Positions 1 through 32,000 of a stretch of DNA of 32,000 nt are shown here, piece by piece. The position numbers and the translations under genes are program-made. The stretch covers positions 2,250,001 to 2,282,000 of the forward strand of contig NC_009483.1 in NCBI RefSeq assembly GCF_000016745.1, given 5' to 3'. Positions within the stretch are counted from its first letter, which is position 1; the number at the start of each line of letters is the position of its first letter. The stretch is from Geotalea uraniireducens Rf4. GTDB taxonomy: Bacteria; Desulfobacterota; Desulfuromonadia; Geobacterales; Geobacteraceae. The notes beneath the pieces were generated by a model. That model was not told where the DNA came from and made no database searches. It saw nothing but the letters and a program-made list of their open reading frames with translations.

Positions 1-1
1 C

Positions 2-469
2 TACTGCATGACCATTGGTGTCGGTATGGGGCTCACTAAGGACGAAATGGACAACCTGTTGCTCTCCGCCATCCTGCATGACATTGGTAAAATCGGTGTG
101 CGGGACAGTATCCTCGGCAAGGAGGCCCCCCTTTCCCGGGATGAGGCGGCGGTCATGGGCAGCCATGCCCGCATCGGCGCCGATATCCTCCGGCATGTGC
201 GTACCTTGAAAAATGTCGTGCCGGCAGTGCTTTCCCATCACGAGAAGTTTGACGGTTCCGGTTATCCCGCCCGGTTGAGGGGGGATGATATTCCGCTTAA
301 TGCCCGTATCATCTCTGTGGCCGACACCTTCGACGCCATGACGACGGACCGCCCCTACCGCAAGGCCTTGAGTAAAGAGTCAGCCATGGCCGAACTGAGG
401 CGTTGCAGCGGTACCCAGTTCGACCCGACTGTGGTCGAAGCGTTTGTTGCCGCATCGGCTGCCGAATGA
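2..469 (+). CDS. HD-GYP domain (c-di-GMP) phosphodiesterase, C-terminal fragment; 5' end outside window
   Basis: The frame is open from the window edge (YCMTIGV...). Motifs HDIGK, HHEKFDGSGYP and DTFDAMTTDRPYR are present. Stop at 467-469. Confidence 0.85.
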   Translation, partial: YCMTIGVGMGLTKDEMDNLLLSAILHDIGKIGVRDSILGKEAPLSRDEAAVMGSHARIGADILRHVRTLKNVVPAVLSHHEKFDGSGYPARLRGDDIPLNARIISVADTFDAMTTDRPYRKALSKESAMAELRRCSGTQFDPTVVEAFVAASAAE

Positions 470-550
470 TTGAAAAGTATAAGTCGGGCTTGAGAACTTT
501 TCTCCGGCATGGTTTAATGAATGAAAGAGCCTGGTTAACGGGAGGTATCG

Positions 551-883
551 ATGCATGAAATGTCCATAACCCAAAGCGTGGTGGAGATCTGTACGCAAAA
601 TGCCGGCGGTCGACGGGTGACGGCGGTGATTCTTGAAATCGGCGATCTGTCCGGCGTAGTTCCTGATGCGATAGAGTTCTGTTTCGAGGCCTGTACCAGG
701 GATACCCAGTTGGATGGTGCACGACTGCTGATTGAGCGTGTTCAGGCTTTGGGCCGCTGTCGTGACTGCAAGGCTGAATTTGCGCTTTCTGCCTATTATG
801 ACCCTTGTCCGGCCTGCGGCGGCTTCGGGGTCGATGTCCTGTCCGGCGAAGAGCTCCGGGTAAAGGAGCTGGAGGTTGAGTAA
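551..883 (+). CDS. hypA: Hydrogenase nickel-insertion protein HypA
   Basis: 110 aa with an MHE N-terminus and a zinc motif CRDC-x12-CPAC. GGGAGG lies 6 nt upstream of the ATG. It sits next to the hydrogenase genes. Confidence 0.9.
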   Translation: MHEMSITQSVVEICTQNAGGRRVTAVILEIGDLSGVVPDAIEFCFEACTRDTQLDGARLLIERVQALGRCRDCKAEFALSAYYDPCPACGGFGVDVLSGEELRVKELEVE

Positions 884-1090
884 GCAACAGATGCCTTAGT
901 CCTGCCGTTGTTTTCAAATCTTTTTCAATCCCTGCCGATAAATTAGTATCCTTTCGTCTGGACAAAATGAACCATTCCCGGACAAAAATACCCAAAAAGT
1001 GTGCGGATAAAAATATCCAATTTTGCTGGACCGTATTGCATGCTCACGTATTTTCAATGGGTTATGACAATGCAGCTATTTGTAAACATT

Positions 1091-1106
1091 TGGCACGGCT
1101 GTTGCC
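1091..1106 (+). promoter_or_regulatory. Sigma-54 (RpoN) -24/-12 promoter upstream of hybS
   Basis: TGGCACGGCTGTTGCC matches the consensus TGGCACG-N4-TTGCW. GG is at 1092-1093 and GC at 1104-1105, with exactly 10 nt between them. It lies 38 nt upstream of the hybS ATG. An IHF-like TTTCAATGGGTTA is at about 1054-1066, and GGACAAAA direct repeats at 960 and 980 lie further upstream. Confidence 0.75.
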
Positions 1107-1142
1107 GTATACGTTGGGTTTATGATTATGTCAGGAGGTGTT

Positions 1143-2264
1143 ATGAAGAAAGAAGAAGATTTTTTGTGTGCAGGGGTATCCCGAAGAAGTTTTATGAAAA
1201 CCTGCATAACTGCCACGGCCATGATGGGGCTGCCGTTCAGCATGCATACCAAGGTTGCCGAAGCGATGGAGAAAAACGGCAACCCTTCGGTAATCTGGCT
1301 GCATTTCCAGGAATGTACCGGTTGTTCAGAGTCGCTCCTCAGGTCTACCCATCCGACAATTTCGACTCTGATCCTGGATATGATATCCCTCGACTATCAC
1401 GAGACGTTGATGGCCGGATCAGGCGCCCAGGCTGAAAAGTCGCTGCACGATTCGATGCTCGCCAACAAAGGCAAGTACTTGCTGGTTGTCGAAGGAGCGA
1501 TTCCGACCAAGGAGAGCGGCATTTATTGCAAGGTCGGCGGCAAGACTGCTCTCGAATCCTTGCAGCATGCGGCTTCAAATGCGGCTGCCATCATCTCCAT
1601 CGGCACCTGCGCATCTTACGGCGGAATCCAGTCTGTCGGCCCGAATCCCACCGGCGCCGTAGGGGTGCGGGATATCGTCAAGGACAAGCCGATCATCAAC
1701 ATTCCCGGCTGCCCTCCCAGTCCCTATAATCTGCTTTCCACCGTGATGTATTACCTGACGTTCAAAAAAATACCCGAGCTGGATGCACTCGGACGGCCGA
1801 AATTCGCTTACGGCAGAAAGATCCACGAGCATTGCGAGCGGCGGCCCCATTTCGATGCCGGCCGGTTTGCCAAGGCGTACGGTGATGATACCCATGCCCA
1901 GGGATACTGCTTGTTCAAGCTCGGCTGCAAGGGACCTGCAACCTATGCCAACTGTTCCGTACAGCGCTTTAATGAAGTTGGCGTCTGGCCGGTATCTGTC
2001 GGCCATCCCTGTATCGGCTGTACCGAGCCGGATGTGCTCTTTAAAATGGCGATTGCCGACAAGGTGCAGATACACGAACCTACTCCGTTTGACAGTTATG
2101 CACCGGTAGATTTGAAGGAAAAAGGTAAGGGTCCGGAACCGTTGACCACGGGCTTTGTCGGACTTGCTGCGGGCGCTGCCCTTGGGGCCGGAGCAATGCT
2201 GGCCAAAAAGCTGCCGAAAGATGATGGCCACAAGGAGGACGACCACCATGAAGAACAAGAGTAG
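1143..2264 (+). CDS. hybS: [NiFe] hydrogenase small subunit (periplasmic, Tat-exported)
   Basis: AGGAGG at 1133-1138 precedes the ATG at 1143. Twin-arginine signal SRRSFMK. Cys motifs CTGCSES, GTCASYGG, GCPP and CIGC. The ORF-track start at 1122 has no RBS. Confidence 0.92.
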   Translation: MKKEEDFLCAGVSRRSFMKTCITATAMMGLPFSMHTKVAEAMEKNGNPSVIWLHFQECTGCSESLLRSTHPTISTLILDMISLDYHETLMAGSGAQAEKSLHDSMLANKGKYLLVVEGAIPTKESGIYCKVGGKTALESLQHAASNAAAIISIGTCASYGGIQSVGPNPTGAVGVRDIVKDKPIINIPGCPPSPYNLLSTVMYYLTFKKIPELDALGRPKFAYGRKIHEHCERRPHFDAGRFAKAYGDDTHAQGYCLFKLGCKGPATYANCSVQRFNEVGVWPVSVGHPCIGCTEPDVLFKMAIADKVQIHEPTPFDSYAPVDLKEKGKGPEPLTTGFVGLAAGAALGAGAMLAKKLPKDDGHKEDDHHEEQE

Positions 2265-3183
2265 GAGAGAGTTCCTCAAGTTGGTCGGTGTGACCGGAGC
2301 AGGCCTTCTGACCGGTGCAGCTACTGCCAGCGGATCGGAAGGGCTGCATGTGAATAACGAGGAGATCGGCATGCTCTATGACGCCACCAAGTGCGTCGGC
2401 TGCAAGGCTTGCATGGCAGCCTGCAAGCGGGTCAACGGCGACTACGGCAGTCTTTCTTATGAAAAAGCCAAGTTCGATCCCGATGGGCTGTGGGATGCGC
2501 CGACCGACCTTTCCGGCAGCACCCGGACCCTGATCAAGCTGTTCAAGGAGTCCGAAAGCCGCTGGTCGTACGTGAAATATTCCTGCATGCATTGCCAGAA
2601 GCCGTCCTGTGTCTCGGTCTGCCCGGTCAGCGCCATGACCAAGGACAAGGTGAGCGGCGTCGTCGATTACAACAAAAACACCTGCATCGGTTGTCGCTAC
2701 TGCCAGGTGGCATGTGCCTTCAATATCCCCAAATTCCAGTGGGAAAAGTCGATCCCGCAGATCGTCAAATGTGATCTCTGCAAGAATACCAATCTGCGCG
2801 AGAAGGGGATTTCCGCCTGCGCCGAGGTCTGTCCGGTAGGGGCGATCAAGTTCGGCAAGCGCAAGGATCTCTTGCAGGAGGCGAAAACCAGGCTGCGGGA
2901 AAACCCCGACAAATACATCGCCCATGTCTATGGCGAGCACGAAGCAGGCGGCACCAATCACCTTTACCTGGCCTCCATGCCGTTCAACAAGCTGGGCTTG
3001 CCGGATATAAAGCCGCAGGCTCCGGCTGAATTTTCCGAGAAGATCCAGCACACCATCTACAAAGGGTTCATTGCCCCGGTCGCCCTCTACAGCACCCTCT
3101 GTTTCATAGCCGTCAAGAACATGAAAAAGCACGACAAAACCGATGACCATGACAAGCGGAAGCATGACGGGGAGGAGCGATAA
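2248..3183 (+). CDS. hybA: Hydrogenase 4Fe-4S ferredoxin-type subunit HybA (Tat signal, C-terminal TM anchor)
   Basis: AAGGAGGA at 2232-2239 precedes the start at MKNKSRREFLK (RR signal). Four Cys clusters: CVGCKACMAAC, CMHCQKPSCVSVCP, CIGCRYCQVAC and CDLC...CAEVCP. A hydrophobic C-terminal helix is present. The gene overlaps the hybS stop. Confidence 0.9.
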   Translation: MKNKSRREFLKLVGVTGAGLLTGAATASGSEGLHVNNEEIGMLYDATKCVGCKACMAACKRVNGDYGSLSYEKAKFDPDGLWDAPTDLSGSTRTLIKLFKESESRWSYVKYSCMHCQKPSCVSVCPVSAMTKDKVSGVVDYNKNTCIGCRYCQVACAFNIPKFQWEKSIPQIVKCDLCKNTNLREKGISACAEVCPVGAIKFGKRKDLLQEAKTRLRENPDKYIAHVYGEHEAGGTNHLYLASMPFNKLGLPDIKPQAPAEFSEKIQHTIYKGFIAPVALYSTLCFIAVKNMKKHDKTDDHDKRKHDGEER

Positions 3184-4499
3184 TGGGACATAATGACGAA
3201 TATCAGAAACTTGAAGGCAAGATTTTCACCAAGTCGTTTTTTATACTCCTTTTTGTCGTTCTTGTCGGCTTCTTCTTTGTCGGCGTACGTTACGTAAAGG
3301 GGATCGGTGCGGTTTCCAACATGAGCGACGGTTATCCATGGGGGATCTGGATCACCTACGACGTTGCCACCGGCACCGCCATTGCCTGCGGCGGCTATGC
3401 CGTGGCGATCCTGGTCTACATCCGCAACCGGATGCAGTATCATCCGCTGATCCGCTCCGCCATTCTCACCAGCATGTTCGGCTACGGCCTGGCCGGATTT
3501 TCCGTCATGGTCGACCTGGGGAGACCATGGAACGCCTATAACTTCTTCATCCCGTCCAAGTGGCAGGCCAATTCCGCCATGTTCGAGGTTGCGCTCTGCG
3601 TTATGGCTTATTCGACGGTGCTCATCATCGAGTTCCTTCCGGCCATCCTTACCACCATAGAAACCACCAAATGGGAGCGGATACACAAGATAGGCGAGTG
3701 GCTCCACCCCAGGATCGCTCCCGATGCGCAAAATATGGCGAACAGGCTGGAGTGGGTCAAGGTTGGTGCAGCCTGGCTCAAACCGCGGCTGAACAAGGTG
3801 TTGATATTTTTCATCGTCCTTGGCATTACTCTGCCGACCATGCACCAGTCGTCGCTCGGGTCGCTTCTCCTGATCGCCTCCACCAAGCTGCATCCGTTGT
3901 GGCACACCGGCTTCCTGCCGTTGCTGTTCCTCATCAACTGTGTCTTTATCGGCTATGCAATCGCCATACTGGAGTCCATCATCTCCTGCTACTCTTTCAA
4001 ACGCCCGTTCGAGGTGGAGGAACTCGCCGGCCTTGCCGGCCTGATCCCTTGGGTGACCGTCATCTGGTTGTCGGTGGTGGTCGGTGACCTGGTCAACCGG
4101 GGGCAGATGGGTGCTGCGCTCAAGCTGGACTTTTATTCGGGCTTTTTCCTGACGGAATTCCTGCTGGTTGGAATCGGCTCGACCATACTCTTCAGCAGGA
4201 AAAACCGCCGTTCGCCCCGCTGGCTGTTCGTCAGCGCTGCAATGATCGTTCTCGGCGGAGCCCTTTACCGTTTCAACGTTTATCTGATCGGTTTCAATCC
4301 CGGCAAGGGATGGAGATACTTCCCTTCTTTCGCCGAGATCATGATCACCGTCGGCATCGTCGCGCTGGAGATTCTCGGTTACAAGGTGTTCGTAAAGATC
4401 TTCCCGGTACTACCCAATGCTGCCAAGCATGGCGGCCCAAATCGGCACGATGGGAAGACGGCTCCGATCGCTGCGGGCAGCATGGAATTTGGAAAATAA
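3183..4499 (+). CDS. hybB: Hydrogenase integral-membrane subunit HybB (NrfD/PsrC-like)
   Basis: 438 aa, strongly hydrophobic with many predicted TM helices. Its start overlaps the hybA stop in an ATAATG arrangement. It lies between hybA and the large subunit. Confidence 0.88.
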   Translation: MGHNDEYQKLEGKIFTKSFFILLFVVLVGFFFVGVRYVKGIGAVSNMSDGYPWGIWITYDVATGTAIACGGYAVAILVYIRNRMQYHPLIRSAILTSMFGYGLAGFSVMVDLGRPWNAYNFFIPSKWQANSAMFEVALCVMAYSTVLIIEFLPAILTTIETTKWERIHKIGEWLHPRIAPDAQNMANRLEWVKVGAAWLKPRLNKVLIFFIVLGITLPTMHQSSLGSLLLIASTKLHPLWHTGFLPLLFLINCVFIGYAIAILESIISCYSFKRPFEVEELAGLAGLIPWVTVIWLSVVVGDLVNRGQMGAALKLDFYSGFFLTEFLLVGIGSTILFSRKNRRSPRWLFVSAAMIVLGGALYRFNVYLIGFNPGKGWRYFPSFAEIMITVGIVALEILGYKVFVKIFPVLPNAAKHGGPNRHDGKTAPIAAGSMEFGK

Positions 4500-4500
4500 T

Positions 4501-4719
4501 CAGCGTTGTCCGGTTTGGTTTTTACTTACGTCCCGTAGGGACAGAATACTGGTAGCCGGGGAATTCATTCCCCGGTCATCCAGGCGAAATATCATCACGT
4601 CACGTACGTGACGTGGGGAAATATAGCATCTCATCCGGGGGATGAATCCCCCGGCTACATTCGAACGCCCCTAATGGGGCTTAACAACCTTGATGCACAA
4701 ACCAAACCGGACAACGCTG
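4501..4719. mobile_element. MITE-like non-autonomous element (family A) inserted between hybB and hybL
   Basis: 21-bp terminal inverted repeats: CAGCGTTGTCCGGTTTGGTTT (4501-4521) and AAACCAAACCGGACAACGCTG (4699-4719). A 9-bp direct duplication GAAAATAAT flanks the element (4492-4500 and 4720-4728). Internal palindromes are CCGGGGAATTCATTCCCCGG, CACGTCACGTACGTGACGTG and CCGGGGGATGAATCCCCCGG. There is no coding capacity. Confidence 0.8.
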
Positions 4720-4747
4720 GAAAATAATCTAACTTTTGGAGGAATAA

Positions 4748-6430
4748 ATGTCTACAAGAATTACCCTGGATCCCATAACCCGTATCGAAGGGCACCTGCG
4801 GATCGATGTTGAAGTTAACGGCGGTAAAGTTTCCAATGCCTGGTCTTCTGCCCAGATGTGGCGGGGGATCGAAGTGATACTGAAGGGGCGTCCACCGGAA
4901 GACGCCTGGTCATTCGCCCAGCGCTTCTGCGGCGTCTGTACCACGGTCCATGCCATCTCTTCCATCCGTTCCGTGGAACACGCGCTGAAAGTGGAAGTGC
5001 CGCTCAACGCACAGTACATCCGCAATATCATGATCGCCCAGCACTCGGTGCAGGATCACATCGTTCATTTCTACCACCTGTCGGCCCTTGACTGGGTGGA
5101 TATCGTCTCCGCGCTGAAGGCCGATCCGAAAAAGACCGCCCAGGTCGCCCAGAGTATCTCCGATTGGCCCGGCAACAGCGAGAAGGAATTCAAGGCAGTG
5201 CAGGACAAGCTGAAAAGCTTCGTCGCCGGCGGCAAACTCGGCATCTTCGCTTCCGGCTACTGGGGGCATCCGGCCATGAAACTCCCCCCCGAGGTCAATC
5301 TGCTGGCCGTTGCCCATTACCTGAAGGCACTCGATTATCAGCGCAAGGCAGCACAGGCTGTGGCGATCCTCGGCGGGAAAAACCCCCATGTCCAGAACCT
5401 GGTGGTCGGCGGCGTTGCCACGGCAATCAACATGGAAAACCTCGCCACCCTCAACATGGAAAGGCTCGTCTATCTCAAAACCCTGATGGAGGAAACCAGG
5501 GATTTCGTGCAGAAGGTCTATTACCCCGACATGCTGGCCATAGCCTCTGCTTACAAGGATTGGTTCAAGTACGGGGCAGGGGTTACCAACTACCTGGCCG
5601 TGCCCGAGTTCCCGGAAGACACCCGAAACACCAAGTTCGCACTTAACGGCGGCATCATCACCGCCGGCAACCTGGCCGCCATGCGACCGGTCAAGGACCA
5701 TCACGACGAGTACCTGATCAACAACGTCAAGGAATCGGTCGCCCATGCCTGGTACGAAGGCACCTCCAGCCTCCATCCATGGGAAGGGGAGACCAAGCCG
5801 AATTACACCGACTTCAAGGAAAACGAAAAATACTCCTGGTGCAAGGCTCCCCGTCTTGACGGTAAACCGGTACAGGTAGGTCCTCCGGCACAGATCTTCG
5901 CTGCCTATGCTGCCGGTAATCCCAAGGTGAAGAAACTGGTGGACAGCGCCAATTCAACCATCGGTATCGGCATGAAAGACTACCATTCCACCATGGGCAG
6001 GCTTTTGGCCCGCGCCCAGAGGGCTCACCTCATGGCGGACATTTCCCTGGACAACCTGGACAAGCTGATCGCCAACATCGCTTCCGGCGACAAGGTCTAT
6101 GCAAACCATACCGAAATACCCAAGGGAGAATACCGTGGGGTCGGTTTCCACGAGGCGCCGCGCGGCACCCTGTCCCATTGGATCGTTATCAAGAACCGGA
6201 AAATAGAGAATTATCAGGCGGTAGTGCCTTCCACCTGGAACGCATCCCCGCGCGACGAAAAGGGCGCCTTGGGCCCTTATGAGGCGTCGCTGGTTGGGAA
6301 CCCGGTTGCCCAGGCAGACAAACCGCTCGAAGTGCTGCGGACCGTTCATTCCTTCGATCCCTGTATTGCCTGCGCCGTGCATGCAATCGACCCGGAAGGG
6401 AAGGAAATCACCAAGGTGAAGGTGCTTTAG
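4748..6430 (+). CDS. hybL: [NiFe] hydrogenase large subunit
   Basis: RBS GGAGGAA. N-terminal RIEGH and RFCGVCTTVH motifs, and C-terminal DPCIACAVH followed by a 15-aa extension (the protease substrate). Cys, not Sec, at the active site. Confidence 0.95.
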   Translation: MSTRITLDPITRIEGHLRIDVEVNGGKVSNAWSSAQMWRGIEVILKGRPPEDAWSFAQRFCGVCTTVHAISSIRSVEHALKVEVPLNAQYIRNIMIAQHSVQDHIVHFYHLSALDWVDIVSALKADPKKTAQVAQSISDWPGNSEKEFKAVQDKLKSFVAGGKLGIFASGYWGHPAMKLPPEVNLLAVAHYLKALDYQRKAAQAVAILGGKNPHVQNLVVGGVATAINMENLATLNMERLVYLKTLMEETRDFVQKVYYPDMLAIASAYKDWFKYGAGVTNYLAVPEFPEDTRNTKFALNGGIITAGNLAAMRPVKDHHDEYLINNVKESVAHAWYEGTSSLHPWEGETKPNYTDFKENEKYSWCKAPRLDGKPVQVGPPAQIFAAYAAGNPKVKKLVDSANSTIGIGMKDYHSTMGRLLARAQRAHLMADISLDNLDKLIANIASGDKVYANHTEIPKGEYRGVGFHEAPRGTLSHWIVIKNRKIENYQAVVPSTWNASPRDEKGALGPYEASLVGNPVAQADKPLEVLRTVHSFDPCIACAVHAIDPEGKEITKVKVL

Positions 6431-6510
6431 TCCCTTAGAAAAATTATTTGCATGTTTTTTGCGAAGAATTTTTCGTGAAGGGACTTATCCCGTTCATCGG
6501 GGTTAGGGCG
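6427..6510. repeat. 84-bp intergenic repeat, copy 1 (downstream of hybL, upstream of hybP)
   Basis: 83/84 nt identical to 7396-7479. Contains the inverted repeat AGTCCCTT (6429-6436) / AAGGGACT (6478-6485) and a small CCCG-TTCAT-CGGG hairpin. Confidence 0.85.
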
Positions 6511-6514
6511 TGAA

Positions 6515-6573
6515 CGGTGAAAGGTGAAAAAGTCTTTTATCAACAACCGACTCTTCACCTTTCACCGCTTTTT
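6515..6573 (+). terminator. Strong hairpin plus T-run between hybL and hybP (internal attenuator or terminator candidate)
   Basis: CGGTGAAAGGTGAA (6515-6528) pairs perfectly with TTCACCTTTCACCG (6554-6567), a 14-bp stem extended by AGTC/GACT. It is followed by CTTTTT at 6568-6573. Confidence 0.5.
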
Positions 6574-6585
6574 AAGGAGAAGTAT

Positions 6586-7086
6586 ATGAATATTCTGATT
6601 TTCGGCGCCGGCAATCTGATCCTCTCCGATGAAGGTTTCGGCGTCCATTTTGTCAACTACATGGCAGAGCATTATTTTCTGCCGGAAAATGTCGAGCTTT
6701 ATGACGGCGGCACCCTCGGGATCATGGTAACCCATAAGTTTGAAGAGGCCGACAAGGTCTTTCTCGTCGATATTGTCGATGCCCCAGGGAAGCCTGGCGA
6801 GATCCACAGGTATAAAAAAGAAGACATCATGCTGAATAAAATTCCGGTCAAGATGTCGCCCCATCAGATAGGCATCCAGGAGATGCTGCTGATCAGCGAG
6901 ATGCGGGGCGCGTGTCCCGACGACCTGACCTTCTTCGGCATAATCCCTGAGTCGCTGGAGCCGGGAAACGAACTGTCGCCGGCTCTGCAAGCCGGGCTGG
7001 CCCAAATTGCCCGCCTGGTTGCGGCGGAGTTGGGCGAAGCAGGCATCGAGATAACCGCTAAGGAACAACCAATCGTAAAACGATAA
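6586..7086 (+). CDS. hybP: Hydrogenase maturation endopeptidase (HybD/HyaD family)
   Basis: AAGGAGAAG precedes the ATG at 6586. N-terminus [21 protein letters not shown] fits GxGNxxxxD(D/E)GxG. The ORF-track start at 6517 lies inside the hairpin region. Confidence 0.88.
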
Positions 7087-7097
7087 GGAGAGAATAT

Positions 7098-7265
7098 ATG
7101 TTTGGAATCGGAATGCCGGAATTATTTATCATCCTTGCCATCGCCCTCGTCGTCACCGGACCCAGCAAGCTGCCGCAGATCGGTCAGGCCCTGGGGAGCA
7201 GTATCAGGGGCTTCAAAAAAGCGGTGAACGGCGATGACGTGGTCAAGATAGACGACAGCAAATAG
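7098..7265 (+). CDS. tatA: Twin-arginine translocase subunit TatA/E (55 aa, below the ORF-track cutoff)
   Basis: AAGGAGAG is upstream. The translation is [55 protein letters not shown], with the typical TatA TM helix, the GP-KLP hinge and an amphipathic helix. Confidence 0.85.
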
Positions 7266-7395
7266 CGTCCGTATGCACTCAGGGCAAACCATGCCTCCGA
7301 TTGAGGCGAAGCCTTGACCTTTGCCGTTCAATGCTATACGCTTACGAAGAAGTTTTTGAGAGTTACGCCGCTTCCGGTTTTCGGGCGGATGATGA

Positions 7396-7479
7396 TTAGT
7401 CCCTTAGAAAAATTATTTGCATGTTTTTTGCGAAGAATTTTTCGTGAAGGGACTTATCCCGTTCATCGGGGTTTGGGCG
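7396..7479. repeat. 84-bp intergenic repeat, copy 2 (upstream of hypB)
   Basis: 83/84 nt identical to 6427-6510, with the single mismatch at 7474. It ends 20 nt before the hypB ATG. Confidence 0.85.
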
Positions 7480-7499
7480 AAACACGGAGGTTGAAATAT

Positions 7500-8261
7500 A
7501 TGTGTACCACCTGTGGCTGCGGCCCGGATGATCACCAGCATAACCACGAACATGGCCATCACCATCATGGTCACCACGAAGCCGACCCGCACCATCATGT
7601 AACCGATCCCGCGGCCAAGAAAATATCCATAGAAACGGACATCCTGGCAAAAAACAACCGCCTGGCCCAAGGGAACCGGGCGCTTTTCGGGTCGAAGAAT
7701 ATTTTTGCCTTGAATCTGGTCAGTTCTCCCGGTTCTGGAAAGACCACCATTCTCGAACGGACGCTCAAGGATTTGGGTGAGAAATTCCATTGCGCCGTTA
7801 TCGAGGGTGACCAGCAGACCGATAACGATGCCGTGCGCATAGCGGCAACAGGCGTGCCGGTAAAGCAGGTCAACACGGGCGCCGGCTGCCATCTGGACGC
7901 CCACATGGTCTGTCACGCGGTCGATGGTTTCGATCTTGACAACCTGGAGCTGCTCTTTATCGAGAATGTAGGCAACCTGGTCTGCCCAGCCTCCTTCGAC
8001 CTGGGTGAAAATCACAAGGTGGTGGTGCTGAGCGTCACCGAAGGGGAGGACAAACCGCTCAAATATCCGCAGATGTTCCATGCCGCTGACGTAATGCTCC
8101 TCAACAAGACGGATCTCCTCCCCCATCTGGATTTCGATGTGGAGAAATGCAAGGAAATGGCCCGACGGGTCAGTCCGGGTATTTTGATCTTCGAGGTTTC
8201 CAGCAAAACCGGGGCAGGGATGAGTGTCTGGTACGATTGGCTGATATCGGCAATGAGGTGA
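7500..8261 (+). CDS. hypB: Hydrogenase nickel-incorporation GTPase HypB
   Basis: GGAGG at 7486-7490. N-terminal MCTTCGCG Ni site, a His-rich tract ([22 protein letters not shown]) and the P-loop GSPGSGKTT. The ORF-track start at 7314 reads through the repeat. Confidence 0.92.
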
Positions 8262-8264
8262 GGA

Positions 8265-10535
8265 TTGAGGATTGGGGAGCGCATCCGTGTTGAAATAGAA
8301 GGTATTGTCCAGGGGGTCGGTTTTCGGCCTTTCGTCTTCCGGCTTGCCCGGCGGCACAGTTTGACGGGGTGGGTGAGCAATACATCCCGCGGGGTGTTGC
8401 TGGAGGCGGAGGGGGGGGCGGATGACCTGGCCGCCTTTTATCTTGGCCTGCAAAACGAGACTCCTCCCCTAGCGGTGATCTCCGGCATCCGGCGAAGCAG
8501 CGTTCCGCTCCTCGGCAGCGGTGTTTTTTCGATTCTTGCCAGCAGAGGCGGTGAAGGGGGCGTGCAGATCTCCCCCGATTGCGACGTTTGCCCCGATTGC
8601 CTGACGGAACTGTTTAACCCGCGTGACCGCCGCTATCGCTATCCTTTCATAAACTGCACCAATTGCGGCCCCCGTTATTCCATTATCACGGCCACCCCCT
8701 ACGACCGGGAATCGACCACCATGGCCTCATTTGCCATGTGCGACGACTGCCGCACCGAGTACGAAGATCCCGCCGATCGCCGCTTTCATGCCCAGCCCAA
8801 TGCCTGTCCCGTCTGCGGGCCAAAGCTTGAGCTCCTCGACTCACGAGGCGGCGCGGTCGACTGTGACCCGCTCGATGAGGCCGTTCACTTGCTGAAGGAG
8901 GGACGGATCCTGGCAGTGAAGGGGATCGGCGGTTACCACCTGGCGGTTGACGCCTGTAATGAAACAGCGGTAGCGGAATTGAGGCGGCGCAAGAAGCGGG
9001 ATGAAAAACCCTTTGCCCTGATGGTGGCAGGTCCGGAGCAAGTCGAAGTTTTGGCCCATGCCGATCAGACCGAAATGCGCCTCCTGACGGGGCCGGAACG
9101 CCCCATTGTCCTGCTCGGCAAGCGTGACGGCAACCCCATTGCCAGGCGGGTCGCCCCAGCCAACGGCTATTTCGGCGTAATGCTCCCTTCGACGCCTCTT
9201 CACCATCTGCTGCTCACCGATAACTTTGCCGCCCTGGTGATGACCAGCGGCAATGCTTCGGATGAGCCGATCGTTTATCGCGATGCGGACGCATTGGAGC
9301 AACTGGCCGACATCGCCGACTATTTTCTGGTCCATGATCGGAAAATCCATAGCCGCAGCGACGATTCGGTGATCCGCGTCTTTCGTGGAAATCCCCTCTT
9401 TCTGCGCCGTTCCCGCGGTTATGTTCCGCGGAGTGTCATGCTCCAGGCCCCCCAAAGGCAGGTGCTTGCAGTCGGAGCCGAACTGAAGGGCGCTATCTGT
9501 CTGACACGGGGAGAGCGGGCATTCATGAGCCAACATCTCGGCGATCTGAAGAATGTCGCAACCCTCAGTGCCCTCGAAGAGACCGTCTCCCATCTGGAGC
9601 GGGTATTGGCCATAGCGCCTGAAGTGGTGGCCCACGACCTCCACCCCGACTACCTGTCCACGTCGTATGCCGTCGGCAGGAGCAGTCTGCCGCAGGTGGC
9701 GGTGCAGCATCACCATGCCCATATGGCTTCCTGCATGGCGGAAAACGGCCTGGATGGGAAGGTTATCGGCGTGATCTTCGACGGCACCGGCTACGGCCTC
9801 GACGGCACCATCTGGGGGGGGGAATTCCTGCTCGGCGATTATCGAGGTTTTCAGCGGCGCGGGCATCTGACCTCCGTGCCTATGCCGGGTGGCGATGCAG
9901 CGGTCAGGGAGCCATGGCGCATGGCGCTTTCCCATTGTTATGCGGCCTTGGGCGCAGAGGCCTTGATACTTCCGCTGCCCTTCCTTTCGGTGCTTTCCGA
10001 ACAGGACAAACGGCTGCTGCTGCGGATGCTGGAGCGGGGCATCAACTCGCCGCAGACATCAAGCTGCGGCAGGCTGTTCGATGCCGTTGCGGCGCTGATC
10101 GGCGTGCGTGGCAGGGTGTCCTTTGAGGGACAGGCGGCAATCGAGCTGGAGGCTCTGGCAGAAAAAGGGGTGTCCATGTGGAACTATCCCTATGCAGTTA
10201 TTTCCCGTGACAACAAGCAGGTTGTCGATTTCAGGCTCTTGTTCGCAGCGATGGTGCAGGACCTGCTTGCGGGTGCAGCGCCTTCCGACATGGCGCGCCG
10301 CTTTCACGACACCCTGACCGTTGCCGTTGCCGATGTCTGCGCAAAGATACGTAAAGATAGCGGCGTTGACCGGGTGGTGCTGTCCGGCGGTGTTTTTCAG
10401 AATAAACTCCTGGCGGAGGGGGTCCACTCCCTCCTCACGGAGAGGGGGTTCCAGGTTTTCAGCCACCGACTCGTTCCCCCCAACGACGGTGGGCTTGCTC
10501 TTGGGCAGGCAGCTATAGCGGGAAGGAGTCAATAA
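8265..10535 (+). CDS. hypF: Carbamoyltransferase HypF
   Basis: 756 aa. Acylphosphatase-like VQGVGFRPFV, two zinc-finger pairs (CPDC...CTNC and CDDC...CPVC), and YrdC-like and Kae1-like regions. The TTG start at 8265 follows GAGGTGAGGA, but the exact start is uncertain. Confidence 0.9.
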   Translation: MRIGERIRVEIEGIVQGVGFRPFVFRLARRHSLTGWVSNTSRGVLLEAEGGADDLAAFYLGLQNETPPLAVISGIRRSSVPLLGSGVFSILASRGGEGGVQISPDCDVCPDCLTELFNPRDRRYRYPFINCTNCGPRYSIITATPYDRESTTMASFAMCDDCRTEYEDPADRRFHAQPNACPVCGPKLELLDSRGGAVDCDPLDEAVHLLKEGRILAVKGIGGYHLAVDACNETAVAELRRRKKRDEKPFALMVAGPEQVEVLAHADQTEMRLLTGPERPIVLLGKRDGNPIARRVAPANGYFGVMLPSTPLHHLLLTDNFAALVMTSGNASDEPIVYRDADALEQLADIADYFLVHDRKIHSRSDDSVIRVFRGNPLFLRRSRGYVPRSVMLQAPQRQVLAVGAELKGAICLTRGERAFMSQHLGDLKNVATLSALEETVSHLERVLAIAPEVVAHDLHPDYLSTSYAVGRSSLPQVAVQHHHAHMASCMAENGLDGKVIGVIFDGTGYGLDGTIWGGEFLLGDYRGFQRRGHLTSVPMPGGDAAVREPWRMALSHCYAALGAEALILPLPFLSVLSEQDKRLLLRMLERGINSPQTSSCGRLFDAVAALIGVRGRVSFEGQAAIELEALAEKGVSMWNYPYAVISRDNKQVVDFRLLFAAMVQDLLAGAAPSDMARRFHDTLTVAVADVCAKIRKDSGVDRVVLSGGVFQNKLLAEGVHSLLTERGFQVFSHRLVPPNDGGLALGQAAIAGRSQ

Positions 10536-10765
10536 TGTGTGTAGGTGTTCCAATGCAGGTGGTAAGTATCGACAACGACAATGCCGTCACGGAGATCGAC
10601 GGGGTAAGGCGCGAGGCAAGCCTCATGCTCCTGGCCGATGAGGTCAATGTCGGCGACTTTGTCATTGTCCATGCCGGTTTCGCAATTTCCAGGCTGGACG
10701 AGGAAGACGCCAGGGAGACCCTGGCGATGATGCGGGAGGTGTTCAGCGTCGAGGACATGGCATGA
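10535..10765 (+). CDS. hypC: Hydrogenase assembly chaperone HypC/HybG
   Basis: 76 aa with an MCVGVP N-terminus. Overlaps the hypF stop in a TAATG arrangement. GGAAGGAG RBS. Confidence 0.92.
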   Translation: MCVGVPMQVVSIDNDNAVTEIDGVRREASLMLLADEVNVGDFVIVHAGFAISRLDEEDARETLAMMREVFSVEDMA

Positions 10766-10767
10766 AT

Positions 10768-10889
10768 TGTTCGCGCTGAAAAACGCCCAACTGCGGCGTT
10801 GATTTCGTCGCTGTGCTGCTCACGTACTGACGTACGCTCCGCTGCTCGCTCCTCATCGCCTTGCATTTGGACATTTTTGAGCGCGAACA
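10768..10889. repeat. MITE-like palindromic-end element directly after hypC
   Basis: Inverted repeats TGTTCGCGCTGAAAAA (10768-10783) and TTTTTGAGCGCGAACA (10874-10889), 15/16 complementary. Starts 3 nt after the hypC stop. The minus-strand ORFs drawn here look spurious. Confidence 0.55.
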
Positions 10890-10897
10890 TCTAATCT

Positions 10898-11070
10898 GCC
10901 GATTAGTACCAATCTTTCTAAAGACCAAGTCCCCCTTTATGAAAGGGGGATTTAGGGGGATTTGTCTTTCAGCGCAGCCAGGAAAAATCCCCCCTTGCCC
11001 TTTAGGCCCGTAGTTTGGGTCCCCTTTCTCAAAGGGGGGTAACTTCTGCGGAAGATTAGTGCTAATCAGG
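10898..11070. mobile_element. MITE-like element (family C) upstream of hypD
   Basis: Ends GATTAGTACCAATCTT (10901-10916) and AAGATTAGTGCTAATC (11052-11067), 14/16 complementary. Flanked by the 8-bp direct repeat TCTAATCT (10890-10897 and 11071-11078). The interior holds C/T-arm to G/A-arm hairpins (10930-10950 and 11021-11037). Confidence 0.6.
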
Positions 11071-11100
11071 TCTAATCTTAGGAACGAATGGGTTACGAAT

Positions 11101-12192
11101 ATGAATTACTTGAATGAATTCCGCAACCGGACTGTAGTGACAGGCTTTGCCGAACGGATCAGGCAGCTGACGGCCGGAAGAAGCGAACCGATGACTTTCA
11201 TGGAGGTGTGCGGCACCCATACCATGGCCATTTGCCAGTTCGGCATCAGGTCTCTTCTTCCTCCACAGGTACGGCTGATCTCCGGTCCCGGCTGCCCGGT
11301 CTGCGTCACTCCCAACAGCTATCTGGACCGCGCCGTGGCTTACTGCCGCCTTCCCGATGTCATTATCGCCACCTTCGGCGACATGATGCGCGTTCCCGGT
11401 TCCTCCACCTCGCTCATGGAAGAGCGCGCCAGGGGGGCGGACATCCGCATTGTTTACTCTCCTCTGGATGCAGTGGCCCTGGCGGCGAAAAATCCGGGCA
11501 AGCGGGTGATCTTTCTCGGCGTCGGTTTTGAAACCACGGCGCCCACCATCGCCGGCAGCATCCTTGTCGCTGCGGCACAGGGGCTTGACAATTATTTTGT
11601 CCTGGCTGCCCATAAAACCATACCGAAGCCGATGGCGGTGCTTGCCGCTGACCCTGAGCTGCGGATAGACGGGTTTATCTGCCCCGCCCACGTCAGTGCG
11701 GTTATCGGCGCCGGAGCCTATGGTTTCCTGGCTGAAGAATACCATATACCGTGCGTTGTCACCGGTTTCGAGCCGGTCGACATAATGCAGGGGGTGGAGA
11801 TGCTGGCCCGGCAGATGCTGGAAGGAAAGAGCAGGGTGGAGATCCAGTACAGCCGGGTGGTGAAGTGGGAAGGGAATAAAAAGGCCCAAGAGGTTCTGTC
11901 CCGGGTGTTTACCCCCTGCGACGCCGATTGGCGCGGAATCGGCAATATACCCGGCAGCGGTCTGGAGATCAGCGCCGCCTATGCGGCTTTTGACGCGGCA
12001 AAGGCGATTCCCGTGGAGGTTGAAGAGCTGCGGGAGCATGCAGGATGTCTCTGCGGAGAGATCCTGAAGGGAAAGGTCGCGCCCGACGATTGTCCCCTGT
12101 TCGGCACGACCTGCACCCCCGAAGCGCCGGTCGGCGCCTGCATGGTGTCGTCGGAGGGGACCTGCGCCGCGGCTTATAAATACGGCCGCTGA
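11101..12192 (+). CDS. hypD: Hydrogenase maturation Fe-S protein HypD
   Basis: Begins MNYLNEFRN. Motifs CGTHT, GPGCPVCV, GFETT and CPAHVS. The GTG at 11059 lies inside the element's inverted repeat, so ATG 11101 is preferred. Confidence 0.92.
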   Translation: MNYLNEFRNRTVVTGFAERIRQLTAGRSEPMTFMEVCGTHTMAICQFGIRSLLPPQVRLISGPGCPVCVTPNSYLDRAVAYCRLPDVIIATFGDMMRVPGSSTSLMEERARGADIRIVYSPLDAVALAAKNPGKRVIFLGVGFETTAPTIAGSILVAAAQGLDNYFVLAAHKTIPKPMAVLAADPELRIDGFICPAHVSAVIGAGAYGFLAEEYHIPCVVTGFEPVDIMQGVEMLARQMLEGKSRVEIQYSRVVKWEGNKKAQEVLSRVFTPCDADWRGIGNIPGSGLEISAAYAAFDAAKAIPVEVEELREHAGCLCGEILKGKVAPDDCPLFGTTCTPEAPVGACMVSSEGTCAAAYKYGR

Positions 12193-12225
12193 AATTACCA
12201 TTAATCCTGAAAAAAAGCATTTTAA

Positions 12226-12539
12226 CCACGAATTTTCACGAATTTACACGAATATACAAAATCTTGTAATGCAGAACAGCAGTGTCCGGTTAACTTTTTG
12301 CAGTCCGCAGCACTACCCCTCTCCCTAGCTCTCTCCCACAAGGGGAGAGGGGACTACAAGCTCCCCTCCCTCCGATGGGAGGGGCTGGGGGAGGGTGCAA
12401 TGCGCTGGTTTTAAGCACAAGAGAGATTCTGCAATTTTCTAACCGGACAATGCTGAATGCAGAACGTTTACCAAATCGGTGACCACTCAAAGCTTAATAA
12501 GGGGTTATAAACATTCGTGTTTATTCGTGTCATTCGTGG
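12226..12539. mobile_element. Outer MITE-like element (family B) between hypD and hypE, carrying a nested insertion
   Basis: About 28-bp imperfect terminal inverted repeats, each built from three CACGAAT/ATTCGTG units about 10 bp apart: CCACGAATTTTCACGAATTTACACGAAT at 12226-12253 and ATTCGTGTTTATTCGTGTCATTCGTGG at 12513-12539. Confidence 0.6.
12277..12455. mobile_element. Inner MITE-like element, same family A as 4501-4719
   Basis: Ends CAGCAGTGTCCGGTTAA (12277-12293) and CTAACCGGACAATGCTG (12439-12455) share the TGTCCGGTT core with the hybB/hybL element. Flanked by the 9-bp duplication AATGCAGAA (12268-12276 and 12456-12464). Confidence 0.75.
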
Positions 12540-12585
12540 CTAACTGTCGTTTTAGATTCAGCCTTTACTTAACAGGAGCACAAAC

Positions 12586-13596
12586 TTGGACAAGGACCTC
12601 ATACTTTTAGGGCACGGCAGCGGCGGCAAATTATCCCATCAATTGCTGGACGAGCTGATCATCCCGACGCTTTCCGGCATCCCGGTTTCCGGGCAGAACG
12701 ATGCGGCGGTGGTGGAACACGACGGGGGGCGGCTCGCCTTTACCACCGATTCCTATGTGGTCGATCCGATCTTTTTCCCCGGCGGCAATATCGGCGATCT
12801 GGCAGTGAACGGCACAGTCAACGATCTGGCCATGGTGGGGGCGACCCCGCTTTTCATCAGCGTCGGGCTGATCATGGAGGAGGGGTTCAGCCGGAAGGAG
12901 CTGGCGGCTATTCTTGTTTCCATGCGCGAGGCTGCCGATCTGGCAGGGGTGCGGATCGTGACCGGTGACACCAAGGTGGTTCCGAGGGGGAAGGTTGACC
13001 GGATTTACATCAACACTTCCGGCGTCGGCATATTCGAACACGGCCTCCGGATTGACGGCTGCGGCGCCAGGGTAGGGGACAAGGTGCTCATCAACGGCAC
13101 CATCGGCGATCATGGTGTTGCAGTGCTTTCTGCGCGGGAAGGGTTGGAGCTGGAAAGCGGCATGAAAAGCGATAGTGCTGCCTTGAATGGATTGGTAGCC
13201 GAGATTCTCAAGGAAGGGGATGCCGTGCATGTGCTGCGTGATCCGACCCGCGGCGGTGTCGCTACCACTCTCAAGGAGATAGCCGTGCAGTCCCGGGTTA
13301 CCATAAAATTGAGCGAAGCGGAGCTACCGTTCAAGAGTGCGGTTAAGGGTGTTTGTGCTATCCTCGGTCTTGATCCGCTCCATGTGGCCAATGAAGGGAA
13401 GTTTTTGGCGATCGTCTCACCGGAGGCGGCTGATTTAGTGCTGGAGCGGATGCGCAACCATCCATTGGGTGCTGACGCTGCCGTTATCGGCGAGGTTACC
13501 GAAGCTTCTGCCGGCCGGGTACAGATTGAAACGGAGGTAGGCGGCTTGCGTGGGGTGGATATGCTGGCGGGCGAGCAGTTGCCGCGGATCTGCTGA
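12586..13596 (+). CDS. hypE: Hydrogenase maturation protein HypE (carbamoyl dehydratase)
   Basis: TTG start with AGGAG at 12574-12578. AIR-synthase-like fold signature (LGHGSGGK) and the diagnostic C-terminal PRIC. Confidence 0.92.
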   Translation: MDKDLILLGHGSGGKLSHQLLDELIIPTLSGIPVSGQNDAAVVEHDGGRLAFTTDSYVVDPIFFPGGNIGDLAVNGTVNDLAMVGATPLFISVGLIMEEGFSRKELAAILVSMREAADLAGVRIVTGDTKVVPRGKVDRIYINTSGVGIFEHGLRIDGCGARVGDKVLINGTIGDHGVAVLSAREGLELESGMKSDSAALNGLVAEILKEGDAVHVLRDPTRGGVATTLKEIAVQSRVTIKLSEAELPFKSAVKGVCAILGLDPLHVANEGKFLAIVSPEAADLVLERMRNHPLGADAAVIGEVTEASAGRVQIETEVGGLRGVDMLAGEQLPRIC

Positions 13597-13631
13597 TGCC
13601 TTGGTGGAGTGTTCGGATACGTTGCTTCGTG

Positions 13632-13913
13632 TCAGTCCAATATGGTTTTTTCAAACTCCAAACCGATGCCGGTTTCCGTCACCCTGACCACCGTTGCCTG
13701 AAGGTCGCATAGCTGGTCAGGTGTTGAATAGGTGTAAATCGTTACCTCCACGGAATCATTCAGGGGGATTTTCTCGGTTGTATTTACAAATACCCCCTTC
13801 ATGCTCAGGTTTTCCACCACCCCCATGATGACCGTATCGTCGTGCTTTATACTCGCGTCGGAGTGCAGCGCCAGTCGGGCGAACTTTCTTCTTTCCATTA
13901 GCGTATTTTCCAT
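13632..13913 (-). CDS. PilZ domain protein (c-di-GMP receptor)
   Basis: 93 aa with the RRKFAR (RxxxR) and ENLSMKG (D/NxSxxG) motifs. Confidence 0.8.
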   Translation of the reverse strand: MENTLMERRKFARLALHSDASIKHDDTVIMGVVENLSMKGVFVNTTEKIPLNDSVEVTIYTYSTPDQLCDLQATVVRVTETGIGLEFEKTILD

Positions 13914-14080
13914 GTCGGTTGATCACCTCATGCCTAAGCTGGACAAGCCGGAACCAAACGGGTGACTCAAAACCAAAGCATACCACCGGGACATTGGGAC
14001 ACGGATGAATGCACAGAGAAAAAGCCTTACTTTTCCATTCTAAATCAACAGATTGTTCGCGAAGAGTAACGTATTAAGTC

Positions 14081-14476
14081 TTAAACGCCTAACGGCTGGT
14101 CTGTATGAACGCCTGAAGAAAATTCCATGATTTCGTCCACCCTGACCATTAGCCGGTATTGCACCTGAGGCATGCCGGGCTCTTCAAGCGGGGCGTAGCC
14201 GTCAAGGATTGCGGTTTCGGCGGTTTTCTCAACTACGCCGCTGAATTGATAGCCGTTTCCCGATGCCGATGCTGTGACCGTAACAGCCACGTAAGGGTTC
14301 TTGGACACATTTTCCATGGTCTTGTGGCAAAACCACGCCTCGAAAACGAGATGGGAGCTGTTCATGACGTGCAGATCCCGGCCGACGGCCAGGTGAGGTC
14401 GCCCTGACTCGTCTGCTGAAGCTACGAAAGCGTGTTCGATGGATTCGATGAAACGGCTGATTTCCTCAGTCAACAT
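14081..14476 (-). CDS. Pyridoxamine 5'-phosphate oxidase-like FMN-binding family protein
   Basis: Start chosen at MLTEEISRFIES, with AAGGAG 8 nt upstream on the minus strand. The pattern FVASADESGRPHL...NPYVAVTV is typical of the split-barrel family. The longer ORF (to 14659) has no RBS. Confidence 0.6.
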   Translation of the reverse strand: MLTEEISRFIESIEHAFVASADESGRPHLAVGRDLHVMNSSHLVFEAWFCHKTMENVSKNPYVAVTVTASASGNGYQFSGVVEKTAETAILDGYAPLEEPGMPQVQYRLMVRVDEIMEFSSGVHTDQPLGV

Positions 14477-14540
14477 GCTTTGCACACTCCTTTGATCTTG
14501 CCTTCCCATTTCCGGCAGAACTGGTTTTTCTCCAACAGGT

Positions 14541-14891
14541 TTAATCGACGTAATTCCCTTTTGTTTCAAAATCCAGTATGTCGAGGAGCGTTTTAGGCTT
14601 GTAGGGAAGAGAGTGGGGCTTTTTATCTCCCCTGGTCCATTGAACCACCTCTTCCCCATCTTTTAAGGTCTTTGATATCCGGTCGCCGCAGAGCTCCTTC
14701 ACGTGGTCCCACATCTGCTGCATATCGATCAGCTCAAATCCGCCGAATTCCTCATCTTTCCCGACATTGCTTTCAAATCTCTCGATGAGGTCGAAATCGA
14801 TGAAATCTTCTTCCTTTCTCCACCATTTGATAAAGCACTGCTCTGCCGTTTTCTTCTCCCTGATAATCTTCATCATTTCGCCGCCGGTCAT
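14541..14891 (-). CDS. Hypothetical acidic protein (116 aa)
   Basis: AAGGAGG lies 6 nt upstream of the ATG at 14891. I recognise no family motif. Confidence 0.55.
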   Translation of the reverse strand: MTGGEMMKIIREKKTAEQCFIKWWRKEEDFIDFDLIERFESNVGKDEEFGGFELIDMQQMWDHVKELCGDRISKTLKDGEEVVQWTRGDKKPHSLPYKPKTLLDILDFETKGNYVD

Positions 14892-15097
14892 GACATACCT
14901 CCTTTAATGCAATTGAATTTTCACCTCTTGACGGTTGACGCGCTTGCTGTTGACTGTCGGTACTCACTGATAAGTATAGCCCTTATGTAAGGGGGCGCAA
15001 GTCGGGAATTGCGCGGCTGTTGACTGCGCAAAATTAATGAATCGGCATAAGTGCCCATCTATTGCATTAGCATGACTTTTTGCTACCATTTGAATAA

Positions 15098-15296
15098 TTC
15101 CAATTCCAAATCAAGGCGCTATCTTCGTTGGCTCGTCTTCGGCTCCTCAACGTACCCCTCACTCTATCTCTCTCCCAGAGGGAGAGAGTACACTGTTTAC
15201 CCTCTCCCTCCGGGAGAGGGTGGCCAACGGCCGGGTGAGGGCCTTCGTCGCCTCACTCCTCGCCGCCTTGATTTCATCCTTGATTTGAAATTGGAA
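15098..15296. repeat. MITE-like element upstream of the aminotransferase gene
   Basis: 19-bp terminal inverted repeats TTCCAATTCCAAATCAAGG (15098-15116) and CCTTGATTTGAAATTGGAA (15278-15296), 18/19 complementary. Interior hairpins are CTCTCTCCC-AGA-GGGAGAGAG and CCCTCTCCC-TCC-GGGAGAGGG. Confidence 0.6.
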
Positions 15297-15363
15297 TAAC
15301 ATACCCACCGGCTTCTTTTCCATTTGCAGGCACAAAGCAACTTATCGTAAACAGGAGATAATC

Positions 15364-16647
15364 ATGGAAACAATGGCTGGATTAGTCAATCGGGCCGCAA
15401 ACGTTTTCACGCCGGCGCTGCATCTCTACTATCCGGTTGCAATAGCCAGCGGATGCGGCGCGACCGTCGAATCAACCGACGGGAGGCTCTATCTGGATTT
15501 TTCCTCGGGGCTCGCGGTCCTCAACGTGGGGCACAATCACCCCCGGGTGCTTGAGGCGGCGAGAAAACAGCTGGACTGTTATATTCATACCGGCGGGATA
15601 TATTATAGCGAGACCTCGGTATCGGCCGCAGAAAAACTGGTCTCTATAACCCCGGATGGGCTGGACATGCTGTTTTTCAGCAATTCGGGCGCAGAAGCCG
15701 TGGAAGGGGCCTTGAAACTGGCGCGCTTTACGACCGGCCGCCAGGGGATCATTTCTTTTACCGGCGCATTTCATGGCAGGACCTTGGGAGCGATATCGCT
15801 AACCACCAGTTCCGTTGATTATCGAAGGCGTTATCACCCCTTGCTCCCCTCGGTCTATCACTCGCCTTACCCTTACTGTTTCCGCTGCCCCATCCATGAA
15901 TGTCCCGAGACGTGCGGACTCTCCTGTCTGCGATACCTTCGGACCATCTTCGAACGGCAGATCCCGGCAGAGGAAGTGGCAGCCGTCATAATAGAGCCCG
16001 TTCTCGGCGAGGGGGGGTATCATCCCGCGCCGGCAAAGTTTCTGGTGGAGTTGCGAAAATTGTGCACCGAGCACGGCATCCTGCTGATCTTCGATGAAGT
16101 CCAGTCCGGCATGGGCCGGACCGGCCGCTGGTTTGCAGGAGAACAGAGCGGGGTCGTGCCGGACATCATGACCGTTGCAAAGGGGATCGCTTCGGGGTTT
16201 CCCCTTTCGGCGGTCGTGGCCGGAAGGGATTTGATGCAGAGGTGGAACCCCGGTGCACACGGCACGACCTTTGGCGGCAACCCGGTTTCCTGTGCTGCTT
16301 CCATTGCGACAATCGAGGTGATACAGAGGCAGAAGCTGCTTGATAAAGCATCAATGGGCGGCGTCCGGGCACTGGACAGGCTGCGGAAAATTGCCGCAAC
16401 ATTCCCGGTTATCGGCGACGTGCGCGGTTTCGGCCACATGATCGGCATCGAATTCGTCGATAAAATGGGAGAGCCGAACGGCAATGCCTGCCGGAAGGTC
16501 CTCGATCATTGTCTCGAAAAAGGGTTGATCCTCATCGGTTGCGGACCGATGAGGAATATTGTCAGGTTCATCCCGCCGCTCGTTGTCTCCGACGCGGAAA
16601 TGGAGTCGGCCCTCGACATATTCGAACAAGGGGTGAAGGGGTTGTGA
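15364..16647 (+). CDS. Class-III PLP-dependent aminotransferase (GABA/acetylornithine aminotransferase family)
   Basis: 427 aa with an AGGAG RBS. Motifs SNSGAEAVEGALKLAR, DEVQSGMGRTG and the Schiff-base Lys context TVAKGIASGFP. Confidence 0.88.
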   Translation: METMAGLVNRAANVFTPALHLYYPVAIASGCGATVESTDGRLYLDFSSGLAVLNVGHNHPRVLEAARKQLDCYIHTGGIYYSETSVSAAEKLVSITPDGLDMLFFSNSGAEAVEGALKLARFTTGRQGIISFTGAFHGRTLGAISLTTSSVDYRRRYHPLLPSVYHSPYPYCFRCPIHECPETCGLSCLRYLRTIFERQIPAEEVAAVIIEPVLGEGGYHPAPAKFLVELRKLCTEHGILLIFDEVQSGMGRTGRWFAGEQSGVVPDIMTVAKGIASGFPLSAVVAGRDLMQRWNPGAHGTTFGGNPVSCAASIATIEVIQRQKLLDKASMGGVRALDRLRKIAATFPVIGDVRGFGHMIGIEFVDKMGEPNGNACRKVLDHCLEKGLILIGCGPMRNIVRFIPPLVVSDAEMESALDIFEQGVKGL

Positions 16648-17981
16648 TGAAGCGGGAGAAGGTCATTATCATGGGGGCTGCCGGGCGGGATTTTCACAAT
16701 TTCAATGTCTGCTTCAAAAATGACTCCCGTTACCAGGTCGTGGCCTTTACCGCCACCCAGATACCCTATATAGCCGGGCGCCGTTATCCGGCCGTCCTTG
16801 CCGGCAATCTCTATCCCCGCGGCATCCCCATTCACGATGAAGCAGAACTTGAGAAACTCCTGGACAAGTATCGGATAAATCAAGTTGTATTCGCTTACAG
16901 CGACATCGGGTATAACGAGATTATGCACAAGGCTTCGCGGGTCCTGGCCCGGGGGGCGGACTTTCGATTGATAGGCCCGGATGCCGCCATGCTGAAGAGC
17001 GGTAAACCGGTCATCTCCGTCTGTGCCGTGCGCACCGGTTGCGGCAAGAGCCAGATATCACGCTATATTGCCGCCGTTCTCCGGGGAAAAGGGATTACAC
17101 CGGTGGTGGTTCGTCATCCCATGCCATACGGGGATCTGGCAAAGCAGGCTGTCGAAAGGTTTTCCCATTTTGAAGATCTCTCCCTATATCATTGCACCAT
17201 CGAGGAGCGTGAGGAGTATGAACCCCTATTGCGGCAAGGCACAGTGGTCTATGCCGGCATCGATTACGAAAGGATCCTGCTGGCTGCAGAAGGTGAGGGG
17301 GATGTGATAATCTGGGATGGGGGCAACAACGATTTCCCGTTTTTCAGGCCGGATCTGGAAATAACCGTGGCGGACCCTTTACGGAGCGGTGACGAAACGG
17401 CGTATTTTCCCGGTGAAGTCAATCTGCGCCGGGCTGCTGTCGTTATCGTCAATAAAATCAATGCAGTCGATGCTGAAACAGTGCGCAGGTTGGAAAAGGC
17501 TGTTGCGGCAGTCAATGATCAGGCGCAAATTGTGCGGACCGCATCAGAGATAACGGTAGAGTGCGCCGATGACATCAGGGGTAAAAGGGTGCTGGTGGTT
17601 GAAGACGGGCCGAGCGTAACCCACGGCAACCTGCCGAGCGGTGCCGGTCTGGCCGCTGCCGCTCAATTCGGCGCAGCCGAAGTCATCGATCCGCGTCCGT
17701 TTGCCTCAGGTTCCTTGTTGGATACCTTCCGCTCCTATCCCCATATCGGCCCGGTACTCCCTGCCATGGGGTACAGCGATCGGCAGCGTGAAGAGCTGCG
17801 GATGACGATTGAAGCGGTTCCGAGCGACATGGTCCTTTCTGCAACCCCCATAGACCTTGCTTCCGTGGTGCGGCCGACAAAGCCGGTGTGCAGGGTATTC
17901 TACGAGATCAGGGAAGAAAAAGGGGAGCCGTTGAAATCGATAATCAGCTCTTTTCTTACAAAGAAAGGGCTGCTTCCTTAA
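16647..17981 (+). CDS. P-loop protein of the predicted-GTPase / cyclic 2,3-diphosphoglycerate-synthetase-like family (assignment from memory)
   Basis: The start ATG overlaps the aminotransferase stop (GTGATGA). Begins MKREKVIIMGAAGRDFHNFN. Walker A-like AVRTGCGKS. Confidence 0.6.
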   Translation: MKREKVIIMGAAGRDFHNFNVCFKNDSRYQVVAFTATQIPYIAGRRYPAVLAGNLYPRGIPIHDEAELEKLLDKYRINQVVFAYSDIGYNEIMHKASRVLARGADFRLIGPDAAMLKSGKPVISVCAVRTGCGKSQISRYIAAVLRGKGITPVVVRHPMPYGDLAKQAVERFSHFEDLSLYHCTIEEREEYEPLLRQGTVVYAGIDYERILLAAEGEGDVIIWDGGNNDFPFFRPDLEITVADPLRSGDETAYFPGEVNLRRAAVVIVNKINAVDAETVRRLEKAVAAVNDQAQIVRTASEITVECADDIRGKRVLVVEDGPSVTHGNLPSGAGLAAAAQFGAAEVIDPRPFASGSLLDTFRSYPHIGPVLPAMGYSDRQREELRMTIEAVPSDMVLSATPIDLASVVRPTKPVCRVFYEIREEKGEPLKSIISSFLTKKGLLP

Positions 17982-18018
17982 TCGAGCATGAATTCTGCAA
18001 AACTACATTTACTTACCT

Positions 18019-18119
18019 GATTAGTATCGATGCTCCGCGAGTCCCAAAACACTCCCTCCCCCCAACCCCCTCCCATCAAGGGAGGGGGAGAGAAATCGTA
18101 CGGAAGATTGGTAATAATC
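18019..18119. repeat. Short family-C-related repeat downstream of the P-loop gene
   Basis: The reverse complement of the right end AAGATTGGTAATAATC (18104-18119) matches the left end of the 10898-11070 element at 15/16 positions. The left end GATTAGTATCGATGCT is degenerate. Central hairpin CCCCCTCCC-ATCAA-GGGAGGGGG. Confidence 0.5.
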
Positions 18120-18146
18120 GGATTTTCTTAAGTCGTATTTAATGAC

Positions 18147-18162
18147 TGGCACACTATGTGCT
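18147..18162 (+). promoter_or_regulatory. Sigma-54 -24/-12 promoter candidate upstream of the NtrC-type regulator gene
   Basis: TGGCACACTATGTGCT has GG at 18148-18149 and GC at 18160-18161 with the canonical 10-nt gap. The -12 element is GTGC rather than TTGC. Confidence 0.55.
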
Positions 18163-18244
18163 AAAGGGGTATGAGCAGACTATGGTGGTATTTACGTCTG
18201 GAAATGAAAAGAACTGTCTCAAGTTTTGGGAAAGCGAGATTACG

Positions 18245-19663
18245 ATGACAAATATGTCGACAAATAATGGTAACGATCAGTCGGTTCTGATCGTAGACGA
18301 TGATAGCGATGTTCTAAACGAATTACGTGTGATGCTCCTGTCCAACGGCATCAGGGATATTATCACTCTTTCCGACAGCAGTGCCGTTATTGCCGAGTTG
18401 GATAAAGGCGGCATTTCAGTGCTGCTCATGGACTGGATCATGCCCGGTCTTACGGGGTCGGAGCTGCTTCCCCTGATAGTCCAGCGCTTTCCGCATATTC
18501 CGGTCATCGTCATAACGGCGGTGAGCGACGTGCAGACGGTGGTCAACTGCATCAAGCAGGGCGCTTTCGACTATATTACCAAGCCGGTCGATTCCGATCG
18601 GCTGCTGTTGACCATTCAGAAGGCTTTCCATATCAGCGAGCTCGCCAGCCAGAACAGAATCCTCAGGAACTACCTGCTGGGAGAGCCGCTGGCCCATCCG
18701 GAACATTTCAGCGACATTGTGACATGCAGCGACAAGATGCAGGCGCTTTTCAAGTTGATCGAGACCATCGCACCCTCCCGTCACCCGGTATTGATCAATG
18801 GTGAAACCGGTGTCGGCAAGGAGCTGATTGCCAGATCCATTCATAAGGCGAGCGGATTCAAAGGGGCCTTTGTCCCGGTGAACGTGGCAGGTCTTGACGA
18901 CATCATGTTCAGCGATACCCTTTTCGGCCACAGGAAGGGTGCATTTACCGGCGCCAACGAGGCAAGGGAGGGGCTGATAGCAAAAGCCCAGGGCGGCACG
19001 TTGTTTCTGGACGAAATCGGCGACATGAGTCCCGAATCCCAGATCAAGCTTTTGCGGCTTTTGCAGGAGCATGAGTACTATCGCCTCGGTTCCGATGCCC
19101 TGGTAAAATCCGATGCCCGCATCATCGCCGCATCCAATCAGGATATAGACGCTTTGATTAACCAGGGAAAGTTCAGGCAGGACCTCTATCAGCGCCTCTG
19201 TTTCCACGAGCTCAAGATACCGCCTCTCAGGGAGCGGAGAGAGGATATCATGCCCCTCATCGAGCATTATGTGGCCAAGGCCGCTGCAATATATGAAAAG
19301 GACATTCCCGATTTTTCACGGGAACTGTATATAGCTTTGCAGGAGTACGATTTTCCGGGCAATGTCCGTGAATTGATCAGCAAGGTCAGCAGGGGGGTGG
19401 CGCATAGCCGGAGGGGGATACTTACCCTGCAGGACTTTCCGGGAGTGCCGGCCAAGATGAACTTGGGCAGACCTGCCGTCCGGGTTGCATCAGACGGGTT
19501 TTTCAAGCTTCAGGCAACCTTTGAGCAATTTCCGAATTTTGGCGACATCGAGCGGTTGCTCTCCGACGAGGCCCTGAAGGCGGCGAAAGGCAACAAGACA
19601 GCTGCCGCTGAATTGCTCGGCATTTCCCGCCCGACGTTGCAAAAAAAGCTGACGACAGGGTGA
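18245..19663 (+). CDS. Sigma-54-dependent response regulator (NtrC family: REC - AAA+ - Fis HTH)
   Basis: REC domain (VLIVDDD...LLMDWIMPGLTG...KP), Walker A GETGVGKE, the GAFTGA loop and a C-terminal HTH (AAELLGISRPTLQKKL). The start is uncertain: candidates are GTG 18158, ATG 18245 and ATG 18254. Confidence 0.9.
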   Translation: MTNMSTNNGNDQSVLIVDDDSDVLNELRVMLLSNGIRDIITLSDSSAVIAELDKGGISVLLMDWIMPGLTGSELLPLIVQRFPHIPVIVITAVSDVQTVVNCIKQGAFDYITKPVDSDRLLLTIQKAFHISELASQNRILRNYLLGEPLAHPEHFSDIVTCSDKMQALFKLIETIAPSRHPVLINGETGVGKELIARSIHKASGFKGAFVPVNVAGLDDIMFSDTLFGHRKGAFTGANEAREGLIAKAQGGTLFLDEIGDMSPESQIKLLRLLQEHEYYRLGSDALVKSDARIIAASNQDIDALINQGKFRQDLYQRLCFHELKIPPLRERREDIMPLIEHYVAKAAAIYEKDIPDFSRELYIALQEYDFPGNVRELISKVSRGVAHSRRGILTLQDFPGVPAKMNLGRPAVRVASDGFFKLQATFEQFPNFGDIERLLSDEALKAAKGNKTAAAELLGISRPTLQKKLTTG

Positions 19664-19875
19664 AACTGAACTGCAATAACCCCACCTGTCCTCCCCTTAC
19701 TCTAAGGGGAGGGACGCCAAGTAATACCTTTAGTTGATCTTTCAGCAGAACCAGTCCCTCACGTTCACCCTCTTAAGATAAGAGGGGGGCAGGGGGAGTT
19801 ATGAGTGTGAATCCGCTCAAATCAGATTTTTATCCGCGTACCAATGCCTTTGGCTTTTTCTTGCTTGATTTCCGG

Positions 19876-21453
19876 CTACGCCGCCTGCGACAGGGGGAGC
19901 CTTATGGTGAAAATCGTTCCCTTGCCGGGTTCGGATTGCACCTCAAACCTCCCCTGGTGCTCGATTACGATGAAGTTGGAGATATAGAGCCCCAGACCGC
20001 TCCCCCCGTTGTCGATGCGGGTGGAGAAGAACGGTTCGTAGATCCTTTCCAGATGTTCCGGCAGTATGCCTTCCCCCTCATCCTCCACGGAAATGAGCAC
20101 CTCACCGCATATCCGGTCGAGGACCGTCACGAGTTTGATGGTCCCCATCCCGTTGGGCATGGCCTGGATGGCGTTGAGGAGCAGGTTGATGACGACCTGT
20201 TCGAGCTGGTGCCGGTTGCCGGTGATGAGTGGCAGGTCGGGATCCGGTTCTTGGGCGATGGAAAGATTGCCGTGGTGGCCGTGGATACGGATAACTGCCA
20301 GGGCGTCGTTTATGATCTGGTTCACGTTCACGTCGGACTGGAACTCGTTCCGGTCGCCGAGGCTGTAGGCCCTGAGATTCTTGATTACCTGTTCAATCCT
20401 CTCCGTATTGCGGATGATGTTCATTCCGCTCCTGGCAACCTCCTCGCCGGCCATACTGAAAGGTATGCCGCCGATGCTGAAATCCCCTTCCTCCCTGGCA
20501 ACACCTTCCAGAATAGGCACCGTATCCTTCCAGGCCTTGTTCAGGTACTGTCCGGCAAGCCTTATTGCGCCGTTGGGGTTGTTGATCTCATGGGCCATGC
20601 TCGATACGAGTAGCCCCAGCGACGTCATCCGGTTCGTCTGGATCAATTTGGCCATGAGCTGTTTTCTTTCTTCACGTACTTCGAGTTTCATGGCGTTGAA
20701 CAATTCTTCCTGCAAACGACGGTTTTCAGCCTCGCGGCTCTCCAGGGAGGCGGCCAGGTCGTTGATCGCCATGGCGGCCTGTCCGGGTTCGTCATCGGAT
20801 TCCGTTGCGATTCTCACGGAATAGTCCCCCATTCCGATTGTTTTCACCCCCTGCATCAATGCATTGAACGAATGCGTGGCCTTTTTCAGCGCCAGGTAAC
20901 TGAGCGATAGCACCATCAGCCAGAAGAATAAGGCCATGGTTGCGGAGAATATGACCAGCTCGCGCGTCTTTTTGGGAAGGTCGTTCGAATTCAGGGCCAG
21001 TCGGACAGTGCCGAGAGCTTTTCCTGAAGTGGCGGGATTGCCTGTCAGAGCCGATTCTGCAGAGGCTGCCAGGCTCCCGGAATCGACGGTAACCGTTACG
21101 CTCAGGGTGGTCGCCGGTGTTGTGTTTTCTCGTTTTCTGAGTTCGACCAAGACCTTACCGTCGTTGTTGGTTATGACTATACCGACAACGTCGGGTTTCT
21201 GCGCCGTTTCGGCAGCAATCCGCTCCAGCGTCTCTTTGTCCTCTGCATATAGTGGTAGGCGAATGCTGTTGGCGAGCAGTGATGTCAGCAGGAGCGTTTT
21301 TTCAGAGGCCTGCAACCGGTAAGAGCGGATTTCATGTTCGACAAATAGCGCCGTAAAGAGGGTGGTAATAAGGGTGGTGATGATAGTGAAGACGGCAAAG
21401 AGTCTGAAGCGGAAGCTTTTATTGAGTTTCTGGAGACGGCTCACGATGGACAT
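19876..21453 (-). CDS. Sensor histidine kinase (TM - about 135-aa periplasmic domain - TM - HAMP - HisKA - HATPase)
   Basis: H-box SSMAHEINNP, N-box NLLLNAIQA and G-boxes EDEGEGI and GSGLGL. Two hydrophobic helices bracket the extracytoplasmic region. ATG 21453 has GGAG 6 nt upstream, whereas ATG 21465 has no RBS. Confidence 0.88.
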   Translation of the reverse strand: MSIVSRLQKLNKSFRFRLFAVFTIITTLITTLFTALFVEHEIRSYRLQASEKTLLLTSLLANSIRLPLYAEDKETLERIAAETAQKPDVVGIVITNNDGKVLVELRKRENTTPATTLSVTVTVDSGSLAASAESALTGNPATSGKALGTVRLALNSNDLPKKTRELVIFSATMALFFWLMVLSLSYLALKKATHSFNALMQGVKTIGMGDYSVRIATESDDEPGQAAMAINDLAASLESREAENRRLQEELFNAMKLEVREERKQLMAKLIQTNRMTSLGLLVSSMAHEINNPNGAIRLAGQYLNKAWKDTVPILEGVAREEGDFSIGGIPFSMAGEEVARSGMNIIRNTERIEQVIKNLRAYSLGDRNEFQSDVNVNQIINDALAVIRIHGHHGNLSIAQEPDPDLPLITGNRHQLEQVVINLLLNAIQAMPNGMGTIKLVTVLDRICGEVLISVEDEGEGILPEHLERIYEPFFSTRIDNGGSGLGLYISNFIVIEHQGRFEVQSEPGKGTIFTIRLPLSQAA

Positions 21454-21654
21454 GGCGTACTCCATGGATTGGGGGTTGAACCATATATGTGGGGAAGGCA
21501 GATGGTCATAAGTGAATTGATCAGGACGCCCCTTTAATTATCGGTTCAATCGTCAAATGAAGGCGGGTTTATTATTCCGTGCGTATTGGTTATAGTTCAT
21601 TTGCGCCGCAAAGGCAATAACTATGCGTGAATAGGGCCGCTCGATTTTTTTGGG

Positions 21655-22977
21655 CTATTCCGACAACGTCTCTTTTGTTGCAGCCCGTGAGGAGGGGTAT
21701 CGGAGATCCTGGAGGATGAACCGCTCCAGTGCGGCGTCGTAGAAATCCTTGCGGCAGTCCACTTCGTCGATGACGCCGTTTTTCAGGAGGGTGAGGTAGC
21801 GGCAGCCGCCGAAGCATAGAGGTAGGTAGGCGCAGTCGAGGCATTCATCGGTTTTCCAGACGTCCAGGTTGTGGGAAACGGAATAATCTTTGGTTCCTTC
21901 TGCAAGTGTACCAATGGAGAGCTCCGGCCACCCCATGAAGGCGGAGCATTTATAGAGTGAGCCGTCGTAGTTGACGACCAGGTGGTTGTCGAATTCGATG
22001 ACGCAGGCCGCCTGGGTCGGCTTCATGGTCTTGAAGCCCCGTTTCAGGATCTCTTCCCGCAGGTACGGGGCTGCCTCCGTCACCCACGGCTCGCTGCCGG
22101 AGGCGCAGCAGGCAGAGGTGTCGGCGCTGGCCGTCCTGCCGGACTTGGGCATGATCGGGGCGAATTGAACCTCGCCGAGCCGTTCGGGGGGGATTCCCTC
22201 GGCAATGATATGGTCGAGCACTCGGGGGAATTCCCGGTAGTTGTCGCGGAAAAAATTGCCGCCAAGCTGCAGCTCGATCAGGTCGAAGCTCGCCTTGATG
22301 TTGGCGACGATGATGTCGTAACTCCCGACGCCGGAGACGAAGGGGCGCTGGCGGTCGTGGATCTCGCGGGGGCCGTCGAGGGTGAGAATGGCGCCGGTGA
22401 GCCCCAATGGGAGAAGTTCTTCGACAACGGTCCGGGTGAGAAGGGTGCCGTTGGTAGTCATGCCGAAGGAGAATTTAGTTCCATGAGCTTGGGCCGCGTC
22501 CAGCAGAGGGCGGGCGATTTCCCGGATGAGGGGAAGGGAGAGGAGCGGTTCGCCGCCGTAGAAGCCGAGCTTCACCTCCCGGCCGCGGCCGATCTGCTCA
22601 CTGATCACGGTATCCACCAGGAGGCGGGCCGTTTCCCGGGTCATGTAGTGGCGTCCCCGGAAATGGTCTTCAAAGCAGTAGGGGCAGGCCAGGTTGCAGT
22701 CCAGGTTCATGACCACCTTTGCGTAGAACCGGTTGTTCCGGGCATTGGCCCTCTTCACCAGGGAGGTCATTGCTGCCTGCTCGGCCTCGGGGTCGTCGAT
22801 GAGGATTTCCAGGCGGCGCAGGGTCTCTCTCTCTGTGTCGGTGAGGGTCCCTTCCCGCGCCGCTTCGAGGCGGTCTCCAGAGAGTCGGACCACCGACCCC
22901 TTTCGGGTCGAGTAGAGGAGATACGAGCCCGGCCGGTCGGAGTCGTGGTAGATTTTCAGGTAGTGGGAAAGGGGCAT
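21655..22977 (-). CDS. Radical SAM/SPASM peptide maturase, paralog 1 (geopeptide-type maturase candidate)
   Basis: Start MPLSHYLKIY has GGAGG at 22984-22988. Radical SAM triad CNLACPYC and C-terminal SPASM motif CLDCAYLPLCFGGC (Cx2Cx5Cx3C), plus the upstream Cys pair ACVIEF...YKC. The N-terminal ~90 aa look RRE/PqqD-like. The 36 extra codons in the ORF track overlap the hairpin. Confidence 0.88.
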   Translation of the reverse strand: MPLSHYLKIYHDSDRPGSYLLYSTRKGSVVRLSGDRLEAAREGTLTDTERETLRRLEILIDDPEAEQAAMTSLVKRANARNNRFYAKVVMNLDCNLACPYCFEDHFRGRHYMTRETARLLVDTVISEQIGRGREVKLGFYGGEPLLSLPLIREIARPLLDAAQAHGTKFSFGMTTNGTLLTRTVVEELLPLGLTGAILTLDGPREIHDRQRPFVSGVGSYDIIVANIKASFDLIELQLGGNFFRDNYREFPRVLDHIIAEGIPPERLGEVQFAPIMPKSGRTASADTSACCASGSEPWVTEAAPYLREEILKRGFKTMKPTQAACVIEFDNHLVVNYDGSLYKCSAFMGWPELSIGTLAEGTKDYSVSHNLDVWKTDECLDCAYLPLCFGGCRYLTLLKNGVIDEVDCRKDFYDAALERFILQDLRYPSSRAATKETLSE

Positions 22978-22990
22978 GTAAAACCTCCAG

Positions 22991-23016
22991 GAAAAGAGGG
23001 GAGCACGCTCCCCTCT
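22991..23016 (-). terminator. Terminator-like hairpin between precursor A1 and maturase 1
   Basis: Minus-strand sense is AGAGGGGAGC-GT-GCTCCCCTCT, a perfect 10-bp arm, followed by TTTTCC and then immediately by the maturase RBS. Confidence 0.55.
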
Positions 23017-23051
23017 TCGCAGTTCGATGCTGCTGTGCTGTCTCTGCGGCC

Positions 23052-23159
23052 TCAGGTCCGATTGGAGCTGCCTGCGGTGCAGCAAGTGTTCAGTTCCTCA
23101 TGGTCGGCGCGCCCCTCGTCCAGAACCTCCAGTTCCATCTTCTTTTGCGTCGTTTCCAT
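23052..23159 (-). CDS. RiPP precursor peptide A1 (35 aa): METTQKKMELEVLDEGRADHEELNTCCTAGSSNRT
   Basis: Hand translation of the minus strand. GGAGG lies 7 nt upstream of the ATG at 23159, with the TGA stop at 23052-23054. It sits 74 nt upstream of maturase 1 and is paralogous to A2-A4. Confidence 0.8.
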   Translation of the reverse strand: METTQKKMELEVLDEGRADHEELNTCCTAGSSNRT

Positions 23160-23252
23160 AGTGCTACCTCCTCTGTTGAAATACACCCGGTGCGGGTGGA
23201 AAAACCACAAAAATTCGACAAAATCAGCCTGTTGTGTATAGATGCGCCGGCT
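23160..23252 (-). promoter_or_regulatory. Precursor promoter/leader module, truncated copy (A1)
   Basis: Shares with the other three copies the 5' leader ...GTCGAATTTTT(C)GTGGTTTTTCCACCC-loop-GGGTG-ATTTCAACAGAGGAGG and the TATACA/TATAGCA box. The distal TTAAGCAC part is missing. Confidence 0.5.
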
Positions 23253-23290
23253 CTTCGCAGATGAATGCTGTAGATCTCACTTAGCGGTCC

Positions 23291-23398
23291 TCAGGTCCGG
23301 CCGGAGTTGCCTCCGCCACAGCAACTGTTCAATTCCTCGTGGTCCGCTCGCCCCTCGTCCAGAACCTCCAGCTCCATCTTCTTTTGCGTCGTTTTCAT
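23291..23398 (-). CDS. RiPP precursor peptide A2 (35 aa): MKTTQKKMELEVLDEGRADHEELNSCCGGGNSGRT
   Basis: This is the C-terminal 35 codons of the 84-aa ORF-track entry. The internal ATG at 23398 is preceded by AAGGAGG, and the upstream part of the long ORF is the conserved non-coding module. Confidence 0.8.
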   Translation of the reverse strand: MKTTQKKMELEVLDEGRADHEELNSCCGGGNSGRT

Positions 23399-23504
23399 AG
23401 CACTACCTCCTTTGTTGAAATGCACCCGGATTGGGTGGAAAAACCACGAAAAATTCGACAAAATCAGCCTGCTGTGTATAGATGTGCCGGTGCTTAATAA
23501 GATA
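23399..23504 (-). promoter_or_regulatory. Precursor promoter/leader module (A2)
   Basis: Near-identical to 25081-25190 and 27021-27127 over the leader, the TATACA box and TTAAGCAC. Confidence 0.5.
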
Positions 23505-23585
23505 CATGTTAATGGTGAATCAACCAAACAGACGCTTCCTGCCAAGACAGGTAACTCACTTTGAGGGCTATTCCTGCGACGTCTC

Positions 23586-24896
23586 CTATGTTGCAGTCTG
23601 TGATGAGGGGTACTGGAGATCCTGGAGGATGAATCGCTCCAGTACTGAGTCGTAGAACGCCTTGCGGCAGTCTACTTCGTCGATGACGCCGTTTTTCATG
23701 AGGGGCATGAGGCGGCAGCCGCCGAAGCAGAGTGGGAGATAAGCGCACTCCAGGCATTCATCGGTTTTCCAGACGTCCAGATTGTGGGAGACTGAATAAT
23801 CCCTGGTTCCTTCTGTAAGGGAGCCGATGGAGAGCTCCGGCCACCCCATGAAGACGGGGCATTTATAGAGTGAGCCGTCGTAGTTGACGACCAGGTCGTT
23901 GTCGAATTCGATGGCGCAGGCCGCCTGGGTCGGCTTCATGGCCTTGAAGCCCTGTTTCAGTATCTCTTCCCGCAGGAGCGGGGCTGCCTCCGTCACCCAT
24001 GGCTCGCTGCCGGAGGTGCAGCAGGCGGAGGTGTCGGCGCCGGTTGTAACCCCGGATCCGGACTTGGGTATGATCGGGGCGAACTGAACTTCGCCGATCC
24101 GTTCGGGTGGGATTCCCTCGGCAATGAGATGGTCGAGCATCCGGGGGAATTCCCGGTAGTCGTCACGGGAATAATTGCCGCCAAGCTGCAGTTCTATCAT
24201 GTCGAAGGTCGCCTTGATGTTGGCGACGATGATGTCGTAGCTCCCCGCGCCGGAGACGAAGGGGCGCTGGCGGTCGTGGATCTCGCGGGGGCCGTCGAGG
24301 GTGATGATGGCGCCGGTAAGCCCCAAGGGGAGAAGTTCCTCGACAACGGAGCGGGTGAGTAGGGTGCCGTTGGTGGTCAGGACAAAGGAGAACTTCACCC
24401 CTTTTTCAGCGGCGGCGTCCCGGAGGGGGATGGCGATTTCCCGGATGAGGGGTAGGGAGAGGAGCGGTTCGCCGCCGTAGAAGCCGAGCTTCACATCGCG
24501 ACCGCGGCCGATCTGCTCGCGGATCACGGTATCCACCAGGAGGCGGGCCGTGTCTTGGGTCATGTAGTGGCGCCCCCGGAAATGGTCTTCGAAGCAGTAG
24601 GGGCAGGCCAGGTTGCAGTCAAGGTTCATGACCACCTTGGCGTAGAACCGGTTGCTCCGGGCATTGGCCCTCTTCACCAGGGAGGTCATGGCCTCCCGCT
24701 CGGCCGCAGGGTCGTCGATGAGGATTTCAAGGCGGCGCAGAGTCTCCCGCTCTGCGTCGGTGAGGGTCCCTTCCCGTGCCGCTTCAAGGCGGTCTCCAGA
24801 GAGCCGGACGACCGACCCCTTCCGGGTCGAGTAGAGGAGATACGAGCCCGGCCGGTCGGAGTCGGGGTATATTTTCAGGTAACGGGAAAGGATCAT
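23586..24896 (-). CDS. Radical SAM/SPASM peptide maturase, paralog 2
   Basis: Start MILSRYLKIY has GGAGG at 24904-24908. It has the same CNLACPYC triad, with SPASM motif CLECAYLPLCFGGC. It is collinear with paralog 1 along its whole length and ends 6 codons earlier (TAG where paralog 1 has AAA). Confidence 0.88.
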   Translation of the reverse strand: MILSRYLKIYPDSDRPGSYLLYSTRKGSVVRLSGDRLEAAREGTLTDAERETLRRLEILIDDPAAEREAMTSLVKRANARSNRFYAKVVMNLDCNLACPYCFEDHFRGRHYMTQDTARLLVDTVIREQIGRGRDVKLGFYGGEPLLSLPLIREIAIPLRDAAAEKGVKFSFVLTTNGTLLTRSVVEELLPLGLTGAIITLDGPREIHDRQRPFVSGAGSYDIIVANIKATFDMIELQLGGNYSRDDYREFPRMLDHLIAEGIPPERIGEVQFAPIIPKSGSGVTTGADTSACCTSGSEPWVTEAAPLLREEILKQGFKAMKPTQAACAIEFDNDLVVNYDGSLYKCPVFMGWPELSIGSLTEGTRDYSVSHNLDVWKTDECLECAYLPLCFGGCRLMPLMKNGVIDEVDCRKAFYDSVLERFILQDLQYPSSQTAT

Positions 24897-24910
24897 GCGT
24901 AAACCTCCAG

Positions 24911-24935
24911 GAAAAGAGGGGAGCCCGGCTCCCAT
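24911..24935 (-). terminator. Terminator-like hairpin between precursor A3 and maturase 2
   Basis: Minus-strand sense is GGGAGCC-G-GGCTCCC followed by CTCTTTTCC. It occupies the same position relative to the RBS as 22991-23016. Confidence 0.5.
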
Positions 24936-24972
24936 CTTCGCAGTTCAATACTGCTGTGTTGTCTCTGTGGCC

Positions 24973-25080
24973 TCAGGTCCGATTGGAGTTGCCAGCAGAA
25001 CAGCAAGTATTCAGCTCCTCGTGGTTCGCGCGCCCCTCGTCCAAAACCTCCAGCTCCATCTTTTTTTGCGTAGTTTTCAT
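24973..25080 (-). CDS. RiPP precursor peptide A3 (35 aa): MKTTQKKMELEVLDEGRANHEELNTCCSAGNSNRT
   Basis: Hand translation. RBS GAGGAG is upstream of the ATG at 25080, with the TGA stop at 24973-24975. It sits 76 nt upstream of maturase 2 and is absent from the ORF track. Confidence 0.8.
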   Translation of the reverse strand: MKTTQKKMELEVLDEGRANHEELNTCCSAGNSNRT

Positions 25081-25223
25081 AGCGCTAACTCCTCTGTTGA
25101 AATGCACCCGATATGGGTGGAAAAACCACGAAAAATTCGACAAAATCAGCCTGCTGTGCTATAAGGTGCGCCGGTGCTTAATGAGTATACTATCGGTTCG
25201 TATTCCGGTTTCTTGAGGGTTTT
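25081..25223 (-). promoter_or_regulatory. Precursor promoter/leader module, full-length copy (A3)
   Basis: Aligns with 27021-27160 over about 140 nt, including the distal TATCGG..GTATTCCGGTT.CTTGAGG stretch. Confidence 0.5.
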
Positions 25224-25310
25224 CGAACGTTTTTATCAGTTGCATGCACTATTACTCATAATTAACGACTTTTGTCAAGGTTTGGCGTATACGCCGTCGA
25301 TGAGGAAGCC

Positions 25311-26792
25311 ATGCTGTCCGTGAAAGAATTTGCAGTGTCCGGGGTCAAGTGGACCACAATGTCAACCGTCCTTATGTCGGCAATGGAATTCATCACGTTG
25401 ACTATCCTTGCGCGTCTGCTTACCCCGGTTGATTTCGGCTTGATGGCGATGACGATGGTCGTGCTGGGCTTCGCTGCTGGATACGCGGATATGGGCTTAA
25501 GTGCAGTGATTGTCCAGCGACAGGATGTCAGCCGAAGTCAGCTCTCCAGCCTTTATTGGCTTAATCTCATTGTCGGTACAGTGATCTTTGTGCTTATATG
25601 GGCGGTGTCACCGCTTGCGGTTGCTTTTTTTCACGAGCCGCTTCTTTACTGGTTAATGCCTGTAAGTGCTTTAAGCTTTGTCATTATGTCGATAGGCCAG
25701 CAGTTTTCATATTTGCTGGAGAAGGATCTCCGTTTTGATCTTCTTGCCAAGCAGGAAATTTGTGCATGCTTTTCTGGAAATATTGTGGCCATTGTCTGTG
25801 CTTTTTGCGGCCATGGGGTTTGGTCGCTTGTCTGGGGACATCTGGCCAAAGCGGGGATGATAACAGTTCTTCTTGTGTGGTCTGGCTGGTCTCAATGGGC
25901 ACCGATGTTCCACTTCAAATGGAGAGACTTGAGCGGTTATCTGAGCTTCGGTCTCTATCAAATGGGGGAGCGGAGTATCTTTAATTTCAATTCGCGAATT
26001 GATCAGATTTTGATTGGTAAGCTTCTGGGGGCGCAGGAACTTGGTTATTATAACTTTGCCGTCAACCAGATTTTACTGCCGTTGTACAGGATCAATCCGC
26101 TTCTATCGCGGATCATCTTTCCAGTGTTTGCACGTTTGCAACATGACATTCCAGATCTGCGACAGAGTTATCTCAAGTTGATGAAACTGCTCAGTGCGCT
26201 CAATGCACCGCTTCTGTTTGGTTTGGGGGCGATGGCACCGCTTCTGATACCGCTAACTTTTGGTGTCCAATGGACACCTGCAGTGCTGTTGGTGCAGATA
26301 CTTGTTTTCTCTAGCTTTATCCGCAGCACTGTTGAGCCTATCGGCAGTATTCTTTTGGCGAAGGGCCGGGCCGATATCAGCTTTCGATGGAACCTCGCCC
26401 AAGCTTTCATTACCACGCCGTTGATCTTCATTGGAGCAAAGCTTTATGGTACTTTGGGAGTTGCCGTGGCGCTTGTCCTGCTGACAATAAGTTATGCAAT
26501 GGCAAATTACATCTTCTTAGTAAGACCTTTTATCGGTCCATGTGGAAAGCCTTATGCGTTTTCCATCCTCAAAGTAACAGCTCTGGCGGTTATAATGGCA
26601 AGTATTGTCTTGCTTATGTCTTTGGCTGGCGGTCATTCAGTTATTTGGTTAATTGGGGAAGCATGTGTTGGCATGTTAATTTATCTGCTACTTCTTCGGA
26701 CCGTTGATCAGGCGTTTTTCTTTGAAGTGAAAGAGATGTTGATAGGTGGGGGGGGAATACGTCAAGAATATGGAGTGGATTCTGCCCAATGA
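25311..26792 (+). CDS. MOP-superfamily exporter (Wzx/PST-type polysaccharide-biosynthesis/flippase family)
   Basis: GAGGAAG precedes the ATG at 25311. About 490 aa and very hydrophobic, with at least 12 predicted TM helices. The N-terminal pattern ILARLLTPVDFGLMAM is typical of the family. G+C is visibly lower than in the neighbouring genes. Confidence 0.8.
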   Translation: MLSVKEFAVSGVKWTTMSTVLMSAMEFITLTILARLLTPVDFGLMAMTMVVLGFAAGYADMGLSAVIVQRQDVSRSQLSSLYWLNLIVGTVIFVLIWAVSPLAVAFFHEPLLYWLMPVSALSFVIMSIGQQFSYLLEKDLRFDLLAKQEICACFSGNIVAIVCAFCGHGVWSLVWGHLAKAGMITVLLVWSGWSQWAPMFHFKWRDLSGYLSFGLYQMGERSIFNFNSRIDQILIGKLLGAQELGYYNFAVNQILLPLYRINPLLSRIIFPVFARLQHDIPDLRQSYLKLMKLLSALNAPLLFGLGAMAPLLIPLTFGVQWTPAVLLVQILVFSSFIRSTVEPIGSILLAKGRADISFRWNLAQAFITTPLIFIGAKLYGTLGVAVALVLLTISYAMANYIFLVRPFIGPCGKPYAFSILKVTALAVIMASIVLLMSLAGGHSVIWLIGEACVGMLIYLLLLRTVDQAFFFEVKEMLIGGGGIRQEYGVDSAQ

Positions 26793-26870
26793 GAAACAAA
26801 AAATTCCGGAGATTGGGCTTTAAGCATGTTTTATTACCTTCAACGATGTGCCCTCTGTCAACTTGATGCC

Positions 26871-26894
26871 AAAAAAAGGGGAGCAAAGCTCCCC
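26871..26894 (-). terminator. Rho-independent terminator of precursor A4
   Basis: Minus-strand sense is GGGGAGC-TTT-GCTCCCC followed by TTTTTTT, 28 nt after the A4 stop. Confidence 0.8.
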
Positions 26895-26921
26895 CGGGGT
26901 GATGATGCTGCGGCCTTTAAT

Positions 26922-27020
26922 TCACTGACGTGAAGTACCGCCTGAACAACAAGAATTAAGCTCTTCCATGTCGTCGCGTCCTTCGTCGAGGACTACCAGT
27001 TCCCTATTTTCCGTTTCCAT
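26922..27020 (-). CDS. RiPP precursor peptide A4 (32 aa, stand-alone): METENRELVVLDEGRDDMEELNSCCSGGTSRQ
   Basis: This is the C-terminal 32 codons of the 86-aa ORF-track entry. AAGGAGG lies 8 nt upstream of the ATG at 27020. It has the same LDEGR...EELNSCC architecture as A1-A3. Confidence 0.75.
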   Translation of the reverse strand: METENRELVVLDEGRDDMEELNSCCSGGTSRQ

Positions 27021-27160
27021 TTCTGCTACCTCCTTTGTTGAAATTACCCGGTGTGGGTTGTTAAAAGTATTAAATTCGACAAAATCAGCCTGCTGTGCTA
27101 TAAGACGCCAGTGCTTAATGAGTATATTATCGGCACGTATTCCGGTTACTTGAGGATTTA
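27021..27160 (-). promoter_or_regulatory. Precursor promoter/leader module (A4), shared divergently with the TonB-dependent receptor gene
   Basis: Conserved TATAGCACAGCAGGCTGATTTTGTCGAATTT and TTAAGCAC are present. The + strand end of the module supplies GAGGA just before the receptor TTG start. Confidence 0.5.
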
Positions 27161-29017
27161 TTGTATTTTTTTCGCTTTCCATTACTGATTGTCCTCCTCG
27201 TCTTTTGTATTGTGGGTGTCTCGCCGTTCACTGCCGGTGCGAGCGAAGACGATCAGACCCTCTCCCTCTTCTCTGGAGGGGATCAGCCGCTTGTTTCCTC
27301 TGGCCGCACCCCCCGCCCCACTTCCCGGATTGCCGAAAACGTCACCGTCATCACCGCCGAACAGATCGCGCTTCTAAATGCCCACACCTTGGCCGATGTA
27401 CTGAACACTGTCCCCGGCTTCCAGCTCGAACAGGTCCAGACCCCTGGCAGTTTTACGTTCTTTTCCCTTCAGGGCGCGACTGATGCCCAGGCCCATGTAC
27501 AGGTACTGATCGACGGCGTTCCCCAGAACAACCTGCTGCAAGGTGCGGCTGATGTGGGGCTGATCCCTGTTCAACAGATCGACCGGGTGGAGATCATCAA
27601 GGGTGCAGCCTCGGCCGCCTGGGGGCAGGCTCTCGGTGGAGTGATTAACGTTATCACCAAAGCGCCTGAGAGTGAGAGGGTGATTGGCGGCACGGCCGCT
27701 GCCTCCATGGGTGAACGTCTCACCACCGACATGCGGGGGGAGTTAAGCGGCACCGTCAGGCGCTTCGGATACTACCTTTCCGGCGGTAACCTCCATTCTA
27801 ACGGCCTTCTCCCCGGCAACCGGATAAACAATAGCAATGTTTATGGCAAGTTCACCTACGATCTTCCCAGCAAGGGGAGCCTCATGCTTGGCTTCGATTT
27901 TCGTAAAGCTGACCGGGGGCTCGATGAAACGTTGCTCTATCATGACACAACGGAAGCCCATCGAGCATATACATTCCTGACGTTCACCTATCCTCTAACC
28001 GAGCGACTGACGCTGGAATTGGCAGCCAGAGCTAGTCACCGGAATGACGAGACGCTGTTGGGGCATTTCGATCAGGGATTGGTTGTTCTTGACAATAATT
28101 TTACGGTACGTGAATCAAGACGGGGTGGGAGCGCCAAGCTCGTCTGGGGGGACAGTCTCACCAACCTGGTGGCCGGGGTGGAGTATGAACATGGTGAAAC
28201 AGAGCAATGGGATGCCTTAGTTCCCAATTCCCCTTTCCTGACCGATCGGACCATGGACCGTTGGGCGACATCCGCCAACGGCACCTTCTCTTACGGAGCA
28301 CTGACCATCCTTCCCGGCGTCCGTTTTGACCACACCGGCCTGAGTAGCGATGCCTTGAGCTATACCCTGGGGGCTACCTACCGTCTTACGGAGAAGACCG
28401 TGCTGCGTGGCTATGGTGCCAGGGGGTACAGTCTTCCCAACGCCATATGGAATAACGGACCACAGAAAGTCTGGACTGTGCAGGCCGGGGCTGAAACCGA
28501 GGCGGTTCCTTATCTCTGGCTGAAAGGGACTTTCTTTTACAATGACACATGGAATGTTGAGGTCGGCGATTTCAATCTCAGCTCTCCTGGTGTTACCCTC
28601 AGGGAGCAGATCAAGCAAGGATTCGAGCTTGAGGCACGAACCATTCCCTTGTACGGCTTTTCCCTGGCTGGCGGCTATACCTTTACTGACGCCAGAGACG
28701 GGGAAACGAAGGAACGCCTTAAATCCGTACCTGAACACGGGGCAAAGCTGGCCCTGAATTACGACAACATTAGCCTGGGGCTGCGCGGGGTAATGACCGG
28801 CAATTACGTTCAGTGGAACGCTCCAATCGGCAATAACGCCAAAGATTCGGCAGTCATCTGGGACCTGCACCTGACGAAGATGCTGTTTCCTGCCTGGGAG
28901 TTGTCCCCGGAGTTGTTCTTCTCGGTCCATAACCTTTTTAACGGCTCTCAGTATCAAAGTGATTCGTTCAAGAACGCCCCCCGCTGGCTGGAAGGTGGAG
29001 TGAGGTGGCGATTTTGA
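27161..29017 (+). CDS. TonB-dependent outer-membrane receptor
   Basis: Signal peptide ...PFTAGA/SEDD. Plug motifs ENVTVITAEQI and IDRVEIIKGAASAAWG, a beta-barrel-like repetitive C-terminal part and a terminal aromatic residue (RWRF). The TTG start is uncertain. Confidence 0.85.
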   Translation: MYFFRFPLLIVLLVFCIVGVSPFTAGASEDDQTLSLFSGGDQPLVSSGRTPRPTSRIAENVTVITAEQIALLNAHTLADVLNTVPGFQLEQVQTPGSFTFFSLQGATDAQAHVQVLIDGVPQNNLLQGAADVGLIPVQQIDRVEIIKGAASAAWGQALGGVINVITKAPESERVIGGTAAASMGERLTTDMRGELSGTVRRFGYYLSGGNLHSNGLLPGNRINNSNVYGKFTYDLPSKGSLMLGFDFRKADRGLDETLLYHDTTEAHRAYTFLTFTYPLTERLTLELAARASHRNDETLLGHFDQGLVVLDNNFTVRESRRGGSAKLVWGDSLTNLVAGVEYEHGETEQWDALVPNSPFLTDRTMDRWATSANGTFSYGALTILPGVRFDHTGLSSDALSYTLGATYRLTEKTVLRGYGARGYSLPNAIWNNGPQKVWTVQAGAETEAVPYLWLKGTFFYNDTWNVEVGDFNLSSPGVTLREQIKQGFELEARTIPLYGFSLAGGYTFTDARDGETKERLKSVPEHGAKLALNYDNISLGLRGVMTGNYVQWNAPIGNNAKDSAVIWDLHLTKMLFPAWELSPELFFSVHNLFNGSQYQSDSFKNAPRWLEGGVRWRF

Positions 29018-29901
29018 GAGCGCTACTTTCCTTCATACTTGCCCTATATATCTTCGCTGCTGCACCGGCCCTTGCGACAGACCTGCTCATCGTCCAGAGC
29101 ACGCGGCACTCAAGCTACACCGAGGCTTTGAACGGCTTTAGAAACGCTTGCAACGCCAGGAGCCGGGTGGTGGTCCTGGATGACTACGCCGAGGTCGATG
29201 TGGCCCGCCTCGTCCGGGAGGAGCAACCCGTTGCGATCCTGGCCGTGGGTGATTCCGCTCTGGATGCGGTGAAGAAGATCCGCCGCGTCCCGATCGTCTC
29301 TCTCATGTCTATCAGCCCCTCCACCGGGAAGAGCATGCCGCCCAATGTGACCGGCGTGAGAATGACGATTTCTCCCGAGCGCTACATGACCCTCTTCAAC
29401 GCCCTTCGGTTGGACCGGGTCGGTGTGATTTACAACACCGCCCGCAGCGGCGCATACCTGCGGCGCGCCCGTCAATCAGCCGAACAAGCCGGTGTCGATC
29501 TGGTGTTGCGCGAGGTGGACAATCCCCGTGAAACGTCGCATCAGCTGGCAAGTTTGAAGGGTAAAGTGGACGCCCTTTGGCTCCTTCCCGACTCGACTGC
29601 GGTGACCCGGGAAACGGTGGAAGCCTATTTCTTCTTCTCCATGGAGCAGAGAAAGCCGGTCATTGCCTTCTCTGCGGTCTATCTCTCCCTGGGGGCTGCT
29701 GCCACTCTGGAAATCGACCGCCACGGCATGGGGATGCAGGCGGGTGAAGTCGCCAATCGCCTGCTGAAAGGGGCTTCACCGGCCGAAATACCGTTTAGCG
29801 ACCCCCTCGATATCTTCCTGAAAACCAACCCGAGCGTCATCCGCAAGCTCGAACTCAACCAGCAGGGGCTGAGCAAGCTCACCTTCGAAGGGCGCGATTG
29901 A
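29005..29901 (+). CDS. Periplasmic ABC_sub_bind-type (COG2984-like) binding protein
   Basis: GTG start overlaps the receptor stop by 13 nt. Signal peptide ...AAAPALA/TD. The pattern RVGVIYN...KVDALWLLPDSTAV...KPVIAFS...EVANRLLKGASPAEIPF is typical of this family (from memory). There is no adjacent permease or ATPase. Confidence 0.7.
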   Translation: MAILRALLSFILALYIFAAAPALATDLLIVQSTRHSSYTEALNGFRNACNARSRVVVLDDYAEVDVARLVREEQPVAILAVGDSALDAVKKIRRVPIVSLMSISPSTGKSMPPNVTGVRMTISPERYMTLFNALRLDRVGVIYNTARSGAYLRRARQSAEQAGVDLVLREVDNPRETSHQLASLKGKVDALWLLPDSTAVTRETVEAYFFFSMEQRKPVIAFSAVYLSLGAAATLEIDRHGMGMQAGEVANRLLKGASPAEIPFSDPLDIFLKTNPSVIRKLELNQQGLSKLTFEGRD

Positions 29902-29949
29902 TCTGCCGTTGATCGATTGCGTACCTCCCGCACCCCCCTGATATCCAAC

Positions 29950-30083
29950 TGTAAAAATTTTTTACAAGAATGTAAACGCCCTACTGGCGCGGGTTTACGG
30001 GTAAGTGTAAAATTTTTTTACAAGAATGTAAACGCCCTATTGGTGCGGGTTTACGGGGAAGTGTAAAAAAATTTTACAATAAG
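29950..30083. repeat. 2.4 tandem copies of a 56-bp unit carrying TGT-N11-ACA palindromes
   Basis: Palindromes are TGTAAAAATTTTTTACA (29950-29966), TGTAAAATTTTTTTACA (30006-30022) and TGTAAAAAAATTTTACA (30062-30078), with an exact 56-bp period. Units 1 and 2 also contain GTAAAC-N15-GTTTAC. Confidence 0.85.
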
Positions 30084-30267
30084 TCCCCCCCAGTTTCTCC
30101 CCCCTTCATGCTCCTGCCCCGTGCTGTCGCTGCCGCATCGGATAATAATTAGAACGTGAATATTCAGCATGTTACGGCCGAATACCGGTGTATTGTCCTA
30201 CATTTGAACACTTTTGGCATGTAACGTGATGTTGTATATGAATAAAACATTCAAGGAAGTGTCATAT

Positions 30268-30831
30268 ATGGATCAATTGCTTGTAAAACCGACCATTATT
30301 CATCCCCTCTTTATCGACGGTGTGTTGGCGCCTGAGTCTGGCGGGGTGATCGGCATGACCATATGCCCGGGCAAGAAAGACAACGGCTATTTTTCCGGTT
30401 TCTGGGAACGGAACCTCGACGCTGACCTTCAGGCGATCAAGGACTGGGGCGCTGTGGCGCTAGTGAGCCTGATTGAAGGGTTTGAATTCAGGTTTCTCCA
30501 GGTCCAGGACCTGCCGGAAAAAGCGGGTATCTTCGGCCTGCGCTGGATGCATCTGCCGATCCCGGAAGCGAGCATTCCCGATCAGTCCTTCGAGGAAATA
30601 TGGCAGGAAGCTGGTCCGCAGCTCCGTCAGTGGCTCAAAGAGGGAAAGAAGATCGTCCTTCACTGTAATGAGGGATTCGGCCGAACCGGCATCATTGCCG
30701 CCAGGTTGCTTGTGGAATTAGGCGTAGAGCCGGATGATGCGATACATTCCACCCGGAAGGCCCGCAGCGGCGCTATTGTAAACGTGCTTCAGGAGAAATA
30801 TGTCCGGCAATGCAAATCGTCTGAGGCTTGA
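30268..30831 (+). CDS. Cys-based (CX5R) protein phosphatase, dual-specificity/PTP-like
   Basis: AAGGAAG lies 8 nt upstream of the ATG at 30268. Active-site signature HCNEGFGRTG (HCxxGxxR[ST]). Confidence 0.75.
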   Translation: MDQLLVKPTIIHPLFIDGVLAPESGGVIGMTICPGKKDNGYFSGFWERNLDADLQAIKDWGAVALVSLIEGFEFRFLQVQDLPEKAGIFGLRWMHLPIPEASIPDQSFEEIWQEAGPQLRQWLKEGKKIVLHCNEGFGRTGIIAARLLVELGVEPDDAIHSTRKARSGAIVNVLQEKYVRQCKSSEA

Positions 30832-30871
30832 TTTTTAAACGGGCAGTTCAGTGTTTCTGCGGCCGGAATTG

Positions 30872-31267
30872 ATGGATGAAAAGATCCGGAGGTGTAGGTT
30901 GTCTGCAAAGCGCATAGTGGTAGTAGATGATAGCAGGGTGGTGTTGAGCGTTGTAACGGATATCCTCGAAGCTGCAGGGCATAATGCAGTTGCAACCCAA
31001 TCGGGTATTGAAGCCAATACATATATCTACGGTCAGCATCCACCAGATCTGATATTGCTTGATGTCGAGATGCCCCTGCTCAACGGAGACAAGAAGGCAA
31101 GTATTTACAAGGCGGATTTGCACCTGAAGAAGACGCCGATAATCCTCATGTCCCATAAAACCGATGCTGAAATGGAGGAACTCTGTCAGTCTTCAGGCGC
31201 TGACGGTTACATTCTGAAACCATTTGAGAAAGATGCGCTTTTGGAACTGTTAAGAAAATATTGTTAG
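30872..31267 (+). CDS. Single-domain response regulator (CheY-like receiver)
   Basis: VVVDDS, the phospho-acceptor context LILLDVEMP, and the MS and ILKPF motifs. The start is either GTG 30851 or ATG 30872. Confidence 0.8.
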   Translation: MDEKIRRCRLSAKRIVVVDDSRVVLSVVTDILEAAGHNAVATQSGIEANTYIYGQHPPDLILLDVEMPLLNGDKKASIYKADLHLKKTPIILMSHKTDAEMEELCQSSGADGYILKPFEKDALLELLRKYC

Positions 31268-31342
31268 TTTCCCGCCGGTTTACCGTCCACGCTTTAACCA
31301 ATGATAGGTATTGCCTCCCTCCAGCAAAAAAGGAGTAACACC

Positions 31343-31579
31343 ATGGAATTTTTCACGGTTCCCTGTCCCGGCAGGGGTAAGGTCTCAATCAACGGCAGTT
31401 ATCATGGGGAAAACAAGAACGGCTCCGACCTTCACACCTTCCTCTGTGTCGAGGGGCTTCATGACATTACCCTCGTGTGCATGGATGGAAAGCACTGCCA
31501 GGAGCCGTTGCAGCGGGCTCTGATCTCAGACACCAACCTTATCATGCCGCTGGAAGTGCCGTTCGAATGTGCATATTGA
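31343..31579 (+). CDS. Small Cys-rich hypothetical protein (78 aa)
   Basis: AAAGGAG lies 6 nt upstream of the ATG at 31343. The protein begins MEFFTVPCPGRGKVSINGSYHGENKNG and I recognise no family. Confidence 0.5.
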   Translation: MEFFTVPCPGRGKVSINGSYHGENKNGSDLHTFLCVEGLHDITLVCMDGKHCQEPLQRALISDTNLIMPLEVPFECAY

Positions 31580-31745
31580 GCGCTTCCTCCCCTACACATC
31601 CTATGACATCAATAAGGACAGCAACGCCGCCCGCACCTTTGCTGAGCTGGGTGGGCGTGGTGTACCAGTGGTCAGGATCGGGGCTAATGTTGTTCATGGT
31701 TATAATCCCGAGGCGGTGATGTCGTATCTTAATGGCGGGAAGTAG
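31569..31745 (+). pseudogene. Glutaredoxin-like fragment lacking the CxxC N-terminus
   Basis: The third frame reads (V)HIERFLPYTSYDINKDSNAARTFAELGGRGVPVVRIGANVVHGYNPEAVMSYLNGGK*. This fits the C-terminal two-thirds of a small glutaredoxin (…Y..DI..D…GxxxVP.V.IG…V.G). No CPxC occurs in any upstream frame, and the frame is closed by TGA at 31521-31523. Confidence 0.4.
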
Positions 31746-31860
31746 GGTTGAAGTTCTTGATTGCCACCTTCCAAGGGTAACTCTCTCATATTCTTCTTGT
31801 AAAACCTGCCCCCCCTTCAGATTTTCCGAACTCCATCAGGTTTTAACGAAATTGATTATG

Positions 31861-31890
31861 TTGCAAGATGTGCATACATTCTTGTATACT
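31861..31890 (+). promoter_or_regulatory. Sigma-70-like promoter with an overlapping palindrome
   Basis: TTGCAA (31861-31866), an 18-nt spacer, then TATACT (31885-31890). The spacer carries the near-palindrome CAAGATGT-GCAT-ACATTCTTG. Confidence 0.4.
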
Positions 31891-31922
31891 TATATTACCA
31901 CATCAGCTTTGGAGGTGCTTGA

Positions 31923-32000
31923 ATGGCAACAGCAACCGTCAGAATATCCGAGTCAGCCCGGCAAGCCCTGCGGGAGATCGCCCGGCATGATAAAAAGCCG
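31923..32000 (+). CDS. 5' end of a gene (MATATVRISESARQALREIARHDKKP...), possibly a small DNA-binding or antitoxin-like protein
   Basis: GGAGG lies 7 nt upstream of the ATG at 31923, and the frame is open to the window end. The functional guess is weak. Confidence 0.4.
   Translation, partial: MATATVRISESARQALREIARHDKKP

Follow-up and report, generated by a model that had tools for sequence, protein, structure and literature searches.

The geopeptide locus of Geotalea uraniireducens Rf4 combines genes for producing a short modified peptide with genes for a receptor set, and this coupling is tight and two-way among Geobacterales. It is strongly supported, because the neighbouring genes travel with the maturase in both forward and reverse tests. 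The genomic coupling suggests, without proving, that Geobacter-type bacteria take up and sense their own peptide. Our preferred reading, a tentative one, is that the producer and receptor halves form one functional unit, through which the cell may take up and sense its own product.

The locus was analysed in a 32,000 nt stretch of contig NC_009483.1 (the window). All island genes listed in an initial annotation were found at or near the positions it gave, and the island reaches past 29901, with a phosphatase-like gene and then a stand-alone receiver, to 31267. Its features are:

18147–18162, plus strand: sigma-54 type −24/−12 promoter TGGCACACTATGTGCT, 5′ of the activator gene
18158–19663, plus strand: NtrC-type sigma-54 enhancer-binding response regulator; REC, AAA+ with GAFTGA (Sigma54_activat) and HTH_8 (Pfam and NCBIfam); likely ATG at 18245
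19876–21465, minus strand: HAMP/HisKA/HATPase histidine kinase (Pfam); start probably at 21453
21655–22980, minus strand: geopeptide radical SAM/SPASM maturase 1 (TIGR04280, 660 bits, cut-off 400)
23052–23159, minus strand: precursor A1, METTQKKMELEVLDEGRADHEELNTCCTAGSSNRT (TIGR04229, 40 bits, cut-off 30)
23291–23398, minus strand: precursor A2
23586–24896, minus strand: geopeptide radical SAM/SPASM maturase 2 (TIGR04280, 650 bits)
24973–25080, minus strand: precursor A3
25081–25271, no strand: divergent control region A3/MOP, with repeat families D5–D7 (alignment)
25272–26792, plus strand: MOP (Wzx-type) flippase, divergent from A3 (PRK10459, 610 bits, cut-off 273); likely start at 25311
26877–26895, minus strand: terminator-like hairpin 3′ of A4, also positioned to end the MOP gene
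26922–27020, minus strand: precursor A4, METENRELVVLDEGRDDMEELNSCCSGGTSRQ (TIGR04229, 41.5 bits)
27021–27160, no strand: divergent control region A4/receptor
27161–29017, plus strand: TonB-dependent receptor, plug and barrel, 618 aa (Pfam)
29005–29901, plus strand: orphan periplasmic ABC_sub_bind (PF04392) protein with signal peptide (Pfam)
30214–30831, plus strand: DSP/PTP-like phosphatase (HCNEGFGRT; Pfam), an accessory gene of one subclade
30851–31267, plus strand: stand-alone receiver domain protein (Pfam), a possible accessory

As initially annotated, the kinase gene is convergent with the activator gene and lies downstream of maturase 1, and A4 is divergent from the receptor gene. The distance from maturase 1 to the kinase gene is 190 nt.

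The peptide belongs to a catalogued family, since the precursors match TIGR04229 (“geopeptide”) and both maturases match TIGR04280 above the NCBIfam cut-offs. This family is uncharacterised and has a bioinformatic definition only (“hypothetical equivalog”); a literature search found no paper on it. Each short precursor has a leader containing the motif h-x-h-h-x-x-G and a tail that varies and is 6–13 residues long, and its Cys-Cys is invariant. A CC precursor lies directly 5′ of the maturase in 64/64 loci. The two maturases in the window are 86–87% identical, and the CX3CX2C and SPASM cysteines are invariant. The nearest relatives of the geopeptide maturases are thioether-forming enzymes, as is the closest solved relative of maturase 2, CteB (5wgg). 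Judged by family relationship, the maturase most probably forms thioether cross-links at both cysteines.

Conservation of the neighbours had been named initially as the point on which the proposed circuit depended, and the receptor, ABC_sub_bind protein and HAMP kinase were found beside the maturase in essentially all Geobacterales loci whose flanks were long enough. The forward test covered 54 such maturase loci from other Geobacterales genomes. The ABC_sub_bind protein was present in all 54 and the TonB-dependent receptor in 49 (40 of the 41 where both flanks were present), and a HAMP kinase of the window's architecture lay within 7 kb in 45. None of the three gave a match in 304 kb of outer flanks. 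The reverse test started from 48 loci centred on the binding protein; a maturase was present in 40, and the other eight were receptor “solos”. Receptors for signals or public goods show this pattern, which is counted in favour of own-product sensing. Unbiased all-against-all clustering of ORFs from 81 loci recovered no conserved families other than those of the maturase, binding protein, receptor, kinase and activator. The activator had also been expected to travel with the maturase. Its orthologues (50–79% identity) were always together with an orthologous kinase, but were present in only 23 of the 54 loci (about 40%). The initially noted association of receptor/ABC_sub_bind pairs with kinases was borne out, including in solo triads, but no diguanylate cyclase partner was found, nor literature on such pairs.

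All loci come from a single order, Geobacterales, and shared descent therefore contributes to this pattern. Inherited synteny without any functional link is nevertheless scarcely credible. The same parts are retained in three different gene orders, and the loci tolerate relocation of the kinase, tandem duplication of whole modules and divergence of the maturase to 50% identity, whereas the surrounding genes show no conservation whatever. Synteny alone is effectively refuted by conservation that tolerates rearrangement.

The receptor half is closely linked at the level of translation. The 13-nt overlap reported between the receptor and binding-protein genes is exact: the GTG start of the ABC_sub_bind gene, preceded by a GGTGGAG ribosome-binding site, overlaps the receptor stop. 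Overlapping stop and start codons join receptor, binding-protein and kinase genes, and most loci show translational coupling between the kinase and binding-protein genes. The binding protein was modelled by AF2 as a class I PBP fold (pLDDT 90.8). Its orphan status was confirmed, as no ABC permease or ATPase is encoded anywhere in the window and none is conserved across the 81 loci. Its solved relatives are much smaller than peptide-binding proteins, and their known ligands are single aromatic amino acids, which we count against the preferred reading.

The type I receptor is a plain plug-and-barrel protein of BtuB size, and that of the window has no N-terminal signalling domain. Type II loci encode TonB and an Oar-like receptor that carries a CarboxypepD_reg domain. 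Oar secretes PopC in Myxococcus, and the geopeptide receptor could likewise work outward, secreting the peptide over the outer membrane with the binding protein as a periplasmic chaperone. The Oar-like type II receptors and the lack of any other encoded outer-membrane exit route are in keeping with this. We consider it very improbable, given that export through such receptors is exceptional, that the type I receptor is so plain, and that the inner-membrane step and the kinase would be left unexplained.

The MOP exporter, described initially as an island component, falls outside the conserved set and occurs in 2 of the 81 loci (the window and L005, at the same position). No protease gene is present anywhere in the window, as had been observed, and the clustering of the 81 loci yielded neither a conserved exporter nor a conserved leader protease. 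We count the rarity of the MOP gene and the lack of a conserved exporter or leader protease against own-product sensing.

Methanobactin operons contain mbnA, mbnBC, the TonB-dependent transporter MbnT, the periplasmic binding protein MbnE, the MATE exporter MbnM and regulators. Geopeptide loci parallel this layout in their precursor, maturase, TonB-dependent transporter, binding protein and optional MOP-superfamily exporter, which raises the possibility of a public good rather than a signal. On this view the peptide, once matured, or a small molecule derived from it would be a secreted metallophore or cofactor (compare methanobactin and PQQ), recovered by the receptor and held in the periplasm by the binding protein, and the kinase would only tune expression. 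The invariant partners are indeed the receptor and binding protein and not the kinase, the binding-protein family takes small molecules, the Cys-Cys could be a metal ligand, and the receptor solos resemble siderophore piracy. However, no locus encodes an inner-membrane importer, the coupling of kinase and binding-protein genes would be unexpected, and an enzyme that formed thioethers like its relatives would consume the thiols. Variable tails and multiple paralogous systems per genome also agree better with specificity than with a shared chemistry. Overall, we regard a public good as unlikely.

A change of peptide class goes with a change of receptor set, since maturases are equally similar across types (52% between types I and II, 54% within type I) whereas binding proteins (26% vs 46%) and receptors (36% vs 46%) are not. 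The proposed match between peptide and binding protein was not seen at finer scale: within the main arrangement, tail similarity shows no relation to the binding protein after correction for the maturase. The partial r values within type I were 0.60 for the maturase, 0.21 (weak) for the receptor and 0.01 for the binding protein. This lack of tracking is counted against the preferred reading, as are the triads of receptor, binding protein and kinase that also occur without geopeptide genes. Both observations would suit receptor genes that sense an unrelated external compound and control, or share regulation with, a peptide acting elsewhere, such as an antimicrobial or an intracellular effector. 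So would the lack of a conserved exporter, and co-regulation alone would also give divergent transcription from a shared intergenic region. Such a regulator, however, would need no dedicated TonB-dependent receptor per peptide locus. The receptor set is retained per producer locus (ABC_sub_bind 54/54, receptor 49/54), is swapped when the peptide class changes, and is held separately for each system in the several genomes with two or three. Sensing of an unrelated compound is thus also improbable, to about the same degree as a public good.

The kinase spans the membrane with two helices, and its periplasmic domain, about 125 aa long, resembles PAS/PDC (AF2 model, Foldseek). The closest fold matches of this sensor are WalK and LapD-type domains, which partner proteins control; the LuxQ match was weak (rank 39). 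Three type I loci have receptor and binding protein with no kinase within 7 kb by tblastn criteria, two of them checked gene by gene, and these are counted against own-product sensing. The DSP/PTP-like gene lies 3′ of the binding-protein gene in L001 and 3′ of the maturase in L008, L011 and L019. Counterparts of the stand-alone receiver (41–51% identity) occur near the kinase in 10 Geomonas/Citrifermentans loci.

Sites equivalent to the sigma-54 promoter of the window's activator gene precede orthologous activator genes in L010, L036 and L025. No sigma-54 promoter was found 5′ of the precursors, receptor or MOP gene in the window, and direct feedback by the activator on precursor transcription, as first envisaged, is therefore unsupported here. 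The A3/MOP and A4/receptor upstream regions are duplicates of each other. The promoter of Geomonas precursors is of sigma-70 type and includes an extended −10 element; this and the lack of sigma-54 promoters before the window precursors are counted against the preferred reading. In the clade of L064, L065, L072, L068, L077 and L078, a textbook sigma-54 promoter lies directly ahead of the precursor, and L065 encodes a kinase and activator pair. Judging from these promoters, activator feedback on the precursor is plausible in that clade.

Under own-product sensing, the radical SAM/SPASM maturase would modify the short precursors, and the matured peptide or a fragment would leave the cell by factors outside the conserved core, the Wzx-type MOP protein being an optional extra in the window. 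The peptide may be too large or too scarce for passive crossing of the outer membrane, and we therefore propose that it is pumped into the periplasm by the small TonB-dependent receptor. The binding protein, lacking an ABC partner, would capture it on arrival and present it to the PAS-like periplasmic domain of the HAMP kinase. The kinase would phosphorylate a variable output, the sigma-54 activator in the window and hybrid phosphorelays elsewhere. The matured peptide would thus be the ligand, and signalling may feed back on its transcription.

Among known systems, the geopeptide family models TIGR04229 and TIGR04280 describe the same arrangement in relatives of Geobacter, short CC peptides beside a SPASM radical SAM enzyme, but the models consulted omit the receptor, binding protein and kinase partners. 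The ranthipeptide/sactipeptide enzymes CteB/SCIFF, PapB and QhpD are the next-best family matches of the maturases and also act on Cys-containing peptides. However, the geopeptide maturases score under those families' cut-offs throughout, and their substrate has a single Cys-Cys pair. TrpX, 3lft and CD0873, which are PF04392 Trp/Tyr ABC-transporter binding proteins, have Pfam family and fold in common with the geopeptide binding protein. The latter is only about 20% identical to them, scores 44.8 bits against the TrpX cut-off of 390, and has no permease or ATPase, its gene being coupled instead to a TonB-dependent receptor and a kinase.

LuxP-LuxQ-LuxO, TorT-TorS and ChvE-VirA likewise encode an orphan periplasmic binding protein with a membrane kinase having a periplasmic domain, and the output in the window is a sigma-54 activator of the LuxO/NtrC type. 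Those systems have small metabolites as ligands and do not require a receptor in the outer membrane, whereas the geopeptide kinase has a single PAS-like sensor domain and a putative contact with the binding protein. Methanobactin loci also join a RiPP precursor and maturase to a dedicated TonB-dependent receptor and a binding protein without an adjacent permease; a MOP-superfamily exporter is optional, and the regulators vary. The geopeptide loci differ in having a radical SAM/SPASM maturase and not MbnBC, a PF04392 binding protein and not one of OppA/DppA type, and a two-component system in place of a sigma/anti-sigma pair, and their link to metal is putative.

The genes that the initial annotation had named were all found in the region, exactly as described there. 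The G+C content of the window was about 54%, and the genes were arranged as follows.

18158-19663, plus strand: ORF of the activator (REC/sigma-54 AAA+/HTH_8), with a probable ATG start at 18245
19876-21453/21465, minus strand: HAMP histidine kinase, convergent with the activator
21655-22980, minus strand: radical SAM/SPASM maturase 1
23052-23159, minus strand: precursor A1
23291-23398, minus strand: precursor A2
23586-24896, minus strand: radical SAM/SPASM maturase 2
24973-25080, minus strand: precursor A3
25272-26792, plus strand: MOP flippase family gene
26922-27020, minus strand: precursor A4
27161-29017, plus strand: TonB-dependent receptor
29005-29901, plus strand: ABC_sub_bind (PF04392) protein

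The two maturases were 86-87% identical. The receptor and binding-protein genes overlapped by 13 nt, between the GTG start of the latter, which was preceded by a GGTGGAG ribosome-binding site, and the stop codon of the former. About 100 nt of upstream sequence was common to all four precursor genes. The divergent A3/MOP and A4/receptor intergenic regions were duplicates of each other as far as the point where the plus-strand gene begins, so that the control region preceding the MOP gene is a copy of that of the receptor. This double layout, with a precursor facing a MOP gene and another facing a receptor, was also seen in G. argillaceus (L005; L-numbers denote related loci in other genomes). 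Terminator-like hairpins were present between A1 and its maturase, between A3 and its maturase, and after A4.

Several other features adjoined these genes. Between the binding-protein gene and a phosphatase-like gene lay a 56-nt tandem repeat (29950-30079, 2.3 copies, 90% matches), each unit of which contained two palindromes, TGTAAAAATTTTTTACA and GTAAAC...GGGTTTAC. The phosphatase-like gene itself (30214-30831, DSP/PTP-like, CX5R motif HCNEGFGRT) was also found after the binding protein in L001 and after the maturase in L008, L011 and L019. A stand-alone receiver was likewise encoded downstream of the binding-protein gene (30851-31267); 10 Geomonas/Citrifermentans loci had counterparts of it (41-51% identity) close to the kinase and adjoining a CheB-like gene. 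The activator gene was flanked by G+C-rich hairpins (18051-18093 and 19690-19787: CCCCCTCCC...GGGAGGGGG; CCTCCCCTTACTCTAAGGGGAGG; CCCTCTTAAGATAAGAGGG), which are probably terminators separating it from its neighbours. Positions 1-13600 were occupied by genes for a NiFe hydrogenase (an operon for the small subunit, FeS, NrfD-like, large subunit and HycI protease) and for its maturation (hypA/B/F/D/E), with a near-consensus sigma-54 site, TGGCACGGCTGTTGCC, at 1091-1106 directly 5′ of the small-subunit ORF. A small PilZ-domain protein was encoded on the minus strand between the hyp genes and an aminotransferase gene (13632-13913); L088 also possessed a PilZ gene, near a kinase-activator pair.

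The peptide and its maturase belong to the geopeptide RiPP family, which is already catalogued. The two maturases matched the NCBIfam model TIGR04280 (“geopeptide radical SAM maturase”) at 660 and 650 bits (cut-off 400) and over its full length (positions 1-427 of 428). A1 and A4 matched TIGR04229 (“geopeptide”) at 40.0 and 41.5 bits (curated cut-off 30), and A2 and A3 were near-identical paralogues among the precursors. A1 and A3 lay 70-75 nt 5′ of maturases 1 and 2, respectively, and a precursor with a Cys-Cys pair was found immediately 5′ of the maturase in 64 of the 64 loci examined. Homologues in Geobacter, Geotalea, Geomonas and Desulfuromonadaceae carry the geopeptide-maturase annotation. 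The CX3CX2C motif (C94, C98, C101) and eight more cysteines were invariant among 18 aligned homologues, and the TIGR04085 SPASM domain was matched above its cut-off. The next-best family matches, all below cut-off, were CefB, Nif11-type maturase, PapB, QhpD and SCIFF maturase, and the closest solved structure was CteB (E 2.6e-25). Since these are all cysteine-directed, thioether-forming enzymes, the predicted chemistry is most likely thioether formation at the Cys-Cys pair. We found no published description of geopeptides or of TIGR04280 in the literature.

A scan with the maturase alignment, taking one genome per GTDB species, recovered 80 loci with 50-81% maturase identity, all from Geobacterales or from MAGs binned near Geobacterales. 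Partners were counted by tblastn, using proteins of the window and of a divergent locus, within 7 kb of the maturase; the count covered the 54 loci whose sequence extended 5.5 kb or more upstream of it. The initial annotation had asked whether the neighbouring genes travel with the maturase, and this was borne out for the ABC_sub_bind protein (54 of 54 loci), the TonB-dependent receptor (49 of 54, and 40 of the 41 loci with both flanks complete) and the HAMP kinase (45 of 54). It held only in part for the orthologous sigma-54 activator, which was present in just 23 of the 54. The partner families did not occur at all in 304 kb of sequence more than 7 kb away from the maturase.

All-against-all clustering of the ORFs from 81 loci yielded only five conserved families, namely the maturase, the binding protein, the receptor, the kinase and the activator; the other recurrent clusters were shadow ORFs of these five. 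No conserved exporter or protease was detected among the 81 loci. The MOP flippase gene matched PRK10459 at 609.7 bits (cut-off 273), but a counterpart was found in only one of 54 other loci. The MOP exporter that the initial annotation noted inside the island is thus no part of the conserved set. We consider it very improbable that the receptor itself transports outward. A protease gene had already been reported as not visible, and indeed there was none in the 32 kb. The binding protein was correctly described as an orphan, since ABC permease and ATPase genes were absent from the whole 32 kb and none was conserved beside it in the 81 loci, so that it lacks the partners of an ABC importer. A bacteriocin with its uptake receptor was considered as an alternative and rejected: a toxin producer would not retain, next to the toxin genes, the receptor through which the toxin enters, and no immunity gene was conserved.

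The gene order of the modules varied. In type I (36-37 loci) the receptor, binding-protein and kinase genes follow one another in that order, divergent from the precursor and maturase genes; the Geotalea clade, including the window, is a variant in which the kinase has been relocated 3′ of the maturase. In type II (about 15 loci) the binding protein is followed by hybrid kinases, again divergent from the precursor and maturase, and the downstream genes encode a second binding protein, two receptors and TonB. In type III (2 loci) the binding protein is divergent from a receptor-precursor-maturase series. The receptor, binding-protein and kinase genes were linked by overlaps of 4 or 13 nt. Several genomes possessed two or three systems with a separate receptor set for each, for example GWC2_53_11 (L020 and L034), co269_58 (L004 and L024) and Geomesophilobacter sediminis (L086). 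In the last of these, two tandem complete modules (L086, 4601-16727), each with a maturase, a receptor and a binding protein, have one activator and one kinase in common. Pure synteny as an explanation of the constant association is scarcely credible, because the conservation survives rearrangement and duplication while the genes around the modules are not conserved between loci. This argues for function rather than inherited synteny.

The receptor half also differed with the class of peptide. The peptides of type II loci were a class apart, with LVVLEKGND.AF.GP..CC ahead of a hydrophobic tail. Mean maturase identity was 52% between types I and II and 54% within type I, whereas binding-protein identity was 26% between types and 46% within type I, and receptor identity was 36% and 46%, respectively. 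As similarity of the binding protein and receptor falls between the types while that of the maturase holds, the receptor half is exchanged together with the peptide class. Within type I, peptide-tail similarity was compared with each protein using a partial Mantel test, which is confounded by linkage and is not counted here as support; the partial r was 0.60 for the maturase, a weak 0.21 for the receptor (reached in none of 2000 permutations) and 0.01, a null result, for the binding protein. The idea that the binding protein recognizes the tail thus finds no support in this linkage-confounded test.

The association was also examined in the reverse direction. Binding-protein orthologues adjoin the maturase in the isolate genomes of Geobacter sp. 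AOG2 and Geomesophilobacter sediminis, and the kinase orthologue of Oryzomonas japonica shows the same arrangement. When metagenomes were scanned with an alignment of the binding protein, 48 loci with 3.8 kb or more of upstream sequence were recovered; 47 of them had the receptor and 40 (83%) the maturase. The eight loci without a maturase within 8 kb fell into three groups. In L097, L099, L112, L123 and L131 the receptor/binding-protein pair had a confirmed kinase next to it, in L116 and L118 the pair was present and a kinase was not found, and L100 lacked both receptor and kinase. L099 retained a geopeptide-like small ORF (LKVLFEGQEPEAVQSCCSTSATAKVR). A receptor-ABC_sub_bind-HAMP kinase-REC operon with 37-40% identity to the window genes was present on the Geobacter anodireducens plasmid pSD (L081, 5076-9822), with no geopeptide maturase within 14.7 kb; upstream of this operon were genes for an M50 peptidase, HU and an ICMT-like methyltransferase. 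Among plasmids, only this one from Geobacter was found to carry a triad. Homologues of the binding protein on plasmids of other phyla turned out to belong to ordinary ABC transporters, with permease and ATPase, and these plasmid sequences gave no sign of the arrangement beyond Geobacterales. In L088 (9001-12031), kinase and activator orthologues (48% identity) were located beside prophage-like genes and a ParE toxin, and the maturase, receptor and binding protein were absent upstream of the pair. This looks like a locus disrupted by insertion.

Producers thus all have a receptor set, and some receptor sets occur without a producer. The same asymmetry is known for signal receptors and in siderophore piracy. 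The reading with the most support, to which we give slightly less than even confidence, is a unit of two parts, a producer and a dedicated uptake and sensing arm. The precursor and maturase would form the producer, the receptor, orphan binding protein and kinase would form the arm, and the peptide product would be its ligand. Alternatively, the set could serve to recover a public good derived from the peptide, for instance a metallophore or a cofactor, and the kinase would then be accessory; or it could sense an unrelated ligand which merely co-regulates the peptide. We regard each of these two explanations as unlikely. What chiefly goes unexplained is the lack of an exporter and a protease, together with the preference of the binding-protein family for small ligands.

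Structural models bear on this last point. The binding protein was modelled (pLDDT 90.8) as a class I periplasmic binding protein, and its nearest structures were the tryptophan- and tyrosine-binding proteins 3lft, 3lkv and CD0873. It is small relative to peptide-binding proteins, and if the geopeptide is the ligand, it would probably take only part of the peptide or a small derivative. The kinase has two transmembrane helices either side of residues 43-167, and the AF2 model of this sensor (pLDDT 77) was a single fold resembling PAS/PDC. Its best matches were the membrane-proximal region of WalK (TM-score 0.73) and the periplasmic domain of a LapD orthologue (E 5e-4), followed by KinD and CitA. 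The WalK and LapD sensors are controlled by partner proteins, and CitA binds a small ligand directly. The predicted fold would be compatible with docking of the binding protein on the kinase sensor. By Pfam, the receptor consisted of Plug and barrel only (618 aa, the size of BtuB) with no signalling extension; it had no N-terminal STN domain and the window no ECF sigma factor, the features of FecA-type transducers.

The activator was of NtrC type, with REC, AAA+ Sigma54_activat with GAFTGA, and HTH_8 (Pfam), and a phospho-acceptor region was visible in the translation. It accompanied the orthologous classical kinase in all 21 loci with enough flank, and we therefore take the two to be a cognate pair; in other loci hybrid kinases take this place. 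A good sigma-54 promoter, TGGCACACTATGTGCT, was found 5′ of the activator gene at 18147, and equivalent sites precede the activator orthologues in L010, L036 and L025. By contrast, no GG-N10-GC -24/-12 element was found in the window 5′ of A1-A4, the MOP gene or the receptor gene, the GG/GC spacings being 9 or 11 where present. A weighted-consensus scan found no sigma-54 promoters at the precursors of most loci, and apparent sites in L014, L037 and L045 were merely coding sequence for M-A/E-I-D/E-V-L. Geomonas precursors had a conserved sigma-70 type promoter, TTGCA-N17-TGnTAAT, and a hairpin before the maturase. In one clade (L064, L065, L072, L068, L077 and L078), however, a textbook sigma-54 promoter (TGGCATTGAGTATGCA or TGGTATGGAGTATGCA) was located 55-65 nt 5′ of the precursor, which it faces, abutting the start codon of the receptor on the other strand. 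One member, L065, has the kinase and a convergent sigma-54 activator. Weaker candidates were present at the precursors of L010 and L036. With sigma-54 promoters in these loci and none at the window precursors, two-component feedback onto precursor transcription is plausible in some clades. The feedback suggested for the window had no indication in its promoter motifs.

A TTTGTCC(A) motif in the leader RNA, 3′ of the sigma-54 promoter of this clade, resembles TTTGTCGA of the window precursor leaders. The element of about 100 nt upstream of A1-A4 (CAGGCTGATTTTGTCGAATTT, with the hairpin CACCC..GGGTG) was absent from the 80 other loci at up to 4 mismatches and had no Rfam match; it is window-specific. 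No upstream activator site common to the related loci was identified, and candidate activator targets elsewhere in these loci were discarded, as the sigma-54 sites fell within coding regions.

The genomic association is solid and its mechanism is unproven. A catalogued and unstudied RiPP family has an obligatory dedicated partner set of outer-membrane receptor, orphan binding protein and kinase, and the geopeptide is a defined candidate ligand for the widespread, functionally obscure orphan PF04392 proteins beside sensor kinases. We found no description in the literature of this constant coupling, in which a TonB-dependent receptor, an orphan PF04392 protein and a HAMP kinase accompany a geopeptide RiPP, and nothing relevant on ABC_sub_bind proteins with TonB, on Geobacter ranthipeptides with TonB-dependent receptors or on RiPPs with TonB-dependent, histidine kinase or two-component partners. 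Metal reduction, bioremediation and electricity-producing biofilms are driven by relatives of Geobacter, yet little is known of how these bacteria communicate from cell to cell or of the small molecules that they secrete. The system offers a testable case of Gram-negative peptide signalling through a TonB-dependent receptor, or of a public good of a new RiPP type that comes with a dedicated arm for uptake and sensing. More speculatively, and in our opinion doubtfully, a cell-to-cell signal of Geobacterales could be a radical-SAM-modified ribosomal peptide that is imported by a dedicated TonB-dependent receptor and read in the periplasm by a kinase-coupled orphan binding protein, with strain-specific tails, several orthogonal channels per genome and eavesdropping by receptor sets that have no maturase nearby. 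If true, this would be a peptide quorum-sensing architecture not described for Gram-negative bacteria.

The geopeptide system is a member of neither of the known systems that it resembles. Methanobactin operons are alike in architecture only, having a receptor, a binding protein and an optional exporter of the MOP superfamily. They are defined by MbnB/MbnC and an oxazolone-thioamide copper-binding product, whereas the maturases here are Radical_SAM/SPASM enzymes and no other enzyme is conserved. The likeness to LuxPQ-LuxO and TorTS lies in putative binding-protein-dependent signalling, through a complex of the binding protein with the periplasmic domain of the kinase; for such a complex the coupling of the genes and the PAS-like fold of the sensor would here be indirect indications.

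Follow-up and report, generated by a model that had tools for sequence, protein, structure and literature searches.

The closest described counterpart of the locus examined here is the geopeptide family, a known gene cluster catalogued in NCBIfam as a peptide model (TIGR04229, "geopeptide") and an enzyme model (TIGR04280, "geopeptide radical SAM maturase"). Both are bioinformatic definitions only; no experimental paper was found, and a literature search across 8 million papers and preprints returned no mention of geopeptide, TIGR04229, or TIGR04280. The chemistry and function of the family therefore appear uncharacterised, as a first-pass annotation of this DNA had supposed, and the family is a good target for experiments. 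The solved structure closest to the maturase, by both sequence and fold, is CteB of the thermocellin system (a SCIFF ranthipeptide; 5WGG/5WHY). In gene content, the combination of a RiPP precursor with a TonB-dependent receptor and a periplasmic binding protein mirrors MbnA, MbnT, and MbnE of methanobactin operons. There is also precedent for a TonB-dependent transporter within radical SAM RiPP clusters (PMC11002830, PMC9389541), and a Geobacter SPASM enzyme, SbtM, converts Cys or Sec in glycine-rich motifs to thiooxazoles (PMC9204691, PMC11002830).

The window analysed is a 32,000-nucleotide stretch of Geotalea uraniireducens Rf4. Judged from sequence, it holds the geopeptide RiPP locus of Geotalea (Geobacter) uraniireducens in an amplified form specific to the strain: a member of the TIGR04229/TIGR04280 families with no difference in kind, and one already annotated, as RefSeq names all six genes geopeptide or geopeptide radical SAM maturase. 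Four precursor genes (A1–A4) and two paralogous radical SAM/SPASM maturases (B1 and B2) lie on the minus strand:

21655-22977, minus strand: maturase B1, 440 aa; TIGR04280 660.1 bits; 100% identical to ABQ26151.1
23052-23159, minus strand: precursor A1, 35 aa; TIGR04229 40 bits; RefSeq WP_083764841.1
23291-23398, minus strand: precursor A2, 35 aa; TIGR04229 42.8 bits; RefSeq WP_083764843.1
23586-24896, minus strand: maturase B2, 436 aa; TIGR04280 650.1 bits (cut-off 400); RefSeq ABQ26152.1 / WP_011938855.1
24973-25080, minus strand: precursor A3, 35 aa; TIGR04229 38.8 bits; RefSeq WP_083764845.1 "geopeptide"
26922-27020, minus strand: precursor A4, 32 aa, METENRELVVLDEGRDDMEELNSCCSGGTSRQ; TIGR04229 41.5 bits; AAGGAGG 7 nt 5' of the ATG; RefSeq WP_083764847.1 "geopeptide" is an over-extended, 86-aa version

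The four peptides score 38.8–42.8 bits, all above the curated TIGR04229 cut-off of 30 and thus resembling geopeptides beyond chance, and the two enzymes score 650–660 bits against a TIGR04280 cut-off of 400. The first-pass annotation had proposed this pairing; the HMM searches (four of four peptides, two of two enzymes above cut-off) and the RefSeq names bear it out, its features were found at the coordinates it gave, and its translations of A1–A4 match exactly. The preferred reading, an inferred mechanism given slightly better than even confidence as a whole, is that the geopeptide carries a Cys-derived crosslink and is recaptured, or sensed, from the cell exterior.

Among A1–A3, codon differences within the leader are mostly synonymous (synonymous to non-synonymous, 5:2, 8:2, and 7:2), and those within the tail are nearly all non-synonymous (0:4, 1:2, and 0:3), as expected if the genes are translated; this substitution pattern indicates that the geopeptide ORFs are under coding selection. 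The GGAGG reported before every ATG is present for A4 and fails for A3, which has GAGGAG. The statement that nearly every residue after the Cys-Cys pair differs was likewise overstated, as the A1–A3 tails are invariant at G+3, S+5, R+7, and T+8. Across 46 peptides, only a hydrophobic-hydrophobic-D/E-x-G leader motif, the Cys-Cys pair, and a tail of 7–11 residues are constant, with 8–12 residues between the leader Gly and the pair. An Arg lies near the C-terminus in 39 of the 46, the tail usually ending Arg-x, and is absent from the other seven tails; no acceptor side chain is conserved in all tails. A single peptide ORF lies immediately 5' of the maturase in ~19 of 20 genome loci and many metagenome loci. 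It is very improbable that the ORFs are not genes or not substrates and that the enzymes mature a protein encoded elsewhere. The SPASM fold is indeed common to anSME and QhpD-type protein maturases, but this would leave unexplained the curated HMM hits of all four peptides, the coding-type substitutions and strong Shine-Dalgarno sites, and the repeated placement, across dozens of divergent loci, of a peptide gene directly 5' of the maturase gene; the anSME model, moreover, gives only 71 bits where its cut-off is 349.

Every precursor gene is preceded by a conserved box and a strong Shine-Dalgarno of its own, with a hairpin and T-tract before the enzyme gene:

23160-23255, minus strand: conserved upstream region of A1, with the box CAGGCTGATTTTGTCGAATTT, a small hairpin, and a Shine-Dalgarno
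23399-23495 (A2), 25081-25222 (A3), and 27021-27159 (A4): copies of this region, defined by four-way alignment and repeat families D5–D7
22994-23017, minus strand: GC-rich hairpin and T-tract in the A1/B1 gap, AAGAGGGGAGC-GT-GCTCCCCTCTT
24919-24933, minus strand: GC-rich hairpin and T-tract in the A3/B2 gap, a putative attenuator or partial terminator
26871-26895, minus strand: intrinsic-terminator-like hairpin and T-run 3' of A4, GGGGGAGC-TTT-GCTCCCC then TTTTTTT

A related promoter-like box and hairpin occur in other loci, and most of the 21 related loci that were folded have an equivalent of the peptide/maturase hairpin.

Both maturases carry the CNLACPYC and CxxCx5Cx3C motifs originally described. 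The cysteines of the CX3CX2C site (C94, C98, and C101) and eight others are conserved family-wide, consistent with a full SPASM domain bearing two auxiliary clusters. The proposed N-terminal RRE was not detectable by sequence searches; it is supported only by the AF2 model of B1 (mean pLDDT 87.7), in which a predicted RRE-like domain at about residues 7–80 has a beta3-alpha3 topology (strands 7–11, 18–23, and 29–33; helices 34–42, 47–55, and 63–80), and by the full-length fold match of that model to CteB (5WHY/5WGG, TM 0.64–0.69). CteB is also the best PDB sequence match (E = 1e-25, ~21% identity). The next-best NCBIfam matches are Cys-directed peptide maturases, including the thioether-forming PapB, QhpD, and SCIFF families: the PapB and QhpD models give 117–137 bits (PapB 137 against a cut-off of 340) and the SCIFF-maturase model 113 bits against 425, with far lower scores for the sactisynthase, cyclophane, and anSME models. 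All of these scores against characterised thioether enzyme models lie far below the family cut-offs, which counts against the preferred reading; no product has been observed, and the crosslink chemistry is wholly inferred from homology.

A possible though clearly less probable account is that the maturase alters the Cys-Cys pair itself and does not bridge it to the tail in sactionine or ranthionine fashion; candidates would include a ring between Cys and a neighbour, a thiooxazole like that of SbtM (-4 Da), formylglycine or thioaldehyde, and epimerisation. The Cys-Cys pair alone is invariant, no acceptor residue is conserved, SbtM offers a precedent in Geobacter (PMC9204691, PMC11002830), and the fold matches of B1 also include anSME and the epimerase EpeE. 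However, the closest sequence and fold relatives form thioethers (CteB; the PapB, QhpD, and SCIFF families), and the tail is tightly limited to 7–11 residues, which suggests that it participates in a ring.

Comparison with related loci indicates that the four-peptide, two-enzyme layout arose in this lineage or strain by amplification of an ancestral locus with one gene of each kind: close relatives each have one peptide and one maturase, and nearly all other genomes encode one peptide only. The position of A4, divergent from the TonB-dependent receptor gene, is ancestral. The A2 tail (CCGGGNSGRT) exactly matches that of the sole peptide translated from the closest relative, L070. Between A4 and A3 lies a further gene:

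25272-26792, plus strand: MOP-family (Wzx-like) flippase; PRK10459 609.7 bits; Pfam Polysacc_synt_3

Its GC content is 0.46–0.48, against 0.54–0.63 in adjacent bins, and it is missing from all 62 of the related loci. It is probably a low-GC insertion rather than an ancestral part of the system, and at most a candidate exporter. Many radical SAM RiPPs are bacteriocins, and the several paralogous precursors with divergent tails in G. uraniireducens could be read as an arms race in which the receptor belongs to target cells. This seems improbable, given that other genomes nearly all have a single peptide, that the producer itself encodes the receptor, which is conserved together with the peptide, and that the loci examined showed neither an immunity gene nor a C39-peptidase ABC exporter or leader protease.

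The extent originally assigned to the locus (21655-27020) proved too narrow, as conserved partners lie on both sides of it:

18146-18162, plus strand: sigma-54-type promoter-like site, CTGGCACACTATGTGCT, 5' of the regulator gene; 11 of 13 consensus positions
~18242-19663, plus strand: sigma-54-dependent response regulator (Pfam receiver, AAA+, and HTH_8); its true start is likely the ATG at 18242
19876-21465, minus strand: HAMP histidine kinase (Pfam HAMP, HisKA, HATPase_c), directly 3' of B1
27161-29017, plus strand: TonB-dependent receptor, 618 aa (Pfam Plug and TonB_dep_Rec_b-barrel)
29005-29901, plus strand: PF04392 (ABC_sub_bind) periplasmic binding protein, Pfam 74.5 bits, with a signal peptide; its gene overlaps the 3' end of the receptor gene

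The receptor falls in the plug plus 22-strand-barrel size class and is without an N-terminal signalling extension; the kinase has two predicted membrane segments on either side of a ~130-aa periplasmic domain. Across 55 maturase loci, clustering and tblastn place a receptor homologue beside the maturase in 43 (nearly all absences being short contigs); 32 have the PF04392 protein, 23 have the kinase, and 13 have the regulator next to the kinase, most absences again reflecting short contigs. The same gene set is kept through three different gene orders, and in G. daltonii the maturase stop is overlapped by the kinase start. This constant pairing with an outer-membrane uptake receptor suggests release of the peptide followed by its renewed uptake or sensing.

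Around the peptide and maturase genes, neither an exporter nor a leader protease is conserved, which leaves secretion hypothetical. This would suit a modified peptide that stays cytoplasmic, the receptor, binding protein, and kinase sensing some other external ligand and being merely co-regulated, as would the co-transcription of the kinase with peptide and maturase in Geotalea. We consider this doubtful, however: linkage to the outer-membrane importer persists through three gene orders and 35–64% enzyme divergence, and such persistence is difficult to account for unless peptide and receptor are directly connected in function.

A Cys-derived product that captures a soft metal extracellularly, re-enters as a complex through the receptor and binding protein, and is tuned to metal status by the kinase and regulator is unlikely too, though somewhat less so. 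Methanobactin operons would be the model for such re-entry of a metal-peptide complex; the Cys-Cys pair is invariant in the 46 peptides; the best matches of the receptor are metal-cofactor and siderophore receptors (BtuB, FepA, CntO), through the plug domain only; and in a deep clade, the genes for receptor, peptide, maturase, and binding protein all run in one direction, with no kinase evident. Yet thioethers at both Cys residues would be poor metal ligands, and neither a Fur-type or ECF/anti-sigma metal regulator nor an inner-membrane ABC importer was seen in the loci examined; in the window, no ABC permease or ATPase lies beside the PF04392 gene. Coordinates in L001 indicate that the binding protein is translationally coupled to the histidine kinase, which fits sensing better than transport.

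A recaptured or sensed crosslinked peptide would arise as follows. The hairpin would keep precursor transcripts in excess of enzyme transcripts, and the RRE-like domain would hold the short leader strand (E-V/I-L-D-E-G), placing the invariant Cys-Cys pair, 8–12 residues downstream, in the active site. One thiolate may bind auxiliary cluster I, as does the substrate Cys of CteB; a 5'-deoxyadenosyl radical would abstract hydrogen, after which Cys sulfur would become joined through one or two thioether crosslinks to a carbon in the 7–11-residue tail or within the Cys-Cys pair. The small cyclic product would then exit the cell, be returned across the outer membrane by its dedicated receptor, and be captured in the periplasm by the PF04392 protein, the histidine kinase relaying it to the sigma-54 activator. 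The product would be a self-made signal rather than an antibiotic, with a metal carrier less likely. The only conserved sigma-54 promoter precedes the regulator gene itself, with equivalent sites in L070 (14926, minus strand) and L072 (14384, minus strand) and none 5' of the peptides or receptor, which gives no support to feedback regulation of the peptide genes.

Compared with known systems, the Geotalea locus differs from its own family in copy number, with four peptides and two enzymes as opposed to one of each in relatives. The maturase shares with CteB an N-terminal RRE (predicted here), a radical SAM core, and a SPASM domain with two auxiliary clusters, and CteB likewise acts on a Cys-containing peptide encoded upstream. 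However, the six Cys of SCIFF peptides, and their different leader, set them apart from geopeptides, in which a single Cys-Cys pair is followed by a 7–11-aa tail; SCIFF loci are clostridial and are not known to have receptor and binding-protein partners. PapB (freyrasin), QhpD, and NxxcB build thioethers onto carbons in Asp, Glu, or Asn side chains; though the N-[ST]-C-C of the window peptides formally matches the N-x-x-C motif, geopeptides are without a conserved Asn or acidic acceptor near the Cys pair. Methanobactin operons likewise set a small Cys-containing RiPP precursor beside a dedicated outer-membrane importer and periplasmic binding protein, but their MbnBC enzymes are unrelated to the radical SAM/SPASM maturases, MbnE is of another family than PF04392, and regulation is by an ECF sigma factor rather than a kinase and sigma-54 regulator; geopeptide loci also have no conserved MATE exporter. 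Bacteroidetes clusters (B. thetaiotaomicron Itf and an uncharacterised Parabacteroides cluster) similarly encode a TonB-dependent transporter alongside a radical SAM enzyme and its short precursor, and one of them includes a two-component system (PMC11002830, PMC9389541); they also encode further enzymes (YcaO) and a C39-peptidase ABC exporter, install C-C crosslinks, and have unrelated precursors.

The minus strand of the window carries four geopeptide precursor genes (A1-A4) and two paralogous radical SAM/SPASM maturases (B1 and B2, 436-440 aa), in the order A4, terminator, convergent flippase (on the plus strand), A3, hairpin, B2, A2, A1, hairpin, B1, histidine kinase:

23052-23159, minus strand, geopeptide precursor A1
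23291-23398, minus strand, geopeptide precursor A2
24973-25080, minus strand, geopeptide precursor A3
26922-27020, minus strand, geopeptide precursor A4, 32 aa, with its own AAGGAGG Shine-Dalgarno (SD) site
21655-22977, minus strand, maturase B1
23586-24896, minus strand, maturase B2
26871-26895, minus strand, terminator after A4
24919-24933, minus strand, hairpin and T-tract between A3 and B2
22994-23017, minus strand, hairpin and T-tract between A1 and B1
19876-21465, minus strand, histidine kinase, after B1
25272-26792, plus strand, MOP/Wzx-type flippase between the A4 and A3 units
23211-23231, 23451-23471, 25133-25153 and 27072-27092, minus strand, 21-nt box CAGGCTGATTTTGTCGAATTT, about 50-70 nt upstream of the peptide starts

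The four small open reading frames transcribed in the first-pass annotation are exact translations of these precursor genes, and both maturases contain the CNLACPYC and CxxCx5Cx3C motifs it described. Its claim of a GGAGG ahead of every peptide needs one amendment: a strong SD precedes all four, and the sequence at A3 is GAGGAG. That annotation had also named a geopeptide/geopeptide maturase family. The assignment was correct and the genes are already catalogued, since the NCBI and RefSeq names match: B1 is 100% identical to ABQ26151.1/WP_011938854.1 of Geotalea (formerly Geobacter) uraniireducens, both enzymes bear the NCBI name 'geopeptide radical SAM maturase', and A1, A2, and A3 are the RefSeq 'geopeptide' entries WP_083764841, WP_083764843, and WP_083764845. 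In NCBIfam/Pfam profile searches, all four peptides exceeded the curated cut-off of 30 bits for the geopeptide model TIGR04229 (A1, 40.0; A2, 42.8; A3, 38.8; A4, 41.5 bits), and B1 and B2 scored 660.1 and 650.1 bits against the maturase model TIGR04280 (curated cut-off 400 bits), with alignments covering model positions 1-427 of 428. Judged by these scores, the resemblance of peptides and enzymes to the family is not chance, and the locus shows every testable feature of the family. The geopeptide finding is thus not new, as curated models exist and the window genes already carry these names. Full-text literature searches returned no paper for 'geopeptide', TIGR04229, or TIGR04280, and no experimental characterisation was found; the family was likewise absent from literature retrieved on Geobacter with SPASM/ranthipeptide and on TonB paired with either PF04392 or radical SAM RiPPs. 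RefSeq enters A4 as an 86-aa 'geopeptide' (WP_083764847.1; window 26922-27182, minus strand) starting from the ATG at 27182, which overlaps the start of the receptor gene (27161, plus strand) on the opposite strand. This start is probably wrong and the 32-aa form is favoured, because the latter, with its own AAGGAGG site, agrees with the family alignment.

The A3-B2 and A1-B1 units form a 1.92-kb segmental duplication with 85-91% DNA identity. In each, the precursor directly precedes its maturase, with which it shares a strand, at a spacing of 74-76 nt, a layout also found in related loci. Codon differences among A1-A3 are mostly synonymous in the leader (synonymous to non-synonymous, 5:2, 8:2, and 7:2) and nearly all non-synonymous in the tail (0:4, 1:2, and 0:3), which supports translation, a constrained leader, and a freer tail. 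An alignment further revealed that all four peptides have in common some 100-140 nt of upstream sequence, in which the invariant box CAGGCTGATTTTGTCGAATTT is followed by a small hairpin (CACCC..GGGTG) and then the SD. Other family loci have a TAGCA...TTTGTnTAT box in a similar place, with a hairpin differing in sequence, and the box and hairpin are probably a shared promoter plus 5'-UTR stem. No known RNA element emerged in these regions: Rfam gave no match at the gathering threshold across the whole window, including the conserved peptide 5' regions, and folding z-scores of the 5'-UTR hairpins, between about -3.5 and +0.9, are not thermodynamically unusual. The flippase (PRK10459, 610 bits) was considered as a conserved exporter and rejected on its low GC (0.46-0.48 vs. 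0.54-0.63 in neighbouring bins) and its absence from all 62 related loci; no polysaccharide genes lie near it. It is an insertion rather than a component of the family, and may have been acquired horizontally.

Related loci place this arrangement in context. The closest relative is a groundwater MAG (L070) whose maturase is 85% identical; both it and Geotalea daltonii FRC-32 (L072) retain the outer synteny of PNPOx, PilZ, and HypE/D/C/F genes and share the order binding protein (minus), receptor (minus), one peptide (plus), one maturase (plus), kinase (plus), and regulator (minus). The G. daltonii maturase and kinase genes overlap, stop to start, and the single-copy geopeptide of this species is:

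MENETVELEVLDEGQSNEEENNTCCMSGLTRIF

The A2 tail is that of the L070 peptide, CCGGGNSGRT. As both relatives have one peptide and one maturase, the four-peptide, two-enzyme island is a strain-specific amplification. The flank also contains [NiFe]-hydrogenase maturation genes (window 8265-13596, plus strand):

8265-10535, plus strand, hypF
11059-12192, plus strand, hypD
12586-13596, plus strand, hypE-like AIRS gene

This hyp synteny is common to G. daltonii and L070 and missing from other geopeptide loci, so the association is probably coincidental. Elsewhere in the flank, a 490-aa ORF without a Pfam or NCBIfam match (16509-17981, plus strand) adjoins a class-III aminotransferase (15364-16647); a gene without a Pfam match occupies the corresponding position in L070 (15189-16517). 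A dual-specificity/PTP-like phosphatase (Pfam Tc-R-P, DSPc; 30214-30831, plus strand) lies downstream of the binding-protein gene, as it does in L070, and is absent from that position in more distant loci.

Across the wider family, the genome scan identified 20 true loci, and about 30 others came from metagenomes, with enzyme identity falling as low as 35-47%. Two blocks of scanned loci (L021-L069 and L106-L153) were left out as other radical SAM families, mostly at 24-32% identity, together with a few short fragments of family members. The 20 genome loci all belong to Geobacteraceae, Desulfuromonadaceae, or Desulfuromonadales, with two exceptions (one MAG labelled 'Deltaproteobacteria' and one metagenome-assembled chromosome); the window and every named homologue bar these exceptions fall within Geobacter and relatives (Desulfuromonadia). 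The most divergent clade (L086-L102, e.g., L093 1651-5979) has enzymes 40-47% identical, and one of its members, L102, has a MacB-type ABC exporter nearby.

Almost every family locus has a single peptide, and the survey comprised 46 peptides from 43 loci. These are 27-41 aa long and begin with a leader motif, hydrophobic-hydrophobic-(D/E)-x-G (typically E-V/I-L-D-E-G), often preceded by just 3-4 residues; a spacer of 8-12 residues (mode 9) leads to a Cys-Cys pair invariant in all 46, and the tail, rich in Ser, Ala, Gly, and Thr, is without exception 7-11 residues. An Arg stands 1-3 residues from the C-terminus in 39 peptides; the remaining seven have hydrophobic tails without Arg, so no acceptor side chain is universally conserved, and Arg was rejected as a universal crosslink acceptor. 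Several peptides of the more divergent loci have such tails, e.g., CCFGAFIPLTG and CCLSAFVILWW. An Asn-Cys crosslink of the N-x-x-C (NxxcB-like) type was also set aside: the window peptides fit the motif, but the Asn is not conserved in the family. With conservation limited to the Cys-Cys pair and to tail length, the reaction would target a backbone alpha carbon or a position set by distance and not by residue type, or would take place within the pair itself. In most loci the peptide stop is separated from the SD of the maturase by a GC-rich hairpin and T-tract; a hairpin between precursor and enzyme is the classic arrangement yielding more precursor than enzyme.

At least 95% of the 122 homologues compared retain maturase residues C94/98/101 together with C291, C325, C344, C379, C382, C388, C392, and C408; the CX3CX2C and SPASM motifs are present, and the TIGR04085 SPASM model scores 53 bits. 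These residues make up the radical SAM site and a complete SPASM domain with capacity for two auxiliary clusters. An AF2 model (mean pLDDT 87.7, pTM 0.86) places three strands and three helices (beta3-alpha3) in residues 7-80 with pLDDT above 90, a predicted topology matching that of an RRE; residues 1-90 gave no Pfam or PDB sequence match, and support for a putative RRE accordingly comes from the predicted structure only. CteB itself carries an RRE. Foldseek ranked CteB (5WHY/5WGG) first over the full length, followed by TigE, anSME, SuiB, ChlB, and SkfB, and CteB is also the best PDB sequence match (E = 1e-25). After TIGR04280, the next NCBIfam models score 104-140 bits (CefB, nif11-type, PapB, TIGR04463, QhpD, Clo7bot, SCIFF, and CcpM maturases), with RumMC sactisynthase (48 bits), YhhB cyclophane (57), and anSME (71) lower, all far below their own cut-offs. 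By these comparisons the maturase is related to the Cys-directed thioether group and a member of no characterised family. Both copies contain SACC(A/T)SGSEPW (window 22105-22140 and 24020-24055, minus strand; residues about 285-298), which resembles the substrate CC(T/S)(A/G)G, with model pLDDT below 50 at residues 279-290. A pseudo-substrate role was rejected, as family members generally have Gly in place of the first Cys and conserve the second (C291) alone; the segment is probably an auxiliary-cluster ligand loop.

The main new point of the analysis is the conserved set of a receptor, a binding protein, a kinase, and a regulator around these genes. Partners were counted by ORF clustering in genome loci and by tblastn over 62 family loci or fragments, 55 of them with a detectable maturase. 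A TonB-dependent receptor (homologue of window 27161-29017) adjoins the maturase in 43 of the 55, and nearly all absences fall at the edges of contigs or on short ones. The periplasmic binding protein of family PF04392 (window 29005-29901) occurs in 32, a HAMP histidine kinase in 23, and a sigma-54 response regulator in 13. The set is retained under three gene orders. In one (e.g., L001), peptide and maturase diverge from the receptor, binding protein, and kinase genes; in Geotalea, the kinase instead goes with peptide and maturase, and these three diverge from receptor and binding protein; in the deepest clade (e.g., L093), receptor, peptide, maturase, and binding protein are co-directional and operon-like. 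Throughout that clade (L086-L102), the PF04392 gene is seen where the sequence reaches far enough. Regulation was addressed by a promoter scan, which located one site upstream of the regulator gene:

18146-18162, plus strand, sigma-54-type promoter-like site CTGGCACACTATGTGCT, matching 11 of 13 consensus positions

Equivalents at 14926 (minus) in L070 and 14384 (minus) in L072 make it conserved in three Geotalea loci. The site overlaps the GTG of the longest regulator ORF, so the true regulator start is probably the ATG at 18242. These data suggest that the regulator gene is itself sigma-54-dependent and possibly autoregulated. As no such site lies upstream of the peptides or the receptor, direct sigma-54 autoinduction of the peptide genes is unsupported.

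The mechanism we infer from this architecture runs as follows. The precursor would have a promoter of its own, with read-through past the hairpin supplying smaller amounts of enzyme and, in Geotalea, of kinase. An RRE-like domain would bind the E-V-L-D-E-G strand, and the roughly fixed spacer would position the Cys-Cys pair in the active site. On the model of CteB, a thiolate of the substrate would bind auxiliary cluster I, and radical chemistry would form one or two thioethers. We consider thioether formation at the Cys-Cys pair about evenly balanced between true and false. Other Cys chemistry, such as formylglycine or a thiooxazole like that of Geobacter SbtM (PMC9204691, PMC11002830), is possible but the less probable course.

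Conservation of the receptor and binding protein argues for a product with an extracytoplasmic role that is recovered into the periplasm. We tentatively propose, as a rather doubtful whole, that it is an extracellular signal or metal shuttle made by a new Cys-Cys radical SAM reaction (other than the usual sactionine or ranthionine, such as ring closure inside the pair or onto a backbone carbon) and read back through a circuit of uptake by the TonB-dependent receptor, then the PF04392 protein, the HAMP kinase, and the sigma-54 regulator. The main alternative for function, a metal carrier with a logic like that of methanobactin MbnT/MbnE, would draw on the same receptor and binding protein; coupling of the binding protein to a kinase without an ABC importer (no ABC permease or ATPase stands beside it in the window, L070, or L072) favours sensing of a self-produced signal over nutrition. 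No exporter, leader protease, or immunity gene is conserved across geopeptide neighbourhoods, and any extracellular reading is weakest on this point, as regards the exporter and the protease. The product is unlikely to be an antibiotic, given that neither an immunity gene nor an exporter was found, that most genomes have a single peptide, and that the producer encodes the receptor.

If the proposed signal circuit is true, Gram-negative bacteria would have a RiPP autoinducer circuit that relies on active uptake across the outer membrane. Metal reduction and extracellular electron transfer in sediments are driven by Geobacter and its relatives, and we know of no peptide signal or RiPP characterised from them. 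The design is simple and testable—a substrate of 27-41 aa with an invariant Cys-Cys pair, acted on by a single enzyme—and the receptor, binding protein, and two-component module conserved alongside point to a physiological read-out; solving the family could yield both new radical SAM chemistry and a cell-cell signal or metal-acquisition peptide in a group of environmental importance. The value lies in the geopeptide family as an experimental target rather than in the window as a discovery.

Compared with known systems, the maturase is a relative but not a member of the PapB (137 bits vs. a cut-off of 340), SCIFF/CteB (113 vs. 425), and QhpD (117 vs. 453) families. The possibility raised in the first-pass annotation that the enzymes are anSME, PQQ, or mycofactocin maturases does not hold: the anSME model falls short of its cut-off (71 vs. 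349 bits), PqqE is a distant fold match only, and the window contains no sulfatase, PqqA, or MftA genes. In the methanobactin operon, the receptor and binding-protein logic is the sole shared feature, MbnB/MbnC (DUF692 and partner) being absent among the window ORFs searched. Precedents for radical SAM RiPP clusters with a TonB-dependent transporter come from Bacteroidetes: the Itf cluster, and one in Parabacteroides that also has a two-component system (PMC11002830, PMC9389541); unlike the geopeptide loci, these include C39-peptidase ABC exporters, and their precursors are unrelated to geopeptides. Among sactisynthases, the RumMC model scores 48 bits against 720 and SkfB is a distant fold match; with no conserved acceptor side chain, geopeptide sequences would be compatible with an alpha-carbon link of the sactipeptide type.
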